Made by a program: the position numbers and the translations under genes. The notes beneath the pieces were generated by a model. That model made no database searches and was not told the origin of the DNA. It was given only the letters and a program-made list of their open reading frames with translations. Shown one piece after another: positions 1 through 64,000 of a stretch of DNA of 64,000 nucleotides. This stretch comes from Candidatus Hodarchaeaceae archaeon (lineage in GTDB: Archaea; Hadarchaeota; Hadarchaeia; Hadarchaeales; Hadarchaeaceae). Within the stretch, counting starts at the first letter, position 1, and the number at the start of each line of letters is the position of its first letter. The stretch is taken from assembly GCA_030016755.1 (NCBI GenBank), contig JASEJC010000001.1, positions 4,883-68,882 on the forward strand. Reading direction: 5' to 3'.

Positions 1-611
1 TGGCAGAGGGAAAGGACCCGAAGACCGTTGCCGAAGCGGCGGCGGCCTTGGCCCGGGCCAGCGGCTACGCGCTGGTGACCCGAGCGAGCGAGGCCCACCT
101 GAAAGCAGTCAAGGCAAAGCTTCGGGGCAACTTCAAGCTCGAACACAACCCGCTGGCCAAGACCCTGCTGGTGAAGAAGAAGGGCCACGTTTTTCCGAAG
201 GGCGGGAAAATTGGGGTGCTCGCCGCGGGGACGGCTGACGTTCCAGTGGCGGAGGAGGCTGCGGTGGCGGCCGAGGTGATGGGCTGCGAGGTGCTGAAGG
301 CGTACGACGTGGGGGTCGCGGGAATCCACAGGCTTTTCGGGCCGCTCGAGCGAATGCTTAAGGATGGGGTATCGGCCTTGGTTGTCGTGGCAGGCATGGA
401 GGGAACGCTTCCATCCTTAGTCTCAAGCCTGACAGATGTCCCGGTGGTGGGGGTGCCGACATCGGTGGGGTACGGGGTCGGGGTAAAGGGCATTGGAGCG
501 CTGATAACCATGCTCCAGTCGTGCTCACCAAAAATTGCGGTATGCAACATAGATAACGGGTACGGTGCGGGGGTCTTCGCGGCGCTTGTAGCTAGACAAA
601 AGACGCGCTAA
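1..611 (+). CDS. larB: LarB-like PurE/AIR-carboxylase-family protein (nickel-pincer cofactor biosynthesis); the 5' end lies outside the window
   Basis: Frame 3 is open from base 3 (track ORF 48-611). Motifs GVLAAGTADVPVAEEA, YDVGVAGIHRL and VVVVAGMEGTLPS are typical of LarB/PurE-class proteins. Confidence 0.75.
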   Translation, partial: AEGKDPKTVAEAAAALARASGYALVTRASEAHLKAVKAKLRGNFKLEHNPLAKTLLVKKKGHVFPKGGKIGVLAAGTADVPVAEEAAVAAEVMGCEVLKAYDVGVAGIHRLFGPLERMLKDGVSALVVVAGMEGTLPSLVSSLTDVPVVGVPTSVGYGVGVKGIGALITMLQSCSPKIAVCNIDNGYGAGVFAALVARQKTR

Positions 612-1264
612 GTTCGCAGGGCTTTTCTTATATCCTCGCCTGTAATTGGCCCTTCCCTCAGAATTTTCAGGTGTTTCGTGCTCAGGTCCACGACTGTCGA
701 GGGCGTGCGGAGCTCGCATCTTCCCGCGTCTAGGGCGAGGTCAACTTTATCCCCTAGTTGCTCCAAGGCCTCCTTTACCGTCGTGGGGGGAGGGCCGCCG
801 GAGACGTTGGCGGAGGTAGTCGTGATGGGCCCTCCGGCGAACTCTATGAGCCTGAGCGCGGCGGGATGATCTGGGACCCGGATGCCTACCTTCCCCGTGC
901 CGGAGGTCAAAAGTTTCGAAACGGTTGGCTTGGCCTTGACCACGACGGTGAGGGGGCCAGGCGCAAATTTTTTGAGAAGGGTTTCGGCGACCGGCGTGAG
1001 CTCAGCAACTTGGCGGGCCATCTCGATTGAACTCACGGCAACTGAGATCGGGCTCTCCAGAGGTCTGACCTTCGCCGCGAAAACTTTGGCAACGGCTTCA
1101 TCTGAGCAGGCGTCGGCGCCCAGTCCGTAGACCGTCTCGGTGGGATAGACTACCAAACCGCCCGCCTTTACCACGGCAGCGGCTTTTGTAATCGCTCTGG
1201 AGGCAGGTGCCTTTTTGCCGACTTTCAAAATTTTAACCGCCACAGCATCCCGATTCTTTTCCAC
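608..1264 (-). CDS. tsaC: L-threonylcarbamoyladenylate synthase, YrdC/TsaC/Sua5 family (t6A biosynthesis)
   Basis: 218 aa. Contains GGLVVYPTETVYGLGADA and a later TTSANVSG motif, both characteristic of the YrdC domain. Confidence 0.8.
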   Translation of the reverse strand: MEKNRDAVAVKILKVGKKAPASRAITKAAAVVKAGGLVVYPTETVYGLGADACSDEAVAKVFAAKVRPLESPISVAVSSIEMARQVAELTPVAETLLKKFAPGPLTVVVKAKPTVSKLLTSGTGKVGIRVPDHPAALRLIEFAGGPITTTSANVSGGPPPTTVKEALEQLGDKVDLALDAGRCELRTPSTVVDLSTKHLKILREGPITGEDIRKALRT

Positions 1265-1288
1265 TTCCGCTGTTATTTACCTAATCGA

Positions 1289-1396
1289 TGGTGCGGGGGA
1301 GGGGATTCGAACCCCCGAACCCCTACGGGACCAGACCCTGAATCTGGCGCCTTGAGTCGGCCTTCAGGACCTTTGACCTGGCTAGGCTACCCCCGC
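1289..1396 (-). tRNA. tRNA-Leu(CAG), class II, with an encoded CCA and a ~20-nt non-canonical intron in the D-arm region (about 1350-1369)
   Basis: Hand-folded. Acceptor GCGGGGG/CCCCCGC, D stem GCC/GGC after removing the insert, anticodon stem CCAGA/TCTGG with loop TTCAGGG. 14-nt variable arm, T arm GGGGG-TTCGAAT-CCCCT, then ACCA. Confidence 0.85.
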
Positions 1397-1482
1397 ACCT
1401 GAAAATCATTGGGTGTGTAGCTTTAACTTTTCTTCTGGGGCAACCTATATGAAAACAGGGGACAATCAGGATTTGGGATAAC

Positions 1483-2658
1483 ATGCCAGAAATCGACGTA
1501 GCTGTGTTGCTAACTGCCATCATCATAATGAGCTTCATCTACATGCTACTCTCTCCCTACATGCTAGGGGTCCAGGCGCGCATTGGGGTCGGGCAGCTGC
1601 GCAAGTCCGTTGCCGAGCTCCAGGCGCGTGCGAAGGAGAGCAGGAAAATAGCGCTGGGCGCGATAGCCAAACACGGGAAGCCGAAGCGCGACGTGGAGAA
1701 GGAGTTCGACAACTTTCTAGAGTTCTTCGCCATCGAGCCCGTGAGCGATGACCCCAGCGGAGTCCTGCGAAGGCTCGAACATATCCTTGATGTGCGGAAG
1801 CGACGGTTCGAGGGGGTGGTGGCTCGCTTGGCCCCAAATGCCGACCCAGAGTCAGCTGCAAACCTTGAGATGGTCATAGAGGGGGCTATGGCGAACTACG
1901 CCCTCTACCGCTTCATGCGCCACTTCACGCTGCTCGCCGAGAAGACGAAAAACATGCAGCTCGTCATGCTCATCCAGCTGAACGTCCCGTTCCTCAAGGA
2001 ATACTCCAAGGCCTTCGTGGAGGCAACAAGAGCCTTCGCCGCGGGAAAACCGATCGGCGACGGCGTGGGGGCGCTGACCGCAGCGAAACTCATAGACAAG
2101 GCCAAGTGGCAGGAGCCCGTCGAGGATACCGTCTACGCCGAGACCAAGTTCGACGGGCGAAAGCTCATCGTCGTCAAAGCAAAGGGGCCCGGCGGCAGGG
2201 TCGGCAAGCCGGGCGAGCTGGTCAAGCGGTTAATCCAAAAGCGAAAGGTCTCCCGCATCATCATGATCGACGCGGCCGGGAAGCTCGAGGGTGAAACGAG
2301 CGGGCAGGTGATTGAGGGAGTCGGGGCGGCAATCGGAGGCCCCCCAACCGAGAAGCACAAGATAGAGGAGATCGCGACCAGGCACAAAATACCGGTCGAC
2401 GCCATCGTGATCAAGGAGTCATTCACCGAGGCGATAAAACCCCTCAACAAGCACCTCGCCAAGGGAGTAGACGTTGCGATTGATACGGTTAAAAAAGCCG
2501 TAAGGGAGCGCACGAAGCCCGGCGATGTCGTCATCGTCGCTGGGATCGGGAACACCATAGGCATAGGGCAGGGCCTAAGGGAGACACCAAAGGAATTCCC
2601 AGCGCCACCTGAGAAGGAGAAGGGCGAGATCGAATCGAGCTTTCTGCCCCTGCGGTGA
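1483..2658 (+). CDS. Conserved archaeal protein with an N-terminal TM helix (DUF1512-like, from memory of the family)
   Basis: 391-aa ORF with a hydrophobic N-terminus (VLLTAIIIMSFIYMLL). No overlapping better ORF. The family assignment is from recollection only. Confidence 0.55.
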   Translation: MPEIDVAVLLTAIIIMSFIYMLLSPYMLGVQARIGVGQLRKSVAELQARAKESRKIALGAIAKHGKPKRDVEKEFDNFLEFFAIEPVSDDPSGVLRRLEHILDVRKRRFEGVVARLAPNADPESAANLEMVIEGAMANYALYRFMRHFTLLAEKTKNMQLVMLIQLNVPFLKEYSKAFVEATRAFAAGKPIGDGVGALTAAKLIDKAKWQEPVEDTVYAETKFDGRKLIVVKAKGPGGRVGKPGELVKRLIQKRKVSRIIMIDAAGKLEGETSGQVIEGVGAAIGGPPTEKHKIEEIATRHKIPVDAIVIKESFTEAIKPLNKHLAKGVDVAIDTVKKAVRERTKPGDVVIVAGIGNTIGIGQGLRETPKEFPAPPEKEKGEIESSFLPLR

Positions 2659-2706
2659 CCCTATTTTTAAGCCGCGGGGCGGATATTTTCTTAAGGAGTG
2701 GTATAC

Positions 2707-4896
2707 ATGCGACGCTACAAGCACCTAGCTGATGTCGAGAAAATTATGTGGATCCCAACACAAATTCGCAACATAGGCATCGTCGCGCACGTTGACCATG
2801 GGAAAACCACCTTAACGGATTCGCTGGTAGCCGCCTCGGGCATAATCAGCTACGACCTCGCGGGAGAGCAGCTCTTCACAGACTACCTCGAGATCGAGCA
2901 GCAGCGCGGCATTACCGTGCAGACGGCTGCTGTCAGCCTAGCGCACACCCTTGAGGGCAAGGAATACCTCATCAATCTACTCGACACCCCTGGCCACGTA
3001 GACTTCAGCGGTGACGTCACCCGGGCCCTGCGGGCGATTGACGGGGTGGTTGTTGTGGTTGACGCCGTCGAGGGAGTCATGCCCCAGACTGAGACGGTGC
3101 TACGTCAAGCTCTCCACGAACGAGCGCGCCCCGTGCTATTCATCAACAAGGTCGACCGCTTAATCGACGAACTCAAGCTGACGCCCGAGGGGATGCAGGC
3201 GCGCTTCATCAGGTTGATAACCAAGTTCAACCAGCTAATCAAGAGATACGCCCGCCCGGAAGATGCTGATAAATGGCAGGTGAAAGTTGAGGAAGGCTCG
3301 GTAGCGTTTGGGTCCGCAAAGGAGAAGTGGGCCCTTTCGGTTCCCCAGATGAAGAAGAAAAACATTAGCTTCAAAGACATCATCACCGCTTACCAGAGCG
3401 GCACCCAGGCCGAGCTGGCAAAGAAGAGCCCGCTTTTTGAGGTCGTCCTTGATATGGTCATTAGACACCTCCCCAACCCAAAACAGGCACAAGCAAGCCG
3501 GATGCCTGTGATATGGAAAGGCGACCTAGAGAGTGAACTCGGAAAAAGCATGGTTGCTGCCGACCCCAAAGGTAAGGTATGCATGGTGATCACAGACATC
3601 ATCGTTGACGAACAGGCTGGCGTGATCTCCACTGGGCGGATCTTCTCTGGTGTCCTAGAGAAGGGAAAAACTGTCAGGTTAGTTAGCGCCAATCAGGAGG
3701 CTCGCGTCCAGCAGGTTAGTGTCTACATGGGGCCCGACCGCGTTCCGGTTGAGAAAATCCCTGCTGGAAACATCGCCGCTATCATAGGGATGAAGGAGGC
3801 CTACGTGGGAGAGACCCTCATTGAGGCTGGCGTGGAAGGCAGGGGATTCGAAGAGCTCCGCTACATAAGCGAGCCCGTCGTCACGGTGGCCGTGGAGCCG
3901 AAGAACTTTCAAGAGTTACCCAAGCTCGTGAACGCGCTGAAGCGGATCTCTCGGGAGGACCCGAACATCAAGATCAAAATCAACGAAGAAACCGGGGAGT
4001 ATTTGGTATCCGGAATGGGGGAAGTCCATCTTGAAATCGTCGAATACAAGCTGAAGGAGGCGGGACTCGAGGTAAAAACTTCTGAACCCATCGTCGTCTA
4101 CCGTGAAGCCCTAACTGGAAAGGCCGGGCCGATCGAGGGCAAATCGCCGAACAAACACAACCGCTTCATGGTCGCGGTTGAACCATTGGAACCGGATGTC
4201 ATCAAGGCCATTGAGGAGGGCAAGGTCACTGACAAGCAGGAGCGGAAGGAGCGCGCGAATGTGCTCAGGGAACTCGGGTGGGAGACCCACGCAGCCCGCA
4301 ACATCGTCTCGATAATCGGCCCGAACATCATGACCGACGTGAGCAAGGGAGTGCAGTACATGCGGGAGGTGCAGGACTACGTCATCGAAGCATTCAAGGA
4401 GGTCGTCGAGGAGGGTCCCACCATGCGTGAGCCCATGCGCGGGTTGAAGGTGCTTATAGTTGACGCCACGCTGCACGAGGACTCGGTTCACCGGGGACCA
4501 GCACAGATTATACCTGCTGTCAGGCGCCCGATCCAGGCGGGGATCCTTCTCGCCAACCCAACCGTGCTCGAGCCCCTACTCAAACTTGAGGTGCGCGTGC
4601 CGCAGGAGTTCATGGGCGGCGCGACCAAGGTCATACAAGGCCGCCGGGGACGAATTCTAAGCATGGAGTCAGAGGAAGACATCGCGATAATAAAGGCCTC
4701 GCTCCCCGTGGCGAACTCTTTCGGGTTGGCTGCAGAGCTGCGTTCGGAAACCGAGGGACGGGCGATCTGGGGGACGGAGTTCGAGAAATTCGAGCAGCTG
4801 CCGCGGGAGCTTCAGGAACAGGTCATCCGGAACACGCGGAAGCGCAAGGGGCTGAAGCTGGAGCCGCCCAAGCCTGACGAGTTTATGGAGAAGTGA
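2707..4896 (+). CDS. fusA: Translation elongation factor 2 (aEF-2)
   Basis: GTPase motifs AHVDHGKTT, DTPGH and NKVDR, with the full five-domain length. AAGGAG lies about 10 nt upstream of ATG 2707 (the track ORF starts at GTG 2698). Confidence 0.97.
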   Translation: MRRYKHLADVEKIMWIPTQIRNIGIVAHVDHGKTTLTDSLVAASGIISYDLAGEQLFTDYLEIEQQRGITVQTAAVSLAHTLEGKEYLINLLDTPGHVDFSGDVTRALRAIDGVVVVVDAVEGVMPQTETVLRQALHERARPVLFINKVDRLIDELKLTPEGMQARFIRLITKFNQLIKRYARPEDADKWQVKVEEGSVAFGSAKEKWALSVPQMKKKNISFKDIITAYQSGTQAELAKKSPLFEVVLDMVIRHLPNPKQAQASRMPVIWKGDLESELGKSMVAADPKGKVCMVITDIIVDEQAGVISTGRIFSGVLEKGKTVRLVSANQEARVQQVSVYMGPDRVPVEKIPAGNIAAIIGMKEAYVGETLIEAGVEGRGFEELRYISEPVVTVAVEPKNFQELPKLVNALKRISREDPNIKIKINEETGEYLVSGMGEVHLEIVEYKLKEAGLEVKTSEPIVVYREALTGKAGPIEGKSPNKHNRFMVAVEPLEPDVIKAIEEGKVTDKQERKERANVLRELGWETHAARNIVSIIGPNIMTDVSKGVQYMREVQDYVIEAFKEVVEEGPTMREPMRGLKVLIVDATLHEDSVHRGPAQIIPAVRRPIQAGILLANPTVLEPLLKLEVRVPQEFMGGATKVIQGRRGRILSMESEEDIAIIKASLPVANSFGLAAELRSETEGRAIWGTEFEKFEQLPRELQEQVIRNTRKRKGLKLEPPKPDEFMEK

Positions 4897-5719
4897 GCAG
4901 GTTAGCTATCTCCCCAAATTTCTCCGGCACGAGGTCCATGACGCGGGCTTCAGCAAGCTCTTTAGGGAGCCTTTGATCTATTGTTGCTCGCCTATCCTCC
5001 TTCGATATTTTCACGCCAGGAAACACCTCCCCGAACGAGCGGTAAAGCGCATTTCGCACCCGCTGGCGCCGATGCTGGAAGAGCGCTCGAATAACCCTGA
5101 AAAAAACTTGCTCGTCTTTTACCTTGAATGGTGGCTCTCGCGGCCTGAGCCTGACCATCGCTGAGGTGACTTTTGGTTGGGGGAAAAATGCTGTTGACGG
5201 CACCTCATTGAGCAACTCGACGCTCGCCCGATAGTGCGTGCTCAGTGTCAGGCGGCCATACTCATCGGACCCTGGCTTCGCTGCGAGCCGCTCGGCGAAC
5301 TCCCGCTGGTACATCAATACGGCCAGCTCGAAACCGTGCTCTAGTAACCTGAACGTGATGTCTGAGGAGATGCCGTAGGGGAGGTTCGCGACGACTTTGT
5401 TAAACTTGGGAAGCTCTATGCGCAGCGCGTCCCCGCACAGTAGCTCGACGTTCGAGTGGCTTCTTAACCGTTCCTCTAGAACTTTTACGAGTCTCCTATC
5501 TCGCTCCACCGCGATGACCCTCCCGGCACGCGAGGCAAGCAAAAGCGTTAGATTGCCTATCCCTGCGCCAATCTCGAGCACCACGTCGCCACGCGAGAGC
5601 TCGGCGTAATCGACCATCCGCTCCAAAACAATGGGGTCGATGACTTGGTGCTGCCCTGCCCGCCTGCTGAGCCTTATTCCCTGCTTGCGCAAGAACCGCA
5701 ATGTTTCCTCAAACATCAA
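4883..5719 (-). CDS. rsmA: 16S rRNA (adenine1518/1519-N6)-dimethyltransferase (KsgA/Dim1)
   Basis: GQHQVIDP, SAM-binding motif VLEIGAGIGNLT, and NLPYGISS. Confidence 0.9.
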   Translation of the reverse strand: MMFEETLRFLRKQGIRLSRRAGQHQVIDPIVLERMVDYAELSRGDVVLEIGAGIGNLTLLLASRAGRVIAVERDRRLVKVLEERLRSHSNVELLCGDALRIELPKFNKVVANLPYGISSDITFRLLEHGFELAVLMYQREFAERLAAKPGSDEYGRLTLSTHYRASVELLNEVPSTAFFPQPKVTSAMVRLRPREPPFKVKDEQVFFRVIRALFQHRRQRVRNALYRSFGEVFPGVKISKEDRRATIDQRLPKELAEARVMDLVPEKFGEIANLLTSP

Positions 5720-5748
5720 TTCTAATACTCTTGGATGGACTATTTAGG

Positions 5749-6108
5749 ATGGGGACGGCAATGGTCTCGGAAACTTTCAAACGAGGGAAGGAGGCCCTGT
5801 TCAACCGGCTGCACAAGGGAGTGGTTCTGACGCCTGAGATAGAGCGAGAGATAATGGATGTCTATGGTGGACGGGGCAAGCGGGCTCTCGCGGCGATCAA
5901 AGGGCGCCGCGTGATAAAGCGCGGGCAGCGGTGGTTCGTGCGCGGCATGACGGATGAATATGAAGTTGTCAAAAATTTTTGCACCTGCAGGGACTATGTT
6001 CTCAATATCACCACAGGAAAAGTTGATGTCGACTGCTGTTACCATGCGCTCGCTAAAACCATCTGCGAGGCGCTCAACTCGTACTACGTGCTCCAGCCCG
6101 AGGGCTAA
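5749..6108 (+). CDS. SWIM zinc-finger domain protein
   Basis: CxC-x(n)-CxH signature: FCTCRDYVLNITTGKVDVDCCYHALAK. The start was moved to ATG 5749 to avoid overlapping the divergent rsmA start. Confidence 0.65.
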   Translation: MGTAMVSETFKRGKEALFNRLHKGVVLTPEIEREIMDVYGGRGKRALAAIKGRRVIKRGQRWFVRGMTDEYEVVKNFCTCRDYVLNITTGKVDVDCCYHALAKTICEALNSYYVLQPEG

Positions 6109-6757
6109 ATTTTGTGCGTTTTAGATGGCGAACTCCAATCGGGCATAGGTCGTTAATTGGGCATTCTTGGTGAAGAGGGTTCCGGGCGCGACAGTAGCGC
6201 CGACCAAGCTCGACCAAAAGCATGTGGGCATCGCGCCTTCTGCCCGCGGATGTGACGCTCTCCAGCTTTGCCTTAACCTGCTCATGATTGTCTTTGTGTG
6301 AAGCAAGCCCCAAGCGCTTTGAGATTCGGAATACGTGGGTGTCTACCGCTATCACATCCTTCCCCGCCCCAAACGCCATCACCACATCGGCGGTCTTGAA
6401 GCCAACCCCCGGAAGCGAGAGCAGTTCTCGACGCGCCTCTTCTACCGGTTTCTGTAGGACAGAGTTAAGGTTCCCACCATATTTTTCCAACACTGCACGC
6501 GAGATTTCCCTCAGCCGCTTGGACTTTTCCCTGTGCAAGCCAGCAGGGCGAATAAGCTCTCGGATCTCTCGCACATCAGCGTTGGCGAGCTGTGCGGGCG
6601 TTCGAAACCTAGAGGTGAGGCGGTTGTAGGCTGCACGGGTGTTGCGCCAGTTGGTGTTCTGGGAGAGTACAGTGCCGACGAGCAGCAAGAATGGGTCATC
6701 GGTGTAGCGACGCCAAGGCTCGAACTCAGCACCCAACCGGTTTAAAATCATGTCCAT
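6074..6757 (-). CDS. nth: Endonuclease III / HhH-GPD DNA glycosylase with a 4Fe-4S cluster loop
   Basis: LVGTVLSQNT, HhH element LPGVGFKTADVV, catalytic D in VDTHV, and C-terminal Cys cluster CRARNPLHQECPINDLC. The start was set at MDMILN (6757). Confidence 0.85.
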   Translation of the reverse strand: MDMILNRLGAEFEPWRRYTDDPFLLLVGTVLSQNTNWRNTRAAYNRLTSRFRTPAQLANADVREIRELIRPAGLHREKSKRLREISRAVLEKYGGNLNSVLQKPVEEARRELLSLPGVGFKTADVVMAFGAGKDVIAVDTHVFRISKRLGLASHKDNHEQVKAKLESVTSAGRRRDAHMLLVELGRRYCRARNPLHQECPINDLCPIGVRHLKRTKFSPRAGARSTS

Positions 6758-6809
6758 GCGGCGGGGGCCCGCTTGCCTATCCTTTAAATCTCCCGCCGCC
6801 CCAGCCTGA

Positions 6810-7214
6810 ATGGTGACCGATTTGAGCGCCATCGATGTCCTCTACCTAGTTCTCCTCATCGGCTCTTTGGCTTTTGGGCTCGAGGCGATGCTTCTCGGTT
6901 TGGGGGGCAAGCTCATGGTGCTCTATCGCCGGCGGAAAGCCAAGACGCTTGCGATTGCCCTCGCGGTGGGGCTTTCGATTGTGGGGCCAGCGGTGGTGAC
7001 TTCGGTGGTCTTCGCACTGGAGCCGCTCTATTTCTGTGTGCTGTTGCTCGCGTACATGTTCATCGCGGGCAAACTCATCAGCGTGTTTGGACCCGGGCGC
7101 GTTCGAACGCCCCCACCACCTTTGCCACCACGACCCTCCGAGAAAGAAATCGAGGCGATGGTCAGGAAGCGCGGGCTCGGCAAACTTGTGAGTAAAAAGA
7201 GGAAGCGCTATTGA
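6810..7214 (+). CDS. Small membrane protein with a Pro-rich and basic C-terminal tail; function unknown
   Basis: 134 aa with about three hydrophobic helices, followed by PPPPLPPRP and KKRKRY. Confidence 0.5.
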   Translation: MVTDLSAIDVLYLVLLIGSLAFGLEAMLLGLGGKLMVLYRRRKAKTLAIALAVGLSIVGPAVVTSVVFALEPLYFCVLLLAYMFIAGKLISVFGPGRVRTPPPPLPPRPSEKEIEAMVRKRGLGKLVSKKRKRY

Positions 7215-7515
7215 ACCGGGTAATAAGCATATTTCCAAATGTAGCATATGTTACCACGGAACTGAAGAGGTTAACCAAATATTACATTCAAGTTGCCAAG
7301 TCCATAAATCCCGACGCGAGCCCCGTGAAGAAACAGCTGAAGATAACACTCAACTATGAGATTATTCTACGATGACCCCAACTTTGTTTCGAGATTCAAG
7401 CTGGCCCTTCGTAGCAGCCCACTTTCCGCTTTGAATCCTCAATAATCCACTTGACCTGTTTTACGACTTCACCGGCGATAATTTCGTTTGACTGAAGCGC
7501 TTTAAAATTGACGCG

Positions 7516-8079
7516 TCAGGCTGAATATCGTTTGTCTAACTCTCCAACTAGTTCTCTCACAGGTTTGAACTCTTTCATATACCGAGCCAAATCCTTCTTC
7601 ACCGCACGCCATAGTTCGTCCAACTCGCGTGAACGGTTGCCTCGCTCGCGATATTTGACCGCCTGTACAAGCATCGAGAGATAGTCGGCTGCGTGGACGA
7701 GGTTGGCCTCGGGGGTGCGCTTCTCGCTGTACTCCTGCCAAAGCGCCAGATATTTTTCTCTTTTCGGCAGCTTACCAAAGAGATCCTCAAGTGCTCTTTT
7801 TTCGACGCGCTTCTTCGTGCCTGCGGGCCCCAAGTATTTCAAAGCCGTGTAGGGGAAGTCACCGACCGATGCCTCAGCCCAATCGTGCACGACCGCCATG
7901 CTGAGTGCTCGCCCCTGATCAATTTTCTTGCCCTGGCGCTCGAGTTCATCGGCAAGGAGTAAAGTTATTGCCGTAACATCGAATGTGTGTTGCGCCACAT
8001 CCTCGACCTCGCTGGACGAAACGTTGCAAAGCAGCCAACCCGTGCGGGGGATGCGCTTGAGGTTGTTGAGCCGCTCCAA
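7516..8079 (-). CDS. HD-domain phosphohydrolase (YfbR-like 5'-deoxynucleotidase family)
   Basis: RIPRTGW near the N-terminus, H...HD pattern (AQHTFDV, VVHDWAE), 187 aa. Confidence 0.8.
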   Translation of the reverse strand: MERLNNLKRIPRTGWLLCNVSSSEVEDVAQHTFDVTAITLLLADELERQGKKIDQGRALSMAVVHDWAEASVGDFPYTALKYLGPAGTKKRVEKRALEDLFGKLPKREKYLALWQEYSEKRTPEANLVHAADYLSMLVQAVKYRERGNRSRELDELWRAVKKDLARYMKEFKPVRELVGELDKRYSA

Positions 8080-8093
8080 AAATTCATTTAATT

Positions 8094-8498
8094 TCAGACG
8101 ACCACCAGCTTGGCCTGCTTGACCCCACGGAGGGCGCCCAACCGATCGACGAGCTTGCGGATCTTCTCAGCTGGACCCTTGACGATTAACGTCTCTAAGC
8201 AGTTTTTGGTGTCCACGTGTAAATGCTGGACTGCGCCTATGATACTCAAACTCGCGTGTTGGATATCCATGAGCGCATCAGTCAGTCCTCGAACATCGTG
8301 CTCATACATCACGAGGATGGCGCCAAGTTGTTCTCCCTTTAACTCGCTGCGCCACTTGTAACTCGCCAAGAAATCCCGAAGCGCGTCCCTCACCGCTTCT
8401 GAGCGGCTCGCGTAGCCCTGAGCTTTGAGCATGCGATCGAGCTCATCTAGCAAATCTTGGGGCAACGTCAAGCTCACCCGCGTTATCCTTTGCGACAT
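8094..8498 (-). CDS. nikR: Nickel-responsive regulator NikR (ribbon-helix-helix plus C-terminal metal-binding domain)
   Basis: RVSLTLPQDLLDELD...GYASRSEAVRDALR forms the RHH. The C-terminal domain contains HVHLD-like VQHLHVD. The start was set at MSQRITRVS (8498). Confidence 0.85.
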   Translation of the reverse strand: MSQRITRVSLTLPQDLLDELDRMLKAQGYASRSEAVRDALRDFLASYKWRSELKGEQLGAILVMYEHDVRGLTDALMDIQHASLSIIGAVQHLHVDTKNCLETLIVKGPAEKIRKLVDRLGALRGVKQAKLVVV

Positions 8499-8545
8499 GC
8501 TTCCCCATCCAAACTTACACACATTTCAGTATTTCAAGTTTCGTA

Positions 8546-8573
8546 GTAATATTTATAACTAGAAAAGTATTAC
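8546..8573. promoter_or_regulatory. Dyad GTAATA-N16-TATTAC in the nikR / 8591 divergent promoter (candidate NikR operator)
   Basis: Perfect 6-bp inverted repeat with exactly 16 nt between the half-sites. The spacer contains TTTATAA (TATA-like). The E. coli NikR site has the same geometry (GTATGA-N16-TCATAC). Confidence 0.55.
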
Positions 8574-8590
8574 CACTTACCAAGAAAAAA

Positions 8591-8914
8591 ATGTTAGGAG
8601 GCACAAAAGTGGTTTGCTATACGATACCCTTGGCGGCGGCGATAATTTCGACCATCCTGTGGAGCTCCCAACGAAGAGGTCCTGCAGGGTGGTGGCTCAA
8701 CCTGCTGCTCTACGGAGGTGCAATGTTCGGAGTGGTGGATCACCTTTGGAACGGCGAGCTGTTCCTCATCGGGGAAGCGCCGCTCATGGACTTGCTCCTT
8801 GGATTTACAATTACGGCCGTCATCTTCGGTGGGTGGGGAATTACTTTCGCCGTTGCCAGAGCGTACCCCAATCTTGGCTACCGCATGGGTTTTTTGGAGC
8901 AGAAAAGACGCTGA
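8591..8914 (+). CDS. Small integral membrane protein divergent from nikR; function unknown
   Basis: 107 aa with three hydrophobic segments. It shares the promoter region that carries the dyad. Confidence 0.5.
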   Translation: MLGGTKVVCYTIPLAAAIISTILWSSQRRGPAGWWLNLLLYGGAMFGVVDHLWNGELFLIGEAPLMDLLLGFTITAVIFGGWGITFAVARAYPNLGYRMGFLEQKRR

Positions 8915-8991
8915 GCCTGCGAGTTCAACCCAAGTCGCGAGCAAAAAAAAAGCATTTAATTAGGGGACTCCATCTTAACTCGGTGAGGTGA

Positions 8992-9261
8992 ATGGAGGAA
9001 GTTGCACCTGAAGAGAAGAAGCTCGTGGGAAAGGTGACCCACTACTTCACTAAGATAGGGGTGGGAGTCATCGAGCTTTCCGACGAGCTGAAGGTTGGCG
9101 ACCGGATCTCGATCGAGGGCGCGACGACAAACATCCAGCAAACCGTGGAGTCGATGGAGATTGAGCACAAAGCCGTGCAGAGCGCGAGCGCAGGGCAGTC
9201 GATTGGGCTCAAGGTCGTCCAGCGTGTGCGCGAGGGCGATCTCGTCTACAAGCTGGGCTGA
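8992..9261 (+). CDS. Small translation-elongation-factor-like protein (EF-Tu domain 2-like beta-barrel)
   Basis: 89 aa. GKVTHYFTKIGVGVIELSDELKVGDRISIEG...GQSIGLKV matches the small stand-alone EF-domain-2 family as I recall it. Confidence 0.7.
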   Translation: MEEVAPEEKKLVGKVTHYFTKIGVGVIELSDELKVGDRISIEGATTNIQQTVESMEIEHKAVQSASAGQSIGLKVVQRVREGDLVYKLG

Positions 9262-10091
9262 CGCCTTTTACCCTCTTTGAAAAGCTTTTCGAAGGTCCGA
9301 TCGGCGAGTTCCCTGAATGCCCTTGCCGCCCGAGATTTAGGGGAGTAGCGCACGACTGGGATGCCCGCCGTCAGACTTTCTCTAACTTTATCGTCGTCGG
9401 GTACCGTGGCGATAATCGGCCACCCAAGAGTCTTCCTGATCTCTGACAGGGGAACCTCGTAACGCTTGCCCATGATTTTGTTGACAACGACGCCTGTGAT
9501 CGGGATGCGGTACCGCTGGGCCGCACGGAAGGTCCGAAGGGTGCTAGCGATAGTCGGGATTTCAGGATTCGTCACAACCAGCATCTCGTCGCAAGCCTTT
9601 ATCGCAGCTACCGCCTCTGCACCAAGACCGGGCGCGGAGTCGATTATGATCAGCTTGTACTTTGACCTTGTCGGCTCTATAGCTCCTTTCAGATCAACTA
9701 GTGGGATACCCCCCTCATAAGCTACTGAACCAGGAACGGCGTGTAACTTGCCACCGACAACATTTGTAGCTCTTTCTATAGGTACTGCGCCCGCTAGGAC
9801 ATCGTGAATCGTCACCTTGGGGTCTATGATGCCGAGGTGTAGGCCGAGATTTGGTGCTGAGAGGTTTGCCTCAATTACTATTACCCCATTTCCAAGTCGC
9901 TCAGCCAAAAGCATGCCCAAGTTCGCTGCCGTTGTAGTCTTCCCCACGCCACCTTTACATGAAAATACGCCAACCACGCGCGCGCGCCGTGGTTTTATCT
10001 CGATCCTGCGCCCGCCACGCTTAAATCCGCGAAGCAGTTCTTTCATGCTAGAAAAGCGTTTTTTACGGGCGCTCGACAATCTACCAACCAT
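9246..10091 (-). CDS. MinD/ParA/Mrp-family P-loop ATPase
   Basis: Deviant Walker A motif SCKGGVGKTTTAANLG. 281 aa with a basic N-terminal extension. Confidence 0.85.
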   Translation of the reverse strand: MVGRLSSARKKRFSSMKELLRGFKRGGRRIEIKPRRARVVGVFSCKGGVGKTTTAANLGMLLAERLGNGVIVIEANLSAPNLGLHLGIIDPKVTIHDVLAGAVPIERATNVVGGKLHAVPGSVAYEGGIPLVDLKGAIEPTRSKYKLIIIDSAPGLGAEAVAAIKACDEMLVVTNPEIPTIASTLRTFRAAQRYRIPITGVVVNKIMGKRYEVPLSEIRKTLGWPIIATVPDDDKVRESLTAGIPVVRYSPKSRAARAFRELADRTFEKLFKEGKRRQPSL

Positions 10092-10109
10092 ACCAGTTGT
10101 GGCTGACCA

Positions 10110-10436
10110 TCATAAAAGTGTTGTAAACTCACCTGTCCTCGCTTGCTTAGCAGCTTCCTTACCCTTGTCCGTCAAAGTGTAAGCGGTCAACAACCCGCGC
10201 CTTGTCTCCCCGATCAAGCCTCGTTTCTTGAGAGATCCTAACAACACATCCATCCTGCTTGGGTTCACCGAGACCCCTTGACGAGCGAAAATCTCTTGGA
10301 TGATTTCGTGCTTGCTCATCGACGTGTGCCCATATAGAAAGCCTAAGACCAGAGTTTCTAGATTATCTGCCACAAATTTTGTGCTCTTCGCGACGTCTAT
10401 CTTGCGCACATTTTCAGTCGGGAATGGGGCCTTCAT
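10110..10436 (-). CDS. PadR-like winged-helix DNA-binding protein
   Basis: 108 aa. LVLGFLYGH..MSKHEIIQEI...LLGSLKKRGLI...YTLTDKGKE follows the wHTH pattern. Its ATG overlaps the stop of the upstream gene (ATGA). Confidence 0.6.
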   Translation of the reverse strand: MKAPFPTENVRKIDVAKSTKFVADNLETLVLGFLYGHTSMSKHEIIQEIFARQGVSVNPSRMDVLLGSLKKRGLIGETRRGLLTAYTLTDKGKEAAKQARTGEFTTLL

Positions 10437-11320
10437 TTTTCCCGCCCCATCTTGCGCTTTAGCCGCTTCAACAGCCTTACATCTTCCTTTGCGCCTTTTT
10501 GCACCTTTGGCTTGCTCGGCCGCTCAAGCGTCTCAATCGCGGGTTCTTCCGCGGGCCTGAGTTTTGTCGCATGTTTCAAACGTCTGATGGTTGGGGCCAT
10601 CTCGGGTCCCCTAACCTCCGCGCCTCTGGGTTTTCTCCCCATTACCCTGCGCTTGAGCCAAGCCAGCGAGACAAATGGTTTCATCGGGCGGGTTGAGAAC
10701 CAGTAAAATGCTGAAACCCCACCTGCAACAGCGACGATCGACAGCACCGCATACAGGCCCAGCGGCGCGGGAACCCCAGCCGACTGCCCCGCCACTGCAA
10801 ATACTGAAAACCCGGGACTAGTGGCCTCGTAGTAGAGGTAGAAATCGCTAGTTTGGATCAAAGTTGTTGGTAGCTCCTGCCACGCACCGTTCAACCTCAG
10901 CAGCGTGATAGAATTTTCGTCAATGCGATTTTGCTCGGCCCAGTCTCTTAGCACCCTGAACTGAATTACCGCGTTCTCGATGTCTTCGCTCGCTTCGAGA
11001 GAGAAGTAGGTCTGCACAAGTAAGGAAGGCTCTGCGACTCCTGCTGGTTTCTCAAGCTGCTCAACTACGATATCCACTTTCTTGACGTTTTCCCCAAGCC
11101 AAAGCGTTATCCGGGTGATTGTTGGATGCCCGACCAGCACGATGCTGTGCGTGTTGGCTAGGTTGTCTTCCGCAGCGCCTTGGATTGTCATAAGATTTCC
11201 TAGTGAAGCGAGAGAGATGGGGGCAAAAGCAATCGCCGCCAGAAGGCCCACAATAAGACACCCTAAAACTTGCCCCGCCCAGTAACCTCTACCCCGTGCC
11301 TTTGCCAGGGGTCCGCTCAA
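10433..11320 (-). CDS. Membrane protein with a PGF-pre-PGF-like extracellular domain and a Lys/Arg-rich cytoplasmic tail
   Basis: N-terminal TM, then a domain ending ...YYEATSPGFSVFAVAG, a second TM, and a tail rich in K/R. The domain name is from recollection of TIGR04213-type proteins. Confidence 0.6.
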   Translation of the reverse strand: MSGPLAKARGRGYWAGQVLGCLIVGLLAAIAFAPISLASLGNLMTIQGAAEDNLANTHSIVLVGHPTITRITLWLGENVKKVDIVVEQLEKPAGVAEPSLLVQTYFSLEASEDIENAVIQFRVLRDWAEQNRIDENSITLLRLNGAWQELPTTLIQTSDFYLYYEATSPGFSVFAVAGQSAGVPAPLGLYAVLSIVAVAGGVSAFYWFSTRPMKPFVSLAWLKRRVMGRKPRGAEVRGPEMAPTIRRLKHATKLRPAEEPAIETLERPSKPKVQKGAKEDVRLLKRLKRKMGREK

Positions 11321-11433
11321 GCACTTCCCTCGTTTAACCCTTTTTTGGCCGGGCTTTTATCGGCTTTTAAAAGGTGAAAATCTTTCAAATTTTTTCGAAA
11401 CATTTATTAATCCTCGAATGGGCCCCAATATTG

Positions 11434-12072
11434 ATGAAGAAAGGCGAACGGGTTCTGCGCGAGATCCTATACCGCTTTCACGAGCGCAATGAGCGGTTCA
11501 TGAGCCAAAAGGCGCTGGCGGAGGCTTGCGGACTTTCCCTTGGCACGGTCAACCCAATCGTGCGCAGGCTAGAACAGCTTGGCGCCATCGAGAAGAAACC
11601 CCTAGGATTTAGGGTCAGCGATGTGACGCGCATCCTGCTGTACTGGGCCAGCAAGAGGAACTTGGCTAAGGATATAGTCTATAGCACCAGCACTTCCCTC
11701 TCAGCAGCAAATATTGAGAAGGACCTGCCCCAAGGCTCGGTTATGACTGCCTATTCTGGTTTCAATGCTAGATTTGGTGAAGTGCCGATAGACTATCAAG
11801 AAGTTTATGTGTATGCAGACCCGGCTGAGCTGAAGCGAAGGTTCCCCCGCGCGCGAGGCCGTTTGAATAACCTCATCGTGCTGAAGCCAGATGAACACCT
11901 CATTCGACTCAGCGAGGGAGGTATTGCCCCCCTAGCCCAGATTTACGTTGACCTGTGGCAACTTGGTGATCCGGCAAAAAAACTCGTCGATGAACTCGGC
12001 GCGCGGATGCGGGCAGGGGAGATAGGTGCGCTTCAGGGGATTATTAAAAGGACCCGGGAGCGGCCCGGATAA
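11434..12072 (+). CDS. Winged-helix transcriptional regulator with an uncharacterised C-terminal domain
   Basis: MSQKALAEACGLSLGTVNPIVRRLEQLGAIEKK forms the wHTH. The start was set at ATG 11434 (MKKGERV). Confidence 0.6.
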   Translation: MKKGERVLREILYRFHERNERFMSQKALAEACGLSLGTVNPIVRRLEQLGAIEKKPLGFRVSDVTRILLYWASKRNLAKDIVYSTSTSLSAANIEKDLPQGSVMTAYSGFNARFGEVPIDYQEVYVYADPAELKRRFPRARGRLNNLIVLKPDEHLIRLSEGGIAPLAQIYVDLWQLGDPAKKLVDELGARMRAGEIGALQGIIKRTRERPG

Positions 12073-12940
12073 TCGACTTCTCAAGCTTTAGGAGCAGAGC
12101 CTTTGCGCCCTCCAAGTTTGCCGTTTTACCCCTACACCGCGAACACGCTGCTGCTGCACGCTCGATATCTTTGCGGAAGCTCTCGTATGGTTTTGCCGCC
12201 TCAATTATCCTGTTCACAAGTGCCCGGATTTGCTTTGCCGGCACTTCAAATGTGCCACAGAAGGGGCACCCTGCCAACTCCTCAACGGCGCTGACCCTCA
12301 TTAAGGCCCGGTCTGGTCCCGATGGGTGCCGCTTCTTGACCAGGCGAACCGCATCCTCTGGGCAAACCTCCTCACAGCTGGCGCAACTGATGCACTTATC
12401 GTACATGAATTTCACCGTTCGCTTGTTGCCCTCGTCCGCCAGCTCTATCGCGGATGTTGGGCATGCCTTTTCACATGCGCCGCAGCCCGTACACTTCTCT
12501 GAATCAAGCTCGGGCTGCCCCCTGAAACCCTTGGGGGCCAGCCAGCGTCTGTACTTGACACCCATGGTCCGAGCTACCCCCTCCCCTATCGCCTGGGGAC
12601 TGGGTGGGCAACCAAGGACATACAAATTAACCGGGATGAACTTGTCCGTTGGTTCAAGAGCACTGTACGATTTCTGGAAAATCCCGCTTGATAGAGCACA
12701 CGTACCAACTGCAATCACGGTTTTGGGTTCCCTGAGCTTGTTGTAAACTTCCTTGAGGGGTCCCGCCATTTTTGCGCTGACGACTCCAACAACGAGGAGC
12801 ATATTCGCTTTCTCGGGCTCGTCCACTATTCTCGCTTTGAGATTTCCAATACCGAACCTCTCAGCCAGTGCACACACTACCTCGATGTCGCAGCCATTGC
12901 AGGAGCCAACGTTCAGGCGGTAAACTCCTATCTCGCTCAC
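12044..12940 (-). CDS. [NiFe]-hydrogenase small subunit (NuoB/MbhJ/EchC-like) fused to a 2x[4Fe-4S] ferredoxin domain and a CxxC-x37-CxxC tail
   Basis: GSCNGCDIEV, GTCALSSG and GCPPSP are the NuoB-type cluster ligands. CTGCGACEKACP and CISCASCEEVCP follow, then CPFC...CSRC. GTG start at 12940. Confidence 0.85.
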   Translation of the reverse strand: MSEIGVYRLNVGSCNGCDIEVVCALAERFGIGNLKARIVDEPEKANMLLVVGVVSAKMAGPLKEVYNKLREPKTVIAVGTCALSSGIFQKSYSALEPTDKFIPVNLYVLGCPPSPQAIGEGVARTMGVKYRRWLAPKGFRGQPELDSEKCTGCGACEKACPTSAIELADEGNKRTVKFMYDKCISCASCEEVCPEDAVRLVKKRHPSGPDRALMRVSAVEELAGCPFCGTFEVPAKQIRALVNRIIEAAKPYESFRKDIERAAAACSRCRGKTANLEGAKALLLKLEKSIIRAAPGSF

Positions 12941-12951
12941 CTCAACCCGTC

Positions 12952-14277
12952 CTAAATTCCCGTACTAAACTGTACAGGCAATTTTTCTGGCTCCATCCCC
13001 AGCTTCGCTTGGGCTACAAGCCCATCCACTGGGGACTGCATCTGCCAGCAGTCGGCGGGGACGTGCCTCGCCCCATCCTTAGCTATGTTCCAGCTCGCCA
13101 CCAAGTGACGGCTGGCCTCGAACCCGCAAGCTTTGCACCTGTAGGTGTGCCCATTCGGCCTGTTGTACCGGCCACATATCGGGCAGTCCTTCGACTTGTG
13201 GTAGTTGCTGACCTCCACCGTTGGCAGTCCTTGTCGCGCCACCTTGTACTCGGCATAGAACTGGAACTTTCGGAAAGGCCACTGGTTGAGCCTCCTGCGC
13301 ATGTCCTTCCGCAGGGCCCTGCCGTTCTTCGACTTGCGCTTCGAGCGCATGAAACCACGAATTCCCTTGATACCCCCGAAGGTGACCGCGACTCGCTCTC
13401 GCTCGGCAATCTTGGCGATCTGTTTGCTGACAACGTGTAGGATCTGGTTAGTGCGGTTGCGCTCCCTTCGCCAGTACTTCGCCTTGAGCCTGCGCTTCTG
13501 CACCGGTCGCTGCGGTGGCGTATCCAGCTTTCGCTGAATCGATTTGCGCTTGAGCTGTGACGAGTGCCTTATCGCGGGGAGCTTTGAGACATCGAGACTG
13601 ATGTGTTTTGGCTGTTCGTTTGGCTTCAGGATGGTCAAATCAACGCTCTGCTCGTTGATGTCTATGCCGCAGATGCCCTCCGTTGGCCTCGGTTCCACCT
13701 CGCACTTGAACGGCACAAAAACATTGGCTCGATCTTTGAATAGCGAGATCGTGATTTCCCCGACTTTCTTTTTACCTTCCCGCCAGTCGCGGAGGTATCG
13801 GAGTACGTGGTGCTCGGTCACCACGAGCGGAAGCCAAAGGTACTCCCCGCGACGGATTCTGATTTGAATCACATTTCCGCAGAACCTGCAAACGCCAGTT
13901 TGGTTTCTATCGCCCCAGAGTTCTAGGCGCATTGTCCGCGCTTTGTAGGCGGGTGGCTTCTCCGGGTTCGCCTGTCCTTGGCGACAGAGCTTCCGCCACG
14001 AGCGGAGCGTCTGCGTAGCCATCTGCCCGGCCGAGTGGAACCAGTGCGTCGCTAGATCAAAGCGCGACTTCCACTCCTCGTAGGCGACGTGATGTAGCGA
14101 GGCGCGGGAAGTAACCTTATGTTCGAGGCACTTCTGGATGTAGAAGTTAACCGACTCCGCGAACTTGCCGAGGAGATCGCCCAGCAGCTCGCGCTTTCGC
14201 CCAGTCAGCGGAGGTGTAATGAATCTAGCGGAGCTGACGGACTGCACATCTTCTACCTCCGATGCGTTTTCTACCAT
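12952..14277 (-). CDS. TnpB-like (IS200/IS605 OrfB family) protein with apparently degenerate RuvC motifs II and III
   Basis: GICGIDINE (RuvC-I), zinc ribbon CPICG...CKACG and C-terminal WNIA are present. The expected IVxEDL reads VAVTFGGI, and the expected RDxNAAxNI reads RHLVASWNI. The track ORF extends to GTG 14412. ATG 14277 (MVENAS) lies about 45 nt downstream of a TATA-like box. Confidence 0.85.
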   Translation of the reverse strand: MVENASEVEDVQSVSSARFITPPLTGRKRELLGDLLGKFAESVNFYIQKCLEHKVTSRASLHHVAYEEWKSRFDLATHWFHSAGQMATQTLRSWRKLCRQGQANPEKPPAYKARTMRLELWGDRNQTGVCRFCGNVIQIRIRRGEYLWLPLVVTEHHVLRYLRDWREGKKKVGEITISLFKDRANVFVPFKCEVEPRPTEGICGIDINEQSVDLTILKPNEQPKHISLDVSKLPAIRHSSQLKRKSIQRKLDTPPQRPVQKRRLKAKYWRRERNRTNQILHVVSKQIAKIAERERVAVTFGGIKGIRGFMRSKRKSKNGRALRKDMRRRLNQWPFRKFQFYAEYKVARQGLPTVEVSNYHKSKDCPICGRYNRPNGHTYRCKACGFEASRHLVASWNIAKDGARHVPADCWQMQSPVDGLVAQAKLGMEPEKLPVQFSTGI

Positions 14278-14320
14278 TTTCTGCCCAAGCCACTTTGGGG
14301 GAGGGGGGTCTCCGAAAGTA

Positions 14321-14338
14321 ATATATAAACTATTTAAA
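14321..14338 (-). promoter_or_regulatory. TATA-like box (minus strand CCTTTAAATAGTTTATATAT) upstream of the TnpB-like ORF
   Basis: AT-rich box in an otherwise GC-rich spacer, about 45 nt upstream of ATG 14277. Confidence 0.4.
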
Positions 14339-14449
14339 GGGCTCCCAGGCACGACCTGATTGTCTTCTAGAGCCCATTTTTGGTGCCTTTTTTCGCCATT
14401 TTTCAGGGGCACCGAAAGTATTCCCCGAATGATACGGTCTGGTACGGTT

Positions 14450-15595
14450 TTATGTAGCAGCTACAACACCCCTCAGCTCATCTAAAGTGACCCGCCTGCT
14501 CCTTCCCGTCCGCTCGTCCACGACAGTGACGCGATTCGTACAGGAGATGCAACGGTCCAGGCTCTCCAAAATCACTGGGAAGTCGGCTAGTTTTTGTTCG
14601 CGGAGCATCTCCACGACGGCTCGATCGTTCATGTAAGTAGGTGGCCTGAGCTTAACCCGTTCTGGATAATTTGTTCCGTTCGACCTCACATAATAAATAA
14701 GCTCGCCTCGCGGTGCCTCCACTCTGCTGAAGTCCTCCCCAACCAGCGGCTCCCTAATATCCACGCTAATTTCACCTTTAGGCATGCGCTCGATTAGCTG
14801 TCGGATAATTTTCACGCTTTCCAAAGTCTCCCTCGCCCGAACCAAAGCCCTTGAAAAAACATCGCCCTCCTCTTCCGTGGGGATTTCGAAATCCACTTCC
14901 CCATAGGCGGCATACGGGTCGTCTTTCCGTATATCGCTTTCAACACCTGATGCTCTGAGCACGGGGCCCACTACACCGTATGCCCTTGCTTTACCCCTAG
15001 GTAGGGGACCGAGCCCCGAAAGCGTGGGCGCTGCATTCCTAAGCTCTCTTGAAATGTCATCAGTGAGGGTTTCGAGGTCACCCATCAGAGACTTCACTGC
15101 TGCCAACATCCTCTTGGTCACGTCGCGCCTGACCCCACCTATCGAATTTATCGAAAAGTGCACCCGGTTGCCGCAGATGGACTCGATTAAATCCATCAAG
15201 CTCTCACGAGCGTTGATGATTTTAATGAACTGACCTTCGTTGTGTAGTGTATGAAAAAACAACCCAAACCACATGTAATGACTGTGCAAACGATCCATCT
15301 CAAAAACTAGTGACCTGATATTTCTCGCCCGCGCCGGAACTTCCGCGCCGAAAATCTTTTCCACCGCTTGGCAATATGCCGTGGAGTGGGCTTGGGAGCA
15401 CAACCCGCATACGCGCTCAGCCAGGAAAACATTTTGAACAAATGACTTCGATTCCATCAGGCGCTCAATCCCACGATGCGTATAGCCTTGCCTAATTTCC
15501 ACATCAGTAATTTTGCCATCGCGCACAGTAATCTCGTATAACTCTGGCTCCAGCAACAAGGGGTGATATGGCCCTACCTTTACCACATCGAACAT
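14450..15595 (-). CDS. [NiFe]-hydrogenase large subunit, group-4-like (EchE/MbhL/NuoD fold)
   Basis: N-terminal Ni-binding pair RVCGLCSQAH and C-terminal pair DRCISCTNR are both present. VGPYHPLLLEP and GYTHRGIE are family motifs. Confidence 0.9.
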   Translation of the reverse strand: MFDVVKVGPYHPLLLEPELYEITVRDGKITDVEIRQGYTHRGIERLMESKSFVQNVFLAERVCGLCSQAHSTAYCQAVEKIFGAEVPARARNIRSLVFEMDRLHSHYMWFGLFFHTLHNEGQFIKIINARESLMDLIESICGNRVHFSINSIGGVRRDVTKRMLAAVKSLMGDLETLTDDISRELRNAAPTLSGLGPLPRGKARAYGVVGPVLRASGVESDIRKDDPYAAYGEVDFEIPTEEEGDVFSRALVRARETLESVKIIRQLIERMPKGEISVDIREPLVGEDFSRVEAPRGELIYYVRSNGTNYPERVKLRPPTYMNDRAVVEMLREQKLADFPVILESLDRCISCTNRVTVVDERTGRSRRVTLDELRGVVAAT

Positions 15596-16462
15596 TTACC
15601 CAATCCTCGCAGCCAGTTGGGAGACTGGGCTTCGATGAAACTCTAACGACAGCTCCTTTGCAGGTACACTAAAGGCGAGGGCTAGAAGCTCAGCTAAGTG
15701 TAGACATGGGACCGAAAACTTTTCGCCGTATCTTCTGAGGTCAAGCTGCCCTGATTCAAACTGAACGTTGCATGCGGGACACACCACCGTGACGCCATCG
15801 ACCCCCACGTGTTGATAGCACTTCAGCTTAGGGAGGAGGTTGTGCTTCAGCGAAAACTCTTTATCTACTTGGGATGTCGGAAAACCGCAACACATCTGAT
15901 CTAAATCACAGCGGATGACCTCAGCCCCCGTCGCGCGCACTAGCTCCTCGAACTGCCTTGGCTTCCTCCAGATGTCTCCACCGTCTTCCTCCCTGAAGAG
16001 GTGACAACCGTAGTGTACCGCTAGCTTCAGGTTAAGCGGTTTCTTGACCCGCTCCTTTATCGCTTCGACTCCGACATCCTCATGGAGAACCTCTACAATG
16101 TGCCTGACCTTTATTGTCCCCCCGTACTTCCTCCCCACCTTGGTCAAGAGCTCATTGATCTCGCCGGCAGTTTCCTCCTGTTTCATGGCTTCGTTGGCCT
16201 CCCACAGTGTCTCAAAACAGCCGTTGCACAGCACCACAACATCGAGGCCCTGTTTCTCCGCTATGCTCAAGTTCCTAGCCGATAGGGAGAGCGCGACCTT
16301 CCTATCCATCAGGCGTGCCAAGATTGGGTCCGGGCAACATGTGTAGCCCGACATGTCCGCGATCTCGAGCCCAAGCGAACTGAAAACTTTGCGTGTGGCC
16401 AGTTCAGCGCTGGGGAGCCGCTGGGGTATCAAACAACCCAAGAAAAGAGCATATTTTTTCAC
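15596..16462 (-). CDS. HdrB-like protein with two CCG domains (heterodisulfide-reductase subunit B family)
   Basis: YALFLGC...YTCCPDP and ...QMCCGFP...CPAC are the CCG-type Cys motifs. The probable GTG start at 16462 overlaps the NuoC-like stop (GTGA). Confidence 0.8.
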   Translation of the reverse strand: MKKYALFLGCLIPQRLPSAELATRKVFSSLGLEIADMSGYTCCPDPILARLMDRKVALSLSARNLSIAEKQGLDVVVLCNGCFETLWEANEAMKQEETAGEINELLTKVGRKYGGTIKVRHIVEVLHEDVGVEAIKERVKKPLNLKLAVHYGCHLFREEDGGDIWRKPRQFEELVRATGAEVIRCDLDQMCCGFPTSQVDKEFSLKHNLLPKLKCYQHVGVDGVTVVCPACNVQFESGQLDLRRYGEKFSVPCLHLAELLALAFSVPAKELSLEFHRSPVSQLAARIG

Positions 16463-17130
16463 TTTTTCGTCCCCCTCAATTTCTTCCGCTCCCAATCGTA
16501 GCCGACCCGCTCGCTGAAACTCGTCTGCTTGATTAGCTCGTGAACCTCTTTCAGCTGGGGCTCGCTCGAGTAACTTGCGGGGGGTTGGGGAGGTAGCCCC
16601 GCCTCCACGCGCCTGCGCTCAACCAAGGGAGTTATGGGCGCAGTGGCACCGACGGTTGTAATAGCCTCAGCTACGGGGGTGATTTCATCTGGCACTGGGG
16701 GCTTGAAGGGCTTGCCCAGCGGGAAACTGCCCTCCGGCCACTCGTCTTGTAACACCAAATGCCTCGGCTCGGGATGGTCCCTGAATTTCGCCCCGCAAAG
16801 CTCGGCTGCCTCCTTCTCCGCCCATTCCGCCGCCGGAGTCAGGCCGACTATGCTATCGATTTCAGGGTTCTCCTTCGCCAACCTTGTTTTCAGCACCACG
16901 ACCCTACCCGTTAAATCGAAGTGGTAAAGCAACTCGATATCCAACCCCACATCGATGGCTGCGATGATTATGAACCGTGCCCCCCCACCAAGCAGGCTCT
17001 CGGTGGCCTTTCTTATCGCCCCAGGTGTTATCTCCGCCCAAACCTTGCGTTCTCGAGGCGTGGACGCGTTCAGAAGTTCGTCCCCGAGGTTTTCCTTCAG
17101 GAGTTTAACTATTGCGTTTTCCTCCACCAT
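16459..17130 (-). CDS. NuoC/MbhK/EchD-like 30-kDa hydrogenase subunit
   Basis: LLYHFDL...PAAEWAEKEAAELCGAKFRDHPEPRHL. The start was set at MVEENAIV (17130), after AAAGGAGGTG, overlapping the upstream stop (TAATG). Confidence 0.85.
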   Translation of the reverse strand: MVEENAIVKLLKENLGDELLNASTPRERKVWAEITPGAIRKATESLLGGGARFIIIAAIDVGLDIELLYHFDLTGRVVVLKTRLAKENPEIDSIVGLTPAAEWAEKEAAELCGAKFRDHPEPRHLVLQDEWPEGSFPLGKPFKPPVPDEITPVAEAITTVGATAPITPLVERRRVEAGLPPQPPASYSSEPQLKEVHELIKQTSFSERVGYDWERKKLRGTKK

Positions 17131-17705
17131 TACACCTCCTTTAGATATCGACTTCGCATGAACTCTGACGCTTCGGCGCGGGTGCCAACCCTGATCGCTT
17201 GAGGGGAGCAGTACTTGGCGCACTGAGGGTCGCCGTCGCAGAAGTTACACTTGGTTGCGACGCGGTGCTCCTCGTCGAACCATGCTGCGGCAAGGGGGCA
17301 GGCGTAGATGCAGGAGCGGCAACCGGTGCACTTCATCGGGTTTATTGCCACCCATCCCGTGCGCTCGTCCCTAGTAATTGCGTCCTCCGGGCAGGCGGCA
17401 ACGCACACCGGGTTCTCGCAGTGTAAACAGTTGTTCGCTTCACGCACAAACTTCTGATCGTCGATGAAAACATGAATATGGGATTTCTCCGGGTTGAGGG
17501 TGCCGAAGTTTCTGTGGGCGCACGCGATCTCACAATACCGGCAACCCGTGCACCGTTCCGCATCGTAGATAAGCACGAGCTGCTCCTCCTTAGACTTCTC
17601 CAAGAGGGTCGCCTCTTTTGCCGAAAGGGGGCTGATGCGCTTAAGGCTTTCGTTTCTTGCCACCCAAGCTGCGTTCGAAAATTTCCTCGCCCGGTTTCCA
17701 CCCAA
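17130..17705 (-). CDS. Poly-ferredoxin of the HycB/DmsB type (four Cys clusters)
   Basis: CTGCRYCEIAC, CLHCENPVCVAACP, CTGCRSCIYACP and CNFCDGDPQCAKYC. The start is uncertain because the ORF overlaps the 3' end of the upstream gene by about 65 nt. Confidence 0.8.
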   Translation of the reverse strand: MGGNRARKFSNAAWVARNESLKRISPLSAKEATLLEKSKEEQLVLIYDAERCTGCRYCEIACAHRNFGTLNPEKSHIHVFIDDQKFVREANNCLHCENPVCVAACPEDAITRDERTGWVAINPMKCTGCRSCIYACPLAAAWFDEEHRVATKCNFCDGDPQCAKYCSPQAIRVGTRAEASEFMRSRYLKEV

Positions 17706-18612
17706 AACGCTCCTGAATCACGGTGTAGGCGGCAGATGGGGGGATGATGCCCTGTTCGGTTATTATAAGGTCTATGTACTCGGCGGGGGTGACATCAAAT
17801 GCGGGGTTTCTAATCTTCAGCCCCGGGAACCGCTTTGGGTTCACCACCTCGCTTGGGTCGCGCTCCTCTATCTCCACCAGCTGTCCTACTAGGGTCCCTG
17901 GGTGAAATTTGTATGTCTCCGCCGCCACGAAGAATGGCACCCTAGCCTCGTGCGCGGTCATGGCTATCTGGGCGGTCCCTATCTTGTTCACGACCGCCCC
18001 ATTTGCCGCGATGCTGTCTGCCCCGACCACCACTTTGCTGACATCGCGGATGAAATAGCGCACCGCAGAGTCGATTATGAGCGTGGTGGGTATGCCGGCT
18101 TTGAGGAGTTCTTTAACGCTAATCAGGCCTTGCCAAGCTGGGCGCGACTCGGTGACAAATACCTTGATATCTTTTCCCTGCTTGAAGGCCGTTTCGATGA
18201 CGGACAGGGCACATTGGCTGTTGCAGTGGGTCAGCAAAGTGTCGCCATCTGAAATCCTGTTCGCCCCTATCTCACCGATGCGTCTAACTGCCTCATTTGA
18301 GCTCTTAATGAATTCGTCGGCGCGAGAGATCACAACTTTTCGAAGCATGGCAAGGTCAGTACCGCGTGCCTGCTCAAGGCTCAAGTTAACGTAACGGATT
18401 GCATTTGGTAGGGAAACCGCGGTCGGTCGTGTGCTGAGCAAGAGCCTCGATACGCGGTTTATCTCCCTAGTGAACTCAGCTGCCGTTTTAGCCCTAGTAT
18501 CTTTCGCTGTGATTTTCAAGGCTCGCGCGGCCGCCCTCGCTATATTGCCCGCACCCCTGATACGCATCGACTTGATATCACGAGCTATTCGCTTTACCTC
18601 GGCTACTGCCAT
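17641..18612 (-). CDS. eIF-2B alpha/beta/delta-family protein (ribose-1,5-bisphosphate isomerase-like)
   Basis: IRGAGNIARAAA, GADSIAANGAVVNKIGT and FFVAAETYKF. About 323 aa counting from MAVAEVKR. Confidence 0.8.
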   Translation of the reverse strand: MAVAEVKRIARDIKSMRIRGAGNIARAAARALKITAKDTRAKTAAEFTREINRVSRLLLSTRPTAVSLPNAIRYVNLSLEQARGTDLAMLRKVVISRADEFIKSSNEAVRRIGEIGANRISDGDTLLTHCNSQCALSVIETAFKQGKDIKVFVTESRPAWQGLISVKELLKAGIPTTLIIDSAVRYFIRDVSKVVVGADSIAANGAVVNKIGTAQIAMTAHEARVPFFVAAETYKFHPGTLVGQLVEIEERDPSEVVNPKRFPGLKIRNPAFDVTPAEYIDLIITEQGIIPPSAAYTVIQERFGWKPGEEIFERSLGGKKRKP

Positions 18613-18663
18613 AAATTCCACCAATCTTTATACTCGTCCTCCAGATTAAAACAATTGGAACGT

Positions 18664-18894
18664 TCACTTTCGAATGCGGCGGCGGAGCTCGTTGAGGAAT
18701 ATCTGCGCATCTGTTTTCCTTGTCACATCCGCCCGCCCGGAGATTGTTCGCCTCACATTCTCGATGAATACGTCAACACTTTCACTGTTCTTGAGTTCAC
18801 TCTCGATCAATTCCTTTAGTTCCTGCGGGTAAACGATGTAGGGCGAAACCGACGAAAGCGAGTCCCTTATAAGCCTCGCATCATCTTCGCGCAT
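18664..18894 (-). CDS. Small hypothetical protein
   Basis: 76-aa ORF in operon-like position after the Lrp gene. No recognisable motif. Confidence 0.4.
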   Translation of the reverse strand: MREDDARLIRDSLSSVSPYIVYPQELKELIESELKNSESVDVFIENVRRTISGRADVTRKTDAQIFLNELRRRIRK

Positions 18895-18902
18895 CTCGGC
18901 AC

Positions 18903-19343
18903 CTAGAGATTGACGATGGTTTCTTTGAGCGTTTCCATCGCCAGAGTAGTCCTAACGCTCTTTACCGAGTCAAAGGACTGGATGTGATCATCGACAAACT
19001 TGTTCAGGCTGTCCATGTCCCGAGCACGGATCTTCATCATCAAGCTGTGGCCCCCCGTGGTACGGTGGAGCTCGCAGACCTCATGGCGGCGGGCGAGGGA
19101 GCGAGTCAGCTCCCGCATGGCCTGAGAGTCCACATCCACGCTGACAAATGCCACCACCCCGTACCCATACTTCTTGGGGTCTATGACCGCAGAATAACCC
19201 TTGATCAGGCCAGACCGCTCAAGCTGCTTGATCCGCCGCCTTACCCCGGAGGTGCTCAGACCGACCTCACGTCCCATCCTGCGCAGCGGAACATGTGCAT
19301 CGTCGCTCAGCATCTTCAAAAGTTTCAGGTCAACGCTGTCCAA
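18903..19343 (-). CDS. Lrp/AsnC-family transcriptional regulator
   Basis: DLKLLKMLSDDAHVPLRRMGREVGLSTSGVRRRIKQLERSGLIKGY plus a C-terminal RAM-like domain. Confidence 0.85.
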   Translation of the reverse strand: MDSVDLKLLKMLSDDAHVPLRRMGREVGLSTSGVRRRIKQLERSGLIKGYSAVIDPKKYGYGVVAFVSVDVDSQAMRELTRSLARRHEVCELHRTTGGHSLMMKIRARDMDSLNKFVDDHIQSFDSVKSVRTTLAMETLKETIVNL

Positions 19344-19427
19344 GCTTCATCCCCCGGCCCAACTCGGATTAGTAGTGTGGAGGTTTCACTTATTTATTTT
19401 TTGTGTGGCGAATTTTGTACATTAGAG

Positions 19428-20921
19428 TTAGATTATTTTCAATTTTTTCACAACCGAGGCACACGCGTTTACCAATGAGTTGCCCCACCGCGGCTTATCG
19501 TTAAACAACAAGACCTGCTCATAGCGTTCGCCGTGCTGCTTCAGAAAGCTGGAAAGGGACTCGGCAACTGCCCTAATCTGCTCAGGGTCCAGTTCTCTCG
19601 GCACCTGCAGCTGTCCAAGGGGGTAGACTTCCTCCAGCTCTTCCGGGACAACCCCAAAGGGGGGCACCAGCTTCACTAGGTGGGTCTTCTCAGGCTCCGG
19701 CAGCTCGGGGCGTTCCCCCTCAAACGCAGGCATGATTGCCAAGATAGGCAGTGGCGGTGGTTCATACCGCTCCTCAAGCCTACGCATATGGCGCAGGACC
19801 TCCGGGCGGCCGGCCGACTCCTCACCTGAGTAGAAAAAGGCGGATGTTTTTGTCACCGGATCGAAGCGCTCGATGAAGTCCCTGTAGCTCATGAGCCTCC
19901 TAAAGCCATCCAGCAGCCGAGGATGGGCCCGGCACCTGAGCTGGACATGTTGCCACAACCTCCCCTCAACAATCGCCTGCCGGATACGCCGAAGTTCCCC
20001 AAAGGTCACGTGAAGGTTATGCCTGGCCAAGAGCTTGACCTGCTCGTCCTCTGGTGCATCATACAACTTTTCCGGAGAACCCCCAGCGCAAACCGGACAC
20101 TCGCAGGGCAGGTACGAGAGTTCCTCAAGCTTAAGTGTTCCCTCCGAGGTGAGGTATCTCCCGTCCCGCGCGTATAGCACGTAAGCAGCGGAGTCGAAGA
20201 GATCGCACCCCATCGCCACCGCCAGCGCGAACATCATTGGGTGTCCAGCGCCGAAGAGGTGGGCGGGGCGCTGGGGTGGCAGGTTCTGCTTAGCCGCCAT
20301 CACCAGATCAACCAGCTCGGCGAACCGGTAGCCCTCCAACAACTCGACGGGACTGCCTATGGCATGCAGCTGGTAGTCGAGCTTTCCAACCTCGCGCGCG
20401 GACTCCGCCACCAAATCGCTGAAAAGCCCCCCTTGGACGGGGCCGCACCACATGACCTTTGGGTTGGAGCGGAGTTTGACTGCCTGCCGGGCACGCTCGA
20501 GCGTCACTTGAACGGTCTCCGCTGCCCGCTCCCTAGTGGTTTGGACGCCGGTCGGGATATCAAGTATCGTGGCGATGTCGGGGGCGATGGCGTCTTGATA
20601 TCGCACGATCTCCTCGGGCGAAACCTCCACGCCGCCGTAGCGGAGGATCTGGTACCCGCCAGAATCCGTGAAAATAGGTCCGTTGTAATCCAGTATCCCG
20701 TGAATTTTTCGCTTCTCAGCCTCCTCGCCGAAGCTGCGCAGGGTCAGATAGGCGTTCGTCATCATCAGCTCGGCACCGAACTCCCGCCTCATCTGCCTTG
20801 GTGATAGCAGAATGTCCGATGGGGCTATCACAGGCATGAGCGTCGGCGTGGTCACATCGCCGTGTGCGGTGGTAAGCTTGCCCACTCGACCCAAGCCGTC
20901 TCGGTGTAGAACCTCGAAGAT
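19428..20921 (-). CDS. tgtA: tRNA-guanine(15) transglycosylase (archaeosine TGT); short form without an evident PUA domain
   Basis: FEVLHRDGLGRVGKL...TPTLMPV, FTDSGGYQ and zinc motif CECPVC. The track ORF starts at TTG 20894. The conserved N-terminus extends in frame to ATC 20921 (see findings). Confidence 0.85.
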   Translation of the reverse strand: MFEVLHRDGLGRVGKLTTAHGDVTTPTLMPVIAPSDILLSPRQMRREFGAELMMTNAYLTLRSFGEEAEKRKIHGILDYNGPIFTDSGGYQILRYGGVEVSPEEIVRYQDAIAPDIATILDIPTGVQTTRERAAETVQVTLERARQAVKLRSNPKVMWCGPVQGGLFSDLVAESAREVGKLDYQLHAIGSPVELLEGYRFAELVDLVMAAKQNLPPQRPAHLFGAGHPMMFALAVAMGCDLFDSAAYVLYARDGRYLTSEGTLKLEELSYLPCECPVCAGGSPEKLYDAPEDEQVKLLARHNLHVTFGELRRIRQAIVEGRLWQHVQLRCRAHPRLLDGFRRLMSYRDFIERFDPVTKTSAFFYSGEESAGRPEVLRHMRRLEERYEPPPLPILAIMPAFEGERPELPEPEKTHLVKLVPPFGVVPEELEEVYPLGQLQVPRELDPEQIRAVAESLSSFLKQHGERYEQVLLFNDKPRWGNSLVNACASVVKKLKII

Positions 20922-20982
20922 GGAATCACCATATCAGACTGCATGAGAAACAACAAAAAGTTTTATTGCCAATGGAGGGGGG

Positions 20983-22194
20983 CTAGCAGACCGGGAACTT
21001 GCCTTCCGCAAGCTCCTTACAGAACTCATCGATGTGCTCGAGTTCGGAATCCATTGTTTTTCCTATTTGCCATCGAATGCTCCCTATATCTACTCCTGGT
21101 TTTGTGATGACTCGGGCGGTGGCTATTGCTGGTTCATCGATTGGTTTGCCTATTTGGCTCACGAGCCAGACGTAGACCTCGCTCAGGCCCGGAACTTGGG
21201 TATAAATTTCGTTCGCGATCTTGTGGGCCAGGATATTGTATATCTTGCCGACATGGCTCACTGGGTTCTTTCCAGCCGCAGCCTCCGACCCCGTATGGCG
21301 ATTGAGCGGGATGACCCCGTTTGGCCTGTTGCCCCTGCCGACCTGCCCGGAGTCCGCACCGTCCGCACTCGTCCCGAGCACCGTGAGGTAAACCCCACCA
21401 ACCCCGCGCCCCCTTGCGTCAAGCGTGTTTAATTTTAGGTCGACCTTTTTGAAATCGGAGTTTTTGACCACAAACGCGCGCAGTTGGTCGAGGATCTCCT
21501 CCTTTTTCCTAAAGTAATCGTCCTCGCTCTCTACGTGCCTGTCTACAAAAGCCATCCCCACCGTTAGGGAAAGCTCGTTGTTGACCCTGAACCCCATTAC
21601 CTTCACATCCTCACCCGTCGCGGGGAACTCCTTTTTGAACTTGCTCGAGTTGAGGAACTGCTCGGTCTTCAACACGAGCCGCTCGGTCGGAGTCATTGGG
21701 GCATAGCCGACCGCAGCTGAGGTGTCGTTCGCGCTGAGGACCTTGCCCTTGCGCCTGAAGATGTCCGTCAGAGCCGCTGAGCCTGGCTTGAGTTCGACCT
21801 GATATCGCATATGTTTCTCAGGGTCAACAAACCTCAGGTTTTTCCTGATCCAGTCCTTCGCCGCGCGTATCGCTATCTCCTTAACTGGAATCCTTACCCC
21901 TTCTACCTCCTCAGTGGCCCGGTCGCCGAATATCAGTAGCATTGGTTGCTTGACCTCTCCCCCGCCAAATCGTGTTTCCACCTCTCCTGCCACAAGTAAC
22001 GACTTGTCAGCGTTGTGATGCATGATGGTGCCAAATTTTTTTATGTACTCTTTACTCAACTCAACCGAAACCCGATCTAGAATCGCATCGCATATCGAAT
22101 CGGGATGACCCAAACCCTTCCGCTCTACCACCTCAAGCTTCTGCTCTTCCAATGGGGTCTGCTTGAACTCCTCAACCATGATGTTTCGCACCAA
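20983..22194 (-). CDS. mat: Archaeal-type S-adenosylmethionine synthetase
   Basis: 403 aa. VERKGLGHPDSICDAI and overall similarity to the archaeal MAT family rather than bacterial MetK. Confidence 0.92.
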   Translation of the reverse strand: MVRNIMVEEFKQTPLEEQKLEVVERKGLGHPDSICDAILDRVSVELSKEYIKKFGTIMHHNADKSLLVAGEVETRFGGGEVKQPMLLIFGDRATEEVEGVRIPVKEIAIRAAKDWIRKNLRFVDPEKHMRYQVELKPGSAALTDIFRRKGKVLSANDTSAAVGYAPMTPTERLVLKTEQFLNSSKFKKEFPATGEDVKVMGFRVNNELSLTVGMAFVDRHVESEDDYFRKKEEILDQLRAFVVKNSDFKKVDLKLNTLDARGRGVGGVYLTVLGTSADGADSGQVGRGNRPNGVIPLNRHTGSEAAAGKNPVSHVGKIYNILAHKIANEIYTQVPGLSEVYVWLVSQIGKPIDEPAIATARVITKPGVDIGSIRWQIGKTMDSELEHIDEFCKELAEGKFPVC

Positions 22195-22277
22195 GTTAAC
22201 GCCTCGTGGATTTTGGTCGGCGAATGAGATATTTATAGGTTTGGATGGAAATATAACTCACAGGAATTGGTGGTTTC

Positions 22278-22853
22278 TTGGTGATTTTCAAACCATCTGA
22301 GGTTAAAGTGATGCGAGTGCGGCTGGGGCTCACTCAAGCCAAGCTGGCCGAGCTAGCCGGGGTGACCCAAGCATACATTGCAAAGATTGAAGCGGGCGAA
22401 GCTGATCCACGAGTCTCTACCCTCGAGAAAATCTCCAAGGCGCTCGAGCAGGTTGGCGCCGGAGAACAACACATATCAGTTGGCCAAATAATGTCTTCCC
22501 CAATCATCTCTGTAAGACCAACTGACAGGATAGAGCGGGCCGTTCGGCTGATGAAGTCCCACGATATCTCACAGCTCCCCGTGTTAGACGGTGATGTCCC
22601 AGTGGGATCTGTATCTGAAACAACAGTTGTCCGCAAAATCGCCTCCGGTGAGAACATGAGCAAGCTACTGAAGCGCAGCGTCAGTGAGATAATGGACGGC
22701 CCTCTTCCAACCGTGAGCAAGGATTCCGATGTCGATGTCGCTTACCACCTGCTCGAATACGAACCGGCCGTGGTCGTGCTGGAGCGTGGAAAAGCGGTCG
22801 GCATCGTGGCCAAGGCGGACGTGTTCAAGCTCACCGGCAAGCCCAAGACCTAA
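22278..22853 (+). CDS. XRE-type HTH regulator fused to a CBS-domain pair
   Basis: LGLTQAKLAELAGVTQAYIAKIEAGE, followed by two CBS repeats (ISQLPVLD..., VVVLERGKAVGIV). Confidence 0.75.
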   Translation: MVIFKPSEVKVMRVRLGLTQAKLAELAGVTQAYIAKIEAGEADPRVSTLEKISKALEQVGAGEQHISVGQIMSSPIISVRPTDRIERAVRLMKSHDISQLPVLDGDVPVGSVSETTVVRKIASGENMSKLLKRSVSEIMDGPLPTVSKDSDVDVAYHLLEYEPAVVVLERGKAVGIVAKADVFKLTGKPKT

Positions 22854-22899
22854 CTTCAATGTTTTTTATTACAGGACCCAGAATGATAATGCTGGTGTT

Positions 22900-23613
22900 A
22901 TGGCAGAGGTACGGGAAAGGATCGCCAAGTGGATCGCAGGCGACATTGCCCTGTCCGACGACCCTGGGGCGGCCTTCAGGCGCTGGCGGGAAAGGTTCGG
23001 GCTCAATCAGACCGCCTTGGCCAAGGTTATGCGCGTCTCTCCTTCGGTCATCAGTGACTACGAGTCCGGCAGGAGGAAATCCCCTGGGGCCGCCACAATC
23101 AAGCGCGTGGTGGAGGCGTTTCTCAGCGCGGACGAGAAGGGGGGAGGAGCTGTTTCTAGGACTTTCTCGCAGGTGTTCGGCAGCCAGCTGCCGCCTGACG
23201 TGGTGCTTGAAATCAGAGAATTCGGCGAGCCGGTGGATGGAAAGACCATCTGCAAAGCTGTTGGGGGAACGGTCGTGGCGAACAAGGAGCTGCTCGATCA
23301 GAAACTCTTCGGGTACACCGTCATAGACAGCTACAAGGCTGTTCTCGGGCTTTCGAGCGACGATTTCCGGCGTCTGTATGGGTTGACCACCGAACGGGCG
23401 CTTGTTTTCACCGGCGTCACCACCGGGCGCTCCCCCATGGTGGCTGTGAAGGTCATCGGGATAACCCCTGGTATGGTAGTTTTACATGGGGAGCTCGGGG
23501 AAGCCGACGCGTTGGGCGTGAAAATAGCCGAGCTTCTCAAGGTGCCGCTTGTCGTCTCGAAGCTACCTTCTGTGGCTGGGTTGCTTGAGGGCCTCCGAAA
23601 GTGCGCTCGTTGA
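22900..23613 (+). CDS. XRE-type HTH regulator with a conserved archaeal C-terminal domain (COG1395-like, from memory)
   Basis: FGLNQTALAKVMRVSPSVISDYESGRR. The start was set at ATG 22900 (MAEVRERI); the upstream part of the track ORF overlaps the previous gene. Confidence 0.7.
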   Translation: MAEVRERIAKWIAGDIALSDDPGAAFRRWRERFGLNQTALAKVMRVSPSVISDYESGRRKSPGAATIKRVVEAFLSADEKGGGAVSRTFSQVFGSQLPPDVVLEIREFGEPVDGKTICKAVGGTVVANKELLDQKLFGYTVIDSYKAVLGLSSDDFRRLYGLTTERALVFTGVTTGRSPMVAVKVIGITPGMVVLHGELGEADALGVKIAELLKVPLVVSKLPSVAGLLEGLRKCAR

Positions 23614-23649
23614 CAAAAGATTTCTGACCCTGTTTTTAGTCTTACGTCA

Positions 23650-23673
23650 ATTGTCGATATATTTCCCGACAAT
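23650..23673. promoter_or_regulatory. Perfect palindrome ATTGTCG-N10-CGACAAT overlapping a TATA-like element upstream of the mevalonate operon
   Basis: 7-bp arms with spacer ATATATTTCC, about 75 nt upstream of the HMG-CoA synthase ATG and directly downstream of an HTH regulator gene. Confidence 0.4.
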
Positions 23674-23747
23674 CAAAAGGTTTTTATCGCCCTCTCTCAG
23701 CATAAACATAAAAATTGGTTGGGCTAAGACAAAAGGTGACTAAACCA

Positions 23748-24794
23748 ATGGATGTAGGTATAGTCGGTTACGGTGTTTACATCCCGCGGTACCGCATCCG
23801 AGTCGAAGAGATCGCCAAAGTCTGGGGGGATGACCCAGAACGCATTAAACATGGGCTGCTGGTTGAAGAGAAATCAGTCCCCGGCCCAGATGAAGACACT
23901 GCAACAATAGCTGTCGAAGCCGCGCGGAACGCTGTAAAACGGGCGGGGATCAACCCCCAGGAGATCGGTGCGATTTACGTTGGCTCGGAGTCCCATCCGT
24001 ATGCGGTCAAACCTACCGCCACCATAGTAGCGGAAGCCATCGATGCCACTCCTCATCTTACTGCTGCAGACTACGAGTTCGCTTGCAAGGCGGGGACCGC
24101 TGGAATCCAGACTTGTATGGGGGCGGTCGAGGCTGGGATGATAAAGTATGGGATGGCCATAGGCGCCGATACTGCCCAAGGGGCCCCCGGCGACCCGCTC
24201 GAATACACGGCTGCTGCAGGTGGCGGTGCTTTCATCATTGGCAAAAACGGAGGCAAGACCATAGCAACAATCGAGGGGACCTACTCTTACACGACCGACA
24301 CCCCTGACTTCTGGCGCCGCGATATGAGACCTTACCCTAAGCACGGGGGAAGGTTCACTGGTAAACCTGCCTACTTCAAACATGTGCTGTCCGCCGCCCA
24401 CGGCCTTCTCCGCGAACTCGAGCTCACCCCCCAAGACTTCGCATACGCTGTCTTCCACCAACCAAACGGGAAGTTCCCGCTCCAAGTTGCTGAGGAACTT
24501 GGCTTCTCGAATGAACAAGTGATGCCTGGCCTGCTTACACCTAAAGTGGGAAACACCTACTCTGGGTCATCCATGATTGGTCTCGCCGCCGCCCTTGATC
24601 AAGCCAAGCCGGGAGATCGCATCTTGGTCGTTTCCTATGGTTCGGGCGCGGGAAGCGATGCCTTCAGCATTGTGGCGCGTGATGCTATAGAAGCGAAACG
24701 CGATGCCGCCAAAACTGTAGCCGAATACATAAATAATAAGGCATACATCGACTACTCAACTTACGCCAAGTTCAAGAGGATGTTGGTGAGATAG
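23748..24794 (+). CDS. Hydroxymethylglutaryl-CoA synthase (archaeal type)
   Basis: [17 protein letters not shown] and catalytic Cys context YEFACKAGT. It sits first in the conserved HMGCS-thiolase-DUF35 order. Confidence 0.9.
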
Positions 24795-25958
24795 ATGCGT
24801 GACGTAGCCGTTATTGGGGTCGGGATCACCAAGTTCGGCGAGCTCTGGGATGTCTCCTTCAGGGAGATGATTATAGAGGCCGGAGCCCGAGCGATTGAGG
24901 ACGCAAAAATCGATGGCAAACAGCTTGACGCGATGTATGTTGGAAACATGTCCTCAGGGCAGTTTATCCGTCAAGAGCACACTGGTGCCCTCATAGCCGA
25001 CCATGCTGGGCTTGTGCCCATCCCTTCAACACGTGTCGAGGGTGCGTGCGCATCCGGTGGCCTCGCACTCCGCCAAGCAGTGATTACCGTCGCCTCAGGG
25101 ATCCACGATTTCGTCGTCGCGGCTGGTATAGAGAAAATGACCGATGTGTTGTCTGGGGTAGCAATGGGGGCCCTTGCAACCGCTGCCGATCAAGAATGGG
25201 AGGTGTACGTGGGGGCGACTTTTCCCGGGCTCTACGCGCTGATGGCACGTCGGCATATGTACGAGTTCGGGACGACTGAAGAACAGATGGCGATGGTCGC
25301 TGTAAAAAATCACCAAAATGCCTGTTTCAACCCGTGCGCCCAGTACCACATGAAGGTCACAGTCGACGCCGTGCTCAACTCGCCGCCGGTCACCCTGCCC
25401 CTAAAGCTTCTCGACTGCTCGCCGATCACCGACGGCGCGGCCTGTGTGATTCTCGCCCCTGCGGAAAAAGCGCGGAAATTTAATGATACCCCCATTTTGA
25501 TCACCGGCACCGGACAGGCAAGCGATAGCATTTCCCTGCACAGCCGCCCGTCACTCACCAGCCTGAGGGCAACAACAGAAGCGGCAAAGGCTGCGTACAA
25601 GATGGCTGGCGTGGGGCCGGATGATATAGACTTGGCCGAGGTCCATGACTGCTTCACCATAGCTGAGCTCATGGCGATCGAGGACTTGGGGTTCTGTAAA
25701 AAAGGTGAGGGGGGGAAAGTGACGCAGGAAGGCGAGACTGCAATCGGTGGCAGAATTCCAATCAACACCAGCGGTGGACTGAAAGGGAAAGGACATCCCG
25801 TGGGTGCCACCGGTATCGCTCAAGCGGTGGAGATCGTGCAGCAGCTCCGCGGCGAGGCTGGAAAGAGGCAGGTCGACGGTGCGGAAATTGGGTTGGCGCA
25901 CAACGTTGGTGGCTCAGGGGGCACCGCTGTCGTGCATGTATTCAAGAGAGGTGATTAA
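24795..25958 (+). CDS. Acetyl-CoA acetyltransferase (archaeal thiolase)
   Basis: VEGACASGG (active-site Cys), C-terminal GHPVGATG and NVGGSGG. The start abuts the HMGCS stop. Confidence 0.9.
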
Positions 25959-26357
25959 GTGGCCGTCCCACGTTTCTGGCGCGAAATCCCCAGTAGGTAC
26001 AACCTAATTGGCAGCCGTTGCGGAAACTGCAACAAGGTCATGTTTCCTCCCCGGCATATATGCCCTCACTGCAGGCGAATAGGGAAGCTGGAGCCTTATA
26101 AGCTGAAGCCGCGTGGCAAGGTAGTCTCCTACGCCATCACTCATGTGGCTGCGAATGGGTTTGAGGACCAAGTGCCATACGTGCTCGCCATAGTGGAGCT
26201 CGAGGATGGGCCACGCCTTACGACCCAGATCACAGACTGCGACCCGGCAGAGGTCAAAATAGGTGACGAGGTCGAAATCGTTTTCAGGCGAATGGGTGAG
26301 GAAGGCGAGGACGGAGTTCTATACTATGGCTACAAAGGGAAATTGGTTAAACCTTGA
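25959..26357 (+). CDS. DUF35 Zn-ribbon/OB-fold protein (scaffold of the thiolase/HMGCS complex)
   Basis: CGNCNKVMFPPRHICPHC zinc ribbon followed by an OB fold. GTG start abuts the thiolase stop. Confidence 0.85.
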   Translation: MAVPRFWREIPSRYNLIGSRCGNCNKVMFPPRHICPHCRRIGKLEPYKLKPRGKVVSYAITHVAANGFEDQVPYVLAIVELEDGPRLTTQITDCDPAEVKIGDEVEIVFRRMGEEGEDGVLYYGYKGKLVKP

Positions 26358-26378
26358 TCTCAAAATCAGCTTTAAAAC

Positions 26379-27134
26379 CTACGTCCGCCGTGCAAACGTC
26401 AGATAGCCAGTATGTGCGATCATCCGTGTACTTGGCCGTGTGCAGCTAGCTTTTACCTCAAACTCGCGGACTAGGCACTCAATTGTTTTAAAATTCGTGA
26501 ACTTGAAATTTGGGAATTCGCTGTAAAGGCGCTGGATATGCTCGACACACGGCGTGAAGACCGCGAGGTATCCCCCTGGTTTCAGCGCTCGCTCAGCATG
26601 CGCCAGCGCTCGCTCGGGCTGAGGCAGGTCCAACGTGACTAGGTCGACATCGGACTCGTCTATTCCTTCGTAAATGTCCTTGAGCTTCACCGTCACAATC
26701 TCGGCTAGCCCCGCCAAGCGGATATTTTCCTCTGCTAGGCGCGCGAAGTCCTCCCTGATTTCATATGTCACCACGCGCCCATCGGGTCTGACGAGGTTGC
26801 CCAAAAAAATCGCGAGCGAACCTGACCCAACGCCTGCATCGACCACGAGGCTGCCGGGCCCAACCCCCGTATACGCGACAATCTGCGCCGCATCCTTGGG
26901 GAGCATGATCTGGGGGGCGCGCCTGAGTTTTTGTAGATAGTCGATGATGGACGGGCGGAGTAAGACAAATTCATTCCCCAGATGCGACTTCAGCTTAGCC
27001 CCGGGTTCCTTTCCGACCGCCTCGCCCAGATCGACCACGCCCAGGTTGGTCTGGAGCTGCCTCCTTTCTGCCCTCGTGAGGTACTTCCTGCCTCGCTCGT
27101 CGATGAGTATTATTCTCTCCCCTTCCTCGATCAT
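26379..27134 (-). CDS. trmI: tRNA (adenine57/58-N1)-methyltransferase TrmI (Gcd14 family)
   Basis: VVDAGVGSGSLAIFL is the SAM motif, with DLPQPE later. The start was set at MIEEGERI (27134), because the track start would collide with the secF start. Confidence 0.85.
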   Translation of the reverse strand: MIEEGERIILIDERGRKYLTRAERRQLQTNLGVVDLGEAVGKEPGAKLKSHLGNEFVLLRPSIIDYLQKLRRAPQIMLPKDAAQIVAYTGVGPGSLVVDAGVGSGSLAIFLGNLVRPDGRVVTYEIREDFARLAEENIRLAGLAEIVTVKLKDIYEGIDESDVDLVTLDLPQPERALAHAERALKPGGYLAVFTPCVEHIQRLYSEFPNFKFTNFKTIECLVREFEVKASCTRPSTRMIAHTGYLTFARRT

Positions 27135-27189
27135 GGAGCTCCCGTCAAAGTGTGTTATATACCTAGTATCTAAAAAATAAGGGGAGGCC

Positions 27190-28059
27190 ATGAAGCTCGC
27201 CTTGCAATACTGGCAATTGAGGGGCCGTCAGCGTGTCGCGATCCCGCTTGCTATATCCGTCCTCCTCCTAGTTCCCTTTCTGGTCTTAGGGGTGCCTCTC
27301 AGCAGGGACTTCAAGGGCGGCTCGCTGGTGATGGTCCGAGGACTGGAAAACGTCCCCAGCGCCAGCAGTGTAGAATCCGCGGTGGAGGGCTTGCTCGGCA
27401 CGGACGCTGAGGTTGTGCTACTCGAGAACGGCCTTCACATTGAGACAGACGCGCTGGATGGAGCCAGTGAAAACAACGTCAAGGGGATGCTCTCCAGTCA
27501 ATTTGGGATTCCTACCGACCGGGTCACCATAGGGACGATGGGGCCGACGATCAGGGGCCATCAGAGCAGGCAGGCGCTGTTCTCTATAATCGGCGCGTTC
27601 GTCGGGATTGGGGTGCTCTCCATTCTCATCTTCAGGCGTCGCATCGTCCCTGTAACCATCCTGTTGGTGCTGGGGCTTGACATCCTCGGTGTTTTAGGGT
27701 ACATGGCGCTGCTCCGGGTGTCCTTGGACCTAGCATCGATCATAGGAATCACGATGCTCATCGGCTACGTCGTCAACACCAACATGCTGCTCGCTTGGCG
27801 CATCCTCAAACGAGCTGGCGGTGAACCCAAGGAACAAGTGTCCAGGTCCATGGATACAGGGTTAACGATGAACGTGCTGATGATCGTGCTGCTCCTCAGC
27901 TTGAACATCCTCACGAGCGCCCACGAGCTCAACGTGCTAACCGCTGTGCTCGTCTTTGGCATTGCGATCAACATTATCAACACCTGGTTCTTGGGCGCTG
28001 GGATCCTGCTCAGGCATGTTGAACGACTGAAGGTGAGGGAGTACCATGTCGCTATTTAA
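27190..28059 (+). CDS. secF: Protein-export membrane protein SecF
   Basis: DFKGGS motif after the first TM, six predicted TM helices, GGGGAGG SD before the ATG. Confidence 0.85.
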   Translation: MKLALQYWQLRGRQRVAIPLAISVLLLVPFLVLGVPLSRDFKGGSLVMVRGLENVPSASSVESAVEGLLGTDAEVVLLENGLHIETDALDGASENNVKGMLSSQFGIPTDRVTIGTMGPTIRGHQSRQALFSIIGAFVGIGVLSILIFRRRIVPVTILLVLGLDILGVLGYMALLRVSLDLASIIGITMLIGYVVNTNMLLAWRILKRAGGEPKEQVSRSMDTGLTMNVLMIVLLLSLNILTSAHELNVLTAVLVFGIAINIINTWFLGAGILLRHVERLKVREYHVAI

Positions 28060-29782
28060 AGAACGACGCGTAAAGTTGCTGGCCCTTGTGGTTCTGATAT
28101 CGGTGATGCTGGTCTGGAGGCCATGGGGAGGACTCGAACCGCGGGCGCGAGGACTGAATTTTGGAGTCGACATCGCAGGTGGATACAGGGCTGTTCTCTG
28201 GCTGGATGTTTCTCACGTCACCATACGCACATCCACAGACAACTTGGACTCCGCTTGGAACTCCATACGCTCCGCGCTTGAGGATAGCTTGAACACCACG
28301 GTAAACTTGGTCGCACGATACCCGGCTGAAAACAGGATAGTGGTGGAGGTAGGGAAGTCTGTAACAAGCGCCTTCGTCCAGGAGATAATCGGCGGGTCAG
28401 GCACCGTCGTTGATGTCCAAAATTCCGCAACCCCGAGCACGCTGGATGACGTCATCTCAAAACTTCATGCACGCATTGATCCCTACGGCCTACTCGAGAC
28501 GCGCTTCTGGACGCTCGGGGAGAACTACATACTGTTTGAGACAGCCCAGTTGGATTACTACACCAAGGAACTGGTGACCAAACAGGGGCGGCTCGAGCTC
28601 TTCATCGAAAATGAGCTGGTGCTCACTGATAAAGACATTGAGATTTTTGGAACTCCAGTACCTGCTGGCCGGGTATATTCCAGCATTCCCATCCAGTATA
28701 CGGAGGAGGGTGAACAAAAGCTCAAAACTGCGTCCGAGGGGAAAACTGGTCTTGCCGGTGCAGTTTATCTTGATCGCCCCTCTGACGCCATCTTGATTTT
28801 TGACGAGAGGGTGCTGAACGAACTCTCCAAACTGACCTACGACAACGCTACTCGGATGTTCACTTACACGACCACGGAATACACGGGTGAGGAGCTTCAG
28901 TATACCTTGCGCGTCCCTGCCATTGGAACCTCCGTGGAGAACCTCTCGCCAGAAGCGCTTGAGTATCTTGAGAGTCCTGATGGGGTCAAACTACGTGCTC
29001 TCCTTTTAGGCAGCACGGATGATTTCGCGCGCATCATCGAAAACGTCCCCGCGCGCTATCGGGTCGAAAGCATTCCCCAGCTCAGCGGTGAAAGCAAGGA
29101 TAAATGGATCAAACGAGCCTGCGGCGTCATCTCTGATCTCCCGGTCTATCTGGGGGTGGGATCGGGCCGGATCGTTGTTGAAGCCAGCCTGCAGGAAGTA
29201 AGGAATCTCCGCACGATCCTGTCCAACAAATCGCCGACGGAACTATCGCTCACAAGTGAAGCCGAGATAGGATCCCGTCTAGGTGCCGGGTTTATGAGGG
29301 AGGCTCTAATTGCTGGCGCCGTCGCCGTCGCTGGGGTGTTTTTACTGATTTATTATCGGTATCGGCGCTGGAAAATCTGTCTGGTGTTCATCGGGTTCAC
29401 GCTGTGCGAACTGTTGATAACCTTTGGTGGCGCGTCCGTGTTGGGTCTGACCCTTGGGCTACCTGAGATAGGCGGGTTGTTGGTGGTCATCGGCACTGGC
29501 ATTGACCACCAGTTGACCACGACCGACGAAGTGCTGCGGGGAGTCCACCCCGAGAAGGCGGGTGCGGGCTGGAGGGCCTCGCGGACGCTTCCGATGATCT
29601 ACGCCTCGATTTTTATGACGCTCGCGGCCGTGGTACCGATTGCCGTGCTCGGGTTCGGTGCGCTCCGCGGTTTTGCTACAATCGCGATAACGGGGACGGT
29701 CCTTGCCTTTCTTTTTACCCGACCAACCTATCCCAAAGCAATCGACGCAATCTTGACATCTAGCCGTGCCTCAGCCACGTAA
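28046..29782 (+). CDS. secD: Protein-export membrane protein SecD (long extracytoplasmic domain)
   Basis: N-terminal TM, GVDIAGGY motif, large loop, C-terminal six-TM block. It overlaps the secF stop. Confidence 0.8.
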   Translation: MSLFKERRVKLLALVVLISVMLVWRPWGGLEPRARGLNFGVDIAGGYRAVLWLDVSHVTIRTSTDNLDSAWNSIRSALEDSLNTTVNLVARYPAENRIVVEVGKSVTSAFVQEIIGGSGTVVDVQNSATPSTLDDVISKLHARIDPYGLLETRFWTLGENYILFETAQLDYYTKELVTKQGRLELFIENELVLTDKDIEIFGTPVPAGRVYSSIPIQYTEEGEQKLKTASEGKTGLAGAVYLDRPSDAILIFDERVLNELSKLTYDNATRMFTYTTTEYTGEELQYTLRVPAIGTSVENLSPEALEYLESPDGVKLRALLLGSTDDFARIIENVPARYRVESIPQLSGESKDKWIKRACGVISDLPVYLGVGSGRIVVEASLQEVRNLRTILSNKSPTELSLTSEAEIGSRLGAGFMREALIAGAVAVAGVFLLIYYRYRRWKICLVFIGFTLCELLITFGGASVLGLTLGLPEIGGLLVVIGTGIDHQLTTTDEVLRGVHPEKAGAGWRASRTLPMIYASIFMTLAAVVPIAVLGFGALRGFATIAITGTVLAFLFTRPTYPKAIDAILTSSRASAT

Positions 29783-30055
29783 CACCAAAACTACCGCGGA
29801 TAGGGCGGCCAGCAAACCGATCGTTAGCGTGAAACCCAGGAAGAGCCTGTGAACGCCGAGGGCCCTTAGCGCGTCCTTGGATATCGCGTAGATCGAGGCC
29901 GCGCAGGCGAAGTAAAACCACAGGACAACTGTCGCGATTAGGAGCAGGTCCAGATTCAACAATATCATCACGAATGCCAAGAACCCTGCAGCCACAGTCG
30001 CGATCGTGAACGGGAAGAAGAGGGCTGTGAGGATCATCCACTTCCGGGAATTCAT
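29771..30055 (-). CDS. Small three-TM membrane protein downstream of the giant surface-protein gene
   Basis: 94 aa, almost entirely hydrophobic helices, on the same strand as the 30101-36499 gene. Confidence 0.45.
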   Translation of the reverse strand: MNSRKWMILTALFFPFTIATVAAGFLAFVMILLNLDLLLIATVVLWFYFACAASIYAISKDALRALGVHRLFLGFTLTIGLLAALSAVVLVLRG

Positions 30056-30100
30056 TCAATCACTTCTAAATGGATGAATAAGGGGGGAGAGCATTTCAGG

Positions 30101-33100
30101 TTATTTATTCTTGCCCTTGGCGTTGCCTCGCCCCTGATTACCGCCACCTTGGTCTAGGTTTCCACCACGTTGCCCTGGCCCTGCCCGCCACCCTGATTCT
30201 CCTTGACCTTGGCCCGGAGATTGACCGCCCTGCTCGGGAGGCGTTTGGGGTGGGCCTTGTCCCTGCCCTTGGTTTCCACCCTGCCCCGGCGTCCCGCCCG
30301 ATTGGCCTGGCGGAACTTCTGGCCTGTTCCCGTGACCTTGGCCCTGTCCCTCACTAGGTTTGATAACCCGGATGGTGTCGCTTCCTCTGAACGGTGCGGA
30401 GCCCCACTTGCCGATTACCGTCAGCTCAACATTGTCACCAACGCTCACCAGCCCTTGCACGGCCGAGCGATCGAACTTAACCATCAGGTCTGGCACGCCG
30501 TCGCCGTCGTGGTCACCGATCTCGGTTGGCCAAGGCTCAGCGGATAGGATTCCCTCGAGGAAGATGTCGCCCTCGAGAGCCACGGTGCTCACGTCGATTT
30601 TCGCCACATCAAGGCCGCCCGGCAGCTCGATGTAGCAGGTTATCCAGCGGCCTTGGCTACGGAGGTTTAGAGTTTCAGGGTCGATGTCGATCATAGCGGG
30701 TATCAAGGTGGCACACCTGGCGTCGGCTTCCGGTGGCGGCCCCTCGACGTTTCCCGCCACATCGCAGGCTATAGAGTAGAACTCGTAGAAGCCGTGGCCT
30801 GCTGGTATGTCGAACGACCACTCGTAGGGCTCCTCGTTGTCGGCCCCGAACGATGTCCAATCGCCCCAAGTTGAATTGTCGAGCGAATGGCGGTAGTAAA
30901 GCTCGACGCTCGCGACGCCGCTCAGTCCATCCGATGCTGTGGCGGTAATTGCAAAAGGCGTCAAGGTCTGCCAGTAGGGCTCGATCGGATCGACCGAGGA
31001 GACCGGTGGAGTAGTGTCAACCCCGATCCTCTCATCGGGCTCCTCGGGTGCCTTCTCGACATTTCCGGCAACGTCTGCGGCGATCGAGTAGAGTTCGTAG
31101 TAACCATTGCCTTGGGACGGGTCGAACTGCCAAGCGTACGGGGACTGGTCATCAGCGGCGTAAAGCGTCCAGCCCGACCAGTTGAGGTTATCGGGCGAGT
31201 AACGGTAGTATAATCTGACATCCCTCATTCCGCTTGGTACGGCACCGTTCGGCGGGACTGGATCGTTTGCCGCGGCAGTCACTTCAATTGGAAGCATCGA
31301 AGCGTTGTGCCAGTGGGGTTCGATTGAGTTAAGGCTGGAAATGGGGGGCAGCGTGTCGACGCCCGCCTGTGCATCGGCACTCTCCGGGGCCGCCTCACGG
31401 TTTCCGGCTCGGTCCGCCGCAACCGAGTAGAACTCATAGAAGCCATCGCCAGCGGGGGCATCGAATGTCCAAGAGTAAGGTTCGGAATTGTCTATGTCGT
31501 AAAGCGCCCAGTCGCTCCATGTTGAGTTATCAGCGGAGTATCGGTACCACAGTTCAATGTTTTCGGCTCCACTCAGCGCGTCGGAAACCGTGGCGGTTAC
31601 CTGGAACGGGACCGTCCCCGCGTTCTGCCACAATGGGCTGACTGGGTCAACGGAAGATAATGGTGGCATAGTGTCAACGCCGCACATCGCGCCCGTAACC
31701 ACGGCCTTCACGGTTGGAGTGTACTTCCAGCCGCCATCCGTGTAGATGCTCTCGCCGTTCCACACCGCGTCCCATATGGTTCCAATCCCAGAGGCAACGG
31801 ACATCAATCCTCCTGAGGGTAACTCATACCTCCAGATCTTGCCATCTTGCCACACAAGGTACAGATATCCATCACCGGGTATCATTATCGAAACTATCGC
31901 CACGGGATACGGGTATCCGGGCGCTTGCACGGGTGTGACGCCGGAGATCGTCTTCAATCTGACCCAGCTATCGGAAGAAATCGTATACCTCCACAGTTCC
32001 AATGAATAATATGTCCCCTCAAGGAGCGCATAAATGTGATCCCGTCCATCCCACGTCAAGTCCGCTGCCAGCATGCTAGACGGGAACGATAGGGTATCCC
32101 ACCTGTTGCCCGAGATGGAGTACCGCAAGAAGATCCCACCGTTGTCCAAGGTGTAAATGTAATCGTCGCCAGTCCATACCAGTGCCCCCCTGTGAATCCC
32201 GATGGGAGTTGATGCCATGCTCTCCCAGCGGTTTGCTGAGATGGAATATCGCCAGAAGTCATGCTTGGGGTCGAAGTAGTAGCCTCTAAGGGCGTAGAGA
32301 TGCCCATCTGCCCAAATCAAGCTGTTGAAGCTCGCCCCTTCAGCCGGCATAGCGGTCAGGTGCGTCCACGTATTGTTGGAGATAGAGTAACTCCAGAGTT
32401 CGCTCCATGTGCGCATGTATACCTTGTCGCCCCCATCCCAAGCCAGCCCCCTCCAGCCCTCGGTGGATGCCGGAGCCGAGATGGAAGAGAACGTTCCATC
32501 AACATGAACTACTGAGACAGCCCCCCTCATCCCCTCCGCGTTGCCAGCGCGATCTGTTGCGACGCTTGTGAACTCGTAGTACCCGTCCCCCGCAGGAGAA
32601 TCGAACTTCCAAGTCCAAGGCTCGTTGTCATCGATGCCGAGCGACCGCCACTCGGACCAGCTTGAGTTATCTGGCGAGTAGCGGTAGAAAAGCTCAACGT
32701 TACCGACCCCTGAGAGGATATCCGACGCTTTTGCGGTCACCTCAAGCGGGAGGGTCTCATCATTTTGCCAATAAGGCGTTATTTGGTCGAGGTAAGATTC
32801 TGGAGGCGTGGTGTCCACACCAGCTCTAGCAGTCGCCTTCGGCCATGTTATGTGTGTGTCCACATTCACATCGCCGAATAGGTCAAACCATACTGTGTAA
32901 ATGTAGTCGGATGTATCAGATCCAGCAAACTCGCTTCTGATGTTCCCATCCACAGAGATGACCTCAATGTTACCAATTCGAACAGGTTCGGGTAACCATA
33001 TCCGACCTCTGAAACCTTCTAGCTCCTCCACCCATTCATCAACAGGCTCAGGAATCCAGTGCCGGCCCCATATTTCTTTTATTTCCATCCTTACCCTGAT

Positions 33101-36100
33101 ATCGACGTCCATCATGGTTACATCTATCCACGTGGGCCACCAACCATTCTCCCAATATCCGTAAAAGTTCTCGCCTTCGATCTCGATCCAAATCCCATAA
33201 GTTCCATTCGGGTTCCCGGGATTTCCTCCGTACTCATACTCTGGGGCCTCGACCTCATATGGTCCGCGCTCAAAAGAGGCCCCTGCCTCACCCCTAAGGC
33301 TTCCTATGAGCGTTCTCGATTCGACCACGGGCTGCTCGAGGTTCCCCGCCCTGTCAACGGCGAGGGTGCCGAACTCGTAGTAACCGTCCTCCTCGGGGGC
33401 GTCGAATGAGCACTCCCATGGCCACTCGTTATCAACACCGTAAAGCCTCCAGTCGTTCCAGCCCATGTTGTCATTTGAGTACCTGTAGAACAGCATGACC
33501 TCTTTAACGCCGCTCCGGTCGTCCGTCGCGGTTGCCGTGATAGTGAAAGGCAGCTCACTTTGCCAGTAGGGTGAGATCGTATCTACAGATGAGGTGGGCG
33601 GGACGGTATCGATGTAGACGTATGTGGCCCCCGACCAATCGCTCCAAGCCCCCGCCCCGTTCTGTGCGCGGACCTTGATGTAATAAATGCCATCAGCTAA
33701 AGTTGGATGATAGCTAGTATCCGTTGTGTAAAACGTGTCTTCCGACCAAGAGCGGTATACCTCATATTGATTCACCCCAGTATCAGGATCGCTTGCTACC
33801 CAGTACCAATGCGGTGAATTGTGGTTCGACCATTCTCTGCCGCAGTGATCCTCACCGACTATCGGGGTAGTTGGAGGCGTTGTATCCACGACTAAGGTGT
33901 AAGTGCCGTCACCGCTAATTTTACGAACCTCGATATAGTAATAACCCGACATCTCCGCAGTATAGATTATCTCCTCGCTCATGTGGCCTAGATGTGTGGA
34001 ACTCGCGATTAAGTTCTGTTCAGGATCGTATAGATGAAGGTCGAAATCACATTCGTGGTTTTCTTTTATGCCAATCGTTTTGCCCTTTTCTGCCCCAATT
34101 TGATAAAAGTCCTTTATATCCACCCCTCTTAAGCTGCCTGTGTATCTCCCCGAAAGTATCCTCCTTGGGCAATCAAGATTATCGCCTGCATCGCCTGCGA
34201 ATCCCGCATCAAATTGTTGTTCGATCCTAATCATCTCCGTGTCTAAATAACTTACCCCGGCGTATTTCGCTCTTGCTCTCAGGAGATAAGTGCCGCTTGG
34301 AGCATTTGCCGGCGCAAATATTGACTCCCTATAATACGCAGAACTGCCTGATCCGAGGGTAGTCCTATCAATAAGTCCGCCACTGATGGTCTGGCCATTA
34401 CTGTCCATGAACTCCAAGTATACATCAACTCGCTCTAAAGTGCGTGGTAAGTTATTACGCACATCGAAGAGAACGTAAAACTCATCGCCTGCCATAACTT
34501 CTGAAGGGGCCTCTAATAAATTAACGGTCAGCTCATTAATGACCCTCATCGGCATTTGTGGATCACCTAGCAAAACTGTTGTCAGTATCAGACCCCGATT
34601 ATTTGGATCACCGACCCCTTTCTCTTGTAAGTACTGCCGCTTTGCGGCATCTAAACACACCGCCGGTTGGTACCGATGTTCTGTAAAAAATTTCTGCCAA
34701 AAAAGAACATCAAGTTTTCCGCTTAAATCCTCATTAAGACCAGGTTCAAAAAGAACTCCGTGCACGTATGGTGCCTCTCTAGAGTTACCTACATAAGCGA
34801 TTGCAGTTTTTCCTTCGACAAAGGGACTGTATAGAGAATATTCACCTATCGTTGGTTTATCGTAATCGAAACTCGCAGAATAACATGCTACTACATACAT
34901 CAAAAAACCTTCTGAATTTGTAAGTTGAGCTACCGTGCATTCTCGGTAAAATGGAAAAAAGTCCTTTTTTCCTTTCTTTCCTTTTGCCGATAACTCAATT
35001 TCGTTTCCATGTGAAAACGAGTTAATGATTCCGGGTTCAAGTTGATTTATGGCATTCACTACGTTTATCTCTGTTAAATTCGCATCTTCGTCATAAAGTG
35101 TATGAGTGTCAACCTGCCCCCTTGCGAAATTAGCTATGGGGGCTTTAACTTCTGAACCATAATGGTCCCTAGTCCAACTTTGGTATATCCAGCCGCCGAG
35201 TAAAAGGAAATCCTCAACCGCCGGGCGATTAGCACCATACTCTGTGATCTTTTTAATAGATGGGGTTGGTACCCTGCTGACGTGGACCTCTGGTATCCAA
35301 TCTACTTCATCAAAAATTATCGATCCTAAAAAGGAAGCAAATTCACCGAAATTGCTATTGGTATTGTAATCGTCCCAAGTTCCATCCAAACAAGCATAAT
35401 AAGAATCTGCTGGCGCAAACGCTCGCCAAACCTCTCCGCGTTTCTTTGCTTGTTCTTCGAATATCCCATACAAGCGTACGTATCTTGTAGGAAGTTCCCA
35501 GTAATTGTCAAGCGCTGGTGGCTGCGGTGTCGCATCATAGGACGTTGGCCTATCGGCTGGATCCACGTCACCATTCAACAACACCCACTTGACATTTTTA
35601 TTAAGATAATACCATTTAATGCAATTTCTTATTTTTTCCGGTATATCTCTACCTTGGTAAGTATTTGTGATGCCGAGTGTGACATGGTCAAAAATCACGT
35701 TCCCGTCTTCGCTTTGATCTACCGTGACAACGTATGTTTCTAACCCCCAATCCTCTTTTTGCCGTACAAAGGCGTTCAAGTCCGCATCAACTAACTTTGG
35801 TCGCGTCACGATGAGGTAACCATCATCATTTGAGTTCTCTTGGGAGGCTAAATCATCATGTTTGATTTCAGACTCTAGACTATTATATGGAGGGTCTACT
35901 TCTACATACACCTTAATTTGTTCATAAAATACCATCTCCCCTACTGAAGGACGATATTGAATCGGGTAAACCCAGATGCCAATTACTAGCGACCCTCCTT
36001 CCCCACCCACCACCATAGCTTCCCCCAAACGTCCGGGATAGAATAAACCTGAATTATAAACGTTCCCATCCAGAAATAAAACCGTTGATTGTGATGTTTG

Positions 36101-36499
36101 TGCTGGTATAATGTAACTACCTTCAGTAAGTTGAAGTGTAATAGGGTCACTTGTTTCAAAACTAACGCTTACTATCTGTGGCAGCTCTTCTAACAAACAA
36201 CCGTCAGCCCAAGGAACTTTCAACAAATGCCCTTTGTAAGGCAACATCGGCTTGCCTTGAGCATTTAAGTAGGTACAATTTTCAATTCTCACAATGCTAT
36301 AATTTTCGTTTTCTTCGATTCGAGGAAAATCAAACGTAAATGTGTATTCAACTATTACGTTTTGGTTGTCTGATATAGTCTCGGCTGCCATGCTCACTTG
36401 AGAAGTGCCATTTTCTACGAGCGTGAAACCAGAAGTTAAAGGAATAAAACAAAGCAATAAAAAACCAAATATTGGTAGAATCCTAATAATCCATTTGAT
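30101..36499 (-). CDS. Giant secreted/surface protein: C25-type cysteine peptidase + CARDB-like + PPC domain + repeated Ig-like modules + Kelch-like propeller + Gly/Gln/Pro tail
   Basis: Uninterrupted 2118-aa track ORF (TTG 36457). The in-frame upstream codons encode a signal-peptide-like KWIIRILPIFGFLL beginning at ATC 36499. The domain evidence is listed under the separate features. Confidence 0.9.
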   Translation of the reverse strand: MKWIIRILPIFGFLLLCFIPLTSGFTLVENGTSQVSMAAETISDNQNVIVEYTFTFDFPRIEENENYSIVRIENCTYLNAQGKPMLPYKGHLLKVPWADGCLLEELPQIVSVSFETSDPITLQLTEGSYIIPAQTSQSTVLFLDGNVYNSGLFYPGRLGEAMVVGGEGGSLVIGIWVYPIQYRPSVGEMVFYEQIKVYVEVDPPYNSLESEIKHDDLASQENSNDDGYLIVTRPKLVDADLNAFVRQKEDWGLETYVVTVDQSEDGNVIFDHVTLGITNTYQGRDIPEKIRNCIKWYYLNKNVKWVLLNGDVDPADRPTSYDATPQPPALDNYWELPTRYVRLYGIFEEQAKKRGEVWRAFAPADSYYACLDGTWDDYNTNSNFGEFASFLGSIIFDEVDWIPEVHVSRVPTPSIKKITEYGANRPAVEDFLLLGGWIYQSWTRDHYGSEVKAPIANFARGQVDTHTLYDEDANLTEINVVNAINQLEPGIINSFSHGNEIELSAKGKKGKKDFFPFYRECTVAQLTNSEGFLMYVVACYSASFDYDKPTIGEYSLYSPFVEGKTAIAYVGNSREAPYVHGVLFEPGLNEDLSGKLDVLFWQKFFTEHRYQPAVCLDAAKRQYLQEKGVGDPNNRGLILTTVLLGDPQMPMRVINELTVNLLEAPSEVMAGDEFYVLFDVRNNLPRTLERVDVYLEFMDSNGQTISGGLIDRTTLGSGSSAYYRESIFAPANAPSGTYLLRARAKYAGVSYLDTEMIRIEQQFDAGFAGDAGDNLDCPRRILSGRYTGSLRGVDIKDFYQIGAEKGKTIGIKENHECDFDLHLYDPEQNLIASSTHLGHMSEEIIYTAEMSGYYYIEVRKISGDGTYTLVVDTTPPTTPIVGEDHCGREWSNHNSPHWYWVASDPDTGVNQYEVYRSWSEDTFYTTDTSYHPTLADGIYYIKVRAQNGAGAWSDWSGATYVYIDTVPPTSSVDTISPYWQSELPFTITATATDDRSGVKEVMLFYRYSNDNMGWNDWRLYGVDNEWPWECSFDAPEEDGYYEFGTLAVDRAGNLEQPVVESRTLIGSLRGEAGASFERGPYEVEAPEYEYGGNPGNPNGTYGIWIEIEGENFYGYWENGWWPTWIDVTMMDVDIRVRMEIKEIWGRHWIPEPVDEWVEELEGFRGRIWLPEPVRIGNIEVISVDGNIRSEFAGSDTSDYIYTVWFDLFGDVNVDTHITWPKATARAGVDTTPPESYLDQITPYWQNDETLPLEVTAKASDILSGVGNVELFYRYSPDNSSWSEWRSLGIDDNEPWTWKFDSPAGDGYYEFTSVATDRAGNAEGMRGAVSVVHVDGTFSSISAPASTEGWRGLAWDGGDKVYMRTWSELWSYSISNNTWTHLTAMPAEGASFNSLIWADGHLYALRGYYFDPKHDFWRYSISANRWESMASTPIGIHRGALVWTGDDYIYTLDNGGIFLRYSISGNRWDTLSFPSSMLAADLTWDGRDHIYALLEGTYYSLELWRYTISSDSWVRLKTISGVTPVQAPGYPYPVAIVSIMIPGDGYLYLVWQDGKIWRYELPSGGLMSVASGIGTIWDAVWNGESIYTDGGWKYTPTVKAVVTGAMCGVDTMPPLSSVDPVSPLWQNAGTVPFQVTATVSDALSGAENIELWYRYSADNSTWSDWALYDIDNSEPYSWTFDAPAGDGFYEFYSVAADRAGNREAAPESADAQAGVDTLPPISSLNSIEPHWHNASMLPIEVTAAANDPVPPNGAVPSGMRDVRLYYRYSPDNLNWSGWTLYAADDQSPYAWQFDPSQGNGYYELYSIAADVAGNVEKAPEEPDERIGVDTTPPVSSVDPIEPYWQTLTPFAITATASDGLSGVASVELYYRHSLDNSTWGDWTSFGADNEEPYEWSFDIPAGHGFYEFYSIACDVAGNVEGPPPEADARCATLIPAMIDIDPETLNLRSQGRWITCYIELPGGLDVAKIDVSTVALEGDIFLEGILSAEPWPTEIGDHDGDGVPDLMVKFDRSAVQGLVSVGDNVELTVIGKWGSAPFRGSDTIRVIKPSEGQGQGHGNRPEVPPGQSGGTPGQGGNQGQGQGPPQTPPEQGGQSPGQGQGESGWRAGPGQRGGNLDQGGGNQGRGNAKGKNK
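30104..30358 (-). repeat. C-terminal low-complexity Gly/Gln/Pro-rich tail ending GNAKGKNK
   Basis: aa ~2034-2118: GQGQGHGN...GQGGNQGQGQGPPQTPPEQGGQSPGQGQG. No C-terminal TM or PGF-type sorting signal. Confidence 0.8.
30713..31678 (-). repeat. Three tandem ~106-113-aa repeat modules (VDTxPPxSSV...SGV...YRYSxDNxxWxxW...PYxWxFDxPxGxGxYEFYSxAxDxAGNxE)
   Basis: aa 1594-1915 of the track ORF. Two further diverged copies lie at nt 33302-33613 and 32498-32821. Confidence 0.85.
31688..32461 (-). repeat. Kelch-like beta-propeller (about six blades) inserted between repeat modules of the giant protein
   Basis: Recurrent blade pattern: ...LWSYSISNNTW..., FWRYSISANRW, FLRYSISGNRW, LWRYTISSDSW, IWRYELPSGG. 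Each is preceded by a G-x-hydrophobic-Y strand. Confidence 0.7.
33887..34204 (-). other. Pre-peptidase C-terminal (PPC)-like domain of the giant protein
   Basis: GDAGDN...DIKDFYQIGAEKGKTIGI...DFDLHLYDPEQNLIASS...GYYYIEVRKISGDGTYTLVV follows the PPC pattern. Confidence 0.65.
34538..35830 (-). other. Peptidase C25 (gingipain/caspase-fold) catalytic region of the giant protein
   Basis: Domain opening YLIVTRPKLVDADLNAFVRQKEDWGLETYVV. Candidate catalytic His in NSFSHGNE (aa 483) and Cys in YVVACYSASF (aa 525). Confidence 0.7.
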
Positions 36500-36544
36500 A
36501 AAACCAACCCCTCGTTACTTTGAGTTATCTATCAACTGTAGTAT

Positions 36545-37276
36545 TTAGAACCTCCTCCTGCGCTGCCAAATTAGTAGCTGAACCCCGATGCTCATGAGCA
36601 CCACAAGTAAAATACACCAAAACCATGGAAAATAAGAAACCTCTCTAATTGGAGTGTCTGGCACCCTCCCGCGATTGTAAATCCATAGAGGTGTACCAGT
36701 TTCGCGGTTTAGGAGAATCAGTTCTTCGTTACGATCTTTTATTCCTCTGGCTACCACATAATCTCCGCCTGCTGAAATCGCAACTGGGGGTTCAAAGACA
36801 AGAAATATAGACCAGAGCGGAGTGTTATTTTCTTTAGAAAATGTGAGCACGTTAAAAAAGGTACTGGCAACGATGTATGTACCGTCCGAGGAGATACCCA
36901 CGTATGCTATATACTCGCTATAGGACCATAGGGGTTGATTGTCTTGGTTCGAAAAGAGGTAAAGGGCGTTGGAAGCGCCAGCTGCTATGTAATCCCCATT
37001 ATCTGAAATTGACATACAGCCCATAAGAGTTTCGTAACTCCACAGTGGTTGGTTATCCTCACGAGAGAACAAACAAAAGCCCTGAGAAACAGTAAAAGAT
37101 GCCACAATAAATCTGGCGTCTGATGATATCTCGAGGTGAGAATCATAGTGAACCCACGCGCTAGCATGTCCGCTCACCAATAACATAATAACAGCGGCAA
37201 TTGCTGTGATCAAAATTAAGGTGCTACGTAAAGGTGGCAGAGAAGTGTACTTTTCTTTATACATCTGAATCTCCAT
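36545..37276 (-). CDS. Membrane-anchored beta-propeller-repeat protein (PQQ/WD-like repeats) directly upstream of the giant gene
   Basis: N-terminal TM. Four repeats end in (E/Q)(D/E)NQPLWSY / NNTPLWSI / TGTPLWIY. C-terminal TM followed by RRRRF. Confidence 0.65.
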   Translation of the reverse strand: MEIQMYKEKYTSLPPLRSTLILITAIAAVIMLLVSGHASAWVHYDSHLEISSDARFIVASFTVSQGFCLFSREDNQPLWSYETLMGCMSISDNGDYIAAGASNALYLFSNQDNQPLWSYSEYIAYVGISSDGTYIVASTFFNVLTFSKENNTPLWSIFLVFEPPVAISAGGDYVVARGIKDRNEELILLNRETGTPLWIYNRGRVPDTPIREVSYFPWFWCILLVVLMSIGVQLLIWQRRRRF

Positions 37277-37528
37277 TTCTAACTTACCCTGGTGGCTTAA
37301 ACGCTTTAGATATCAATCTTGATTTTTTGGACTAACCCAGCGCTCATGCTGATTCTGGTCTCCGCCCAGTAGCGGGCCTGACGGGATTCCGACCCAGCGT
37401 GGGGAATTGGGTCTGCTTAATCTCGATACTCACCATAAGTGATAATCTAGCCTTGTATTTGTACTTCCTATGGGCGAAGGAGGTGCTGACGGTCATCTTC
37501 AGGTGCCCCTCTCATCTCCCGACGACTA

Positions 37529-37912
37529 TCACATAAACAAGTATTGGGTCGTCGTGGGCAGCTCCCTCCGCAGAGCCGCAACCTCGGGCCGATAAATCAG
37601 CAGCTCCCCAGCAGCTCGTTTGTTCAAGATTTTGCCCGCCACCCTCGCCTCCGGCTCCCCGCTGATCCTCGCCGCCCCTCTGCCGAGTTTTGGATCAAGC
37701 GCGATCAGGATCGGCAACTGGAGTTTATCCCAATCCGTTTCGGGCAGGAGCTTAGAAAGGGACTCGAGCTCTTCGCGCTTGAAGAAGTGGGTGCTACCAT
37801 CGCGCGTCCGAACTGAGGGTTTTGGGGACGAGAGTGCCTCCCGCAAAGATATGCGCCTCTCGGGCAGGTGGACGTTGAGCCGCCCAAGCTCGAGTTTGAT
37901 GATGCGCTCCAC
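37529..37912 (-). CDS. UPF0216/DUF61-family archaeal protein
   Basis: LELGRLNVHLPERRISLREAL...VRTRDGSTHFFKREELESL...LQLPILI matches my recollection of the DUF61 pattern. Confidence 0.65.
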   Translation of the reverse strand: MERIIKLELGRLNVHLPERRISLREALSSPKPSVRTRDGSTHFFKREELESLSKLLPETDWDKLQLPILIALDPKLGRGAARISGEPEARVAGKILNKRAAGELLIYRPEVAALRRELPTTTQYLFM

Positions 37913-37914
37913 GC

Positions 37915-38553
37915 TTACCCGCGCTCCTCGAGTATCGCCTTTATCCGCTTCAGGCGGGTGAAGTTCTCGCGCTCCATCTCGTCGAGCCTCATCATGATGA
38001 ACTTGAGGGCCCCCCTCAGCCTAGGGATCAGGATGTACTCTAGCGCGTTCACCCTTCGCTTCGTCTTCTCGAGCTCCTTAGCGATCGCGAACGCCGATGC
38101 CTCGAGTTCGGCAAGTTCGACCAAGAGCTTAAGCGCTCGCTCGAATTCCCGCGATGCCTCGTCCAGCTCCGATGAAGTCATGTGTAGGCTATATCCCCTT
38201 GCCACAGCATTGCGCTCCACTTCTCCAACCTCCACCGCGGGCACCGTGATGCCCATGATGAAGCGTGTCGAAATTTCCAGCTGAAGTTCTCGCTTGGTCT
38301 CCCTCGCCGCCTGCATGGTCTCGAGCGTCCCCATGACGGCAAAACAATTAGACAGCGCGCGGTGAGCCTTCGAAAGCTGCTCTAGCGCCTTCGCCCTTGA
38401 GTCCTGAATCCTCCTCAATACCTCGAAGAACTCCATTACTAGCGCGTCCATCTTCTCCTTCAGCAGGTCGTGGCCCCTCTGCGCTAGCCCCACGCGCTTC
38501 CTGAGCTTCATGAGCTCCATCCGGGTCGGGGAAACTGCTAACGCCGCCGCCAT
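37915..38553 (-). CDS. atpD: A-type ATP synthase subunit D
   Basis: SPTRMELMKLRKRVGLAQRGHDLLKEKMDAL and ...RVNALEYILIPRL. Confidence 0.92.
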   Translation of the reverse strand: MAAALAVSPTRMELMKLRKRVGLAQRGHDLLKEKMDALVMEFFEVLRRIQDSRAKALEQLSKAHRALSNCFAVMGTLETMQAARETKRELQLEISTRFIMGITVPAVEVGEVERNAVARGYSLHMTSSELDEASREFERALKLLVELAELEASAFAIAKELEKTKRRVNALEYILIPRLRGALKFIMMRLDEMERENFTRLKRIKAILEERG

Positions 38554-38892
38554 CTACTCGCCCTCCTTTTTCACCATTATTTCGGCCCCGACCGTTCGCC
38601 TGATCACCTCGCGCAGCTCATCGACCTTCGGTGTGTACCCAGTTTTGTCGGGAATTCGGAGCACGAGGGGGAGCAGCCGCTTCGCCCGCATCGCCTGGCG
38701 GAACTCGAACCCGAGCTCCTCCGCGACGCGATGGGTCAATAGGATGAGCCCGATCTCATCGCTTGCTAAAAATTCTTTCAGCTTGGCGAGCGTCTCGTCC
38801 TTCGTCGCGTGAACGTGTGCGTAGGTGGCGCCAGCCAAGGCCATGCCCGTGGTGGTGTCCAGATCCCCGATGACGGCAACTCTATAACTCAA
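38554..38892 (-). CDS. atpF: A-type ATP synthase subunit F
   Basis: 112 aa. VAVIGDLDTTTGMALAG pattern, position between C and D. Confidence 0.85.
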   Translation of the reverse strand: MSYRVAVIGDLDTTTGMALAGATYAHVHATKDETLAKLKEFLASDEIGLILLTHRVAEELGFEFRQAMRAKRLLPLVLRIPDKTGYTPKVDELREVIRRTVGAEIMVKKEGE

Positions 38893-40015
38893 TCTTTGCC
38901 ACCCTCGTGATTTTTTCCTTTATTTTCTGCGGCTCCGCGCCGTCCGCCTTGAGCCTGATTATCGCGCGCAGGTTTCGCATCTCGTTCTCCTTCAGGTTGA
39001 TGTACGAAACCACGGGCGCTATGCTGAAGAACTGGGTGAACTCAAGCCACCTACATAATTTAAGGTGCACTTCATCGAGAGCCCGCTCGGCCGCGGAGAT
39101 CCCTTGCTCCTCTATCTGCGGCATGGCTTCTGCCAAAATTTTGCCTGGGGTGGTGATGTGGATCATGTGTATTGCCGAGCGGACGTCCTCGGCCGTGACC
39201 ATCGCCTTCAACATCACATCCGTCAGCTCGTGCGAAGGCTTCACAAGATACTTGTCGATTTCATCTGGTGGGGTGCCCTCATGTTTGAGCCGCAAAATCA
39301 GCTTGATGTTCACCGAGTCGATCTCGTAGCCGATAATCGCCTTTAGTATTGACCGCTGTGCCCTCTTTGCCAGCACGTCCTCCCACAGGGCCTTGTAATA
39401 GTGCTTGTCGAGAGCCAAAAGCAATGCAATCAAGCCGCGCTTCTCGTAATCCTCCAGTGCCGCCGATATCACGTCGAAGTACTCACTTCCCTTCAGGAAT
39501 TCCAGCAATCCTTTCAAATCCTCTGCTGACGTGAGCATCTCGAGCCTCTCGCGGGGCATCGTCGGTGAAGACAACAGCACTTGTAATCTTTGCTCCTTTG
39601 GAATCTTGTTGTGAATCATTGTGATGAGGGCCTTGAGGTTCCAGAGGTCCACCCGCTGGAGTATCCTCAAAACGGTTCCCTTGCGTTGCTCCGGCACCAT
39701 GGCGATGAGCTCGCGGTAGCGTGCGTTCAAATTCTCCCTCAGCGCTCGCTCCACCGCCACCATGTCGACTTCCTCGCCTTTCGCGACCTCGGCGAGCTGC
39801 GGTCGGTATTCAGTGTCTTCCAGAGCGGAGAATATGTTCACGATCCTCGGGGCGTCCGCAAGCTCCATCAGACGGGCCTCCGATAGCAGCCTCGCCTCCC
39901 ACGCGCTTATGGTCGCGTTGCAGAAGACGTACGGCATCGAGCGGCGGGCGCTGATGATCACTAGGGCAAACATGGCACCTATCAGGGCTAGGACAAAAAT
40001 TAGGACCTCTATCAT
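38882..40015 (-). CDS. atpC: A-type ATP synthase subunit C (d-like); possible 26-aa hydrophobic N-terminal extension
   Basis: YVFCNATISAWEARLLS is the usual subunit-C N-terminus and begins at aa 28. ATG 40015 overlaps the atpE stop (ATGA). The alternative start is ATG 39937. Confidence 0.85.
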   Translation of the reverse strand: MIEVLIFVLALIGAMFALVIISARRSMPYVFCNATISAWEARLLSEARLMELADAPRIVNIFSALEDTEYRPQLAEVAKGEEVDMVAVERALRENLNARYRELIAMVPEQRKGTVLRILQRVDLWNLKALITMIHNKIPKEQRLQVLLSSPTMPRERLEMLTSAEDLKGLLEFLKGSEYFDVISAALEDYEKRGLIALLLALDKHYYKALWEDVLAKRAQRSILKAIIGYEIDSVNIKLILRLKHEGTPPDEIDKYLVKPSHELTDVMLKAMVTAEDVRSAIHMIHITTPGKILAEAMPQIEEQGISAAERALDEVHLKLCRWLEFTQFFSIAPVVSYINLKENEMRNLRAIIRLKADGAEPQKIKEKITRVAKIEL

Positions 40016-40641
40016 TTGAACCCTTCGAAGAGGACCTTTGCTATTTTTACTCGCAGGGTTTCAAATTCCCTCCGCATCCTGCCCTCGAACGTCTCGTCGA
40101 TTTCAACCTTCCCATCAGGCGTTCCGACCCTTACCCCGCCGATCACCTGAATGGGCTCCCCGAAAGAAATCGTCACGCTTTTCTTATCCCCGCCCAGCTC
40201 GCGCTCTATCTGGTCCTTGGTCCCTGCTAGCAGCTTCAGATCACGGCGATTGGCCCGGATGACGACGCTGTCCGAACCGAGCTTCTTGCCCGCAGCCACA
40301 GCGATGCCGACCAAGTCCTTCTCATATTTTTTTGACGATGCGTGGGCCCGTAGTTTATCCTCCACCTCCTTGAGGACCTCGTTTATCAACGCCTCCCGCT
40401 TCTGGAGCATCTCCCTTTTGGCCTTCATTCGGCCTTCGGCGAGCACTTGTCCGTAAATCTGCTTTCCTTGGATGCGCGCCTCTTTGACAACTCGTTCTTC
40501 CTCCTCCTTGGCACCAAAGCTGGCTGCATCGAGCAGCGTCTTTGCCTCCCGCTTCGCCGCCCTGATTATCTCCGTGGATTTCTCCTTAGCCTCCTTGAGG
40601 ATATCCTCCGCTATCAGCTGGGCGCCTTTCTCTGCTGGCAA
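40012..40641 (-). CDS. atpE: A-type ATP synthase subunit E
   Basis: 209 aa. N-terminal charged coiled coil (IAEDILKEAKEKSTEIIRAAKREAK) and a globular C-terminus. Confidence 0.85.
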   Translation of the reverse strand: MPAEKGAQLIAEDILKEAKEKSTEIIRAAKREAKTLLDAASFGAKEEEERVVKEARIQGKQIYGQVLAEGRMKAKREMLQKREALINEVLKEVEDKLRAHASSKKYEKDLVGIAVAAGKKLGSDSVVIRANRRDLKLLAGTKDQIERELGGDKKSVTISFGEPIQVIGGVRVGTPDGKVEIDETFEGRMRREFETLRVKIAKVLFEGFK

Positions 40642-40654
40642 GACATGCCCCCCC

Positions 40655-41140
40655 TTAACCCATCGCGCCGATACTTGATAAAATCAAAATTGTTGCCAAA
40701 AGCCCCAAGATAGCGTAAAGCTCGACCATCACCGTGTAAAGCATGCTTTGCCCAAACACCTCTGGCCTCTTTGCGACAGCGCTGACGCCCGCTGTGGCGA
40801 CCTTTCCCTGAGAATATGCTGTAGCCCCTTGGAGAATAGCTGGAACGGCCGCTACTAGCACAACCATGCCCATCCAGGGGGCAATAGCAATCTTAGCAAC
40901 AACCGCTGGGTAAGCCACAAATATTATCAAGAAACCCGCCACGAAACCATAAATCCCCTGTGTGCCCGGAAGCACCTCTAGCACAAAAAGTTTTGAGAAC
41001 TTCTTTGGATCCTCCGCTGATACCGCCGCCGCTGCAACTCCGGTCATCCCGACGCCAACAGCTGAGAAAATCCCCGGAATGACCACTGCCAGCCCCGCCG
41101 CCAACGCTACCCAGACCTCTTCACCTGCCAGGCCACTCAC
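40655..41140 (-). CDS. atpK: A-type ATP synthase proteolipid subunit K; duplicated four-TM form
   Basis: 161 aa with two hairpins. Each has a Glu in the second helix (VLEVLPGTQGIYGF and VMVELYAILGL). Confidence 0.85.
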   Translation of the reverse strand: MSGLAGEEVWVALAAGLAVVIPGIFSAVGVGMTGVAAAAVSAEDPKKFSKLFVLEVLPGTQGIYGFVAGFLIIFVAYPAVVAKIAIAPWMGMVVLVAAVPAILQGATAYSQGKVATAGVSAVAKRPEVFGQSMLYTVMVELYAILGLLATILILSSIGAMG

Positions 41141-43166
41141 CCCCTTCTACTTTGGTAAACCTCCTTTTAGCTTTGAATGGTGCGAACTTTTCCCCACCCG
41201 ACTCGTAGAATTTTCCGAAGAACTCGGCGAAGTGAAGACGCATTGTGTGGATGAAACCCCCTAGGCTATTAATGAATATGTTGAAGGTGTGAGCAGCTAC
41301 GAAAACAAACGCGATTCCAATCATCGCCAAAATGGCTATTATTATGGCTGGCGAAAGCGAAAGATTAGGCGCCACCATCCCGCCCCAAGCGATCCCGAGG
41401 ATGAAATTTATCGAAAATGCGATCACCCCAGTCGCGATCCCGAGGGCTAAAAGCCTTGAATAAGAGGTCACGTCAGCGATCAACCCAGTTATACCATAAA
41501 CGACGTTAATCGGTCCTCCAACTTTTTCCCTAGCGCTTTTACCGATCATGACTGCGCCGACTATGCCTATCGCCAAACCGAGGTAGAAGAGGATCCTGAA
41601 TGCCACGATGGTGGCTGCTGCTGGGACAAGGGGGTTGAACGCAGCAAAAAGATCTATTTTAGGAAATGCAAAATTCAGCCCAAATTCGTACATGCCGATA
41701 CCTAAAATGCAGAAGCATAGCCCGAAGAATCCGATTAAAATCAGCACGCGTGATATGCGGCTGAATAAAATACTTTTCCAGTCCCTCCTGAAGATATCCT
41801 TCAACACCCCCGCCAGCCCGAACGCCACGATGAGGTGGATGATGCCTATGAATATAACCACCTTAAGCAGTGGGATTGGTCGCTGAATCGGATTTACCCA
41901 GAAGCCCTGCCCAAATCCGAAGCACCCCCCTATCAGGAGACCAACGATAACTGTGAATATCGCACACACGACCATCATCCGCCTGAGCTTTCGCGGGAAT
42001 ATTTTCGCCAACCAAACGCCGGAGGCCATGAAAATCCCGAGCGCGATGCCGTAGCCCACATCGGACAGAGCTATGGCGAAAAACAGCGCGAAGGTAAGGC
42101 TCACGAAGGGCGTTGGGTCCACTTCATCGTACTTCGGTAGCCCATACATTCCTGTCACATACTCGAAGTCCTCCACCACTTGCGGGTTCTTCAGCTCGAC
42201 GGGGACAGCCTCTACTTCAGCCCGCTGAGGGTCGTAAGTGCGCAGGACGTGGCGTCCATTCGTTGCGGTGCTCAACACCTCTTCAAGTTCAGCCACCTGC
42301 TTCGCCCGCACCCATCCCTCAATCACAGTTGTGGCGTCGGTGTAGCCGAAAAGGCCGGCACACTCCAGCTGCTCCCTTTGAATCTCCAAGAGCTCCCTCA
42401 CCTGGGAAACTCCCTTAGCCCTCGTGCGAGCCAATCTTCGCACCGCTCGCTCGAGACCCCGCTGTTGCCCCTCGGTCTTTGCTAGCCGCTTCTTCAACTC
42501 CTTGATTGCTGCCGCGGGAGAACCTGAAAAAGGGGGGAGCTCCAAGAGTTCTACCTCGTACCTGTAAAACACCGGCGATAGTTTTTGCTGGTCCTGTGCG
42601 CGACATGCCACGACCACCATCCTCCGCTTCCCCGCCCCAATCGTCGACGTGAACACCCGCCGCGCTAGGGCCTCTTTAACCGCCGCGAAGAATTCCTTGA
42701 CCCGCTCCTCGGCGATGTACCCGACCGCGACTCTGATCTCATCGGTTGAGCGAAGGTACCGCAGCGGGAACCTGATCTCCCTGAATTTCTCCAGCACCCC
42801 AATCTGAGCAAGCAGGTCTTGGCGCTCCTTTTCTAGTCCATCGCTTTTCTCCTTCAGCTGCGTCACCTTGGGCCCCAGTTTGCCAATGCTTTTTTTCGCC
42901 AGCTTCAGGGTTTGCTCAAACGTCAGCTGCTTGACGGTGGTTGGTTTTCCAGATGCTGGTCCAAGGAACTCCTCCATCTCCTTGAACTTTGTGAGGAGAG
43001 ATGAAAGCTCATAAACTTCTTCCCCGACCGCCTTCCGCGTCACCTCGAGCTCTGTGATCTCCTTTAGCTGTATCACACCTGCTTCGTGCAGCCTCGCGAC
43101 GACATCGTCATGTGCCCTGCGGTGGAAAATCACGCGAAACTTTTTCATCCTCACTGTTTTGAACAT
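41121..43166 (-). CDS. atpI: A-type ATP synthase subunit I (a-like stator/proton channel)
   Basis: MFKTVRMKKFRVIF...LHEAGVIQL N-terminal domain and a C-terminal polytopic membrane domain with RLHFAEFF-type helix. The start was set at ATG 43166. Confidence 0.9.
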   Translation of the reverse strand: MFKTVRMKKFRVIFHRRAHDDVVARLHEAGVIQLKEITELEVTRKAVGEEVYELSSLLTKFKEMEEFLGPASGKPTTVKQLTFEQTLKLAKKSIGKLGPKVTQLKEKSDGLEKERQDLLAQIGVLEKFREIRFPLRYLRSTDEIRVAVGYIAEERVKEFFAAVKEALARRVFTSTIGAGKRRMVVVACRAQDQQKLSPVFYRYEVELLELPPFSGSPAAAIKELKKRLAKTEGQQRGLERAVRRLARTRAKGVSQVRELLEIQREQLECAGLFGYTDATTVIEGWVRAKQVAELEEVLSTATNGRHVLRTYDPQRAEVEAVPVELKNPQVVEDFEYVTGMYGLPKYDEVDPTPFVSLTFALFFAIALSDVGYGIALGIFMASGVWLAKIFPRKLRRMMVVCAIFTVIVGLLIGGCFGFGQGFWVNPIQRPIPLLKVVIFIGIIHLIVAFGLAGVLKDIFRRDWKSILFSRISRVLILIGFFGLCFCILGIGMYEFGLNFAFPKIDLFAAFNPLVPAAATIVAFRILFYLGLAIGIVGAVMIGKSAREKVGGPINVVYGITGLIADVTSYSRLLALGIATGVIAFSINFILGIAWGGMVAPNLSLSPAIIIAILAMIGIAFVFVAAHTFNIFINSLGGFIHTMRLHFAEFFGKFYESGGEKFAPFKAKRRFTKVEGGEWPGR

Positions 43167-43170
43167 CGGG

Positions 43171-43494
43171 TCACCCGGCAACGGCATCCAGAACGAGTTT
43201 GACGGCCCCCGCCTGTCGCTCCCTGGCCCTCCGCTCCATCGCTTGAATATGTCTCCGCGTCTTTTTCACAAGCTCCTGAACGTCGGCCTCTGCCTTTTTC
43301 TTCGCGTCATCAAGCACCTTCTGGGCCTTCGCCTTTGCCTCGAGCTTGGCGCTTTCCTTTAGCTTTTCCACTTCTTTCCGGGCTGACTCCAAGATGGCCG
43401 ATGCTTCGCGCTGGGCCGCCTCCACCTGCTCTTTCGCCCTTTTCTCGGCCTCGAAAATCACGCGAAGGCTTTCCTCGACCACCTGTTTCACCAC
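43171..43494 (-). CDS. atpH: A-type ATP synthase subunit H
   Basis: 107-aa Lys/Glu/Ala-rich coiled coil at the first position of the operon. Confidence 0.7.
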
Positions 43495-43520
43495 CAGCGC
43501 CTATGGTAATTTGTTGTGGT

Positions 43521-43559
43521 ATTCATAAAAGTTCTGATTGCAGAGATATTCATAAAAGT
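43521..43559. promoter_or_regulatory. Two exact 12-nt direct repeats ATTCATAAAAGT (43521-43532 and 43548-43559) in the atpH/atpA divergent promoter
   Basis: Read directly from the sequence, period 27 nt. Each copy contains a TATA-like core (CATAAAAG / CTTTTATG). Confidence 0.45.
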
Positions 43560-43595
43560 GGAGGCGTTAATCATAGCTGGAGCTGGGGTGTTGAA

Positions 43596-45383
43596 TTGGG
43601 GAAGATAGTTCGAATCACCGGGCCCGTAGTCATCGCTGACAAGATGAAGGGCTCGGAGATGTACGAGCTCGTCAGGGTGGGGGAGGAGGGCCTGATGGGG
43701 GAGATAATCGGCCTTACCGAGGACCGCGCGACCATCCAGGTTTACGAGGAAACCTCTGGCGTAAAACCGGGCGAGAAGGTCGAGGGTACCGGAAAACCTC
43801 TTTCGGTCGAGCTCGGCCCTGGGCTGATAGGCGCAATTTACGACGGTACACAGCGGCCGCTCACGGTCATCCGGGCGAAAATTGGTGACATGATAAAGCG
43901 TGGGGTCTCCGCTCACGCCCTACCGCGCGATAAGAAATGGGAGTTCGTCCCCAAGGTCAAGAAAGGCGCGGATGTGGTCGAGGGCGATATTTTAGGGACG
44001 GTCAAGGAAAGCAAGCTCGTCGAACATCGAATTTTGGTACCTCCGGGCATCAACGGGAAAGTTCTAGAAGTTGCGGATGGGGCACACAAAGTCGAAGATG
44101 CCATCGCCACGATCGAAACGGCTGATGGCAAGCGGGATATCCCGATGATGCAAATTTGGCCCGTGCGACGAGCGCGACCGTTTAAGGAAAAGTTTGATCC
44201 AAATGAGCCGCTTTTGACTGGACAGCGGGTTGCCGACACTTTCTTTCCGATCGCGAAGGGGGGAACTGTTGCAATTCCTGGAGGGTTCGGATCTGGAAAG
44301 ACGGTTTTCCTCCAGCAGGTCGCGAAGTGGGCTGACGCCGACATCGTCACCTATGTCGGTGCTGGCGAACGCGGCAATGAGATGTGTGATGTGCTCGTGC
44401 ACTTCCCGCAGCTGAAGGATCCGCGAACAGGCGAGTCGCTGATGGAACGGACCACGCTCATCGCCAACACCTCCAACATGCCCGTCGCTGCCCGAGAAGC
44501 GGGAGTCTACACTGGAATCACCATCGCCGAGTACTTCCGCGACATGGGCTACGATGTGGCGCTCATGGCCGACTCGACCTCGCGGTGGGCCGAGGCTATG
44601 CGCGAGATATCCGGGCGGCTGGAGGAGATGCCAGGAGAAGAGGGCTTCCCAGCATACCTCGCCTCGCGGCTGGCCGAGTTCTACGAGCGGGCTGGTCGGG
44701 TGCGAACCCTGGGCAGCGATGAGCGCTTCGGCTCCGTGACCGTGCTAGGTGCTGTCTCGCCTCCTGGCGGCGACCTCTCAGAGCCTGTCTGCCAAAATAC
44801 GCTCCGCATAGTCAAGGTCTTCTGGGCGCTTGACACGGGTTTGGCAGACCGCCGCCACTTCCCGGCCATCCACTGGCTGACCAGCTACTCGCTGTACGTC
44901 GACAACGTGCGGGAGTGGTGGAAACAAAAACTTGGGGAGGATTGGAAATCTCTACGTGACGAGGCTATCGCCATGCTCCAGAAAGAGGCGGAACTCGAGG
45001 AAATCGTGAAGCTTGTGGGCCCTGATGCCCTCCCCGAACCCGAGCGAGCCGTGCTAGAGGCAGCCCGGATGCTGCGCGAGGACTTCCTCCAGCAGTTCGC
45101 CTTCCACGAGGTCGATACCTATTGCCCTGTGGAAAAACAACTCGGGATGCTCAGGCTCGTGCTGGATTTCTACCGCAATTCTGTTGAAGCCGCAAAGCGG
45201 GGCATCCCTGTGGCGGAAATCAAAAAACTGCCCATCAAGGATACCATCGCCAGCATGAAGCGGCTACCATCTGAAAAATTCGCAAAGGAGCAAGGAAAGA
45301 TGGAAAAGCAACTCATGGAGCAATTTGAGGCGTTGTTGAAGACGAGAAAAGCGCCGGTGGAGGAGGGTAAGCGTGAAGGGTGA
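43596..45383 (+). CDS. atpA: A-type ATP synthase catalytic subunit A
   Basis: [11 protein letters not shown], Walker A GGFGSGKT, and SRWAEALREISGR-like [25 protein letters not shown] 43596 was chosen; the upstream part of the track ORF is antisense to atpH and Pro-rich. Confidence 0.95.
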
Positions 45384-46764
45384 AGCTGTGAAGAGCCGCG
45401 AGTACCTGACCGTCGCAGAGGTTTCGGGGCCGCTCATGATCGTCGAGGGCGTCAGCGGCGTGGCCTACGGGGAGGTGGTGGAGGTCATCACGCCGGACGG
45501 GGAGGTCAAGCACGGGCAGGTGCTGGATGCCTACGAGGACCGCGCAGTGGTACAGGTCTACGAGGGCACGAGGGGAATTGACACCTTCAAGACTCGGGTC
45601 AGGTTCACTGGGGAGACGATCAAGTTCGGCGTCGGGCTTGAGCTGCTCGGGAGGATATTCAGCGGGCGGGGGGCGCCTATAGATGGCGGCCCAAAGCCGA
45701 TTTTCGAGGACGAGTGGGATGTACATGGGGCCCCGATAAACCCGGCCGCGCGCGAGTACCCGAGCGAGTTCATCCAGACAGGCATTTCGGTCATCGACGG
45801 CATGAACACCCTCGTGCGGGGCCAAAAGTTACCCATCTTCTCGGGCGCGGGGCTGCCGCACAACGAGCTCGCCGCCCAAATCGCCAGACAAGCCAAGGTT
45901 TTAGGCGAGGAGGAAAAGTTCGCCGTAGTGTTTTGCGGGATGGGGATAACGCATGAAGAGGCGGCGTTTTTCATTAAGGATTTCGAGCAAACCGGTGCAC
46001 TCGAGCGCGCGGCGGTTTTTCTAAACTTGGCTAACGACCCTGCCATCGAGCGCATCCTGACCCCGAGGCTAGCCCTGACCGCTGCCGAGTACTTCGCGTT
46101 CACTCAGGGGATGCATGTGCTGGTGATCCTCACGGACTTGACCAACTACTGCGAGGCCCTCCGGGAGATTTCGGCGGCGCGCAGCGAGGTCCCTGGCAGG
46201 CGTGGGTACCCCGGCTATCTTTACACAGATCTTGCGACTATGTATGAACGCGCTGGTAGGATAAAGGGCAAAAAGGGCTCGGTTACTCAGATGCCAATCC
46301 TGACCATGCCCGGCGACGATATCACTCACCCGATTCCTGATCTAACAGGCTATATCACGGAAGGACAGCTTTGTATGGACCGTGAGCTCCACCGGAAGGG
46401 GGTCTACCCTCCGATCAACCCTCTGCCATCGCTCTCTAGGCTGATGAAGGATGGGATAGGCCCAGGCCGCACGCGGGAGGATCACATGGACAACTCGAAC
46501 CAGCTCTACGCGGCCTACGCTGAGGGGAAGGACCTCCGGGCGCTCGTGGCAGTCGTTGGGGGAGAGGCGCTCACCGAGAGGGACCGGCGCTACCTCGACT
46601 TCGCTGACCGCTTCGAGCAGGAGTTCATAAACCAGGGGCGGGACGAGGACCGGTCAATCGAGACCACCCTTGACCTAGGGTGGGAACTCCTGCGCACGCT
46701 TCCGGAGGCCGAGCTCAAGCGCATCGATCCAAAATTCATAGAGAAGTACCTGCGCCCGAAGTAG
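45373..46764 (+). CDS. atpB: A-type ATP synthase subunit B
   Basis: [19 protein letters not shown], degenerate P-loop SGAGLPHNE and [18 protein letters not shown] start overlaps the atpA stop. Confidence 0.95.
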
Positions 46765-46793
46765 CTGGAGTTGGAGGTGGTGGTCTGGAGGAG

Positions 46794-46979
46794 GTGCTGA
46801 TAAGCGAGCGCAAAAAGGTGGTGGTGCAGAAGAGCAGGTTCAGAGGCGTTGACACGCTGGATATCAGGACGTGGATAGAGACGCCGGAGTACAAGGGATT
46901 CACGAGGAAAGGCGTCAACATCCCGATCGAGAAGGGGGAGGAGCTGGCCAAGAAAATCCTGAAAGTGGTCAAAGAATGA
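46794..46979 (+). CDS. PC4/p15-like single-stranded-DNA-binding protein
   Basis: ISERKKVVVQKSRFRGVDTLDIRTWIETPEYKGFTRKGVNIPIEKGEEL parallels the PC4 core (..VSVRDFKGKVLIDIREYW....GRKGISL). The start codon is uncertain (GTG 46794 assumed). Confidence 0.6.
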   Translation: MLISERKKVVVQKSRFRGVDTLDIRTWIETPEYKGFTRKGVNIPIEKGEELAKKILKVVKE

Positions 46980-47166
46980 GATCGGTTGCGCTCGGAACTC
47001 AAAATCTTCATCACAAATCAGATTAGCCAGGCTCCTCATCGCGCGTGATAAATTTTCAACTAGGAGGCTTAAAGTTGCGGGTCGATGAAAGGATTACCCC
47101 GCGTTAATGTTAATACGCCCCGCGCATCAGTTCAATGCTGAAACGAGCGAGGATTGGGATGATAGG

Positions 47167-48282
47167 ATGCCAAGGTTTGTCGTCACTCCTTGGGAGGTTA
47201 AGGGAAAAGTCGACTATGACAAACTCGTCAAGCAGTTTGGAACCAAGCTGATAGACCACGCGCTCCTCAAAAGACTGGAGAAGCATGCTGGAAAACTTCA
47301 CATGTTTTTAGAGCGCGGGATTTTCTTCTCCCACCGCGATTTCGACTGGATTTTAAACAAGTATGAGGAAGGGGAAAAATTCTTTCTCTACACCGGGCGG
47401 GGACCTTCGGGCCACACCCACGTTGGACACCTCATCCCGTGGATATTTACTAAGTACCTGCAAGACGCGTTCGACGCCGAGCTCTACTTCCAAATGACCG
47501 ATGACGAGAAATTCCTTTTCAGGCGGGATCTCGACTTGGACGACGCGATTGGGTTTACCTACGAAAACGCTTTAGATGTGATTGCATGTGGCTTCGATCC
47601 CAAGAAAACGTTCATTTTTTCTGATGTGGAATACGCAAAAACACTGTACAAGACCGCGATTCAAGTTGCCAAACACACCACTTTCTCGACCGTGAAAGCG
47701 GTTTTCGGATTCAAAGGAAGTAGCAACATCGGCATCATATTCTTCCCGGCCATGCAGGCGGCGCCATGCTTCTTCCCGTCTGTGTTGAAGGGCAAAAACA
47801 TCCCCTGTTTGATTCCAGCGGCCATAGACCAGGACCCCTACTGGCGACCGAGCAGAGACGTCGCGCCAAAACTTGGGTTCTACAAGCCGGCGCAACTGCA
47901 CTGTAAATTCATCCCTGGTTTGGGCAAAGGCGGGAAGATGAGCGCGAGCCAGCCAGAAACATGCATATTCACAACCGACGCACCAGAGGCGGCTGCGAAG
48001 AAAATTATGAACGCGTTCACAGGGGGGAGGGGGACGGTCAAGGAGCAGCGGGAGAAGGGCGGCAATCCAGATATTTGCTCCGTCTACCAATACTTCTACT
48101 TCCTTTTCGAAGAGAGCGACAAAAAATTGGGGGAAATCTACCGCACGTGCAAAAATGGTGAACTGATCTGCGGCGACTGCAAGAAAATGCTGGCCGAAAA
48201 GGTCAAGAAATTTTTAGTCGATCATCAGCGCAAGAGAGAAAAGGCGAAGAACGTCATCCAGGAATTCATGCTCAAAGATTAA
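47167..48282 (+). CDS. trpS: Tryptophan--tRNA ligase (archaeal/eukaryotic type)
   Basis: VTPWEVKGKVDYDKLVKQFG, HIGH-type GHTHVGHLIPW, KMSAS. The start was set at MPRFVV (47167). Confidence 0.9.
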   Translation: MPRFVVTPWEVKGKVDYDKLVKQFGTKLIDHALLKRLEKHAGKLHMFLERGIFFSHRDFDWILNKYEEGEKFFLYTGRGPSGHTHVGHLIPWIFTKYLQDAFDAELYFQMTDDEKFLFRRDLDLDDAIGFTYENALDVIACGFDPKKTFIFSDVEYAKTLYKTAIQVAKHTTFSTVKAVFGFKGSSNIGIIFFPAMQAAPCFFPSVLKGKNIPCLIPAAIDQDPYWRPSRDVAPKLGFYKPAQLHCKFIPGLGKGGKMSASQPETCIFTTDAPEAAAKKIMNAFTGGRGTVKEQREKGGNPDICSVYQYFYFLFEESDKKLGEIYRTCKNGELICGDCKKMLAEKVKKFLVDHQRKREKAKNVIQEFMLKD

Positions 48283-48283
48283 T

Positions 48284-48826
48284 TTATGGTCTCTCGCGAG
48301 TCAGCGCGTAGTAGGTAACGTCTCCCTCGTCATCCACGATTGCCCACAAAATTTTCTTCCTCACGCTGTGGGCGAGCCGCACAGCCCGCGCGAGTTCGGT
48401 GGGCGTGAGCTTCACCCCCTCTGGCACCGCCTGAACCAAAAACTTGGAATGCGCTTCCCCTGGTTTGTCCCCGCGCTCGTACACCCGGAAGTGAGCCCCG
48501 AACTTCAGACCCGTCTTGATTATGTACCCTCGCGAGCGGAGGTCGGCGTAAACCGCGTACTTGAGCATGGCCTCGGGGTCTGCCTCGGTGAACTTCTCCA
48601 AGAGGTCTTTGAACTTCAGCTTCTTTCCTTCCTCGTCGACCACGCGGAGCTTCCCGCCCTCAAGCAGGTAGAAGGCCTCGGCGGGCGCAAGCTGGAGCTT
48701 CCCCCCCGCCAGCGGCTTTCCGTAAGAGCCCCGCTGGTAGAGCTGGTTCGCCTGCGCCTCGTCCCAGACTATTATTTTGCCTTTGTACAACTGGGCCTCT
48801 ACAACTGGGATTTCGGCTTCTTCCAT
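48284..48826 (-). CDS. endA: tRNA-splicing endonuclease EndA (short, ~180-aa subunit)
   Basis: YADLRSRGYIIKTGLKFGAHFRVYERG...HSKFLV contains the catalytic Tyr/His/Lys context. Confidence 0.85.
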   Translation of the reverse strand: MEEAEIPVVEAQLYKGKIIVWDEAQANQLYQRGSYGKPLAGGKLQLAPAEAFYLLEGGKLRVVDEEGKKLKFKDLLEKFTEADPEAMLKYAVYADLRSRGYIIKTGLKFGAHFRVYERGDKPGEAHSKFLVQAVPEGVKLTPTELARAVRLAHSVRKKILWAIVDDEGDVTYYALTRERP

Positions 48827-48982
48827 GCCGTCCCCCTTACACCTATTCAAGCGCGGTTAAGAAGGTTGCTTTTCCGTGGTTGGATAAACGGGGGTGTTGG
48901 TTGAAGAACTGTATATCTCTATAAATAAGGGTGTTTACAAGCCCAAGTGACCTTCGGAGCGTATCTAACCATCGATCTTAAA

Positions 48983-50506
48983 TTATGCTGCCGCCTTCAG
49001 TTCGACGGGGACTCGGGGTTGCTCGCCCCTGACTTTCATCTTGAGCTCCCGCCAGTACCGCACGTTGTGGATGCATCCAGGGTCGGGAGCCTGCACGTCC
49101 CCGTAGTAGGCGTACGCGCGGGCCCTGCACCCGCCGCAGATGTAGCGGTGCTCGCACGCGCCGCAACCCTCTAATGCGTCCCGGTCCCTGAGCTTCCAGA
49201 GGACCTCGGAGGAATGCCAGACATCGCGCAAGCGGTCCCTCCTGATGTTGCCGAGCTTGATAGGCATGAACACGCAGGGGGTGATGTCGCCGTTGGGCTC
49301 AAGACCGCAGTAGAGCCTCCCCGCCCCACACCCTCCCAAGAAATCCGCAAGGCTTTTCGTTCGGCCCTGTAAGGCCCGCATCGCCCCCTCAGAGGTGAAG
49401 TGGGTCGAGACTATCCCACTGGCGCTGTAAGTCCCGTACGCGAACTCCCAGGAGACCATCGAGTACTGGGGCGCGGTGGAGTAGCAGATCAGCTTGCAAT
49501 TGCTGTCTATCATTCGTGTGTAGAGGTACTTGAGCAGCTCGTGTCGCTCCTGCGGGCTCGGGTCTTGGTCAATAATGTCCTTGCCCCGCCCCACGGGAAC
49601 GTAATTAAACATTATGACGCGTTTGACCCCAAGCTCCTGTTCTGCGAAGTCGACAAGCTTGGGGATTTCGTGGAGGTTGTAACGGGTTGCAGTTAGTGCC
49701 ACGCAAGTATCGATGCCCTCGGCGACGCTATTTTTGATGCCCTCGCAGGTGCGCTTCCACGCCCCCGGGACGCCCCTGAATTTATCGTGCGCCTCCTCGA
49801 ACCCATCGAGGGAGATCTCCGCGTAGCCGAAAACATCTTTCATCTTCCTCGCGACCTCCCGCGTGATCACGGTACCGTTCGTGGCAACGGAGGTGAAAAA
49901 TCCCTTGTTTCTAGCATAACCAGCAACTTCGAAGATGTCCTTCCTCAGCAGCGGTTCACCGCCTGAAAATGCTATCGCCACGACACCGGCATCCTCGAAC
50001 TCATCAATGACCCGCTTCGCCTCCTCCGTCGTCAGCTCGTCCTTCATCGCCTCAGGCCCCGCACCCTCGTAGCAGTGCTCGCACCGTAGGTTGCAAAGCT
50101 TGGTGTAGTTCCACACGACCAAAAAAGGGGCCACCGAGGTGAAGGGCCTGCGGGCGCCGTAGCGGGCGATGCCCTCGAGCACGTTAACCATGCCGCGCCG
50201 GATGACGGGGTCCTTCAGGTGCTCCTTCAGATTTTCGCCCGAGTAGCCGAAGACGTTGCTCCCGTGACCCATAACGAGCTTAACCACGAAGGACGCCAGC
50301 CTATCCTGGAAGTCAACGGGGATGTCTTCGCCGATATATCTACGAATGGCAATGTCCAGTCGGTTGCCACCGCGTTTGCTCCGCCCGCAGACAAATCTGA
50401 GCAAGATTTTGGAGATGGGGTTTCCGAGCCACCGCTGCACAGACTTAACTACTACCTCCTCCTTTCCGGGGGCGGCTTTTTCTTTGGATATTGATGCCAC
50501 GGGCAT
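48983..50506 (-). CDS. Radical SAM enzyme with a C-terminal SPASM-like Cys-rich domain and a ~130-aa N-terminal extension
   Basis: CNLRCEHCY is the CxxxCxxC motif, with GGEPLL. The C-terminal part has GGCGAG...C...CGACEHRYICGGCRARA. Confidence 0.85.
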   Translation of the reverse strand: MPVASISKEKAAPGKEEVVVKSVQRWLGNPISKILLRFVCGRSKRGGNRLDIAIRRYIGEDIPVDFQDRLASFVVKLVMGHGSNVFGYSGENLKEHLKDPVIRRGMVNVLEGIARYGARRPFTSVAPFLVVWNYTKLCNLRCEHCYEGAGPEAMKDELTTEEAKRVIDEFEDAGVVAIAFSGGEPLLRKDIFEVAGYARNKGFFTSVATNGTVITREVARKMKDVFGYAEISLDGFEEAHDKFRGVPGAWKRTCEGIKNSVAEGIDTCVALTATRYNLHEIPKLVDFAEQELGVKRVIMFNYVPVGRGKDIIDQDPSPQERHELLKYLYTRMIDSNCKLICYSTAPQYSMVSWEFAYGTYSASGIVSTHFTSEGAMRALQGRTKSLADFLGGCGAGRLYCGLEPNGDITPCVFMPIKLGNIRRDRLRDVWHSSEVLWKLRDRDALEGCGACEHRYICGGCRARAYAYYGDVQAPDPGCIHNVRYWRELKMKVRGEQPRVPVELKAAA

Positions 50507-50809
50507 CGCCCACGAAAATTCTCTTTCTACCGTATGGCCTGCCTTTCTTATAAAGGCACCCGCGTGGTCAAAAACCGCCTAAAACGCTACCTATAAATAA
50601 GCACGCCGATATATTAACTGTCGAAGCCGGTATCGGCAATCGCGCTAATACCGGGCGGCGCAGCTGAGACGATGACGAGAGTTTGATGCTGAGGGGATGT
50701 GGCTTTTTCCCGATACCGCTTGGAGCTGTGGCGGGTAGAATGGTCACCTCCACCTTAGTCGGTGCGGCTGGCCGCCTGGTATTAAGGATTTATTGATTTT
50801 TGAATTTGG

Positions 50810-50902
50810 TGGTGGGGTCGCCGAGATTCGAACTCGGGTCACTGGCTTTTTCGCCCGAGGGCCCCGAAGCCAATAGGATAGACCAGGCTACCCCACGACC
50901 CC
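50810..50902 (-). tRNA. tRNA-Pro(CGG) with a 15-nt canonical (37/38) intron and an encoded CCA
   Basis: Hand-folded. Acceptor GGGGTCG/CGACCCC, anticodon stem TTGGC/GCCAG, loop TTCGGG-[GCCCTCGGGCGAAAA]-A. T arm CCGAG-TTCGAAT-CTCGG, then ACCA. Confidence 0.85.
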
Positions 50903-50953
50903 GACAAGATTATGCCAACTTGAGTAAAAAAAAGCTTTGAACGGTTGCAGCTT

Positions 50954-52144
50954 TTATTTACCTCTCTCAAGGAGTTTCTCAACTTCTCGTTCAATCCACT
51001 CCGCTGGGGCCTCCTGGATGCTGACCTTGAGGCTATGCCCACGGTGCCCGGGCCCCGATGGCTGGAGGTCCACCAAGCCGAGTCCATCCAACCGTTTTAG
51101 GTGATCCCAGAACTGAGTGTGCGCGAAGGGCTCCTCCCCGTACTCCTCGCAGACCACGCGGTAGCTCTTCTCGATATCCCCAGTCATCGCGTACGCGCGC
51201 TTGGAAACCCTCAGCCTGCGCGCCGCGGCAAGGAGCACAAGCTTCTCATGGAGCTGCAAGTCACGCAGGACTTCCCGCTTGACCTCCGGGTAGACCTCCG
51301 CCTTGGCCTGACGTGCGTGCTCAGGCATCACCACATCCTTTCCCTCACCATCCGCAATCGTCCCCGCCCTCCAGAGCAGCTCTAGGGCGAGACGTGCATC
51401 CCCCCACCGCGAGGCGATATCCGCGATCAACTCGACCGTCTCCTCCTCGACCGCCCCTGTCTTGAAGGCCTCCCCAACCCGTTGCCTCAGGATGTCCGCG
51501 AGCTGCGGCGCGGTGTAGCAATCGAGGGGTAACACATTGTGCATGAAAGTGCTCTGGGTCGCAGCGTCCAGGGCCCGCAGAAAACTTTTGTCCCGCGCGA
51601 TCGCGACAATACTTATCCGGTTCGGGCCGCCTGTTTCCTCGGCCGCACGCGTTAGCGAGTACACTAGGTCGGGGCCGTTCAGCTGGACAAAGTAATCGAG
51701 TTCGTCCAAGGTGAGCACGAGATACGCATCGTGGGCCCCAAGGTAGGTGACGGCTGTATCGAGGAGCTTCTCGGGGCCAAGCCCGTGGTAGGGCCAGCGC
51801 GGGTTGAGGTACTGATAGATTTTCGCTAGGACGGAGTACGGCGTCTTGTCCTTGCGACAGTTAACATGGAGGTACCTTATGTCGAGTTTCCTCCCCTTTG
51901 CCGTCGCCTCAAGCACCGCCCCGAACCTCCTGGCCAAAACAGTTTTCCCAACCCCCGTGCTGCCGGTGATCAGCACGCGCTGGCTCGCTTGGCTTTCGAT
52001 AACAGGTTTGAAGATTTGGGTCAACTTGCGGAACTCCTCATCGCGGTGTACCAGCACCTCGGGGACATAATCAGGAGAAAGCTTGCTAGCGTCGCGAAAA
52101 ACCGATTCGCGCTCGAGCTCTTCCTCAAAAATCCTCTCCGACAT
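50954..52144 (-). CDS. cdc6: Orc1/Cdc6 replication initiator
   Basis: LSPDYVPEVLVHRDEEF, Walker A GSTGVGKT, Walker B LVLTLDELD, and a C-terminal winged helix. The start was set at MSERIF (52144). Confidence 0.92.
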   Translation of the reverse strand: MSERIFEEELERESVFRDASKLSPDYVPEVLVHRDEEFRKLTQIFKPVIESQASQRVLITGSTGVGKTVLARRFGAVLEATAKGRKLDIRYLHVNCRKDKTPYSVLAKIYQYLNPRWPYHGLGPEKLLDTAVTYLGAHDAYLVLTLDELDYFVQLNGPDLVYSLTRAAEETGGPNRISIVAIARDKSFLRALDAATQSTFMHNVLPLDCYTAPQLADILRQRVGEAFKTGAVEEETVELIADIASRWGDARLALELLWRAGTIADGEGKDVVMPEHARQAKAEVYPEVKREVLRDLQLHEKLVLLAAARRLRVSKRAYAMTGDIEKSYRVVCEEYGEEPFAHTQFWDHLKRLDGLGLVDLQPSGPGHRGHSLKVSIQEAPAEWIEREVEKLLERGK

Positions 52145-52185
52145 GGGTGTCCCTGCTGAAGTTATCTCGCTCAAACATAATAATT

Positions 52186-53655
52186 CTACGCCAGCACCAA
52201 AAGATATATCACGACCAACATCGCCGCGGTTACGATTGAAAATACCCAAACCGCCTGAGACCAACTCCACCCTTTTCGGTAGTGTAAAAAGGAGCCCGCC
52301 GCAATCGAAAGTACTACCACCCCGGTGCCTAGGGTTGCAAATGCTGCCAACAGGAGCGGGTACTCGTAAGCTAGGCGCAGCGCTTCCAGATCCTGCCCAG
52401 CCAGCCAGCGGACGAGCTGGACCCCGAAGGATGCTGTCTGCTCCAGCCTCACATTATCTACCGCGTCAAGGTTGTCGCCCAACGTGTGGATTGGCCAGAT
52501 GACCTTGCCGCTCTTCGGATTCGCCCAGAAGATCCAAGTTGCTGGCACCCCAGCTCTCGTGAAACTCACGTGATCGCTGTAGCCCCCTATTGCGCTCAAA
52601 TGCTCGGATTTCACGTAGAAGCCGAGGTTTCGCGCCAAATCTTGAATGAAAAAGTCGAGCCATTCGGTCGTCGCGTAGCTACCAGAGTCCAATAGTCCAA
52701 CCCGCAGCCCATTTTCCGGCCCCGCCGCAATCGAGCCGAATATTATTGCGGCGACTATTTTGTTCTCGGCATGCTCGCGCATGAACGCCGCGCTCCCCAG
52801 CAGGCCGAGTTCCTCGCTGCCAAAAGTCGCAAACAGTATCGTGCGAGGGAGATTCTCCGTCGACAGCGCCCGCGCAATCTCGAGCACGACTGCCACCCCG
52901 GACGCACCATCGACCGCACCCGGGGTCATGACAGAGTCGTGATGAGCACCCACTACTATTATTTCGTCGCTTCGGCCGCGCAAAAGCGCCAAAACATTCT
53001 GAGATATCAAATTTTCAGCTCTTGCCTTGAACTGTAGTTCGACCTCAACGTTTTCTTGCTTTAAAAGTTCTATTAGGCGCTCGGCATCCCAGCTGGATAT
53101 CCAGAGCAGGGGTACCTTCAGTTGGATTGTCCAAGGTGGCTCAAAGTATGCCGGCCATTTGTCGTAATATGTCAGGATAGCTAGAGGTAGTTCCTCCCCC
53201 ATCCCTCCGACGAACGGCTCCAGCTTCCCCCTATCGATCAGGACGAAGTGTTTCTGCAACTGTTCGTAATTCTCTGGCAACTCGACTGCGCGCGCGAGCT
53301 TCCCGGCCACATTCTCCGCGGAAGGGGAGTAAAGGATCGGCACGAATTTTAATTCAAACTGCTCAGGAGATATAACACGGAGTCGATTTTCTTCGATTAA
53401 ATAAGAGTTCTGGACAGCGAAATTTTCACTCCACGCTTCTAGCCCATACCTCCGGAACTCGTTCTCGATGTAGCTCGCGGCTATGGCCTCGGCCTCGGTG
53501 CCGGCGAAGCGTGGGGCGATGCTCACCAGATACTCCACGTGTGTGTACGCTCTGTTCTCGGTGTTCCCAAGCTGCTGTCCTCCAACCAATCCCGCTGAAA
53601 ACAATGACGCTGCAAATGCCAATCCAGCTACTAGGGATAGTAGTCTTGTCCGCAA
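52186..53655 (-). CDS. M28-family zinc aminopeptidase with a signal peptide, a PA-like insert and C-terminal TM helices
   Basis: VVGAHHDS, DGASGVAVVLEIA and FGSEELGLLGS are the metal-ligand motifs. Confidence 0.8.
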   Translation of the reverse strand: MRTRLLSLVAGLAFAASLFSAGLVGGQQLGNTENRAYTHVEYLVSIAPRFAGTEAEAIAASYIENEFRRYGLEAWSENFAVQNSYLIEENRLRVISPEQFELKFVPILYSPSAENVAGKLARAVELPENYEQLQKHFVLIDRGKLEPFVGGMGEELPLAILTYYDKWPAYFEPPWTIQLKVPLLWISSWDAERLIELLKQENVEVELQFKARAENLISQNVLALLRGRSDEIIVVGAHHDSVMTPGAVDGASGVAVVLEIARALSTENLPRTILFATFGSEELGLLGSAAFMREHAENKIVAAIIFGSIAAGPENGLRVGLLDSGSYATTEWLDFFIQDLARNLGFYVKSEHLSAIGGYSDHVSFTRAGVPATWIFWANPKSGKVIWPIHTLGDNLDAVDNVRLEQTASFGVQLVRWLAGQDLEALRLAYEYPLLLAAFATLGTGVVVLSIAAGSFLHYRKGWSWSQAVWVFSIVTAAMLVVIYLLVLA

Positions 53656-53666
53656 GATATTCCCCG

Positions 53667-54893
53667 TTACTTCTTTTCGGGTGGCGCCCCTTTGAAAGCG
53701 AGCTTGACGAGCGCAGGGGTGATTAGCGATGTCACGAGCACGACCATGACCGCCATCGACAACAGCTCTGCCCCAATGACTCCTGTACTGGCACCCATCG
53801 CCGCTATGACAAGCGCTATCTCGGCGCGGGGCATCATCCCAACTCCCACGCGAAGTGAATCCTTAACACCGAACCCGCTCGCCAACGCCCCTATCCCGCA
53901 GCCCGCCACCTTGTCGAACATTGCAATGATGGCTAGAGCAACGGCTAAGGAACATGCGCCCGTGAGGGCCCCGAGGTCTGTGCGTGCGCCCATCACAACG
54001 AAGAAAATCGGGATGAAGAGCCCATACCCTACCGTCGAGACCTTTGCCCTCAGGGATTCGGCCACGGGGGACCTGCTCATAACCAACCCGGCCACGAAAG
54101 CCCCCGTCAGCGCGGCAATCCTTATCCTCTCAGCGAGCGCCCCGATCAGGAAGACCACCGCCAGCGCTATTGACAAGGTTACCTCCTCCACCCGCAACCT
54201 GCCCACGAATGTCAGTAGGCGAGGCATAGTCTTGAAGCCTATGAAGAGCACCACTATGAAGAAGAGGGCAATCAGTGCAATGTTTTCTGCGAGCCCGAGG
54301 GAGGTGAGCCCCCCAAACGCCAGCCCCCCCAGCACGCCGAGGATAACGATAGCTATCACGTCATCGATGACCGCCGCTCCGAGAATCGTCATCCCAACGC
54401 GCGTATGGAGGCTGTGCACATCCATAAGCGTTCGGACGGTGATTCCCACGCTGGTCGCGGCCAAGATCGCCCCCACAAAGGCTGCCTCTAGCGGGGCCCA
54501 GTTTAACAGGGAAGCGACGCCGAACCCTAGCAGGAATGCGGTTATAACTCCTGTCACGGCAACTATTGCTGCGGGTTTTCCAGACTTCTTGAACTCTTCC
54601 ACATCTATCGAAAGCCCAGCCAGAAATAATAGGAGGATTATCCCGATCTGCGCGAGCACGTCCATAAATACCCCGGCTTCCGAGGAGAGGTTGATGAAGA
54701 GCGCGGTTCCGAACAGCCTCTGCGACAACCATCCCGCTACAGACGGGCCGATCATGATTCCGGCAACTAGCTCCCCGAGCACCCCCGGCTGTCTGATCTT
54801 CGCCGCAAGCACCCCACCCAATTTTGCGGCTATGAGGATGATGCCCAGGTATAGAAGTACCGATGGGAGCACTTGCGAAATCTCGACTGCCAT
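53667..54893 (-). CDS. Cation:proton antiporter (CPA2, Kef/NapA-like)
   Basis: 408 aa, about 12-13 TM helices, GELVAGIMIGPS near the N-terminus. Confidence 0.85.
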   Translation of the reverse strand: MAVEISQVLPSVLLYLGIILIAAKLGGVLAAKIRQPGVLGELVAGIMIGPSVAGWLSQRLFGTALFINLSSEAGVFMDVLAQIGIILLLFLAGLSIDVEEFKKSGKPAAIVAVTGVITAFLLGFGVASLLNWAPLEAAFVGAILAATSVGITVRTLMDVHSLHTRVGMTILGAAVIDDVIAIVILGVLGGLAFGGLTSLGLAENIALIALFFIVVLFIGFKTMPRLLTFVGRLRVEEVTLSIALAVVFLIGALAERIRIAALTGAFVAGLVMSRSPVAESLRAKVSTVGYGLFIPIFFVVMGARTDLGALTGACSLAVALAIIAMFDKVAGCGIGALASGFGVKDSLRVGVGMMPRAEIALVIAAMGASTGVIGAELLSMAVMVVLVTSLITPALVKLAFKGAPPEKK

Positions 54894-54902
54894 GTCCCGC
54901 GC

Positions 54903-55391
54903 CTACCTCAGAACCCGATAAAGTTCGATGATGTCCCTTAGGGAGACGAGCCCGACAAGCTTCTCGCCCTCGACGACAGGGAGGCGGCGGAGCTTGTGCG
55001 CGACCATCAGGTTCAGGGCCTCGGCGACCGTCATCTCGGGCGTCACCGCGACTGGGCGCTTCGTCATAATCTCGCCGACGGTGCTCGCAGCGCTTTTCAT
55101 GGCCTGCCTAAACACAGAGCCGACCGTCGCTTGCGGGATCGGGGGGTGAAGCACCTGAAGCACATCGCTCTCGGTGACTATGCCGAGAAGCTTCTGATCC
55201 TTGTTGACCACCGGGAAGCAGGCCTCAATCTGCCCCATCATGCGCTCCAGCAGGCCGTCGATCGAAGTTTCTGGGCGGACGGTCCTAGGCCTGCGGTTCA
55301 TTATTTCCTTCACCCTCTTCTCGCTCAACCTGCGGGTAGGGATGGGCCCTGATGGCGTAGGTTCCTTTTTCTCTCCGTTCACGCTCGACAC
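54903..55391 (-). CDS. CBS-domain pair protein
   Basis: Two CBS repeats (FPVVNKDQKLLGIVTESD and LPVVEGEKLVGLVSLRD). Confidence 0.8.
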   Translation of the reverse strand: MSSVNGEKKEPTPSGPIPTRRLSEKRVKEIMNRRPRTVRPETSIDGLLERMMGQIEACFPVVNKDQKLLGIVTESDVLQVLHPPIPQATVGSVFRQAMKSAASTVGEIMTKRPVAVTPEMTVAEALNLMVAHKLRRLPVVEGEKLVGLVSLRDIIELYRVLR

Positions 55392-55461
55392 CGTATCAAG
55401 CTGGTGTGCGGACTTAAAACGTTTAGCAGTCCCCTAACACCTCTGATAACACGATTGATAC

Positions 55462-57336
55462 TTATCGTAATTCTATCCTGTTTATCTGTCCCAAATTGGC
55501 CAAATCGTTCATCTTTACCAATTCGCCCGAGATAGTATATAGCACATCGTCTATGTAGAGGGATCTTTTGACGGAATAATCGCGGGAGGGACAGTTGCTC
55601 CATGAAGAGACAGGGTAAGTGCTCTGTGTTCTATCGTCGTAGTGGATTATCCTCGCTCTGAACACCAAACCGTCCTCCAAAGAAACCCTGAACACATAGG
55701 CTCCTTGCCAGCCGGGTTGTCCCCACCCCCATGAGCTTTCTCCGTCTTCGACTACGGAAACTGGTACTACGAGGAGGTTCTTTGACCTGCTGAACAAAAA
55801 CGCCCTGTGGTCGTATAGAGCGTAAGAATCAGTCCCCCGCTCGCCAATCACATACTTGGATACCTCCCTCGGATTCTCTGGATCGCTCACATCGAAGAGG
55901 GCTATTTTCACGCCTTGGAACCACGCGAAGCTCCCAGCATCCTCCGTGTCCTTGCCCACGCCTATGAGGTGGGTTTCATCGTAGGGGTGTAGGTAGTCAG
56001 AGTATCCCGGGATCTTCAATTCCCCAAGAACCTTTGGGTTTCGAGGATCGCTCAGGTCTATCACAAACAGTGGGTCAACCTTTTTGAACGTCACGAGGTA
56101 TGCTTTAGTGCCCATAAATCTTGCAGAATAGATTCTTTCCCCTTTAGCAAGACCCTCCAGCCTTCCAATAATGTTAAGATCTTCACCGAGCACATAAACA
56201 TGATTCTTGGCTGTGCCGCTTCCAGTCCTCCAAACCTCCCCTGTTGTGGTCGCGATTCTGAAATACCCTTGGTATTCATCCATGGAGAATTGATTCAGAA
56301 CGCGCCCTGGAACCTCCCCCTGAGTTTTGTACTCGATTTCTCTGCCAGCCATGGCGATTTTATGAACGATCGTCTTTTCCGCTTCGGTGTGGTAAGTTAT
56401 GTAAATGTTGTTTGAGGAGACAAAGATGTTCTGGGCCGCGCCTATAAGGTACGTTTCACTTGTTATTTCCTCATCGTCATTTTGTGTGTTTATTACCATT
56501 ATGGTCGTGAAATTGTAAGAATCATCTCTGACATCAAAATAGTATATCTCGCTTGCCTGAATTGTTCTAGTTTCATCATCAATTGTGATTTCAGGTAAAG
56601 TGATCTCGAGATTTGCCCTGCGAACTTCATAGCCTATGCCTGGCCAAAGAATTAGGGGCCCCTCCCAAGTGTATGTACAGTCAATTTGACCTGAGTTTAC
56701 AATCAAGTACACAAAGTCCCCGATCATCCTCGATTTGAAATATCGTCCATTGAACGAAAGGCTCCTAGCTAAAACTGGGTTTTCCCTATTTGAAACGTTA
56801 TAAATCCTGACAAATGACCGTCCCAAAACGATAAGTTTATCATCATTTATGAACAGCTCGGTCGGATAACTGTTCTCTTCTATCCTAGAGAGGATTTTAG
56901 CATATTGGGCGGGATACGCATCGATGATAAACACCTTGTTTCCTGAGACGACGTAGATGTATTCCCCATCGCTCTTCACGATGTCCGCCTCATCAACTCC
57001 CTCAACCTGAATATTTGTTGTTGAGAAATCTGTCGAGGTGGTTGTTGCGTCGTCTACTGTATTATAACTAAACTCGCCGTCAATTGTATACTCGAAACCC
57101 GCTCCCCCATCTCCCCTATAGCTTGGAGCAGACGCGCTAGGTACATACAGGCCCCCGACCCGACTGTAGTAACGGTTGCTCAAGCCAATATTCGTTCTCA
57201 GAAAACTTTCCAGTTCTTGGTAAGATGAAAATCTCTTTAATTGTCCCCGTGAGACCTGGGTGCCAATAATTGCTCCCACCACCAGACTGGCAAACAAAAT
57301 AGTTGCGAGAATTGATAAAATAACCCAGGGCCTCAT
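55462..57336 (-). CDS. Secreted beta-propeller-domain protein (COG4880/Beta_propel-like)
   Basis: N-terminal TM/signal, TTNIQVEGVDEADIVKSDGEYIYVV hallmark, 624 aa. Confidence 0.75.
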   Translation of the reverse strand: MRPWVILSILATILFASLVVGAIIGTQVSRGQLKRFSSYQELESFLRTNIGLSNRYYSRVGGLYVPSASAPSYRGDGGAGFEYTIDGEFSYNTVDDATTTSTDFSTTNIQVEGVDEADIVKSDGEYIYVVSGNKVFIIDAYPAQYAKILSRIEENSYPTELFINDDKLIVLGRSFVRIYNVSNRENPVLARSLSFNGRYFKSRMIGDFVYLIVNSGQIDCTYTWEGPLILWPGIGYEVRRANLEITLPEITIDDETRTIQASEIYYFDVRDDSYNFTTIMVINTQNDDEEITSETYLIGAAQNIFVSSNNIYITYHTEAEKTIVHKIAMAGREIEYKTQGEVPGRVLNQFSMDEYQGYFRIATTTGEVWRTGSGTAKNHVYVLGEDLNIIGRLEGLAKGERIYSARFMGTKAYLVTFKKVDPLFVIDLSDPRNPKVLGELKIPGYSDYLHPYDETHLIGVGKDTEDAGSFAWFQGVKIALFDVSDPENPREVSKYVIGERGTDSYALYDHRAFLFSRSKNLLVVPVSVVEDGESSWGWGQPGWQGAYVFRVSLEDGLVFRARIIHYDDRTQSTYPVSSWSNCPSRDYSVKRSLYIDDVLYTISGELVKMNDLANLGQINRIELR

Positions 57337-57638
57337 TCCAGGTTCACCTCCGCGCGTGCGTTGTGGTTACTTTTCATGGTTCTCATCACGTCGCCAATCA
57401 GCCTTTTGAACCCGTACATGACCACGGCAATGCCGATGCTTAAAATAAGGAATCCTGAGGCGATAACCGACGTCGGAACCGATACCGAATAATAGCTTCG
57501 AAAGCTCATTTGAAATATAGATGCCAGATAATCCGCCCCGATGATGCACACGAGGAGCCCAGACACCAAGATGAAGGCCGCGAATACTGCGTCGAGGTAA
57601 TAGAGGGGAGTTGGTTGCCGGCTTGACGCATCTTCCAT
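57333..57638 (-). CDS. Small two-TM membrane protein
   Basis: The start was set at MEDASSRQ (57638) after GGAGG. The upstream part of the track ORF overlaps the Zn-ribbon ORF. Confidence 0.45.
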   Translation of the reverse strand: MEDASSRQPTPLYYLDAVFAAFILVSGLLVCIIGADYLASIFQMSFRSYYSVSVPTSVIASGFLILSIGIAVVMYGFKRLIGDVMRTMKSNHNARAEVNLE

Positions 57639-57670
57639 CTTTCTGCCTCCCTGTTGCCCACTTAGGCCCC

Positions 57671-57814
57671 CTAAGCCGCTACCCACCACGGCGGCACCCT
57701 CATGAGCGACGGGCCGCACTTTCCGCACTGCACCTCGATTATGTCGTCGATCCCGTCCGCGTACAGGGTCCGGATGAGCCGGGCTTCACGGCCACAGTTC
57801 GGGCATTCTACCAT
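57671..57814 (-). CDS. 47-aa zinc-ribbon protein (below the size cut-off of the ORF track)
   Basis: Hand translation: MVECPNCGREARLIRTLYADGIDDIIEVQCGKCGPSLMRVPPWWVAA. It has two CxxC knuckles. The ATG lies directly at the edge of the AT-rich promoter region. Confidence 0.5.
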   Translation of the reverse strand: MVECPNCGREARLIRTLYADGIDDIIEVQCGKCGPSLMRVPPWWVAA

Positions 57815-58123
57815 TTTTCTTCTCCTCTTTTTTGTCTTTTCGGTCTTTATTATGCTCCTTTTTTTATTTAAAGCTATTTAATCGTTCTTTTTTACCTAAA
57901 CGTTCATTATTTTTCTTTAAAATCCATAAAGGTTCCTGAAAGTTCTAAATAGTTCACAAAAGGCTGATTTAACTTTATTTTCCGAAAAACTGAAATTTCC
58001 CGCACTAAATCAACCAAAGAAAAAAATAATAACAAAAACAAGTGTATCCGGCCTGTTTCGCCCTAGATATAGTTAAACCAGTGAAATTTGGGATTAGTGA
58101 GCTTTTATGAGTATCTAGGTTTG

Positions 58124-59095
58124 ATGGAGGCCCTGCGTAAGGCTTATCTAATTCCGCACGGAAGAGGGCTTAGGGGTGATGCCCTGCGAAAGCTCTGTCT
58201 GCTAGCGACCTCCATTGGAATCCTTATTGCGCTCTGTCTACTCGCTCCCTCCTCCGCCCAGGTCCTGGGACGGAAAACCGAAATCGAGGTCCGTGCGGAT
58301 GGTTCGGCTATCTGGGTAATTGAAAATAAATTTCCCCTTACCACCCTCGATAATGAAATCCAACTCACAATCTCTTGGTTCGAGAATTCCTTGAAAAACA
58401 GGGTCGACAGCGCGGAAGTTATAGCAGGCAGGAGTATGCAAATTAAAGACTTTACAGCGAGTGGACCCGTCCAGTATCCAGATCACAAGAAGGTGAGATA
58501 TCGATTTGAGTGGACCAACTTTGCGGAGGTTGAGGAGACCCGGCTTAGGATAGGGGATGTCTTCGAGCCTGGATTCTTGGACCTCCCGACTACCGCCGAT
58601 TCCTTAACCATCCGATACCCTGCGGGCTACAGGATTTCGGAGGTGATACCAACCCCGAGCGAAACTACCGAGCGTGAGCTCACCTGGAATGGCCCGCGAA
58701 GTTTCGGCTTCGGCAAACCAAGCATAACACTGAAGCCTATCCCGTCCCCCTGGCCAATCCTAGCCCTTGCCGCCATAATCATCTGTGGTCTAGTCGCCGG
58801 ATGGTTCCTCTGGTTCAAAAAGCTGTTTAGGCCTATGGCCAAGGCGGCGAAGAAGCCGGAAGTTCCCCCGGCTGAGAAAATCCTAAAAAGCGATGTCGAG
58901 AGGGCGGTCGAGATACTGAAAGAGGCCGGCGGGAAGATGTACCAGACCGAGCTCGTCCGGCGCTTGGACTTCTCGAAATCGAAGGGGAGCGCGCTGCTGA
59001 GCTCCATGGAGCGGGCCGGGACCATTCAAAGAACCAGGATGGGGAGGAAGAACCTCATCACGCTGAAGCCAAAGGAAGCTCCACCTGAAGAGTGA
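58124..59095 (+). CDS. Single-pass membrane protein with an extracytoplasmic domain and a cytoplasmic winged-helix DNA-binding domain
   Basis: Signal/TM (LCLLATSIGILIALCLLAPSSA), a second TM (WPILALAAIIICGLVAGWFLWF), then MYQTELVRRLDFSKSKGSALLSSMERAGTIQR. The track start is TTG 58088. Confidence 0.6.
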   Translation: MEALRKAYLIPHGRGLRGDALRKLCLLATSIGILIALCLLAPSSAQVLGRKTEIEVRADGSAIWVIENKFPLTTLDNEIQLTISWFENSLKNRVDSAEVIAGRSMQIKDFTASGPVQYPDHKKVRYRFEWTNFAEVEETRLRIGDVFEPGFLDLPTTADSLTIRYPAGYRISEVIPTPSETTERELTWNGPRSFGFGKPSITLKPIPSPWPILALAAIIICGLVAGWFLWFKKLFRPMAKAAKKPEVPPAEKILKSDVERAVEILKEAGGKMYQTELVRRLDFSKSKGSALLSSMERAGTIQRTRMGRKNLITLKPKEAPPEE

Positions 59096-59676
59096 ACCCT
59101 TGGTGTTGTAATTTGATCATCGAAATCGTCACCCTGGGCAAGATCCCGCGCGAGGTATTGGTTGAGCTGTCACGCAGGCTTGAAAAAACCTATGCACCCC
59201 ACATCAAAAGCTGTGCGATCGGCGCCTCGCTCGAGATTCCGCCCGCGGCCTACAACCCATCACGGAAGCAGTACGATGCAGACCTCATCCTCGAGCGGGT
59301 GCTCCACCGGATAACCGGCGAACACAGGGTACTGGTACTGCTCGACGTTGACCTCTACACGTCCTCTCGCGACCTCAACTTCATCTTCGGCCAGGCCCAA
59401 AGTCCGGGCAGGGTCGCGCTCGTCTCGCTCCACCGACTCAACCCACCCTTCTATGGGAAACCACCGGACCCAGAGCTTTTCCTCGCGCGTGCGACAAAGG
59501 AAGCCGTCCACGAACTCGGGCACACGTTTGGGCTCAAGCACTGTACTGACCCAAGCTGCGTCATGTGTTTTTCAAACTCCATCCTAGACGTGGACAAGAA
59601 GAAGTCAACCTTTTGTAAAACATGCCGACGAAAACTACACCGTCAGACAACTTTCACCATTCGCGTCTGGCGGTAG
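59092..59676 (+). CDS. amzA: Archaemetzincin (zinc metalloprotease)
   Basis: HELGHTFGLKHCTDPSCVMCFSNS followed by CKTC, which is the HExxHxxGxxxCxxxxCxM...CxxC signature. Confidence 0.88.
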   Translation: MNPWCCNLIIEIVTLGKIPREVLVELSRRLEKTYAPHIKSCAIGASLEIPPAAYNPSRKQYDADLILERVLHRITGEHRVLVLLDVDLYTSSRDLNFIFGQAQSPGRVALVSLHRLNPPFYGKPPDPELFLARATKEAVHELGHTFGLKHCTDPSCVMCFSNSILDVDKKKSTFCKTCRRKLHRQTTFTIRVWR

Positions 59677-60749
59677 CCCGTGATCACGCGGATATAACCA
59701 CGAAACTCACGGTCGAGCTCTGAGTCGCCAGTGTCGACCTTCAGCGTGGGGGTGAGCGAGAGCTTGTGGGGGGTCGCCAGCACCCACACATTTTCTTTCC
59801 CGACGCACCTCACCACCTCTGGGCTGAGCTGTTGGTTCCCCCGTCCGAGGATGAAGCCCTGCTTGCCTATGGGGCTCACCACTATCGTCGTCGGTTTGCC
59901 CCTGATGGCCTTGAGGATCTGCCGCTCGTTCACGTCACGCGCGAGCAACTTGTAGTCTTTGACCAAGTCGACCCCGAGCAGCGTCGAATCGTAAATACCC
60001 AGCTCCTCTGCCACTGCCCTAGTCGTAGTGCCTGGGCCAAGTACGTAAATACGTCTTTTTTCCATAAGCTCAACCACCCCGCGAGCAATCGCCTTCTGAT
60101 CAGCGAGCTCGAAGCCGGAGCTGCCCTCCTTCGTCGCCTGCATCATGACTGGCTCGTAAGGCACGTTAGCGTAACCCAAGAGTTTCGCGACGAGGCGGTT
60201 CTCGCGGTAGGCTTCCTCATCTATATCCATCACCTCTGCCTGCTGAAGCGGTAGCCCCTCACGTAGGAAACGGGCCGCGATTTCGCCCGCCGCTTGGGGG
60301 GTATTCGCAAACACCGCCGAGTGCATTTTGACGCCCGTGGGAATTCCCAGAATTGGTACGAGCGCATCTACGGCTTTTATCGTGTCGGCTGCCGTACCGT
60401 CTCCTCCGGCGAAAAGGATAAGATCAACCTTTTCCAGAAGCATCTCCTTCGCCGCGCGCTTCGTGTCCTCGGCGGTCGTCTTCCCAGAGGTTATCTTGCC
60501 AATCACCCTGACCTCCAGCCCCGCCGCCTCAGCCTCGTCCGCTCCCATCTCCGCGGGATATGTCAGAAGCTCGAACTTCGCCATGTGGTGCTTGAGCACG
60601 CGCAATGCCTCGACTGCCCGCGCGGGTGCTACTGGTTCGGCTCCAAGCTCCCGTGCCTTTGCTAAGATTTCTGGGCTATCTGTGCCCTTCAGGCCAACCC
60701 TGCCGCCCATGCCTGCAATCGGGTTGACAATGAGACCTAGCTTTTTCAT
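59643..60749 (-). CDS. ATP-NAD kinase-family protein (COG3199-like)
   Basis: [21 protein letters not shown] and FAGGDGTA. The ATG overlaps the gcvPB stop (ATGA). Confidence 0.75.
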
Positions 60750-62251
60750 TTCTTCGCCAATTTACGATACATCCGCCAGCTCAAAATAGGTTCGCGGGAG
60801 GCCTTGACCTCGTCCAGCCTAGCGATCGCAGTAGCAGTGGGGGCCGCCTGCAGCTTCTCCGGGTCCGAGCGCGCCTCTTCAGCTATCTGCTTCAACGCTT
60901 CTATAAACTGATCAAGTTCCTCCTTGGTTTCCGTCTCGGTCGGCTCGATCATCAGCGCCTCGGGGACTATCGGCGGGAAATAGTAGGTGGGCGCATGCAT
61001 CCCGAAATCAAGCAGCCTTTTAGCCACGAAGTGTGCCCTGACCCCATATTTTTTCTTCAACGGCTCAGCGCTGAAGACGACCTCGTGCTTGCAGGGGCCG
61101 CTTGTGTCGAACTTCAACTCATAGCCCTCGACTTTCAGCAATTTTCGCATGATGTAGTTTGCGTTGAGCACCGCGGCCTCGCTCACCTCCTCCAGCCCCT
61201 CGGCGCCCATCAGCAAGATGTAAGCGTAAGCCTTCACTAGCACCCCGAAGTTACCATAAAAGGATTTGATCTTTCCAATTGAGTTTGGCCTGTTGTAGTC
61301 CAGGTAGTAGCGCTTTCGCCTGCGGTCGTACTCGATCACCGGGACTGGTAGGAACTTCTCAAGCTTTCGAACGACCCCTATGGGACCTGCCCCCGGGCCC
61401 CCGCCGCCGTGAGGTGTGGAAAATGTCTTGTGGAGGTTGAAGTGGACGATGTCGAAGCCCATGTCCCCCGGGCGAGCCTTTCCCAAAATTCCGTTCAGGT
61501 TCGCACCATCGTAGTAAAGCAGGCCCCCGACCTTGTGGATCGCCTCCGCAATCTCCAGTATCTCGTCCTCGAACAGCCCCAGCGTGTTTGGGTTCGTCAG
61601 CATGAGGGCCGCTGTCCTATTTGAGACAGCCTCACGCAATGCCCCTAAATCAACTCGGCCACGGTTGTTTGAGGGCACGACTACGACATTGAATCCTGCC
61701 ATCGCTGCGCTGGCGAAGTTCGTGCCGTGGGCAGAGTCCGGAACGATCACCTCCGTGCGCTTCGACCCCGTCGACTTGTGGTATGCACGCACGAGCAGCA
61801 TGCCCAAGAGTTCGCCGTGGGCCCCTGCCGATGGGTGCAGACATACCCGCGAAACTCCCGCTATCTCTGCAAGGTGGCGCTCGAGCCTATACATCAGCTC
61901 CAAAGCACCTTGGACCGTTTCTTCAGCTTGGTATGGATGGATATGCGCCGCCCCGTCCAAGTTAACCAGCTCGTCGCATACCTTCGGGTTGTATTTCATA
62001 GTGCAGGAGCCCAGTGGGTAAAACCCAGAGTCGACGCCATAGTTCATCTGCGAGAGCCGCGTATAGTGCCTAACCACCTGCGGTTCCGACAGCTCTGGTA
62101 GTTCAAGTGAGGTGCGAGTGAGCTTCTCAGGAATTTTCACGCGGGCGGGTGCCCTTGGCAGCGAGGCCCCCATCCGGCCAGCCTTGCTGAGCTCAAATAC
62201 CAGCGGTTCCAAGCACCCTTCTCTGGCCCAGCGCGCCTGACGGTACGTCAT
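60746..62251 (-). CDS. gcvPB: Glycine dehydrogenase (aminomethyl-transferring) subunit 2
   Basis: [31 protein letters not shown] and the PLP-lysine context [16 protein letters not shown]. Confidence 0.93.
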
Positions 62252-62402
62252 CTAAAACACCCCCCTGCTTTAGCTGTGAGAAGCCTGAGTCTCTGTTTCC
62301 CGAGAGGGGCGGCCCAGTCAACGGCCGCGTCTTGTCCGGTGATTGGAGTCGGCGACACTTGTATCACCATGAGGGACAAGCCCTGCCCTTCAGAGCGGGG
62401 TA

Positions 62403-62457
62403 GTTGACCTGTGAAAGTCTTGTATAGTGCCCTGACAACCTGTGGTTCCGACAGCTC
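62403..62457 (-). pseudogene. Degenerate 55-nt duplicate of the gcvPB 5' coding region (copy of 62042-62095) inside the gcvPA-gcvPB spacer
   Basis: Hand alignment gives about 44 of 55 positions identical with one 1-nt indel. The copy encodes ELSEPQVVR then, after the indel, HYTRLSQVNY, versus [19 protein letters not shown] in gcvPB. Confidence 0.6.
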
Positions 62458-62475
62458 AATGAGGCGTACATAAGT

Positions 62476-63864
62476 TCACCCCTTGCCCCCAACTGCCCGG
62501 GCTGCGGCCTCCGCGAGCCTGTCGATATCCCCCTTCGTGTGCAGCTCGGTGGTGCAGAGAAGAGCCGTTTCACCCAGCTTCGGGAACTCGCCGCGAACCG
62601 GTTTGCCGCCTTGGATCCCTTGCTCGAGGAGCTTGGCATTGAACTTCTCGATCGTCAGTTTTGGTTTCGTGCACCTAAGCGTGAACTCGTTGAAGTGGGG
62701 CGCCTTGAAAATCGGCGCTTTCAGTCCTCCGATGGTGTTCAGCCGCTTCATCGCGTAGCTGGCGTTCGCCGCGCAGGTCTCCGCCAGCTCACGGAGCCCC
62801 TTCGGCCCGAGCGAGGTCAAGTAGATCGCCGCCGTGACCGCGCACAGCGCCTCGTTCGAGCATATGTTCGACGTCGCCCGCTCCCGCCTGATGTGCTGCT
62901 CGCGCGTCTGCAGGACCATCGCGAACCCGCGCGTCTTCCCGTCAAGCGTGGTCGTCATCCCCACGAGGCGGCCTGGGAGCTGCCTGATCAGCTTCTGGTC
63001 GTCGCGGCAGGCGAAAATGCCGAGCGTCGGGCCACCAAAACTCACGGGATTGCCCAGCGGCTGCCCCTCCCCTACCACGATGTCAGCACCATAATCGCCT
63101 GGGGCCTTGAGCAAGCCGAGCGAGATCGGGTTGACGCCGACCACGAAGAGCGCCCCCTTCTTGCGAGCGGCTTCAGATATCTCATCCACTCGCGTCTCCA
63201 AGAACCCCAAATAACTGGGATTTTCGACGTACACCCCCGCAACATCCTCGCCGAGTTCCTTGCGGAGCTCCCCCATATCCAACTGTCCCGTGGAACGGTC
63301 ATACCCCACCTTGACCACTTCTAGACCCGGACCCGCCGCGTAGTTTTGAAGGACCGAAAGACGCTCCAGGGAGATCAGCTCTGGCACGATGAACTTTCGC
63401 CTCCCTGTCACGCGGGCACACATCAGCGCGGCCTCCCCCAGCGCGGTCGACCAGTCGTACATCGAGGCGTTCGCGACCTCGAGACCCGTGAGCTCACAGA
63501 TAAGGCTCTGGTACTCGAACAACGCCTGGAGCATCCCCTGGCTGACTTCTGCCTGGTAGGGGGTGTATGATGTTAAGAATTCGGCACGTTGAGCCAGCGA
63601 GCGGACGTGAGCTGGGACATTATGGGGCCAGACCCCGCCGCCGATGAAAGATGGCATTTGGGTGAATGGCCTGTTTTTGGAGAGCATTGCCTGAACATGG
63701 CGCTTGACCTCGAGTTCCGACATCGCGGGGGGGAGCTTCAGCTTACGCTTGGGGCGAACCTTGGATGGGATGTCTGCGAAAAGTTCGTCGATGCTCACGA
63801 CTCCAATCTCACGCAGCATCTCCTCCCGAATCTCCCGCGTGTTCGGGATGTATGGGTGACCCAT
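62476..63864 (-). CDS. gcvPA: Glycine dehydrogenase (aminomethyl-transferring) subunit 1
   Basis: HPYIPNT...FLTSYTPYQAEVSQGMLQALFEYQ, 462 aa. Confidence 0.93.
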   Translation of the reverse strand: MGHPYIPNTREIREEMLREIGVVSIDELFADIPSKVRPKRKLKLPPAMSELEVKRHVQAMLSKNRPFTQMPSFIGGGVWPHNVPAHVRSLAQRAEFLTSYTPYQAEVSQGMLQALFEYQSLICELTGLEVANASMYDWSTALGEAALMCARVTGRRKFIVPELISLERLSVLQNYAAGPGLEVVKVGYDRSTGQLDMGELRKELGEDVAGVYVENPSYLGFLETRVDEISEAARKKGALFVVGVNPISLGLLKAPGDYGADIVVGEGQPLGNPVSFGGPTLGIFACRDDQKLIRQLPGRLVGMTTTLDGKTRGFAMVLQTREQHIRRERATSNICSNEALCAVTAAIYLTSLGPKGLRELAETCAANASYAMKRLNTIGGLKAPIFKAPHFNEFTLRCTKPKLTIEKFNAKLLEQGIQGGKPVRGEFPKLGETALLCTTELHTKGDIDRLAEAAARAVGGKG

Positions 63865-63873
63865 GCGTACCAG

Positions 63874-64000
63874 CTACTCAAGTTTCTTCACATATTCTGC
63901 GTAGGCCTTGGCGTCCATCAGTTGCTTGAGTTCGGCCTCGGGGGCGCTGGGCTCGAGCACGCAGATCCAGCCCTCCGCGTAGGGGCTCGTGTTTATCAGC
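63874..64000 (-). CDS. gcvH: Glycine cleavage system H protein; C-terminal part only (continues beyond the window)
   Basis: Hand translation of the minus strand: LINTSPYAEGWICVLEPSAPEAELKQLMDAKAYAEYVKKLE-stop. Confidence 0.85.
   Translation of the reverse strand, partial: LINTSPYAEGWICVLEPSAPEAELKQLMDAKAYAEYVKKLE

Follow-up and report, generated by a model that had tools for sequence, protein, structure and literature searches.

The window, which is the whole 64-kb stretch of DNA that was analysed, carries on its minus strand a class II tRNA-Leu(CAG) gene of 108 nt including the encoded CCA, GCGGGGGTAGCCTAGCCAGGTCAAAGGTCCTGAAGGCCGACTCAAGGCGCCAGATTCAGGGTCTGGTCCCGTAGGGGTTCGGGGGTTCGAATCCCCTCCCCCGCACCA. 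The gene is located in the order AIRC-Sua5-tRNA-DUF1512-EF2, and the coordinates of its parts are collected in Table 1. The 5' exon consists of the acceptor strand GCGGGGG, U8 and A9, the D-stem strand GCCU and the D-loop AGCCAGGUCAA; it is followed by a 20-nt insert, AGGUCCUGAAGGCCGACUCA, and by a 3' exon that runs from A22, GGC and G26 through the anticodon arm CCAGA-UUCAGGG-UCUGG, the variable arm, the T arm and the second acceptor strand to ACCA. The variable region of 14 nt, TCCCGTAGGGGTTC, contains a CCC/GGG stem. This long variable arm, the discriminator A73 in front of CCA and the anticodon loop UUCAGGG with U33 are those of a class II tRNA-Leu. A preliminary description made from the sequence alone had listed a D stem GCC/GGC, an anticodon arm CCAGA-TTCAGGG-TCTGG, a 14-nt variable region and an encoded CCA, and all of these were found. 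The candidate BRE/TATA element upstream of the gene, GAAAAGTTAAAG, is kept at equal distance in two orthologous loci (L129 and L131), a conservation that is consistent with a role as promoter.

Table 1. Features of the tRNA-Leu(CAG) locus and the putative splicing enzyme gene (window positions; the caret marks predicted cleavage).
Feature	Position	Strand	Sequence or tRNA numbering	Basis or remark
Candidate BRE/TATA element	1421..1432	-	see text	centred ~29-30 nt upstream of the tRNA 5' end
Whole tRNA-Leu(CAG) gene, class II	1289..1396	-	see text	RF00005; ARAGORN tRNA-Leu(cag) on spliced sequence
5' exon	1373..1396	-	tRNA positions 1-21	sequence; register from bulge-helix-bulge scan
Central helix, 5' strand	1375..1378	-	GGUC = tRNA G18 G19 U20 C20a (bases G19G20U21C22)	4/4 with GACU
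5' splice-site bulge	1372..1374	-	AAA (A23 A24 ^ A25)	predicted cleavage after the second A, between 1373 and 1372
Intron, 20 nt, at 21/22	1353..1372 (1372..1353)	-	see text	register scan; no insert in syntenic orthologues
Inner hairpin h'	1359..1371	-	GGUC / CUGAA loop / GGCC (G26G27U28C29 / G35G36C37C38)	
Central helix, 3' strand	1355..1358	-	GACU (bases G39A40C41U42)	bulge-helix-bulge scan
3' splice-site bulge	1352..1354	-	CAA (C43 A44 ^ A45)	predicted cleavage between 1353 and 1352
3' exon	1289..1352	-	A22 to ACCA	
Anticodon	1340..1338	-	CAG	
Encoded CCA	1291..1289	-	CCA	
EndA (tRNA-intron lyase), 180 aa	48284..48826	-		PF02778 and PF01974; presumed excising enzyme

The gene is overlooked by the standard finders, namely ARAGORN and Rfam with default filters. 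ARAGORN on the 64-kb window did not report it and called a tRNA at 50810-50902 only, and Rfam at the gathering threshold with default filters likewise reported this one tRNA only. Genomes of this lineage would be annotated without a tRNA-Leu(CAG). With permissive filters, the Rfam model RF00005 matched positions 1292-1396 of the minus strand over the full model length at 46.6 bits (gathering score 29), with an E-value of 4e-9 on 301 bases and 8e-7 on the whole window. In this alignment 28 nt stand where the model has 4 in the D-loop, and the extra 24 nt are placed in the D-loop. Removal of 20 nt gave a clean 88-nt class II tRNA-Leu(CAG) in ARAGORN. The identity first assigned to the 108-nt gene is thus borne out by the sequence itself, by the covariance model and by ARAGORN on the spliced form. 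The fold preferred by a covariance model had been set beforehand as the point on which the interpretation could fail, and RF00005 prefers the proposed fold with the insertion in the D-loop. The deletion originally suggested, 1350-1369, does restore a class II tRNA-Leu and is one among five equivalent 20-nt deletions; cuts after tRNA-strand bases 23 to 27 all give the identical product, in agreement with the ambiguity of a few nt that had been noted at the junction.

The position of the intron was examined by a scan in which every cut position and length restoring the tRNA-Leu layout was scored for a bulge-helix-bulge whose helix has 4 bp and is followed on the 3' side of each strand by a bulge of 3 nt, with cleavage set behind the second base of the bulge. 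Applied to the tRNA-Pro(CGG) gene at 50813-50902 in the window, the geometry recovered position 37/38 for the intron, with the helix UUCG(32-35)/CGAA and the bulges GG^G and AA^A. For the tRNA-Leu(CAG) gene, the scan optimum was a cut after base 24 with a length of 20 nt, giving a central helix of 4/4 pairs and an inner helix of 4 bp. Among the five equivalent registers, one alone fits a bulge-helix-bulge; its last exon base is A21, and the intron is therefore placed at 21/22. The insert had earlier been put around positions 24-26, which has to be corrected: the bulge-helix-bulge sets it at the boundary between D-loop and D-stem, from window position 1372 to 1353. The folding of the exon-intron junctions that had been proposed as a check turned out in its favor, since a bulge-helix-bulge does form there, and the inner hairpin as well as the central helix with the 3-nt AAA bulge came out again in a local MFE fold of bases 8-50. 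When the insert was shuffled 200,000 times, a central helix of 4/4 pairs combined with an inner helix of 4 bp or more arose in a product-compatible register at a frequency of 5e-4; the bulge-helix-bulge fit exceeds chance.

On the outer side, A17a lies opposite G23 as a mismatch, the outer helix has a length of 0 in the scan, and the pairing of a strict hBHBh' motif (at least 2 bp abutting the 3' bulge), the class of substrates of alpha4 and alpha'2 EndAs, was not found; the D stem (GCC/GGC) lies beyond six unpaired bases. As there is no clean outer helix, the motif is a relaxed HBh' and not a strict hBHBh'. An alternative outer helix, G15C16C17/G23G24C25 (3-bp GCC/GGC), forms in the window with one bulged A. 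It was rejected as a part of the conserved motif: it is 87.5% paired, never compensated, and broken in other lineages with a different D stem. When the whole precursor was folded by MFE at 37 and 70°C, no cloverleaf resulted; such folds are uninformative because the spliced tRNA likewise gives no cloverleaf.

A different intron was reported when ARAGORN was run with the -i option on the 108-nt precursor. In this output a 21-nt intron, AGGCCGACTCAAGGCGCCAGA, is located at about 31/32, where it parts the anticodon stem's 5' strand from the loop; CCUGA serves as the stem strand, and the D stem takes AGGU for its 3' strand. In its 5' part, AGGUCCUGA, the insert does resemble the true exon sequence AGGCGCCAGA. 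The product of such splicing, however, would have mismatched U-U in its anticodon stem, paired G-U in its D stem and no position 26, and the scan gave no bulge-helix-bulge at the ~31/32 junctions. The Rfam model places the insertion in the D-loop and not at ~31/32, and in the intron-less syntenic orthologues GGTCAA-AGGCGCCAGA-TTCAGGG is contiguous exon sequence. We rejected the intron at ~31/32 as very improbable on the product defects, the lack of a bulge-helix-bulge and the orthologue sequence.

The preliminary description had set non-canonical intron positions mainly in TACK and DPANN archaea. Homologues of EndA and DUF1512 indicate another setting, as the organism belongs to Hadarchaeota (Hadesarchaea). 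Exact-sequence look-ups with the Sua5 and DUF1512 proteins of the window gave no match. The neighboring DUF1512 protein shares 96% identity with one from Hadesarchaea, and nearly all of its named homologues at ~66-77% belong to Hadarchaeota. The EndA is 80-91% identical to its counterparts of 179-180 aa in Hadarchaeota, including 83% to a protein of 'Hadesarchaea archaeon' and 80% to APZ16_03595 (P0021) of Ca. Hadarchaeum yellowstonense. A metagenome scan anchored on the anticodon and variable arms of the gene itself yielded six loci, all of them intron-less. Five of the six (L121-L124 and L126) are syntenic, with DUF1512 and EF-2 beside the tRNA, at 66-72% nucleotide identity.

We also compared the contigs of graded DUF1512 homologues (L127-L131). 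The two contigs with a DUF1512 of 96% identity carry the same intron: in L127 (GCA_030018345.1) it has one change, C to A at the first base of the 3' bulge, and in L128 (Logan SRR23186780) it is identical up to the contig end. The three contigs with DUF1512 identities of 82% (L129), 80% (L130) and 77% (L131) are intron-less; Sua5 and AIRC are also present in the last of these, as in the window. In the intron-less orthologues, AGGCGCCAGATTCAGGGTCTGG is directly joined to GGTCAA. The spliced product of the window gene is identical to these orthologues at 81-85 of 88 positions (82 of 86 for the shorter L130). Its T arm and anticodon stem match the orthologues and not the GAG paralogues, so that the resident CAG gene itself must have gained the intron. 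The presence of the intron at 96% neighbor-protein identity and its absence at 82% or less point to a recent gain within a species-level lineage. Independent loss in every sampled relative would be far less parsimonious than a single recent gain.

The insert might instead be an artefact of sequencing or assembly, a chimera, or a local duplication of small extent without biological role; the short direct repeat TCAAAGG / TCAAGG at the junctions could suggest a duplication. The chance that the insert arose in any of these ways is negligible. The same insert is found in three independent assemblies (the window, GCA_030018345.1 and Logan SRR23186780), and its occurrence in the two further assemblies means that it is not an assembly artefact. 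As to a duplication, such a repeat is expected of a pseudo-symmetric bulge-helix-bulge, in which each half consists of a helix, an A-rich bulge and GG, and it recurs in unrelated introns at 21/22, e.g., GGTCAA^... GACCAA^AGG in Methanomassiliicoccales. Target-site or tandem duplication was set aside as the source of the junction repeat, which is accounted for by the pseudo-symmetry of the bulge-helix-bulge.

The origin of the gained intron was approached by ranking introns by similarity. Among the matches listed, the introns of Hadarchaeota tRNA-Leu(GAG) genes came first after the lineage itself (14 of 20 positions), followed by some from Bathyarchaeia (13-14 of 20), a margin too small for the ranking of donors to be decisive. 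A paralogous tRNA-Leu(GAG) gene with a similar intron at the same site could conceivably have been the source. Such a transfer between paralogues would plausibly resemble the intron transposition that has been proposed for Thermoproteales. If the tRNA-Leu(GAG) intron of GCA_030018345.1 were near-identical to AGGTCCTGAAGGCCGACT, paralogue transfer would be supported.

To place the site in a wider frame, species-representative genomes were scanned for tRNA-Leu-like genes with extra bases after AGCCWGGTCAA, which gave at least 120 loci. Among the matches listed, at least 54 have the insert exactly after GGTCAA, 44 of them with a 4/4 and 7 with a 3/4 central helix; counted in the 54 are the window gene, L127 as its close relative and one or more false matches from bacteria. 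At least about 45 other tRNA-Leu genes among these matches thus carry an intron at 21/22, approximately nine in ten with a 4/4 central helix. Only genes with GGTCAA intact on the 5' side of the insert could fit the search pattern, so that the share of matches at 21/22 is a biased estimate of how often the site is used. The 3' strands of the helix in the other lineages, among the matches listed, are GACC, GGCC, GACU, GGCU, GAUC and GAUU, all complementary to GGUC. The genes concerned include tRNA-Leu(GAG) of Hadesarchaea (L032, L040 and L115, with introns such as AGGTTTAACGACCGACTAA), at least 14 tRNA-Leu(CAA) genes of Methanomassiliicoccales (e.g., GGTC AA^T GATGA..TCATC GACC AA^A), tRNA-Leu(CAG) of Methanocellales (L026, L036 and L072), and tRNA-Leu(UAA) of Pyrobaculum sp. 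WP30 (L028), which has a 28-nt intron at exactly this site. Further lineages with an intron at 21/22 are Bathyarchaeia, Hecatellales, Brockarchaeota, Caldarchaeum, Nitrososphaeria and several DPANN genomes. The literature searched yielded nothing relevant on tRNA introns of Methanomassiliicoccales.

In a fixed-register alignment of 32 distinct introns at 21/22, 92% of the cells were paired, vs 23-44% when the 3' partners were slid by 1-3 columns. The central helix was 95.3% paired with changes on one side only, as would be expected from its 5' strand being fixed by the tRNA. The inner helix was 82.8% paired, and all four of its pairs have changed on both sides across lineages. Since the inner helix had no part in selecting or registering the sequences, it provides independent evidence of a structure under selection. 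The junction structure at 21/22 is kept by compensatory change in the related introns, as judged from this alignment. We concluded that the claim of a non-canonical intron of ~20 nt in the D-arm region stands on the covariance model, the bulge-helix-bulge, the covariation in 32 introns and the intron-less syntenic orthologues.

The only EndA gene in the window, described as such before, remains the only one: no second EndA-like ORF was found within the 64 kb by phmmer or hmmsearch. When compared with solved structures, its best single-domain match was the M. jannaschii enzyme 1A79 (alpha4), aligned end to end at 130 bits. The Tyr-His loop has equal length in the two proteins (YERGDKPGEAH in the window EndA and YERGANIDKEH in M. 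jannaschii). The alpha subunit of A. pernix has a 9-aa insert (..DVEKPRGADFE..), the CSL with its Lys, that is absent from the window EndA, and the ARMAN-2 EndA has five extra residues in the Tyr-His loop compared with it. Neither the CSL (L1) of (alpha-beta)2 enzymes nor the ASL (L2) of epsilon2 enzymes, inserted loops with a conserved Lys beside the active site that go with broad specificity, was found in the window EndA, which is collinear with the M. jannaschii EndA, and the search for an L3 loop gave no indel relative to the M. jannaschii EndA in the Tyr-His loop or the rest of the C-terminal domain. The window EndA therefore resembles an alpha4 enzyme by its sequence. In the preliminary description the short ~180-aa protein had been called a subunit; with an end-to-end alignment to the M. 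jannaschii alpha4 enzyme and no CSL insert, it is unlikely to be the catalytic part of a heterotetramer of crenarchaeal type. In the available text of Kaneta et al. (2018; PMC5829648), Hadesarchaea YNP_N21 is given an alpha4 EndA and a marked rise in disrupted tRNA genes, and an L3 loop is ascribed to the Hadesarchaea enzyme.

Taking the evidence together, the locus is very probably a functional Hadarchaeota tRNA-Leu(CAG) gene with a protein-spliced 20-nt intron at 21/22 in a relaxed HBh' motif, cut by the alpha4-like EndA and recently acquired in a species-level lineage. In the precursor, G18G19U20C20a of the D-loop would form the 4-bp central helix with GACU, which lies toward the intron's 3' end. 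The 5' bulge would be made of A20b-A21 and the first intron base, the 3' bulge of the intron C-A and A22, and the GGUC/GGCC hairpin within the intron would serve as inner helix. The single alpha4-like EndA (48284-48826) would cut after the second base of each bulge and a ligase of RtcB type would presumably join the exons; splicing is expected to leave an 88-nt tRNA-Leu of the usual class II form. The intron would have been gained recently, perhaps from a paralogous tRNA-Leu with a similar intron at the same site.

Some observations count against this proposal. There is no clean outer helix, and enzymes lacking the additional loops were inefficient on a D-loop HBh' intron in vitro according to the available text of PMC5829648. 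The window EndA has no CSL and no Tyr-His loop indel relative to the strict-type M. jannaschii EndA. In Hadarchaeota tRNA-Leu(CAA) genes (L001, L034, L069 and L074), an intron of 13-17 nt is located at 30/31 with its 5' splice site in a hairpin loop, which implies that the Hadarchaeota enzyme handles relaxed motifs.

The gene might alternatively be a decaying or non-functional copy in which the insert is kept or poorly removed while CUG is read by another tRNA-Leu. tRNA-Leu(UAG) could in principle read this codon, the insert is very young, and a relaxed-type bulge-helix-bulge is found next to an EndA without the known broad-specificity loops, all of which would fit a decaying gene. We nevertheless regard decay as improbable. 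The exons are intact and near-identical to those of the orthologues, the promoter-like element is conserved, and the sole difference from L127 is at an unpaired bulge base. The same site has structurally conserved, covarying introns in many lineages, other Hadarchaeota tRNA-Leu genes among them, and in the relatives the syntenic locus is a tRNA-Leu(CAG) gene. A functional, spliced gene is the reading that we retain.

By the textbook division, euryarchaea have strict canonical introns, and TACK and DPANN archaea relaxed non-canonical ones. That one D-loop site of tRNA-Leu genes is occupied in so many lineages, euryarchaeal orders included, suggests that this division is too simple. In a wider and rather doubtful reading, position 21/22 of tRNA-Leu would be a recurrent archaeal intron site, with the conserved D-loop sequence G18G19U20C20a-A-A as a ready half of a bulge-helix-bulge, the window would show a very recent gain at the species level, perhaps from a tRNA-Leu(GAG) paralogue, and enzymes without any known specificity loop would then have to process relaxed HBh' introns of the D-loop efficiently in vivo. 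If true, such efficient processing would contradict the rule of co-evolution between motif and endonuclease. Position 21/22 is occupied in lineages with endonucleases that are reported or seemingly of strict type, i.e., alpha4 in Hadarchaeota and alpha'2 in Methanomassiliicoccales and Methanocellales, the latter two by the 'Cluster II' statement in the available text of PMC5829648. The locus bears on a question raised there by Kaneta et al. (2018), how an alpha4 EndA without CSL or ASL relates to relaxed introns outside the anticodon loop. For this question it provides a defined substrate (the 108-nt transcript) and a defined enzyme (the 180-aa alpha4-like EndA) in one 64-kb window. With the intron present at 96% and absent at 82% neighbor-protein identity or less, it is also an unusually clean test case for the spread of bulge-helix-bulge introns. 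Non-canonical D-loop introns are already established, and the disrupted tRNA genes and alpha4 EndA of Hadesarchaea have already been flagged. Two points go further than this prior knowledge: synteny dates the gain at this locus as very recent, and 21/22 is used by a broad range of lineages; no mention of either was found in the literature searched, and neither is claimed here as proven new to the field.

Among known systems, the intron that interrupts, at 20b/21, the pre-tRNA-Glu(UUC) in M. kandleri is close to the one described here. In the available text of PMC5829648 it is an HBh' intron in the D-loop of a non-TACK host whose EndA has no CSL or ASL, and it was removed inefficiently in vitro by the loop-less A. 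fulgidus alpha'2 enzyme and by the M. kandleri enzyme. The two systems differ in that the M. kandleri tRNA is a class I tRNA-Glu, whereas the window has a class II tRNA-Leu, and in the architecture of the enzyme, (alpha-beta)2 there and alpha4-like here. The M. kandleri tRNA-Glu also bears a canonical intron, and its cleavage was assayed in vitro, whereas the case in the window is known from sequence. The Hadesarchaea archaeon YNP_N21 (Ca. Hadarchaeum yellowstonense) is of the same phylum, with an EndA 80% identical to that of the window, and combines an alpha4 enzyme with non-canonical introns; this comparison rests on a genome-level tally in the text on Fig. 7 of Kaneta et al. (2018) and not on this gene or site.

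In Thermoproteales, introns at non-canonical positions and their transposition are known (Sugahara 2008; Fujishima 2010; both as far as they are summarised in PMC4090602), and a D-loop intron has been described in the pre-tRNA-Thr of Aeropyrum pernix (PMC3241643). Like the window gene, these organisms have bulge-helix-bulge or relaxed introns outside 37/38, the D-loop included, and the presence of similar introns in different tRNA genes of one Thermoproteales lineage suggests gain at the DNA level (available text of PMC4090602). Their EndA is (alpha-beta)2 with a CSL, in contrast to the window enzyme, which has none, and the gain in the window is dated by synteny. With the canonical hBHBh' intron at 37/38, exemplified in the window by the tRNA-Pro(CGG) gene, the intron shares the 4-bp central helix, the 3-nt bulges and the predicted cleavage geometry. 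It differs in its position, 21/22, and on the outer side, where the D stem stands beyond an asymmetric loop in place of the outer helix; as exon strand, the central helix uses the conserved G18G19 region here and the anticodon loop in the canonical 37/38 intron.

A D-loop intron of 21-28 nt at position 21/22 is found in tRNA-Leu(CAA) of all Methanomassiliicoccales-type genomes among the matches listed (loci L007, L016, L025, L030, L035, L043, L044, L053, L075, L079, L101, L105, L111, and L118 in the scan of species-representative genomes, in which tRNA-Leu-like loci with extra bases were collected). No mention of this intron was found in the genome papers searched. Its splice junctions form a very regular bulge-helix-bulge, with GGUC/GRCC and an inner helix of 5-8 bp.

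The immediate 3' flank of the tRNA-Leu(CAG) gene varies among close relatives (window ~1265-1288 vs. L127:1-640 and L129:1-1100). Sua5 is located directly downstream of the tRNA gene in the window and in the intron-less relative L131; this place is taken by a DUF6429 gene in L127 (the 96% relative), and by DUF116 and a small ORF in L129. A stretch after the tRNA, TTTTTTATCCG, is common to L127 and L129. The differences at the tRNA 3'-end may be due to an element inserted or deleted there.

Two further RNA genes or candidates were located in the window.

RNA features detected on the minus strand of the window
Feature	Position	Strand	Evidence
tRNA-Pro(CGG) with intron (as read)	50813-50902	-	Rfam 45.7 bits and our own reading of the sequence
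Candidate C/D box sRNA	46989-47043	-	Rfam snoPyro_CD 34.6 bits, E=0.002

The second intron-containing tRNA of the window was read from its sequence as a tRNA-Pro(CGG) interrupted at the canonical position 37/38 by an intron of 15 nt. A strict bulge-helix-bulge can be drawn for this intron, in which UUCG pairs with CGAA and the two bulges are GG|G and AA|A (the bar marks the predicted cut); ARAGORN labeled the gene 'tRNA-???' with a 2-base anticodon. The candidate sRNA scored below the snoPyro_CD gathering threshold of 45, and its C, D', C', and D boxes are discernible. It lies just upstream of a TrpRS-like gene and EndA.

Long introns of 34-39 nt at the canonical position were found in tRNA-Leu(CAA) of Bathycorpusculum and related Bathyarchaeia (L021, L041, L076, L086, L095, L100, and L107), with a conserved internal stretch, ..CGCTTTGAC..AAGGCGCTCTGATGGGAA. 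This stretch is similar to D-arm sequence. In five other tRNA-Leu-like loci from Bathyarchaeia/Nitrososphaerota (L037, L038, L077, L102, and L113), the 13 nt that precede the D-loop are unlike an acceptor stem plus D stem; these loci may carry an extra intron near positions 9-13, or may be split or permuted genes.

Hadarchaeota tRNA-Leu(CAA) genes (L001, L034, L069, and L074) are interrupted in the anticodon stem (5' strand, 30/31) by an intron of 13-17 nt. CGCC pairs with GGCG in the central helix, but the hairpin loop holds the 5' splice site, a bulge-helix-loop-like relaxed motif.

Follow-up and report, generated by a model that had tools for sequence, protein, structure and literature searches.

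In the literature searched, experimental characterisation of NikR operators is confined to bacteria, and archaea are represented by comparative predictions in methanogens, reportedly made in 2006. The E. coli operator at the nikABCDE promoter reads GTATGA-N16-TCATAC (PMC7055735). For delta-proteobacteria the signal GTGTTAC-N13/14-GTAACAC has been described, with the reversed form GTAACAC-N13/14-GTGTTAC in D. psychrophila, and such sites have been predicted upstream of nikMNQO/nikK and of a hydrogenase operon (Rodionov et al. 2004, PMC545781). The H. pylori consensus is TRWYA-N15-TRWYA, and in this species Ni-NikR represses uptake genes as well as nikR itself (PMC3177205). A NikR homologue of Methanothermobacter is produced solely under nickel limitation (PMC12350162), and zinc sensing has been suggested for a methanogen homologue encoded beside a zinc transporter (PMC3087415).

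The window, that is, the whole 64-kb stretch of DNA that was analysed, contains an intergenic region of 110 bp (32% GC) between two divergent genes, one encoding NikR and the other a small membrane protein. Within this region lies a perfect 6-N16-6 inverted repeat, GTAATA TTTATAACTAGAAAAG TATTAC (8546-8573). The earlier note had described this dyad, with TTTATAA in its spacer (8552-8558), and had likened its half-site spacing to that of the E. coli operator; the sequence reads as claimed, and the spacing is N16 in both cases (PMC7055735). The features of the locus are the following.

8546-8573, no strand: predicted NikR operator, GTAATA(T)-N-(G)TATTAC, 28 bp, read from the sequence
8552..8559, plus strand: TATA-box-like element TTTATAAC of the membrane-gene promoter, inside the operator spacer
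8596..8601, plus strand: Shine-Dalgarno sequence AGGAGG, 7 nt upstream of GTG 8609
8609..8914, plus strand: small membrane-protein gene, 101 aa, three transmembrane helices, start taken from the alignment of homologues
8094..8498, minus strand: nikR, 134 aa, N-terminal ribbon-helix-helix and C-terminal nickel-binding domain
8530..8543, minus strand: putative nikR promoter, BRE-like CGAAAC followed by TATA-like TTGAAATA, a conserved block

The dyad and the neighbouring regulator

Taken by itself, the dyad is only marginally unusual and does not go beyond chance. A pattern scan found GTAATA-N16-TATTAC as a single perfect match in the 64-kb window, and with up to two mismatches the window scan gave one further match, at 6328 in a coding region. 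Perfect 6-N16-6 dyads as a class occur 17 times in the window versus about 15.6 expected; a dyad of this class appears in the shuffled 110-bp intergenic region with P=0.033, and if the spacing of the perfect dyad may be anything between 10 and 20, P rises to 0.25. The significance of the dyad therefore derives from its conservation across genomes, not from the sequence alone.

For comparison between loci, the half-sites were taken as 7-mers (8546-8552 and 8567-8573, GTAATAT-N14-GTATTAC), and boxes, consisting of two half-sites about two helical turns apart and spanning 27-28 bp overall, were scored against the degenerate core GTRWYAC-N13/14-GTRWYAC, with a maximum of 14. The dyad reaches 13/14 with the N14 form of this core and is the sole site of at least 13 in the window. 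No second box of at least 13 is present there, whether by the hydrogenase, by the larB-like gene or elsewhere, and sites scoring 12 are fewer than expected by chance (five versus 10.6). A reading of the dyad as an RNA structure was rejected, as folding is no better than that of shuffled sequences (z=-0.47), and it is also disfavoured by the position of the region between divergent genes.

The earlier note had named the neighbouring gene nikR, and this assignment is upheld. The N-terminus of the protein (residues 7-45) matches Pfam RHH_1 (E=1.4e-10), and its C-terminus matches NikR_C, which is ACT-like (E=4.1e-26; 91.5 bits, cut-off 22). The NCBIfam cut-offs are passed for NF002169, 'nickel responsive regulator' (156.8 bits, cut-off 111), and for NF003381 (129 bits, cut-off 105); the score is under the cut-off for TIGR02793, which we take to be an enterobacterial-type model. 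Among solved structures, P. horikoshii NikR (2bj1, E=9.4e-31) is the closest relative, and the stretch IQH...QHLHVDTKNC aligns with LQH...LHVHMDEHNC of that protein and with its H. pylori equivalents. In E. coli NikR the high-affinity ligands are H76, H87, H89 and C95 (His, His-x-His, Cys), and the residues that match the metal-ligand stretch of solved NikRs (QH...HxHxxxxxC) are conserved in the window protein. Judged by its sequence, the gene at 8094-8498 unambiguously encodes a bona fide NikR. The window also carries, as had been noted, a larB-like fragment with an AIRC domain (48-611) and the large subunit of a [NiFe]-hydrogenase (14450-15595).

Promoters and start of the membrane-protein gene

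The membrane gene had been taken to start at ATG 8591 and to encode 107 aa. Most likely, however, it begins at GTG 8609 and encodes 101 aa, because AGGAGG lies 7 nt upstream of this codon, because the N-termini of homologues agree with it, and because the sequence further upstream is not conserved as coding. The great majority of aligned homologues begin with M-V-C-Y or M-C-Y at the codon corresponding to GTG 8609, a few being called with longer N-termini, and GGAGG(T)G is kept at the equivalent position in related loci. Thus, the description as a small membrane protein holds but its length is revised, and the distances given for the dyad, 48-75 nt to the nikR ATG (8498) and 18-45 nt upstream of ATG 8591, are correct as measured but refer on one side to a codon that is probably not the start; measured from GTG 8609, the distance to the dyad is 36-63 nt.

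From standard archaeal promoter architecture, the element at 8552-8559 would work as the TATA box of the membrane gene. The same geometry predicts a transcription start near 8581-8583 and hence a 5' leader of about 27 nt, in which the Shine-Dalgarno sequence is contained, and places the right arm of the dyad (8567-8573) at about -14 to -9 of the predicted start. In Hadarchaeota loci with the dyad, TTTATA, TTTTTA or TTATAT follows directly after the left half-site, and most boxes of other archaeal phyla have an A/T-rich TATA-like stretch in the spacer.

On the side of nikR, a block cGAAAGnTTGAAAAT is located 33-38 nt upstream of the ATG and is conserved solely in loci with an adjacent nikR. It looks like the gene's own BRE/TATA. 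Its start is 2-12 bp past the left arm, clear of the dyad; in the window the TATA-like part is at 8530-8537, which would put the nikR transcription start near 8508.

The box across related loci

Close relatives of the membrane protein number about 290, and a scan with one genome per species yielded 58 loci, the best of which are all from Hadarchaeota (Hadesarchaea), the phylum to which the window is therefore assigned. When the Hadarchaeota upstream regions are aligned, conservation is confined to two blocks, the dyad (AGTAATAyTTwTA...AAAAGTATTAy) and the Shine-Dalgarno sequence. In 17 of 19 Hadarchaeota-type loci the dyad occupies -45 to -64 relative to the start codon; the flanks of these loci are too diverged to align, but their shared descent means that locus counts overstate the number of independent observations. 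With the same reservation, the box score is at least 12/14 in 17 of the 19 upstream regions (null 0.023 per region) and at least 13 in 11 of them (null 0.0018). The dyad is conserved upstream of orthologues of the membrane gene in 17/19 Hadarchaeota-type loci, and an equivalent box is present in six of seven other loci with an adjacent nikR.

The box is also kept where nikR is not adjacent (L005, L011, L013 and L016-L018) or lies about 0.75-1.25 kb off (L010 and L015), and in one MAG (contigs CAYSRF01) the membrane gene is present twice (L005 and L007), each time with the box. Presence in both copies of one MAG, and without an adjacent nikR, fits a trans-acting regulator. The box is absent from one Hadarchaeota locus, L009, and in another, L008, the left arm is weakened to ATAATAT and the dyad lies 115 bp from the nikR ATG.

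Co-occurrence of the membrane gene with nikR, which had likewise been suggested as a check, is borne out by divergent pairs in eight Hadarchaeota loci and in seven other archaeal loci, namely in Nitrososphaerales (L019), Thermoplasmata (L040), Micrarchaeota (L029, L044, L050), a Methanobacteriota MAG (L048) and an unclassified archaeon (L023). The NikRs of the non-Hadarchaeota loci are 31-46% identical to that of the window. Outside Hadarchaeota, a box of at least 13 is present in 6/7 loci with a divergent adjacent nikR versus 1/31 without. The boxes read GTATTAC-N14-GTAATAC in L019, GTAACAC-N13-GTGTTAC in L023 and L033, GTAACAC-N13-tTGTTAC in L040 (one mismatch to the reversed NikR signal) and GTATTAC-N13-TTAWTAC in L029, L044 and L050. 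In a planctomycete (L022), nikR, an OprB-family porin gene and the membrane gene form a tightly packed operon, and a perfect GTGTTAC-N13-GTAACAC is located 11 nt before the ATG of its first gene, nikR, together with a bacterial sigma-70-type promoter. Of the sites of at least 13 across 402 kb of related loci, just four fall outside the stretch immediately upstream of the membrane gene, this operon box included.

The type of half-site varies with the DNA-contacting beta-strand of NikR: NikRs that read R-x-[S/A]-[LIV]-[S/T] there accompany GTAWTAC boxes (Hadarchaeota, L019, L029, L044, L050), and NikRs with R-[FV]-G-V-S accompany boxes of the GTGTTAC/GTAACAC type (L022, L023, L040, L048). This covariation, which is small but consistent and comes from few lineages, supports NikR as the reader of the box.

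These distributions bear on the notion that the palindrome arose by chance in an AT-rich region, or that it is conserved merely as a BRE, TATA and proximal promoter element. Such an origin would agree with the 17 dyads versus about 16 expected, with the 25% of shuffles that contain a dyad at a spacing of 10-20, with the TATA-like element in the spacer, and with the location of the arms at the places of the BRE and the proximal element. It would not explain why both arms are conserved as an inverted repeat amid unalignable flanks, why the half-site core also accompanies a bacterial sigma-70-type promoter before a nikR operon, why the box tracks an adjacent nikR outside Hadarchaeota, or why the half-site type varies with the NikR beta-strand and the core equals published NikR signals. 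We regard it as highly improbable.

A second alternative accepts a real operator but assigns it to another regulator, or to a NikR that senses another metal, and would place the membrane gene in a different metal or stress regulon. It might be suggested by one homologue that follows a Fur-family regulator gene (L020), by another that precedes a CDF cation-efflux gene and also has HydF as a neighbour (L026), and by the proposed zinc sensor of a methanogen (PMC3087415). Against it stand the recurrence of nikR as divergent neighbour in several archaeal lineages, and as the first gene of the planctomycete operon, the identity of the box with NikR signals upstream of bacterial nikMNQO (PMC545781), the conserved residues at the metal-ligand stretch of solved NikRs and the nickel-specific maturation genes hypA and hycI that adjoin the membrane gene elsewhere. 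Altogether, this alternative appears quite unlikely.

On the comparative evidence, the dyad is very probably the binding site of the adjacent NikR. Nickel control of the membrane gene, which the earlier note had proposed, is well supported by comparative genomics, as the dyad is conserved with or without an adjacent nikR and boxes occur in other phyla. The best explanation as a whole, in which we have good confidence, is a NikR operator placed over the membrane-gene promoter that turns the gene off with nickel, the encoded protein acting in nickel acquisition. It should be noted that we infer binding, the direction of regulation, the transcription starts and the transport function.

Nickel-loaded NikR would bind as a tetramer with one ribbon-helix-helix dimer per end, and its two dimers would touch the two half-sites (GTAATAY, read inward), which are separated by about two helical turns. 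Between them would lie the TATA element of the membrane gene, with the left arm at the expected BRE and the right arm between the TATA element and the predicted start, and NikR on both arms would exclude TBP, TFB and RNA polymerase, a case of promoter occlusion. The membrane gene would be off at sufficient nickel and on when nickel is scarce, since in the bacteria studied it is nickel-loaded NikR that binds DNA. nikR itself might be co-repressed by steric interference, as its putative promoter abuts the left arm. Of the two effects suggested in the earlier note, this autoregulation is plausible only and less secure than control of the membrane gene, because the BRE/TATA-like block of nikR lies outside the dyad and because the dyad of L008 is 115 bp away. 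It has parallels in H. pylori (PMC3177205) and in the Methanothermobacter NikR homologue produced under nickel limitation (PMC12350162).

The nickel link of the membrane-protein family is not universal: the box is missing from most homologues in bacteria and DPANN, and their neighbours are unrelated. A metagenome scan with a 29-bp pattern (6-N17-6, the spacer being one base longer) returned 57 loci (L059-L115), none of which encodes the membrane protein, and nikR lies beside the match solely in L103. A sequence that recurs among GC-rich human-gut contigs, GTAATACTTCCAATTTAAAAAAGTATTAC, was set aside as unrelated; in the one contig examined (L099) no nikR is nearby, and its neighbours are a large repetitive surface-type protein and short open reading frames.

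The membrane-protein family and known NikR systems

The 101-aa protein has no Pfam-A or NCBIfam match above threshold, and a Pfam scan of 72 family members gave no match above threshold either; the only recurrent sub-threshold match among them is DUF7393 (27 members, best E=0.0014). By these models, the protein falls outside the curated families of NiCoT, HupE/UreJ, Nik/CbiMNQO and NikABCDE. An AF2 model (pLDDT 88.8) has three long helices and a short C-terminal helix, and a fold search retrieved only generic helical bundles, with no informative structural neighbour. The positive-inside rule predicts that the RRGPAG loop and the K/R-rich tail face inward and that the second loop and the N-terminus face outward.

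A profile search of 1.84 billion representatives found about 126 clusters at 50% identity, nearly all of them stand-alone proteins of 90-115 aa. Their hosts are mostly uncultured archaea (Hadarchaeota, Micrarchaeota, Thermoplasmata, Nitrososphaerales and DPANN) and members of Omnitrophota and Planctomycetota. Three longer matches in the representative search (P0217, P0229, P0244) are repetitive, unrelated proteins and were discarded. One isolated case, P0195, is possibly a chimera of the family core and the C-terminal part of an ABC-3 metal permease.

Among 86 divergent representatives, Cys3 is conserved in 83, Asp/Glu44 in all 86, His45 in 85 and Glu50 in 79. From the sequence and the AF2 model, C3, [DE]44-H45 and E50 are predicted to be on the outer face. 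The conserved acidic-His pair in a transmembrane helix presumably recalls the His/Asp signatures of NiCoT and HupE/UreJ.

The genomic contexts are varied. The membrane gene is immediately preceded by hycI-hypA in an Omnitrophota MAG (L024), adjoins the large subunit of a [NiFe]-hydrogenase in a Woesearchaeota MAG (L034) and hycI in Aenigmatarchaeota (L049), and has hypA, recognised by eye from the sequence, as a neighbour in three Hadarchaeota loci (L003, L012, L017). An OprB porin gene precedes it in two bacterial phyla (L022, L030), and in many DPANN loci it stands beside housekeeping genes.

Comparative genomics predicts that the family is part of the NikR regulon in Archaea and in Bacteria alike. 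Its function is the weakest link of the argument, and the 101-aa protein is a candidate nickel-uptake component by inference only. A role in nickel acquisition would follow from repression by holo-NikR, and it is favoured because this presumed repression coincides with the predicted outward Cys, His and acidic residues and with import-like gene contexts. The three-helix protein could be an oligomeric permease or an uptake accessory that uses an outward Cys/Asp-His/Glu site and supplies the [NiFe]-hydrogenase. In its most specific form, the proposal would be a new family of NikR-controlled nickel-uptake proteins that oligomerise and form an outward Ni(II) site from the N-terminal Met/Cys3, Asp/Glu44-His45 and Glu50, possibly the main nickel entry where no known transporter is linked to NikR; this we put forward tentatively, as a possibility that is evenly balanced at best.

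Control by NikR might also be real and the protein no importer, serving instead in export or detoxification, as a membrane sensor or anchor for NikR, or as an accessory of hydrogenase maturation or assembly. A protein of 101 aa with three helices and no similarity to transporters would be compatible with these roles, and hydrogenase maturation or structural genes adjoin it in some taxa and a CDF efflux gene in one. Yet an operator that extends over the promoter from TATA to start would imply repression by the nickel-loaded form, which fits a role in uptake or at nickel scarcity and is the opposite of what an exporter needs, and the position after an OprB-type porin gene in two bacterial phyla, in one of them within a NikR-boxed operon, is an import-like layout, to which the predicted outward orientation of the conserved Cys, Asp-His and Glu residues can be added. 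We consider a non-importer somewhat unlikely.

Should the protein move nickel, the few known classes of nickel importer would gain another, and the nickel supply of [NiFe]-hydrogenases in Hadarchaeota and other uncultured lineages would be easier to explain. The site points to an unannotated family of small membrane proteins as a recurrent target of NikR in Archaea and Bacteria. It also offers a conserved archaeal example of half-sites that bracket a TATA element, and with it a simple model of how a bacterial-type metal sensor might shut an archaeal promoter.

Among known systems, the E. coli operator is likewise a perfect 6-N16-6 element of 28 bp with identical half-site spacing; both sites are located next to nikR, the site described here lies in the promoter of a presumed nickel-acquisition gene, and the expected logic is repression by Ni-NikR. 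The half-sites agree at four of six positions (G-T-A-x-x-A), with GTATGA in E. coli and GTAATA here. The E. coli operator controls an ABC transporter operon with nikR downstream, whereas the operator described here would control a single small membrane protein, has nikR in divergent orientation and is combined with an archaeal TATA/BRE promoter whose TATA element lies inside the spacer.

In sequence, GTAATAT-N14-GTATTAC is the reversed form of the delta-proteobacterial signal with T for C at position 5. That reversed form is matched exactly in L023 and L033, and the canonical form in L022; direct and reversed signals differ only at the central base because GTAWTAC is nearly self-complementary. 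The delta-proteobacterial sites are bacterial, unlike the archaeal sites before an unannotated gene family reported here. The H. pylori nikR/exbB-exbD-tonB region shares the divergent arrangement of nikR and a nickel-acquisition gene, both of which Ni-NikR represses in H. pylori, and TAATA/TATTA of the window fits TRWYA; the spacing is one base longer in the window, and HpNikR differs in having activating roles as well and sites that are poor palindromes.

Among small or secondary Ni/Co uptake proteins, NikN/CbiN, NikL, HupE/UreJ and NiCoT are also membrane proteins under NikR control or encoded next to hydrogenase genes, but the 101-aa protein differs from them in having no family match and no M, Q or O partners nearby, and in being a stand-alone protein of three helices with a conserved N-terminal M-(V)-C-Y. 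The operator is an archaeal addition to a well-known class of site, and its main interest lies in the protein that it appears to control.

Translation start and possible fusion of the membrane protein

The earlier note had the small membrane gene, which lies divergent to nikR, begin at the ATG at 8591 and encode 107 aa; this start is probably wrong, and the GTG at 8609 is preferred because of the AGGAGG motif 5' of it and because of the N-termini of the homologues, the great majority of which begin with M-V-C-Y or M-C-Y at this position. Thus, the product of the gene would probably comprise 101 aa, starting at GTG 8609 (8591-8611 region).

A profile search with the membrane-protein family retrieved a 227-aa database protein (P0195) that combines the conserved core of the family (GGAAFGIVDHAWNGELL...) with the C-terminal portion of a permease of the ABC-3 type (Zn/Mn). 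P0195 could be either a genuine fusion, which would hint at a role in metal transport, or a chimera produced by assembly or gene calling.

Other genes of the window

The following genes were recognized in the window:

8992-9261, 89-aa protein just 3' of the membrane gene, similar to domain 2 of EF-Tu / the C-terminal domain of Peptidase_U32
12044-12940, hydrogenase NuoB-like/ferredoxin subunit
12952-14412, minus strand, 486-aa ORF with a Cas12f1-like TNB domain
14450-15595, NuoD-like [NiFe] large subunit
15596-16495, HdrB-like CCG-domain protein, after the NuoD-like gene
16459-17223, NuoC-like protein, after the HdrB-like gene
30101-36457, minus strand, very long ORF of 2118 aa

The gene for the 89-aa protein is syntenic in 13 loci. 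The 486-aa ORF, which we read as TnpB-like, is placed between the NuoB-like/ferredoxin and the NuoD-like hydrogenase genes, and looks like a mobile-element insertion within the hydrogenase operon.

A recurrent palindrome in metagenome contigs

In the metagenome loci retrieved by the DNA-pattern scan, an identical 29-bp palindromic site, GTAATACTTCCAATTTAAAAAAGTATTAC, is repeated across GC-rich contigs (L061, L066, L069-L071, L074, L080, L081, L090, L095, L099 and L104), several of which carry a human-gut label. In L099, the site is flanked on one side by the gene for a repetitive, surface-type protein of 1439 aa, and on the other by a series of short ORFs that, judged by eye, look phage-like; no nikR was found near the site on this contig.

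NikR boxes outside Hadarchaeota and the NikR beta-strand

In a Planctomycetia MAG (L022, 2103-4276), nikR forms an operon with an OprB-family porin gene and a membrane-gene homologue, and a perfect canonical NikR box, GTGTTAC-N13-GTAACAC, is found 11 nt 5' of the ATG of this operon. An OprB porin gene also directly precedes the homologue in Omnitrophota (L030). Outside Hadarchaeota, the intergenic region between nikR and the membrane gene often contains two NikR-like boxes (L040, L048, L050 and L019), for example, GTGCTAC-N13-TTGTTAC and GTAACAC-N13-TTGTTAC in L040, each of which encloses an A/T-rich, TATA-like stretch. The presence of two boxes suggests a separate operator for each of the two divergent promoters.

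Comparison of the NikR N-termini (L001-L050) indicated that position 3 of the beta-strand tracks the half-site type, Gly being associated with GTGTTAC/GTAACAC, and Ser or Ala with GTAWTAC; this residue may be a specificity determinant of NikR, as judged from few lineages.

Follow-up and report, generated by a model that had tools for sequence, protein, structure and literature searches.

A five-gene cassette on the minus strand of the window (the whole 64-kb stretch of DNA analysed here) encodes a group-4-type [NiFe] hydrogenase together with an HdrB homologue. The reading we moderately favour is that of a cytoplasmic, non-ion-translocating complex, in which the hydrogenase would be joined to HdrB as catalytic subunit to form a putative H2:disulfide oxidoreductase. 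The genes run in the order polyferredoxin, NuoC-like subunit, HdrB homologue, [NiFe] large subunit, TnpB insertion and fused NuoB-like small subunit. All six open reading frames and their order had been recognised in an earlier reading of the letters alone (the sequence-only reading) and were confirmed, while the starts of three genes (polyferredoxin, NuoC-like and HdrB) had to be revised. Domain searches bore out the flanks it had named, an IF-2B family gene on one side (best match ribose-1,5-bisphosphate isomerase, TIGR00511) and an oppositely oriented winged-helix regulator on the other. The co-occurrence check suggested with that reading recovered the five-gene order, without TnpB, in 18 independent loci (12 complete and 6 truncated) on Hadarchaeales- and Bathyarchaeia-type contigs, and the arrangement is therefore not due to chance. 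Only the five cassette genes are common to these loci, among which no conserved flanking gene pointing to a substrate was found.

The large subunit (381 aa; 14450..15595, minus strand) matches Complex1_49kDa (1e-62) and NiFeSe_Hases (2e-14). Its L1 motif RVCGLCSQAH (C63, C66) and L2 motif DRCISCTNR (C349, C352) hold two CxxC pairs, both of which align with the Ni-binding pairs of E. coli HycE and P. furiosus MbhL, its best solved relatives (1.9e-64 and 3.9e-63), and a HycE-like 26-aa C-terminal extension follows the Arg of CTNR. The two pairs and the extension substantiate the earlier claim of a real group-4-type [NiFe] hydrogenase. The large-subunit phylogeny that had been proposed as a check placed the family in a clade of its own (neighbour-joining bootstrap 93/100); in a wider taxon set, neighbour-joining support was 72 for the family alone and 91 together with L096, a sister lineage. 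Bit scores fall from 464 to 345 before the next 50% cluster, and the family large subunit shares no more than 41-45% identity with its counterparts in the Ehd/Ehe-like loci found. The small subunit (298 aa; 12044..12940, minus strand; Oxidored_q6, 4e-21, plus Fer4) joins a NuoB/HycG-like part (residues 1-~125), with proximal-cluster cysteines 14, 17, 81 and 111, to a HycF/NuoI-like 2x[4Fe-4S] domain. HycF (PRK12387) matches residues 136-277, Cys 150-160 and 183-193 provide two clusters, further cysteines lie at 225, 228, 266 and 269, and the domain carries a C-terminal CxxC...CxxC segment. Among solved proteins it matches MbhJ (2e-26) and HycG (3e-24), and all family loci that extend to the gene have the fusion.

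The cassette opens, in 12/12 complete loci, with a HycB/DmsB-like polyferredoxin (157 aa; 17130..17603, minus strand; Pfam Fer4_11, 2e-16), whose best NCBIfam matches are PadI, HybA and DmsB and whose 16 cysteines, in four CxxCxxCxxxC-type groups, imply four [4Fe-4S] clusters. Its frame is open up to 17705, where a start would overlap the IF-2B gene; the start is probably TTG 17603, following the gene calls of L092 and L093, the former a contig of a 98.5%-identical MAG. The NuoC-like subunit (223 aa; 16459..17130, minus strand; Complex1_30kDa, 4e-18) starts at ATG 17130, not at 17223, and has the NuoC fold in residues 1-~145. Homology to residues 106-184, in the C-terminal part of HdrC, extends over its last ~78 residues (~146-223): a family profile matched 5ODC_C residues 106-183 (E = 5e-11), TIGR03290 HdrC positions 85-143 match residues 181-239 of the long NuoC-like ORF, and phmmer of the subunit against PDB HdrC chains gave 8e-5 to 1e-4. 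The tail lacks the HdrC ferredoxin domain and has no cluster-binding Cys, and its motif GLPxxPP...G[FY]DWxxKKLR is conserved in the family. An AF2 monomer model gave pLDDT 80-94 for the NuoC domain and <65 for the tail, so that independent folding of the tail is not predicted. Since it is fused in the same way in the membrane-bound relatives L071 and L095 operon 2, and forms a separate ~95-aa protein adjoining hdrB in L047 and L095 operon 1, the tail travels with HdrB. Judging from this homology, the arm probably docks HdrB onto the hydrogenase.

The HdrB homologue (289 aa; 15596..16464, minus strand; Pfam CCG twice, 1e-24) lies in a frame open to TTG 16495; its probable start, GTG 16464, overlaps the stop codon of the NuoC-like gene (GTGA). 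The two CCG motifs noted earlier are both intact (Cx31-37CCx35CxxC), with five cysteines in each domain (C21, C53, C54, C90, C93 and C164, C202, C203, C239, C242). PDB HdrB chains match over the full length at 4e-71 to 3e-57 and about 45% identity. The match to TIGR03288 HdrB (3.7e-82) scores 275.8 bits, below the 345-bit cut-off, and CoM-S-S-CoB specificity is therefore unsupported by NCBI's criterion. NCBIfam SdhE (1.6e-38), LdhH and TfrB also match; the similarity to genuine HdrB is far above that to any other CCG protein. The homologue retains the Glu of CNGCFxxLxE and the His of HYGCH, which correspond, within a residue or so in a hand alignment to a different chain (8rvu_b), to E87 and H154, described as proton-path residues of M. 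maripaludis HdrB.

In the complex that these subunits would assemble, the Ni-Fe site of the large subunit would cleave H2, and the electrons released would first reach the NuoB-like domain, at its proximal [4Fe-4S] cluster; from there they would run along the two clusters that the fused HycF-like domain contributes and then along the four of the HycB-like polyferredoxin, which would replace the missing HdrC ferredoxin domain in the wiring. In alkane- or methane-metabolising hosts, CoM-S-S-CoB is a possible substrate; in the many non-methanogenic ones it would be another thiol disulfide, a persulfide or a polysulfide. With E0' about -414 mV for H+/H2 and about -140 mV for CoM-S-S-CoB, the direction from H2 to disulfide is thermodynamically favoured. 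With a soluble enzyme, about 50 kJ/mol from H2-driven heterodisulfide reduction would be lost, an unexpected waste in energy-limited archaea. The complex probably descended from a membrane-bound HdrB-linked group 4 hydrogenase of the Ehd/Ehe/Drh type, by a route in which NuoH-like and antiporter subunits would have been lost and the small subunit fused to a HycF-like ferredoxin.

The sequence-only reading had seen no membrane subunit, and none is encoded in the cassette or in the 18 related ones, which lack NuoH and antiporter genes. Six-frame phmmer searches of the 64-kb window detected no NuoH, antiporter, Mrp, NuoK/NuoJ-like, Hyp or HycI homologues. Scanning the five proteins by mean Kyte-Doolittle hydropathy over 19-residue stretches revealed no transmembrane helix, with maxima <=1.55 in four of them and the highest value, 1.68, in the conserved core of the NuoC fold. 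Of the soluble NuoBCD-type hydrogenase with a CCG reductase that had been proposed, the subunit set and the lack of membrane genes thus stand, and "soluble" is to be read as a deduction from gene content.

We consider it unlikely that the complex is still membrane-bound and energy-converting, docking NuoH/Mrp-type subunits from another locus or a resident Mbh/Mrp complex, with ion translocation coupled to H2:disulfide electron transfer, the mode proposed for Ehd/Ehe. To our knowledge, every characterised group 4 hydrogenase is membrane-bound, and the closest described relatives, Ehd, Ehe and Ehg, have antiporter subunits. Moreover, one family cassette (L004) has a complete Mbh operon directly upstream, at a distance of 1.4 kb, and the sister lineage L096 has the same core with MbhD-like membrane genes directly 3' of its fused small subunit, so that a cassette without membrane genes does not prove solubility. 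However, that Mbh operon, which holds the sole NuoH or antiporter genes near a family cassette, has its own large, small, NuoC and ferredoxin subunits, and no membrane partner turned up in the window. A NuoH gene stands beside the hydrogenase genes in 62 of the 68 neighbouring non-family group 4 loci, which represent membrane-bound relatives, and L047, L071 and L095 combine the same core with NuoH, with or without an antiporter; 0/18 family cassettes have a membrane gene. The small subunit also lacks the ~10-residue N-terminal KWARxKSPW segment of the membrane-bound relatives. There is likewise only a small chance that the enzyme is a soluble ferredoxin-linked hydrogenase, H2-evolving or bidirectional, whose HdrB-like subunit acts on another substrate or serves only in electron transfer or structure. 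CCG proteins act on varied substrates (SdhE/TfrB, LutA/LldE and GlpC-type enzymes), as the additional NCBIfam matches and the HdrB score under the equivalog cut-off would allow; most hosts (Bathyarchaeia, Hadarchaeales) are not known to be methanogens, and a HycB-like polyferredoxin is the usual entry for a ferredoxin or dehydrogenase partner. Against this, the resemblance to genuine HdrB outweighs that to other CCG proteins, both five-Cys motifs and the aligned Glu and His are retained, and the HdrC-specific docking arm is kept.

An IS200/IS605-type element with a TnpB gene (12941..14449, minus strand; NF040570 TnpB, 3e-29; Cas12f1-like_TNB, 1.5e-13; ORF 12952-14412, likely start ATG 14277) separates the large- and small-subunit genes. 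It is no part of the hydrogenase, being absent from 17/17 other family loci having both flanking genes, where the two genes are spaced from short overlaps to 46 nt. That this genome's operon is undergoing inactivation, with TnpB uncoupling small-subunit expression and the cluster a decaying remnant, strikes us as very improbable. The 1.5-kb insertion is confined to this lineage among the 18 loci, and assembly breaks at the element suggest that it is repeated or polymorphic, contigs of the 98.5%-identical MAG stopping 32 nt and 6 nt inside. Yet all five hydrogenase reading frames are full length and keep every cofactor ligand, the 11 nt in front of the small-subunit gene are undamaged, as is its start codon, and in the strain with 98.5% identical DNA the large subunit is retained at 99% identity. 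Transcripts could also read through TnpB, which shares the strand of the operon. The insertion may still reduce or abolish small-subunit expression in this genome.

Among known systems, formate hydrogenlyase (E. coli Hyc, group 4a, PDB 7Z0S) has a soluble arm of HycB, HycF, HycG and HycE with its NuoC domain, which the window subunits mirror, with HdrB for FdhF. The best PDB matches agree: HycE is the best solved match to the large subunit, for the small subunit HycG (2.8e-24) comes next after MbhJ, the HycF-like and NuoC domains match, and both have a HycB-type polyferredoxin. The large-subunit CTNR followed by VTVVDERTG resembles CTDR followed by MTVVDVRKK in HycE. Formate hydrogenlyase is anchored by HycC and HycD and receives electrons from FdhF, whereas the window has no membrane arm and HdrB replaces FdhF. 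MvhAGD-HdrABC (group 3c, PDB 5ODC) also links H2 oxidation to HdrB non-cubane clusters, its HdrB is homologous over the full length, and the HdrC C-terminal arm is common to both. HdrA, and with it the bifurcating FAD, is missing from the window, as are MvhD and the ferredoxin domain of HdrC, and the hydrogenase belongs to group 4 (NuoD/NuoB type) instead of group 3c. The reaction is therefore expected to be non-bifurcating.

The earlier premise that group 3c Mvh is the normal partner of HdrB is outdated if taken as exclusive, Ehd, Ehe, Ehg and Drh being published HdrB-linked group 4 hydrogenases. Ehd of Methanomethylicia is described as an HdrB-interacting group 4 [NiFe] hydrogenase (Borrel et al. 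2019, as cited by PMC9723716) and Drh of Methanocella as a "disulfide-reducing hydrogenase" (Lyu & Lu 2015, as cited in PMC6046458, PMC9723716), for which direct reduction of heterodisulfide by H2, with no pumping of ions, was proposed (PMC6046458); Ehe of Culexarchaeia and Ehg are HdrB-linked as well (Kohtz et al. 2022, PMC9723716). All four are presented as membrane-associated complexes (PMC9723716, PMC6046458), and Ehd, Ehe and Ehg include antiporter subunits (PMC9723716). EhdD-EhdE-EhdF comprises an "hdrC"-annotated gene, hdrB and then the group 4 large subunit, and the window core (NuoC with HdrC tail, HdrB, large subunit) matches Ehd/Ehe. The metagenomic loci L071, L047 and L095, equated with Ehd/Ehe by gene order alone, share the HdrC-tail element and HycB-like ferredoxin with the window. 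Ehd/Ehe are membrane-bound with an ion antiporter subunit, and the similar loci carry NuoH, whereas the window family has no membrane subunit and, unlike Ehd/Ehe, has its small subunit fused to a HycF-like ferredoxin; Ehe also has SdhA, CdhA, GcvH and HdrA2B2C2. Drh resembles the window in being a group 4-type cluster with hdrB and no antiporter subunit. Its cluster comprises drhB, H, hdrB, C, E, D, F and G (eight genes) and is termed "putative membrane-associated"; going by the Hyc-style names, drhD is probably a NuoH/HycD-like anchor and drhF and drhG probably encode separate proteins, an arrangement found in L095 operon 2. Compared with Drh as described, the window family has no NuoH-like gene, and its F and G equivalents are fused. 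We found no published description of a membrane-less, fused form in the literature, where membrane-bound relatives are published. The pairing of HdrB with a group 4 hydrogenase is already known; the consistently membrane-less, doubly fused form is new.

The six open reading frames proposed by the sequence-only reading were borne out, in the claimed order, on the minus strand (17705 to 12044). Three gene starts should most likely be corrected: that of the polyferredoxin (Pfam Fer4_11) to 17603, that of the NuoC-like gene (Complex1_30kDa) to 17130, and that of hdrB to a GTG at 16464. With these starts the genes overlap at their stop and start codons, as is typical of a coupled operon. The hdrB gene, whose product has two CCG domains and HdrB (TIGR03288, 3.7e-82) as its best family, lies directly upstream of the large-subunit gene (14450-15595; Complex1_49kDa/NiFeSe_Hases) with adjacent stop and start codons, and is thus inside the hydrogenase operon. 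The small subunit consists, by Pfam and NCBIfam, of an Oxidored_q6 domain fused to a 2x[4Fe-4S] domain, for which HycF and HyfH are the NCBIfam matches (residues 136-277). NuoB-like small subunit, NuoC-like and NuoI/HycF-like partners are therefore all encoded in the cassette, as in group 4 hydrogenases.

Both Ni-binding motifs previously read from the large subunit are present. In alignments their cysteines, C63/C66 and C349/C352, fall on the Ni-binding pairs of both E. coli HycE (1.9e-64) and P. furiosus MbhL (3.9e-63); they are invariant throughout the window family, the 18 loci with a complete or truncated copy of the five-gene cassette. The protein continues after CTNR into a 26-residue extension (VTVVDERTG...) that closely resembles that of HycE, from which the C-terminal extension is cut off by the HycI protease. 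An Ehr-type or complex I-like relic is ruled out by the two CxxC pairs together with this protease-type extension, which confirms the earlier assignment as a true hydrogenase, and the NuoD-type large and NuoB-type small subunits rule out a group 3c enzyme. The L2 motif (residues 347-355; gene at 14450-15595, minus strand) reads DRCISCTNR in the Hadarchaeales-type subclade, in contrast to the canonical DPCxxCTDR, which the Bathyarchaeia-type subclade retains as DPCF[AS]CTDR; the Pro-to-Arg and Asp-to-Asn changes beside the Ni ligands are clade-specific.

Inspection of the cysteines revealed complete cofactor ligands across the cassette proteins: four groups (16 Cys in all) in the polyferredoxin, four Cys (14, 17, 81 and 111) for the proximal cluster in the Oxidored_q6 domain of the small subunit, 2 x 4 Cys plus an additional CxxC...CxxC pair in its HycF-like domain, and two complete five-Cys CCG motifs in the HdrB homologue. 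The latter matches HdrB in the PDB at 4e-71, and its Glu in CNGCFxxLxE and His in HYGCH align with reported HdrB proton-path residues, the numbering being approximate as the displayed alignment was to a different HdrB chain. Judged by sequence, the protein belongs to the HdrB family; its TIGR03288 score of 275.8 bits lies below the curated cut-off of 345.15 and does not support a particular substrate.

The NuoC-like protein, labelled in databases simply as 'NADH-quinone oxidoreductase subunit C', exceeds ordinary NuoC or MbhK in length by about 70 residues. Its end matches the HdrC C-terminus in NCBIfam, phmmer searches with the protein recovered three solved HdrC chains (8e-5 to 1e-4), and a profile of ten family sequences matched residues 106-183 of chain C in the MvhAGD-HdrABC structure (5ODC) with E = 5e-11. 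The tail and HdrC have in common the motifs 'R..aGL...P' and 'L.E....ik...Fde.vGfDW.k..L'. The N-terminal 2x[4Fe-4S] ferredoxin domain of HdrC is missing, so that the C-terminal ~78 residues alone are fused to NuoC. Membrane-bound relatives have this element too: in L071 and in operon 2 of L095 it is fused to NuoC, and in L047 and in operon 1 of L095 it is a free protein of ~95 aa beside hdrB. The tail thus accompanies HdrB whatever the remainder of the complex, which fits a role as a putative HdrB-docking arm. In an AlphaFold2 model built with a homologue alignment, the NuoC domain was confident and the tail of low confidence or disordered; this is weak evidence, compatible with an arm that would become ordered only on its partner. 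Fused or free, the element could serve as a sequence marker for HdrB-docking hydrogenases that now carry the NADH-quinone oxidoreductase label.

Gene contexts were examined by exact look-ups and by a metagenome scan of 80 loci, annotated by phmmer comparison with the window proteins and with reference membrane subunits. The complete order of polyferredoxin, NuoC with tail, HdrB, large subunit and fused small subunit was found in 12 loci, and six truncated contigs were consistent with it, so the gene order that the earlier reading singled out for comparison does recur in related genomes. All-against-all comparison of flanking ORFs showed that the five cassette genes alone are common to the loci, indicating that the cassette is a self-contained unit; no conserved flanking gene that might hint at a substrate was found among them.

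Individual neighbourhoods are varied. In one Bathyarchaeia locus (L006; 4611-6941 and 14349-21128), the cassette has TusA, a sulfur-transport protein, DsrE, DsrE and DsrH on one side, and GcvH with two HdrA-like/FlpD pairs on the other, with hypFCD close by. These neighbours suggest persulfide or lipoyl-protein chemistry; the flanking-gene comparison found TusA/DsrE/DsrH, GcvH and HdrA/FlpD near the cassette in this locus alone, and the pattern is absent from the others. In the window, genes for the nickel-responsive regulator NikR (8094-8522, minus strand; 3.5 kb downstream of the hydrogenase) and an HD-domain protein (7516-8079, minus strand; also downstream) are syntenic with locus L008, where a ZIP metal transporter gene directly follows the small-subunit gene. 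This neighbourhood may reflect nickel supply or regulation for the hydrogenase.

An IS200/IS605-type TnpB element of 1.5 kb (12941-14449, minus strand; assigned by Pfam and NCBIfam) has inserted precisely at the junction of the large- and small-subunit genes and shares their strand. In the other family loci that contain both genes, the two either overlap by a little or are separated by no more than 46 nt, so the element is specific to the lineage of the window; both neighbouring genes are intact. In two assemblies of a near-identical (98.5%) strain, contigs stop 32 nt and 6 nt into the element, suggesting that it is probably repeated or polymorphic. It contains a TATA-like box near 14335-14318, and its stop codon lies 11 nt from the small-subunit start, so that any omega-RNA guide would overlap the small-subunit gene. 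Neither inverted repeats of at least 12 nt nor an Rfam match was found within the element.

The window is an archaeal chromosome segment encoding EF-2, A-type ATPase subunits, SecDF, an archaeal-type S-adenosylmethionine synthetase and a TGT-family tRNA-guanine transglycosylase. It is 98.5% identical at the DNA level, over 6.5 kb, to a contig of the 'Hadesarchaea archaeon' MAG GCA_030018345.1. A single ORF of 2118 aa (30101-36457, minus strand) lies partly in a markedly low-GC stretch (43-47%, against ~56% elsewhere), followed by another low-GC gene, which suggests a recently acquired giant surface protein. The sole Rfam match in the window is a tRNA of 90 nt (50813-50902, minus strand), long enough for an intron or a long variable arm.

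To look for membrane subunits and maturation genes, the 64 kb were searched in six frames using phmmer with queries from related loci. No match to NuoH, NuoL/Mrp-antiporter or NuoK/NuoJ-like subunits was found in the window, nor to HypA/C/D/F or HycI. The absence of membrane genes noted in the sequence-only reading thus extends from the cassette to the whole 64-kb window and to every family cassette (NuoH or antiporter gene in 0/18). By comparison, 62 of the 68 non-family loci have a NuoH-like gene beside the hydrogenase genes, and five of the six that lack one are contigs ending there. No transmembrane helix was predicted in the five proteins using mean Kyte-Doolittle hydropathy over 19-residue windows: the maximum was at most 1.55 in four of them, and the top value, 1.68, fell within the conserved core of the NuoC fold. 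The small subunit is also ~10 N-terminal residues shorter than those of membrane-bound relatives, missing the 'KWARxKSPW' segment, a real, modest difference that counts as weak support for solubility.

Two loci bear on this point from the other side. Membrane genes (NuoH/antiporter) lie near a family cassette only in L004, where they belong to a separate, complete Mbh operon with its own catalytic subunits. In the sister lineage L096, the core genes and fused small subunit precede a run of small membrane genes, including MbhD-like ones, before the contig end. Given these two loci and the modest N-terminal difference, the case for solubility rests on gene content, of which a soluble complex is the best reading. 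The L096 locus (3-4156) also encodes HdrB, a 230-aa NuoC-like protein in which the HdrC tail was not detected, a large subunit that stops at CTDR without a C-terminal extension, and an MbhD-like protein with 3 TM. Another type of group 4 cluster without membrane subunits was observed in L010 (7263-10025). It comprises genes for an unassigned protein of 158 aa, an 87-aa short NuoC, a large subunit of 372 aa (44% identity to that of the window), a 235-aa small subunit fused to ferredoxin, and a HypA-like protein, with neither HdrB nor a membrane gene within 8 kb.

The large subunit belongs to a clade of more than 120 clusters at 90% identity: each of the best 120 related database clusters shares at least 49% identity with it, and the named ones among these are from Hadarchaeales, Bathyarchaeia and one Hodarchaeaceae MAG. 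Among the matches listed in a contig search with the large subunit, only distant Hydrogenothermaceae NuoCD-type loci (30% identity) were found. In neighbor-joining trees built with metagenomic relatives, the window family was monophyletic (93/100) and consisted of two subclades supported at 100/100: a Hadarchaeales-type one, to which the window belongs, and a Bathyarchaeia-type one. When taxa were added, the group of the family plus one divergent sister (L096/P0121) had 91% support. Bit scores fall from 464 for the family's own representative to 345 for the next 50%-identity cluster, and the clade is distinct among the metagenomic relatives used. The family adjoins HdrB-linked membrane-bound clades with support of only 14-26%; as deep nodes had 4-43% support, no claim is made as to which membrane-bound lineage is its direct ancestor.

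We propose that the complex would function as a cytoplasmic H2:disulfide oxidoreductase. The model for this is the soluble arm of formate hydrogenlyase (HycB, HycF, HycG, HycE): HdrB would take the place of FdhF, and electrons would pass from the Ni-Fe site via seven cubane clusters to HdrB. In HdrABC, the heterodisulfide is reduced at the HdrB non-cubane clusters. Standard potentials favor the direction from H2 to disulfide. The HdrB score is below the equivalog cut-off, most hosts are not known methanogens, and no conserved neighbour hints at a substrate. Since alkyl-CoM reductases occur in some Hadarchaeales and Bathyarchaeia (PMC11057702), CoM-S-S-CoB is a possible substrate in part of the family. 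A very improbable alternative is a flavin-free electron-bifurcating hydrogenase, coupling exergonic disulfide reduction at HdrB to endergonic ferredoxin reduction via the polyferredoxin. This would amount to the overall MvhAGD-HdrABC chemistry without HdrA/FAD, hence with bifurcation at a metal site; if true, it would account for the persistence of a soluble enzyme in energy-limited Bathyarchaeia and Hadarchaeales despite an apparent waste of ~50 kJ/mol.

Group 4 [NiFe] hydrogenases are regarded both as enzymes that sit in the membrane and translocate ions and as ancestors of complex I. Whereas typical members (Hyc/Ech/Mbh) encode NuoH-like and NuoL/Mrp antiporter-like subunits, the cassettes of the window family encode neither. 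A widespread clade that had lost the whole membrane arm, yet retained its Ni-Fe site intact, would clearly break this pattern and offer a natural 'peripheral arm only' model. The pairing of HdrB with a group 4 hydrogenase, which the sequence-only reading set against the usual partnership of HdrB with group 3c Mvh, had already been published: Kohtz et al. 2022 described 'HdrB-interacting' group 4 hydrogenases (PMC9723716). The earlier interpretation is supported in part: a conserved architecture without membrane subunits does exist, but hydrogenases of group 4 linked to HdrB had been described before.

The published systems comprise Ehd of Methanomethylicia, Ehe of Culexarchaeia, Ehg of Nezhaarchaeia and Drh of Methanocella, with an 'Ehd-like' group that takes in Bathyarchaeia sequences, all presented as membrane-bound or membrane-associated (PMC9723716). 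As summarized there from Borrel 2019, Ehd includes EhdD/'hdrC', EhdE/hdrB, EhdF/large subunit and an antiporter subunit; the passages on Drh, the 'disulfide-reducing hydrogenase', give it no antiporter and term it 'putative membrane-associated' (PMC6046458, PMC9723716). Like these, the window family has hdrB within the hydrogenase operon; unlike Ehd/Ehe/Ehg, with their antiporter, and Drh, it shows no sign of membrane association in its gene content. Beside hdrB the window family has the HdrC C-terminal ~78 residues fused to NuoC; Ehd is described with EhdD/'hdrC' there, possibly the same fusion. The closest named relatives of L071 are Nezhaarchaeales and Bathyarchaeia, so, again by description, the published Bathyarchaeia 'Ehd-like' sequences are more likely of its membrane-bound type than members of the window family.

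Our scans revealed a graded series, from antiporter plus NuoH (L047, L071, L095 operon 1), through NuoH only (L095 operon 2: polyferredoxin, NuoC-tail, HdrB, large subunit, NuoH, ferredoxin, small subunit), to neither in the window family, where ferredoxin and small subunit are fused. The two divergent L095 operons lie back to back on a Bathyarchaeota contig (1-12098; GCA_018396415.1); the first encodes an antiporter together with a NuoC::large-subunit fusion, and the second has NuoH and no antiporter. Full-text literature searches, of incomplete coverage, found no description of the five-gene membrane-less form, which amounts to absence of evidence; on soluble or cytosolic group 4 enzymes linked to HdrB in Bathyarchaeia or Hadarchaeales they returned Kohtz 2022 and citing papers alone. 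The window family is best seen as an apparently new form of the HdrB-linked group 4 kind, with two fusions (NuoC with the HdrC tail, NuoB with HycF) and no membrane arm. The group 3c MvhAGD-HdrABC complex has HdrA and MvhD, whereas the window cassette lacks both and has a NuoD-type large subunit. In this compact five-subunit system, HdrB disulfide chemistry would be wired straight to H2 without the bifurcating HdrA, raising the question of which disulfide or persulfide abundant non-methanogenic sediment archaea reduce with H2.

Follow-up and report, generated by a model that had tools for sequence, protein, structure and literature searches.

The locus studied here raises the question of what a NuoB/C/D-type [NiFe]-hydrogenase does when it is encoded together with an HdrB-type reductase and without membrane subunits. 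It lies in a 64,000-nucleotide stretch of archaeal DNA (the window), and an earlier note made from the sequence alone had proposed a soluble hydrogenase wired to a CCG-domain reductase. We put the probability at roughly 0.6 that the module encodes a cytoplasmic [NiFe]-hydrogenase of the group 4 (Nuo/Mbh/FHL) lineage which lacks a membrane arm, uses HdrB as its output and acts as a non-bifurcating H2:disulfide oxidoreductase.

ORF calling and Pfam/NCBIfam scans confirmed the gene order proposed earlier for positions 12044-17705 of the minus strand, with transcription running from the polyferredoxin gene through the NuoC-like, HdrB, large subunit and TnpB genes to the small subunit gene (Table 1). 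The HdrB gene is therefore placed between those of the NuoC-like protein and the large subunit. No transmembrane segments were predicted in any module protein, and the module contains no NuoH or ion antiporter genes. Pfam/NCBIfam scans and homologous loci revealed no HdrA, HdrC or MvhD-type genes within it, and there is no gene for FdhF, whose output position is taken by HdrB. The complex is predicted to be soluble in the cell. Two of the start codons are probably located further downstream than called: homologs of the NuoC-like subunit comprise 221-222 aa, which places its true start near residue 32, and the aligned polyferredoxin homologs only 154-175 aa, which places that start at about residue 30-38.

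Table 1. Features of the hydrogenase module and its flanks (positions counted from the first nucleotide of the window)
Feature	Position	Strand	Basis and remarks
HTH_24/MarR-like regulator (flank)	11374-12072	plus	convergent with the small subunit gene
Small subunit, NuoB/MbhJ-like with fused NuoI/HycF-like 2x[4Fe-4S] domain	12044-12940	minus	Oxidored_q6; GTG start; 298 aa
TnpB, not part of the module	12952-14412	minus	NF040570, 102.6 bits, above cutoff; 486 aa
[NiFe] large subunit, NuoD-type	14450-15595	minus	Complex1_49kDa, 212 bits; 381 aa
HdrB, two CCG (noncubane [4Fe-4S]) domains	15596-16495	minus	CCG x2; TIGR03288, 276 bits; 299 aa
NuoC-like (30 kDa) subunit	16459-17223	minus	Complex1_30kDa; NCBIfam FpoC/NuoC; 254 aa
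Polyferredoxin, HycB/DmsB-type 4x[4Fe-4S]	17130-17705	minus	Pfam Fer4_11; NCBIfam HybA/DmsB/HycB-type; 191 aa
Ribose-1,5-bisphosphate isomerase (flank)	17641-18624	minus	TIGR00511, 445 bits

The large subunit carries both Ni-binding Cys pairs intact (RVCGLCSQAH and DRCISCTNR) and a 26-aa C-terminal tail for predicted HycI-type cleavage. Its NiFeSe_Hases match (54 bits) covers residues 41-110 only and scores far below that to Complex1_49kDa; the best NCBIfam matches are NuoD/FpoD, not Vhu/Mvh/Frh, and the nearest solved chains are HycE of Escherichia coli FHL (7z0s_E) and MbhL of Pyrococcus furiosus (6cfw_L). The enzyme has the NuoD/Complex1_49kDa-type large subunit with L1 and L2 Ni cysteines expected of group 4 (in the HydDB sense, membrane-bound, energy-converting enzymes), but the module does not encode the membrane subunits of that group. 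Both the Cys pairs and the tail are retained in all members of the clade described below. A search of the host genome for maturation genes, which the earlier note had suggested, identified HypA, HypC, HypD, HycI and a HypE-like AIRS protein, which makes both assembly of the Ni site and removal of the C-terminal tail feasible. These observations bear out the view that this is a genuine hydrogenase.

In the small subunit, an Oxidored_q6 (NuoB) domain (residues 14-123) is followed by two 4Fe-4S ferredoxin motifs (residues 144-200), and the fused domain is classified by NCBIfam as NuoI/FHL iron-sulfur subunit. The nearest solved chains are MbhJ (6cfw_J), HycG and HycF. The module is thus built on an FHL-type chassis, composed of a HycB-type polyferredoxin, a HycF/NuoI-type ferredoxin, a HycG-type small subunit and a HycE-type large subunit. 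Each of the 10 membrane-free clade members with a complete small subunit has the fusion, compared to none of 56 membrane complexes. Judged from these sequences, the fusion is a rebuild specific to the membrane-free clade, and it provides a clear structural signature by which the family can now be recognized and annotated.

Both CCG domains of HdrB, the presumed disulfide-reducing site, are intact, and the closest solved chains are the HdrB subunits of the Hdr-Mvh structures 8rvu and 5odc (E ~1e-71). The polyferredoxin, present in all module copies, contains four CxxCxxCxxxC(P) motifs and is left outside the HdrC family by NCBIfam, which places it among HycB/DmsB-type four-cluster proteins. A structure model of the polyferredoxin with HdrB gave an ipSAE of 0.69 (0.73, 0.67 and 0.69 in individual runs; best control 0.00; partner pLDDT 88), a score that may partly mirror resemblance to solved HdrB-HdrC/ferredoxin interfaces. 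In the modelled interface, the cluster cysteines at ∼52-58 and ∼161-169 of the polyferredoxin face the second CCG domain of HdrB (C164, C202/C203), and the polyferredoxin is predicted to be an electron relay that docks on HdrB.

The five-gene module was also found, without TnpB and without membrane genes, in related genomes, as the earlier note had proposed to check: in several Hadarchaeota MAGs, one Bathyarchaeia MAG and NC10/Methylomirabilota bacteria (loci L001/L002, L005, L015, L016, L017, L019, L003/L018, L020 from Bathyarchaeia, and both L023 and L027 from Methylomirabilota/NC10). None of 11 homologous membrane-free loci contains NuoH or antiporter genes, and HdrB is kept across all relatives, in line with the earlier idea of a membrane-free hydrogenase joined to an HdrB-type reductase. 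Conservation of the module in so many genomes is far beyond chance. In most relatives it adjoins genes for soluble proteins, e.g., ribose-1,5-bisphosphate isomerase, and not membrane genes. The NC10 copy is located near a lipoyl synthase gene.

The TnpB-like insertion reported earlier was verified as a match to an RNA-guided, IS200/IS605-IS607-type TnpB, present in a single copy in the genome and not accompanied by TnpA. Comparison of the junctions with those of homologous loci placed it exactly where the large subunit gene meets that of the small subunit; it is missing from every homologous locus compared. At this position it might interfere with small subunit expression in the strain at hand.

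A tree built from 85 relatives grouped the membrane-free large subunits in one clade (SH-aLRT 99) apart from the Mbh-type sequences. The Ehd large subunit of Methanomethylicia (L046), the one representative of the Ehd, Ehe and Drh types in this tree, was placed outside this clade. The HdrB proteins of the membrane-free modules were monophyletic as well (95/96) and separate from HdrABC-type HdrB, and the window HdrB was nested (94/94) among the HdrB proteins of membrane-bound complexes of the Ehd-like type, that of the Methanomethylicia Ehd locus L046 being one of them.

The statement of the earlier note that HdrB normally partners with group 3c Mvh needs correcting, since HdrB is not confined to this partner: the literature describes group 4 enzymes that interact with HdrB, namely Ehd, Ehe, Drh and Ehg (PMC9723716), and the module falls in that HdrB lineage. 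According to the same source, an ion antiporter is present in Ehd, Ehe and Ehg and absent in Drh, HdrBC is listed for Ehd and Ehe, and these two, from Methanomethylicia and Culexarchaeia, respectively, are membrane-bound. Like Ehd and Ehe, the module combines a NuoD-type large subunit, a NuoB-type small subunit, NuoC, polyferredoxin and HdrB in one cluster; its HdrB comes from the same clade as that of Ehd, and L046 shares the order polyferredoxin, NuoC, HdrB. It differs from both in lacking the ion antiporter and NuoH, in having the NuoI/HycF-like ferredoxin fused to the small subunit and not as a separate protein, and in its hosts, which are Hadarchaeota, Bathyarchaeia and NC10 bacteria and not methylotrophic methanogens; its large subunit, part of a separate clade, does not stand beside that of Ehd.

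Drh is, in the accounts that cite Lyu and Lu (2015), a putative disulfide-reducing hydrogenase of Methanocellales (PMC6046458, PMC9723716), labelled "putative membrane-associated" in one of them (PMC6046458). As described there, it shares with the module the pairing of HdrB with a group 4-type hydrogenase, reportedly without an ion antiporter (PMC9723716), but its hosts are methanogens that make CoM-S-S-CoB, while the host of the module apparently lacks Mcr and ComA. The module may be equal to this already described type. By its sequences, and with Drh compared by description only, it is placed within the recently recognized HdrB-linked hydrogenases, yet on a membrane-free branch of its own.

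E. coli FHL-1 (group 4a; HycE/HycG/HycF/HycB with FdhF; 7z0s) has the same electron-relay layout, with a HycB-type polyferredoxin docking the output enzyme; in the module, HdrB replaces FdhF, the HycC/D membrane arm is missing and the small subunit has the HycF-like domain as an extension of its own chain. Mbh of P. furiosus (group 4d; 6cfw) provides the closest solved large and small subunits, and has the same Ni-site motifs and C-terminal tail, but it is a membrane complex, with a Mrp-like antiporter and a NuoH-like subunit, and it lacks HdrB. Mvh-HdrABC (group 3c) likewise couples H2 oxidation to heterodisulfide reduction by HdrB, and it is from such complexes that the nearest solved HdrB chains come. 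Assignment of the module to this type was ruled out by its large subunit, which is of the NuoD/group 4 type and not group 3 MvhA, and by the lack of flavin HdrA, HdrC and MvhD in the cluster, hence of electron bifurcation.

We propose the following route for the electrons, with the direction of catalysis and the substrate deduced from thermodynamics and family knowledge. H2 would be oxidized at the Ni-Fe site of the large subunit, and the electrons would pass through the proximal [4Fe-4S] cluster of the small subunit, its fused two-cluster domain and the four-cluster polyferredoxin. They would arrive at the pair of noncubane CCG clusters in HdrB and there convert a disulfide to two thiols. The E0' of CoM-S-S-CoB/thiol is about -140 mV, compared to about -414 mV for H+/H2. 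Since there is no flavin subunit and no membrane subunit, an exergonic reaction that dissipates its energy and conserves none would be expected, and the complex would serve in thiol-pool regeneration or electron disposal. The host genome is 87% complete, so that a missing Mcr, ComA or membrane anchor is not proven absent. Within it, neither McrA nor ComA was found, nor any CCG protein besides the HdrB of the window; the disulfide in this organism is therefore probably not CoM-S-S-CoB. The substrate could be a different low-molecular-weight disulfide, the disulfide of a lipoyl group or of a protein, or a persulfide.

The apparent lack of Mcr and of CoM or CoB biosynthesis would fit an H2-dependent persulfide or polysulfide reductase of the sulfhydrogenase kind, in which the CCG site handles sulfane sulfur. 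Such chemistry is known for the HdrB-like sHdr proteins, and the lipoyl synthase gene near the NC10 copy could be read in this way. However, the conserved neighbourhood of the module revealed no sulfur-metabolism genes, and its HdrB matches true CoB-CoM HdrB (TIGR03288), not the sHdr type, which makes this the best placed of the alternatives but still an improbable one. Reduction of a cytoplasmic disulfide by H2 through the HdrB module is the most likely reading.

The earlier note had seen no membrane genes beside the module, and this holds; nevertheless, the genome does encode exactly one NuoH and one antiporter, but these are parts of another complex, a complete Mbh-type one encoded on contig C24. 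The module could dock on this single membrane arm (NuoH and Mrp-type antiporter) as an additional soluble arm, in which case ion translocation would still be feasible, and in the Hadarchaeales MAG GCA_038872135 (L003) the HdrB module is immediately preceded upstream by a membrane Mbh cluster. We consider a shared anchor unlikely, because the C24 cluster has its own small subunit, NuoC and large subunit, the large subunits of the two complexes belong to different clades, the neighbours in most relatives are soluble, and the HycF-like ferredoxin, a free protein adjoining NuoH in membrane complexes, has its place taken here by the fused domain.

About equally doubtful is operation in reverse, as an H2-evolving valve fed by a low-potential donor, such as reduced ferredoxin via the polyferredoxin, or by thiol oxidation at HdrB, with HdrB as an accessory redox or regulatory module. 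The group 4 relatives FHL and Mbh usually evolve H2. Hadarchaeota have been proposed to be H2-producing fermenters or CO oxidisers (PMC11009646). Yet releasing H2 from thiols is, when uncoupled, strongly endergonic, and the module has neither a membrane arm for an ion gradient nor a flavin for bifurcation. NuoD-type large subunits can lose Ni binding, as in Ehr complexes. A hydrogenase core that has likewise become a relic without catalysis, a mere electron-transfer scaffold between ferredoxin and HdrB, is very improbable given the Cys pairs and tail in every clade member and the HypA, HypC, HypD and HycI genes.

Taken together, the data tentatively suggest, at somewhat less than even odds, a distinct membrane-free lineage of HdrB-linked group 4 hydrogenases. 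It would have arisen from membrane-bound Ehd-like HdrB complexes by loss of NuoH and the antiporter and fusion of the HycF/NuoI-like ferredoxin to the small subunit, with a Pro-to-Arg exchange in the Ni-binding DPC motif (DRC) specific to the Hadarchaeota clade. It would have spread horizontally across the domain boundary that separates its archaeal hosts (Hadarchaeota, Bathyarchaeia) from its bacterial ones (Methylomirabilota/NC10), and would use H2 to reduce a non-CoM disulfide in the cytoplasm of non-methanogens.

The module illustrates the modularity of group 4 enzymes, in that it does without a membrane arm and has exchanged its output enzyme, with HdrB standing where FHL has FdhF. If it is indeed a soluble H2:disulfide oxidoreductase of non-methanogens without CoM/CoB, HdrB chemistry would serve a second disulfide/thiol pool, both in archaea of the deep subsurface and in certain bacteria, and the meaning of "heterodisulfide reductase" would be widened beyond methanogenesis.

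ORF calling of the window located the five hydrogenase/HdrB genes at exactly the positions reported in the earlier note (12044-17705, minus strand), with a TnpB gene lying among them. Alignment of the polyferredoxin with its homologs indicates that translation probably starts ~30-38 codons 3' of the listed TTG. Both CCG domains of HdrB show the C...CC...CxxC pattern, and the solved chains nearest to this protein are the HdrB subunits of the Hdr-Mvh structures 8rvu and 5odc. The large subunit is closest to HycE of the E. coli formate hydrogenlyase (FHL; 7z0s_E) and MbhL of the P. furiosus membrane-bound hydrogenase (Mbh; 6cfw_L), while its NiFeSe_Hases match is confined to the N-terminal 70 residues. 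Pairing of HdrB with a group 3c hydrogenase of the Mvh type was ruled out, because the large subunit is of the NuoD type. Both Ni-binding motifs are intact (L1, RVCGLCSQAH; L2, DRCISCTNR), and L2 is followed by a 26-residue C-terminal tail, as is typical of HycI-cleaved precursors. The NuoB/MbhJ-type part of the small subunit comprises residues 14-123. No transmembrane segments were predicted in any of the module proteins.

Genes of the HdrB-hydrogenase module, its neighbours and other features of the window
Feature	Position (nt)	Strand	Basis of assignment
HTH_24/MarR-like regulator, convergent neighbour	11374-12072	+	profile match
NuoB/MbhJ-type small subunit with fused C-terminal two-cluster NuoI/HycF-type ferredoxin domain	12044-12940	-	profile and structure matches
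TnpB, RNA-guided	12952-14412	-	NF040570, above cutoff
[NiFe] large subunit, NuoD/group-4 type	14450-15595	-	Complex1_49kDa, 212 bits
HdrB, two intact CCG domains	15596-16495	-	TIGR03288 (CoB-CoM heterodisulfide reductase B), 276 bits
NuoC-like subunit	16459-17223	-	Complex1_30kDa
Polyferredoxin, 4x[4Fe-4S], HycB/DmsB/HybA type	17130-17705	-	Fer4_11 (Pfam), NCBIfam
Ribose-1,5-bisphosphate isomerase (archaeal), upstream neighbour	17641-18624	-	TIGR00511
2118-aa protein	30101-36457	-	Peptidase C25 (gingipain-like) domain and propeptide
A-type ATP synthase cluster	36545-46764		AC39 subunit, V_ATPase_I, catalytic A subunit

The TnpB gene is present in one copy in the genome, is not accompanied by TnpA, and is absent from all homologous loci. 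In a comparison of the junctions, the large-subunit gene of the homologous loci was found to end in LDELRRLK, with a stop codon overlapping the ATG of the small-subunit gene. The window TnpB is placed precisely at this junction (14450 / 12940); here the end of the large subunit is altered from RLK to GVVAAT (LDELRGVVAAT) and the small subunit starts with GTG in place of ATG, so that both genes remain in frame. Judged from these junction sequences, TnpB is a recent insertion. A scan of window positions 11500-18700 against Rfam (E<=0.1) gave no match to RNA families, TnpB omega-RNA included.

Elsewhere in the window, the 2118-aa protein also carries Kelch motifs and Ig-like domains of bacterial type (Big_7/Big_13); it would be an unusual surface protease for an archaeon. 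It lies in a stretch of lower GC content (about 32-40 kb, GC 0.45-0.48).

A tblastn survey of group-4 loci yielded 85 loci of three kinds: membrane-free with HdrB, to which the window module belongs; membrane-bound with HdrB, carrying an antiporter and NuoH (Ehd-like); and Mbh-type without HdrB. Ehd-like loci were found in Methanomethylicia (L046), Bathyarchaeia (L022/L056), Desulfurococcales (L024) and Hermodarchaeota (L035/L036). The small subunit is fused to the ferredoxin in all membrane-free clade members with a complete small subunit (10/10), compared to none of the 56 membrane complexes. In a quick IQ-TREE analysis, the membrane-free large subunits (13 rows, including two partial contigs) formed one clade (SH-aLRT 99) that excluded the Mbh-type sequences and those of the membrane-bound HdrB complexes. 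Replacement of the normally conserved Pro of L2 by Arg (DRCISC, hence DRC and not DPC) is common to its Hadarchaeota subclade, whereas DPC is kept in the Bathyarchaeia and NC10 members and in all membrane complexes.

The HdrB proteins were analyzed in a more careful IQ-TREE run, rooted on other CCG proteins. The hydrogenase-linked HdrBs formed one clade (94/94) apart from the HdrABC-type HdrB. Within it, the membrane-free HdrBs were monophyletic (95/96) and nested among those of the membrane Ehd-like complexes, one subclade of which was their sister (92/89). Subject to the caveats of rooting, this topology suggests that HdrB joined group-4 hydrogenases once, and that the membrane-free form may descend from a membrane-bound ancestor.

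Modules lacking both membrane genes and TnpB were identified in Hadarchaeota MAGs (L005, L015, L016, L017, L019), one Bathyarchaeia MAG (L020) and NC10/Methylomirabilota bacteria (L023, L027). As in the window, the Hadarchaeota loci often adjoin the isomerase gene and a SAMS/TGT neighbourhood; the isomerase, an enzyme of the archaeal AMP pathway, is adjacent to the module in most of them, an instance of conserved synteny. In a single Hadarchaeales genome (L003/L018), an Mbh cluster with its own catalytic subunits lies directly upstream of the module. The module of L027, on a 1-Mb NC10 contig (CAWJSJ010000001.1), has a rearranged gene order and also lacks membrane genes. A 546-aa ORF beside the NC10 module was ruled out as a membrane anchor, since it has no transmembrane segment and matches no Pfam family.

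The module was also found in a MAG labelled Hodarchaeaceae (GCA_030018135.1, L001/L002 contig), in a SAMS/TGT/IF2B neighbourhood shared with the window. Carriage of the module by Asgard archaea was rejected, because these core genes are 70-76% identical to those of the window's genome; the contig probably derives from Hadarchaeota and was placed in an Asgard MAG through a binning error. The SAMS, TGT, IF2B and module genes of the window's genome are themselves 74-85% identical to those of Hadesarchaea/Hadarchaeota MAGs, which makes a member of Hadarchaeota the most likely host. A nickel-responsive NikR-type regulator (RHH_1 and NikR_C) is encoded 3' of the L001/L002 module (L001 11069-11512).

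The module is real and conserved across genomes. The core interpretation of the earlier note, a putative soluble NuoBCD-type hydrogenase linked to a CCG-domain reductase, is supported. Its premise that the normal partner of HdrB is group 3c Mvh is outdated, as several group 4 hydrogenases that interact with HdrB are on record: Ehd (Methanomethylicia), Ehe (Culexarchaeia), Drh (Methanocellales) and Ehg (Nezhaarchaeia) (PMC9723716). Drh is said to lack an ion antiporter (PMC9723716), and was earlier named a 'putative membrane-associated' disulfide-reducing hydrogenase (PMC6046458). The window module belongs to this HdrB-linked lineage. It differs from Ehd and Ehe in lacking both membrane subunits and in the fusion of its ferredoxin to the small subunit; in the large-subunit tree, which included Ehd (L046), it falls in a clade of its own. 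It represents a membrane-free branch with a clade-specific small subunit-ferredoxin fusion, spanning archaea and bacteria, Drh being compared by description only.

The genome of the window (834 kb, 87% complete) has another group-4 cluster on a different contig, C24, comprising a 506-aa antiporter of the Mrp/NuoL type, a protein of 109 aa, NuoB-type and NuoC-type subunits, a large subunit, NuoH and a 2x[4Fe-4S] ferredoxin. Genes for HycI, HypC, HypA and a HypE-like AIRS protein adjoin it, and HypD is encoded on contig C19. By gene content, this is a complete minimal Mbh-type membrane hydrogenase and maturation cluster, the predicted energy-converting hydrogenase of the genome. In searches of the whole genome, its NuoH and antiporter were the only ones found, and the window HdrB was the sole CCG protein.

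Binding of the polyferredoxin (residues 30-191) to HdrB was modelled by ESMFold2-based complex prediction with alignments of both proteins. The pair reached an ipSAE of 0.69 (runs 0.73/0.67/0.69; best control 0.00), with a partner pLDDT of 88. In the modelled interface, cluster-binding segments of the polyferredoxin (about 51-57 and 161-169) face the second CCG domain of HdrB around C164 and C202/C203. The result counts in favour of binding without demonstrating it, and the score may partly be due to likeness to solved HdrB-ferredoxin interfaces. The model is consistent with the polyferredoxin being an electron bridge to HdrB, like HycB to FdhF in FHL.

The reading we favour, with a probability of about 0.6, is that the module encodes a cytoplasmic H2:disulfide oxidoreductase built on an FHL/Mbh chassis. 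The Ni-Fe site would oxidise H2, and electrons would travel via the proximal cluster of the small subunit, the two clusters of its fused domain and the four clusters of the polyferredoxin to the noncubane CCG clusters of HdrB, where a disulfide would be reduced. A complex with no flavin would not bifurcate; since it also has no membrane arm, the reaction is expected to be exergonic and to conserve no energy. The module might instead be a sulfur or persulfide reductase, which we consider improbable. Docking of the module on the C24 membrane arm is more doubtful still: the C24 complex has catalytic subunits of its own, and the HdrB module is therefore not simply its missing soluble arm. Operation in the H2-evolving direction appears equally unlikely. 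A Ni-free, Ehr-type relic is very improbable and was rejected, since the Ni motifs and processing tail occur in all members and maturation genes are present.

For the favoured H2:disulfide oxidoreductase, CoM-S-S-CoB is probably not the substrate in the window host: neither McrA nor ComA was found in this 87% complete genome, which makes CoM-S-S-CoB synthesis unlikely. A radical SAM lipoyl synthase (LIAS_N) is encoded ~2 kb 3' of the L027 module (about 10168-11109), a weak hint that lipoyl disulfides might serve as a substrate. In parallel, GcvH occurs in the Ehe clusters of Culexarchaeia. The main interest of the module lies in its putative disulfide substrate in non-methanogens.
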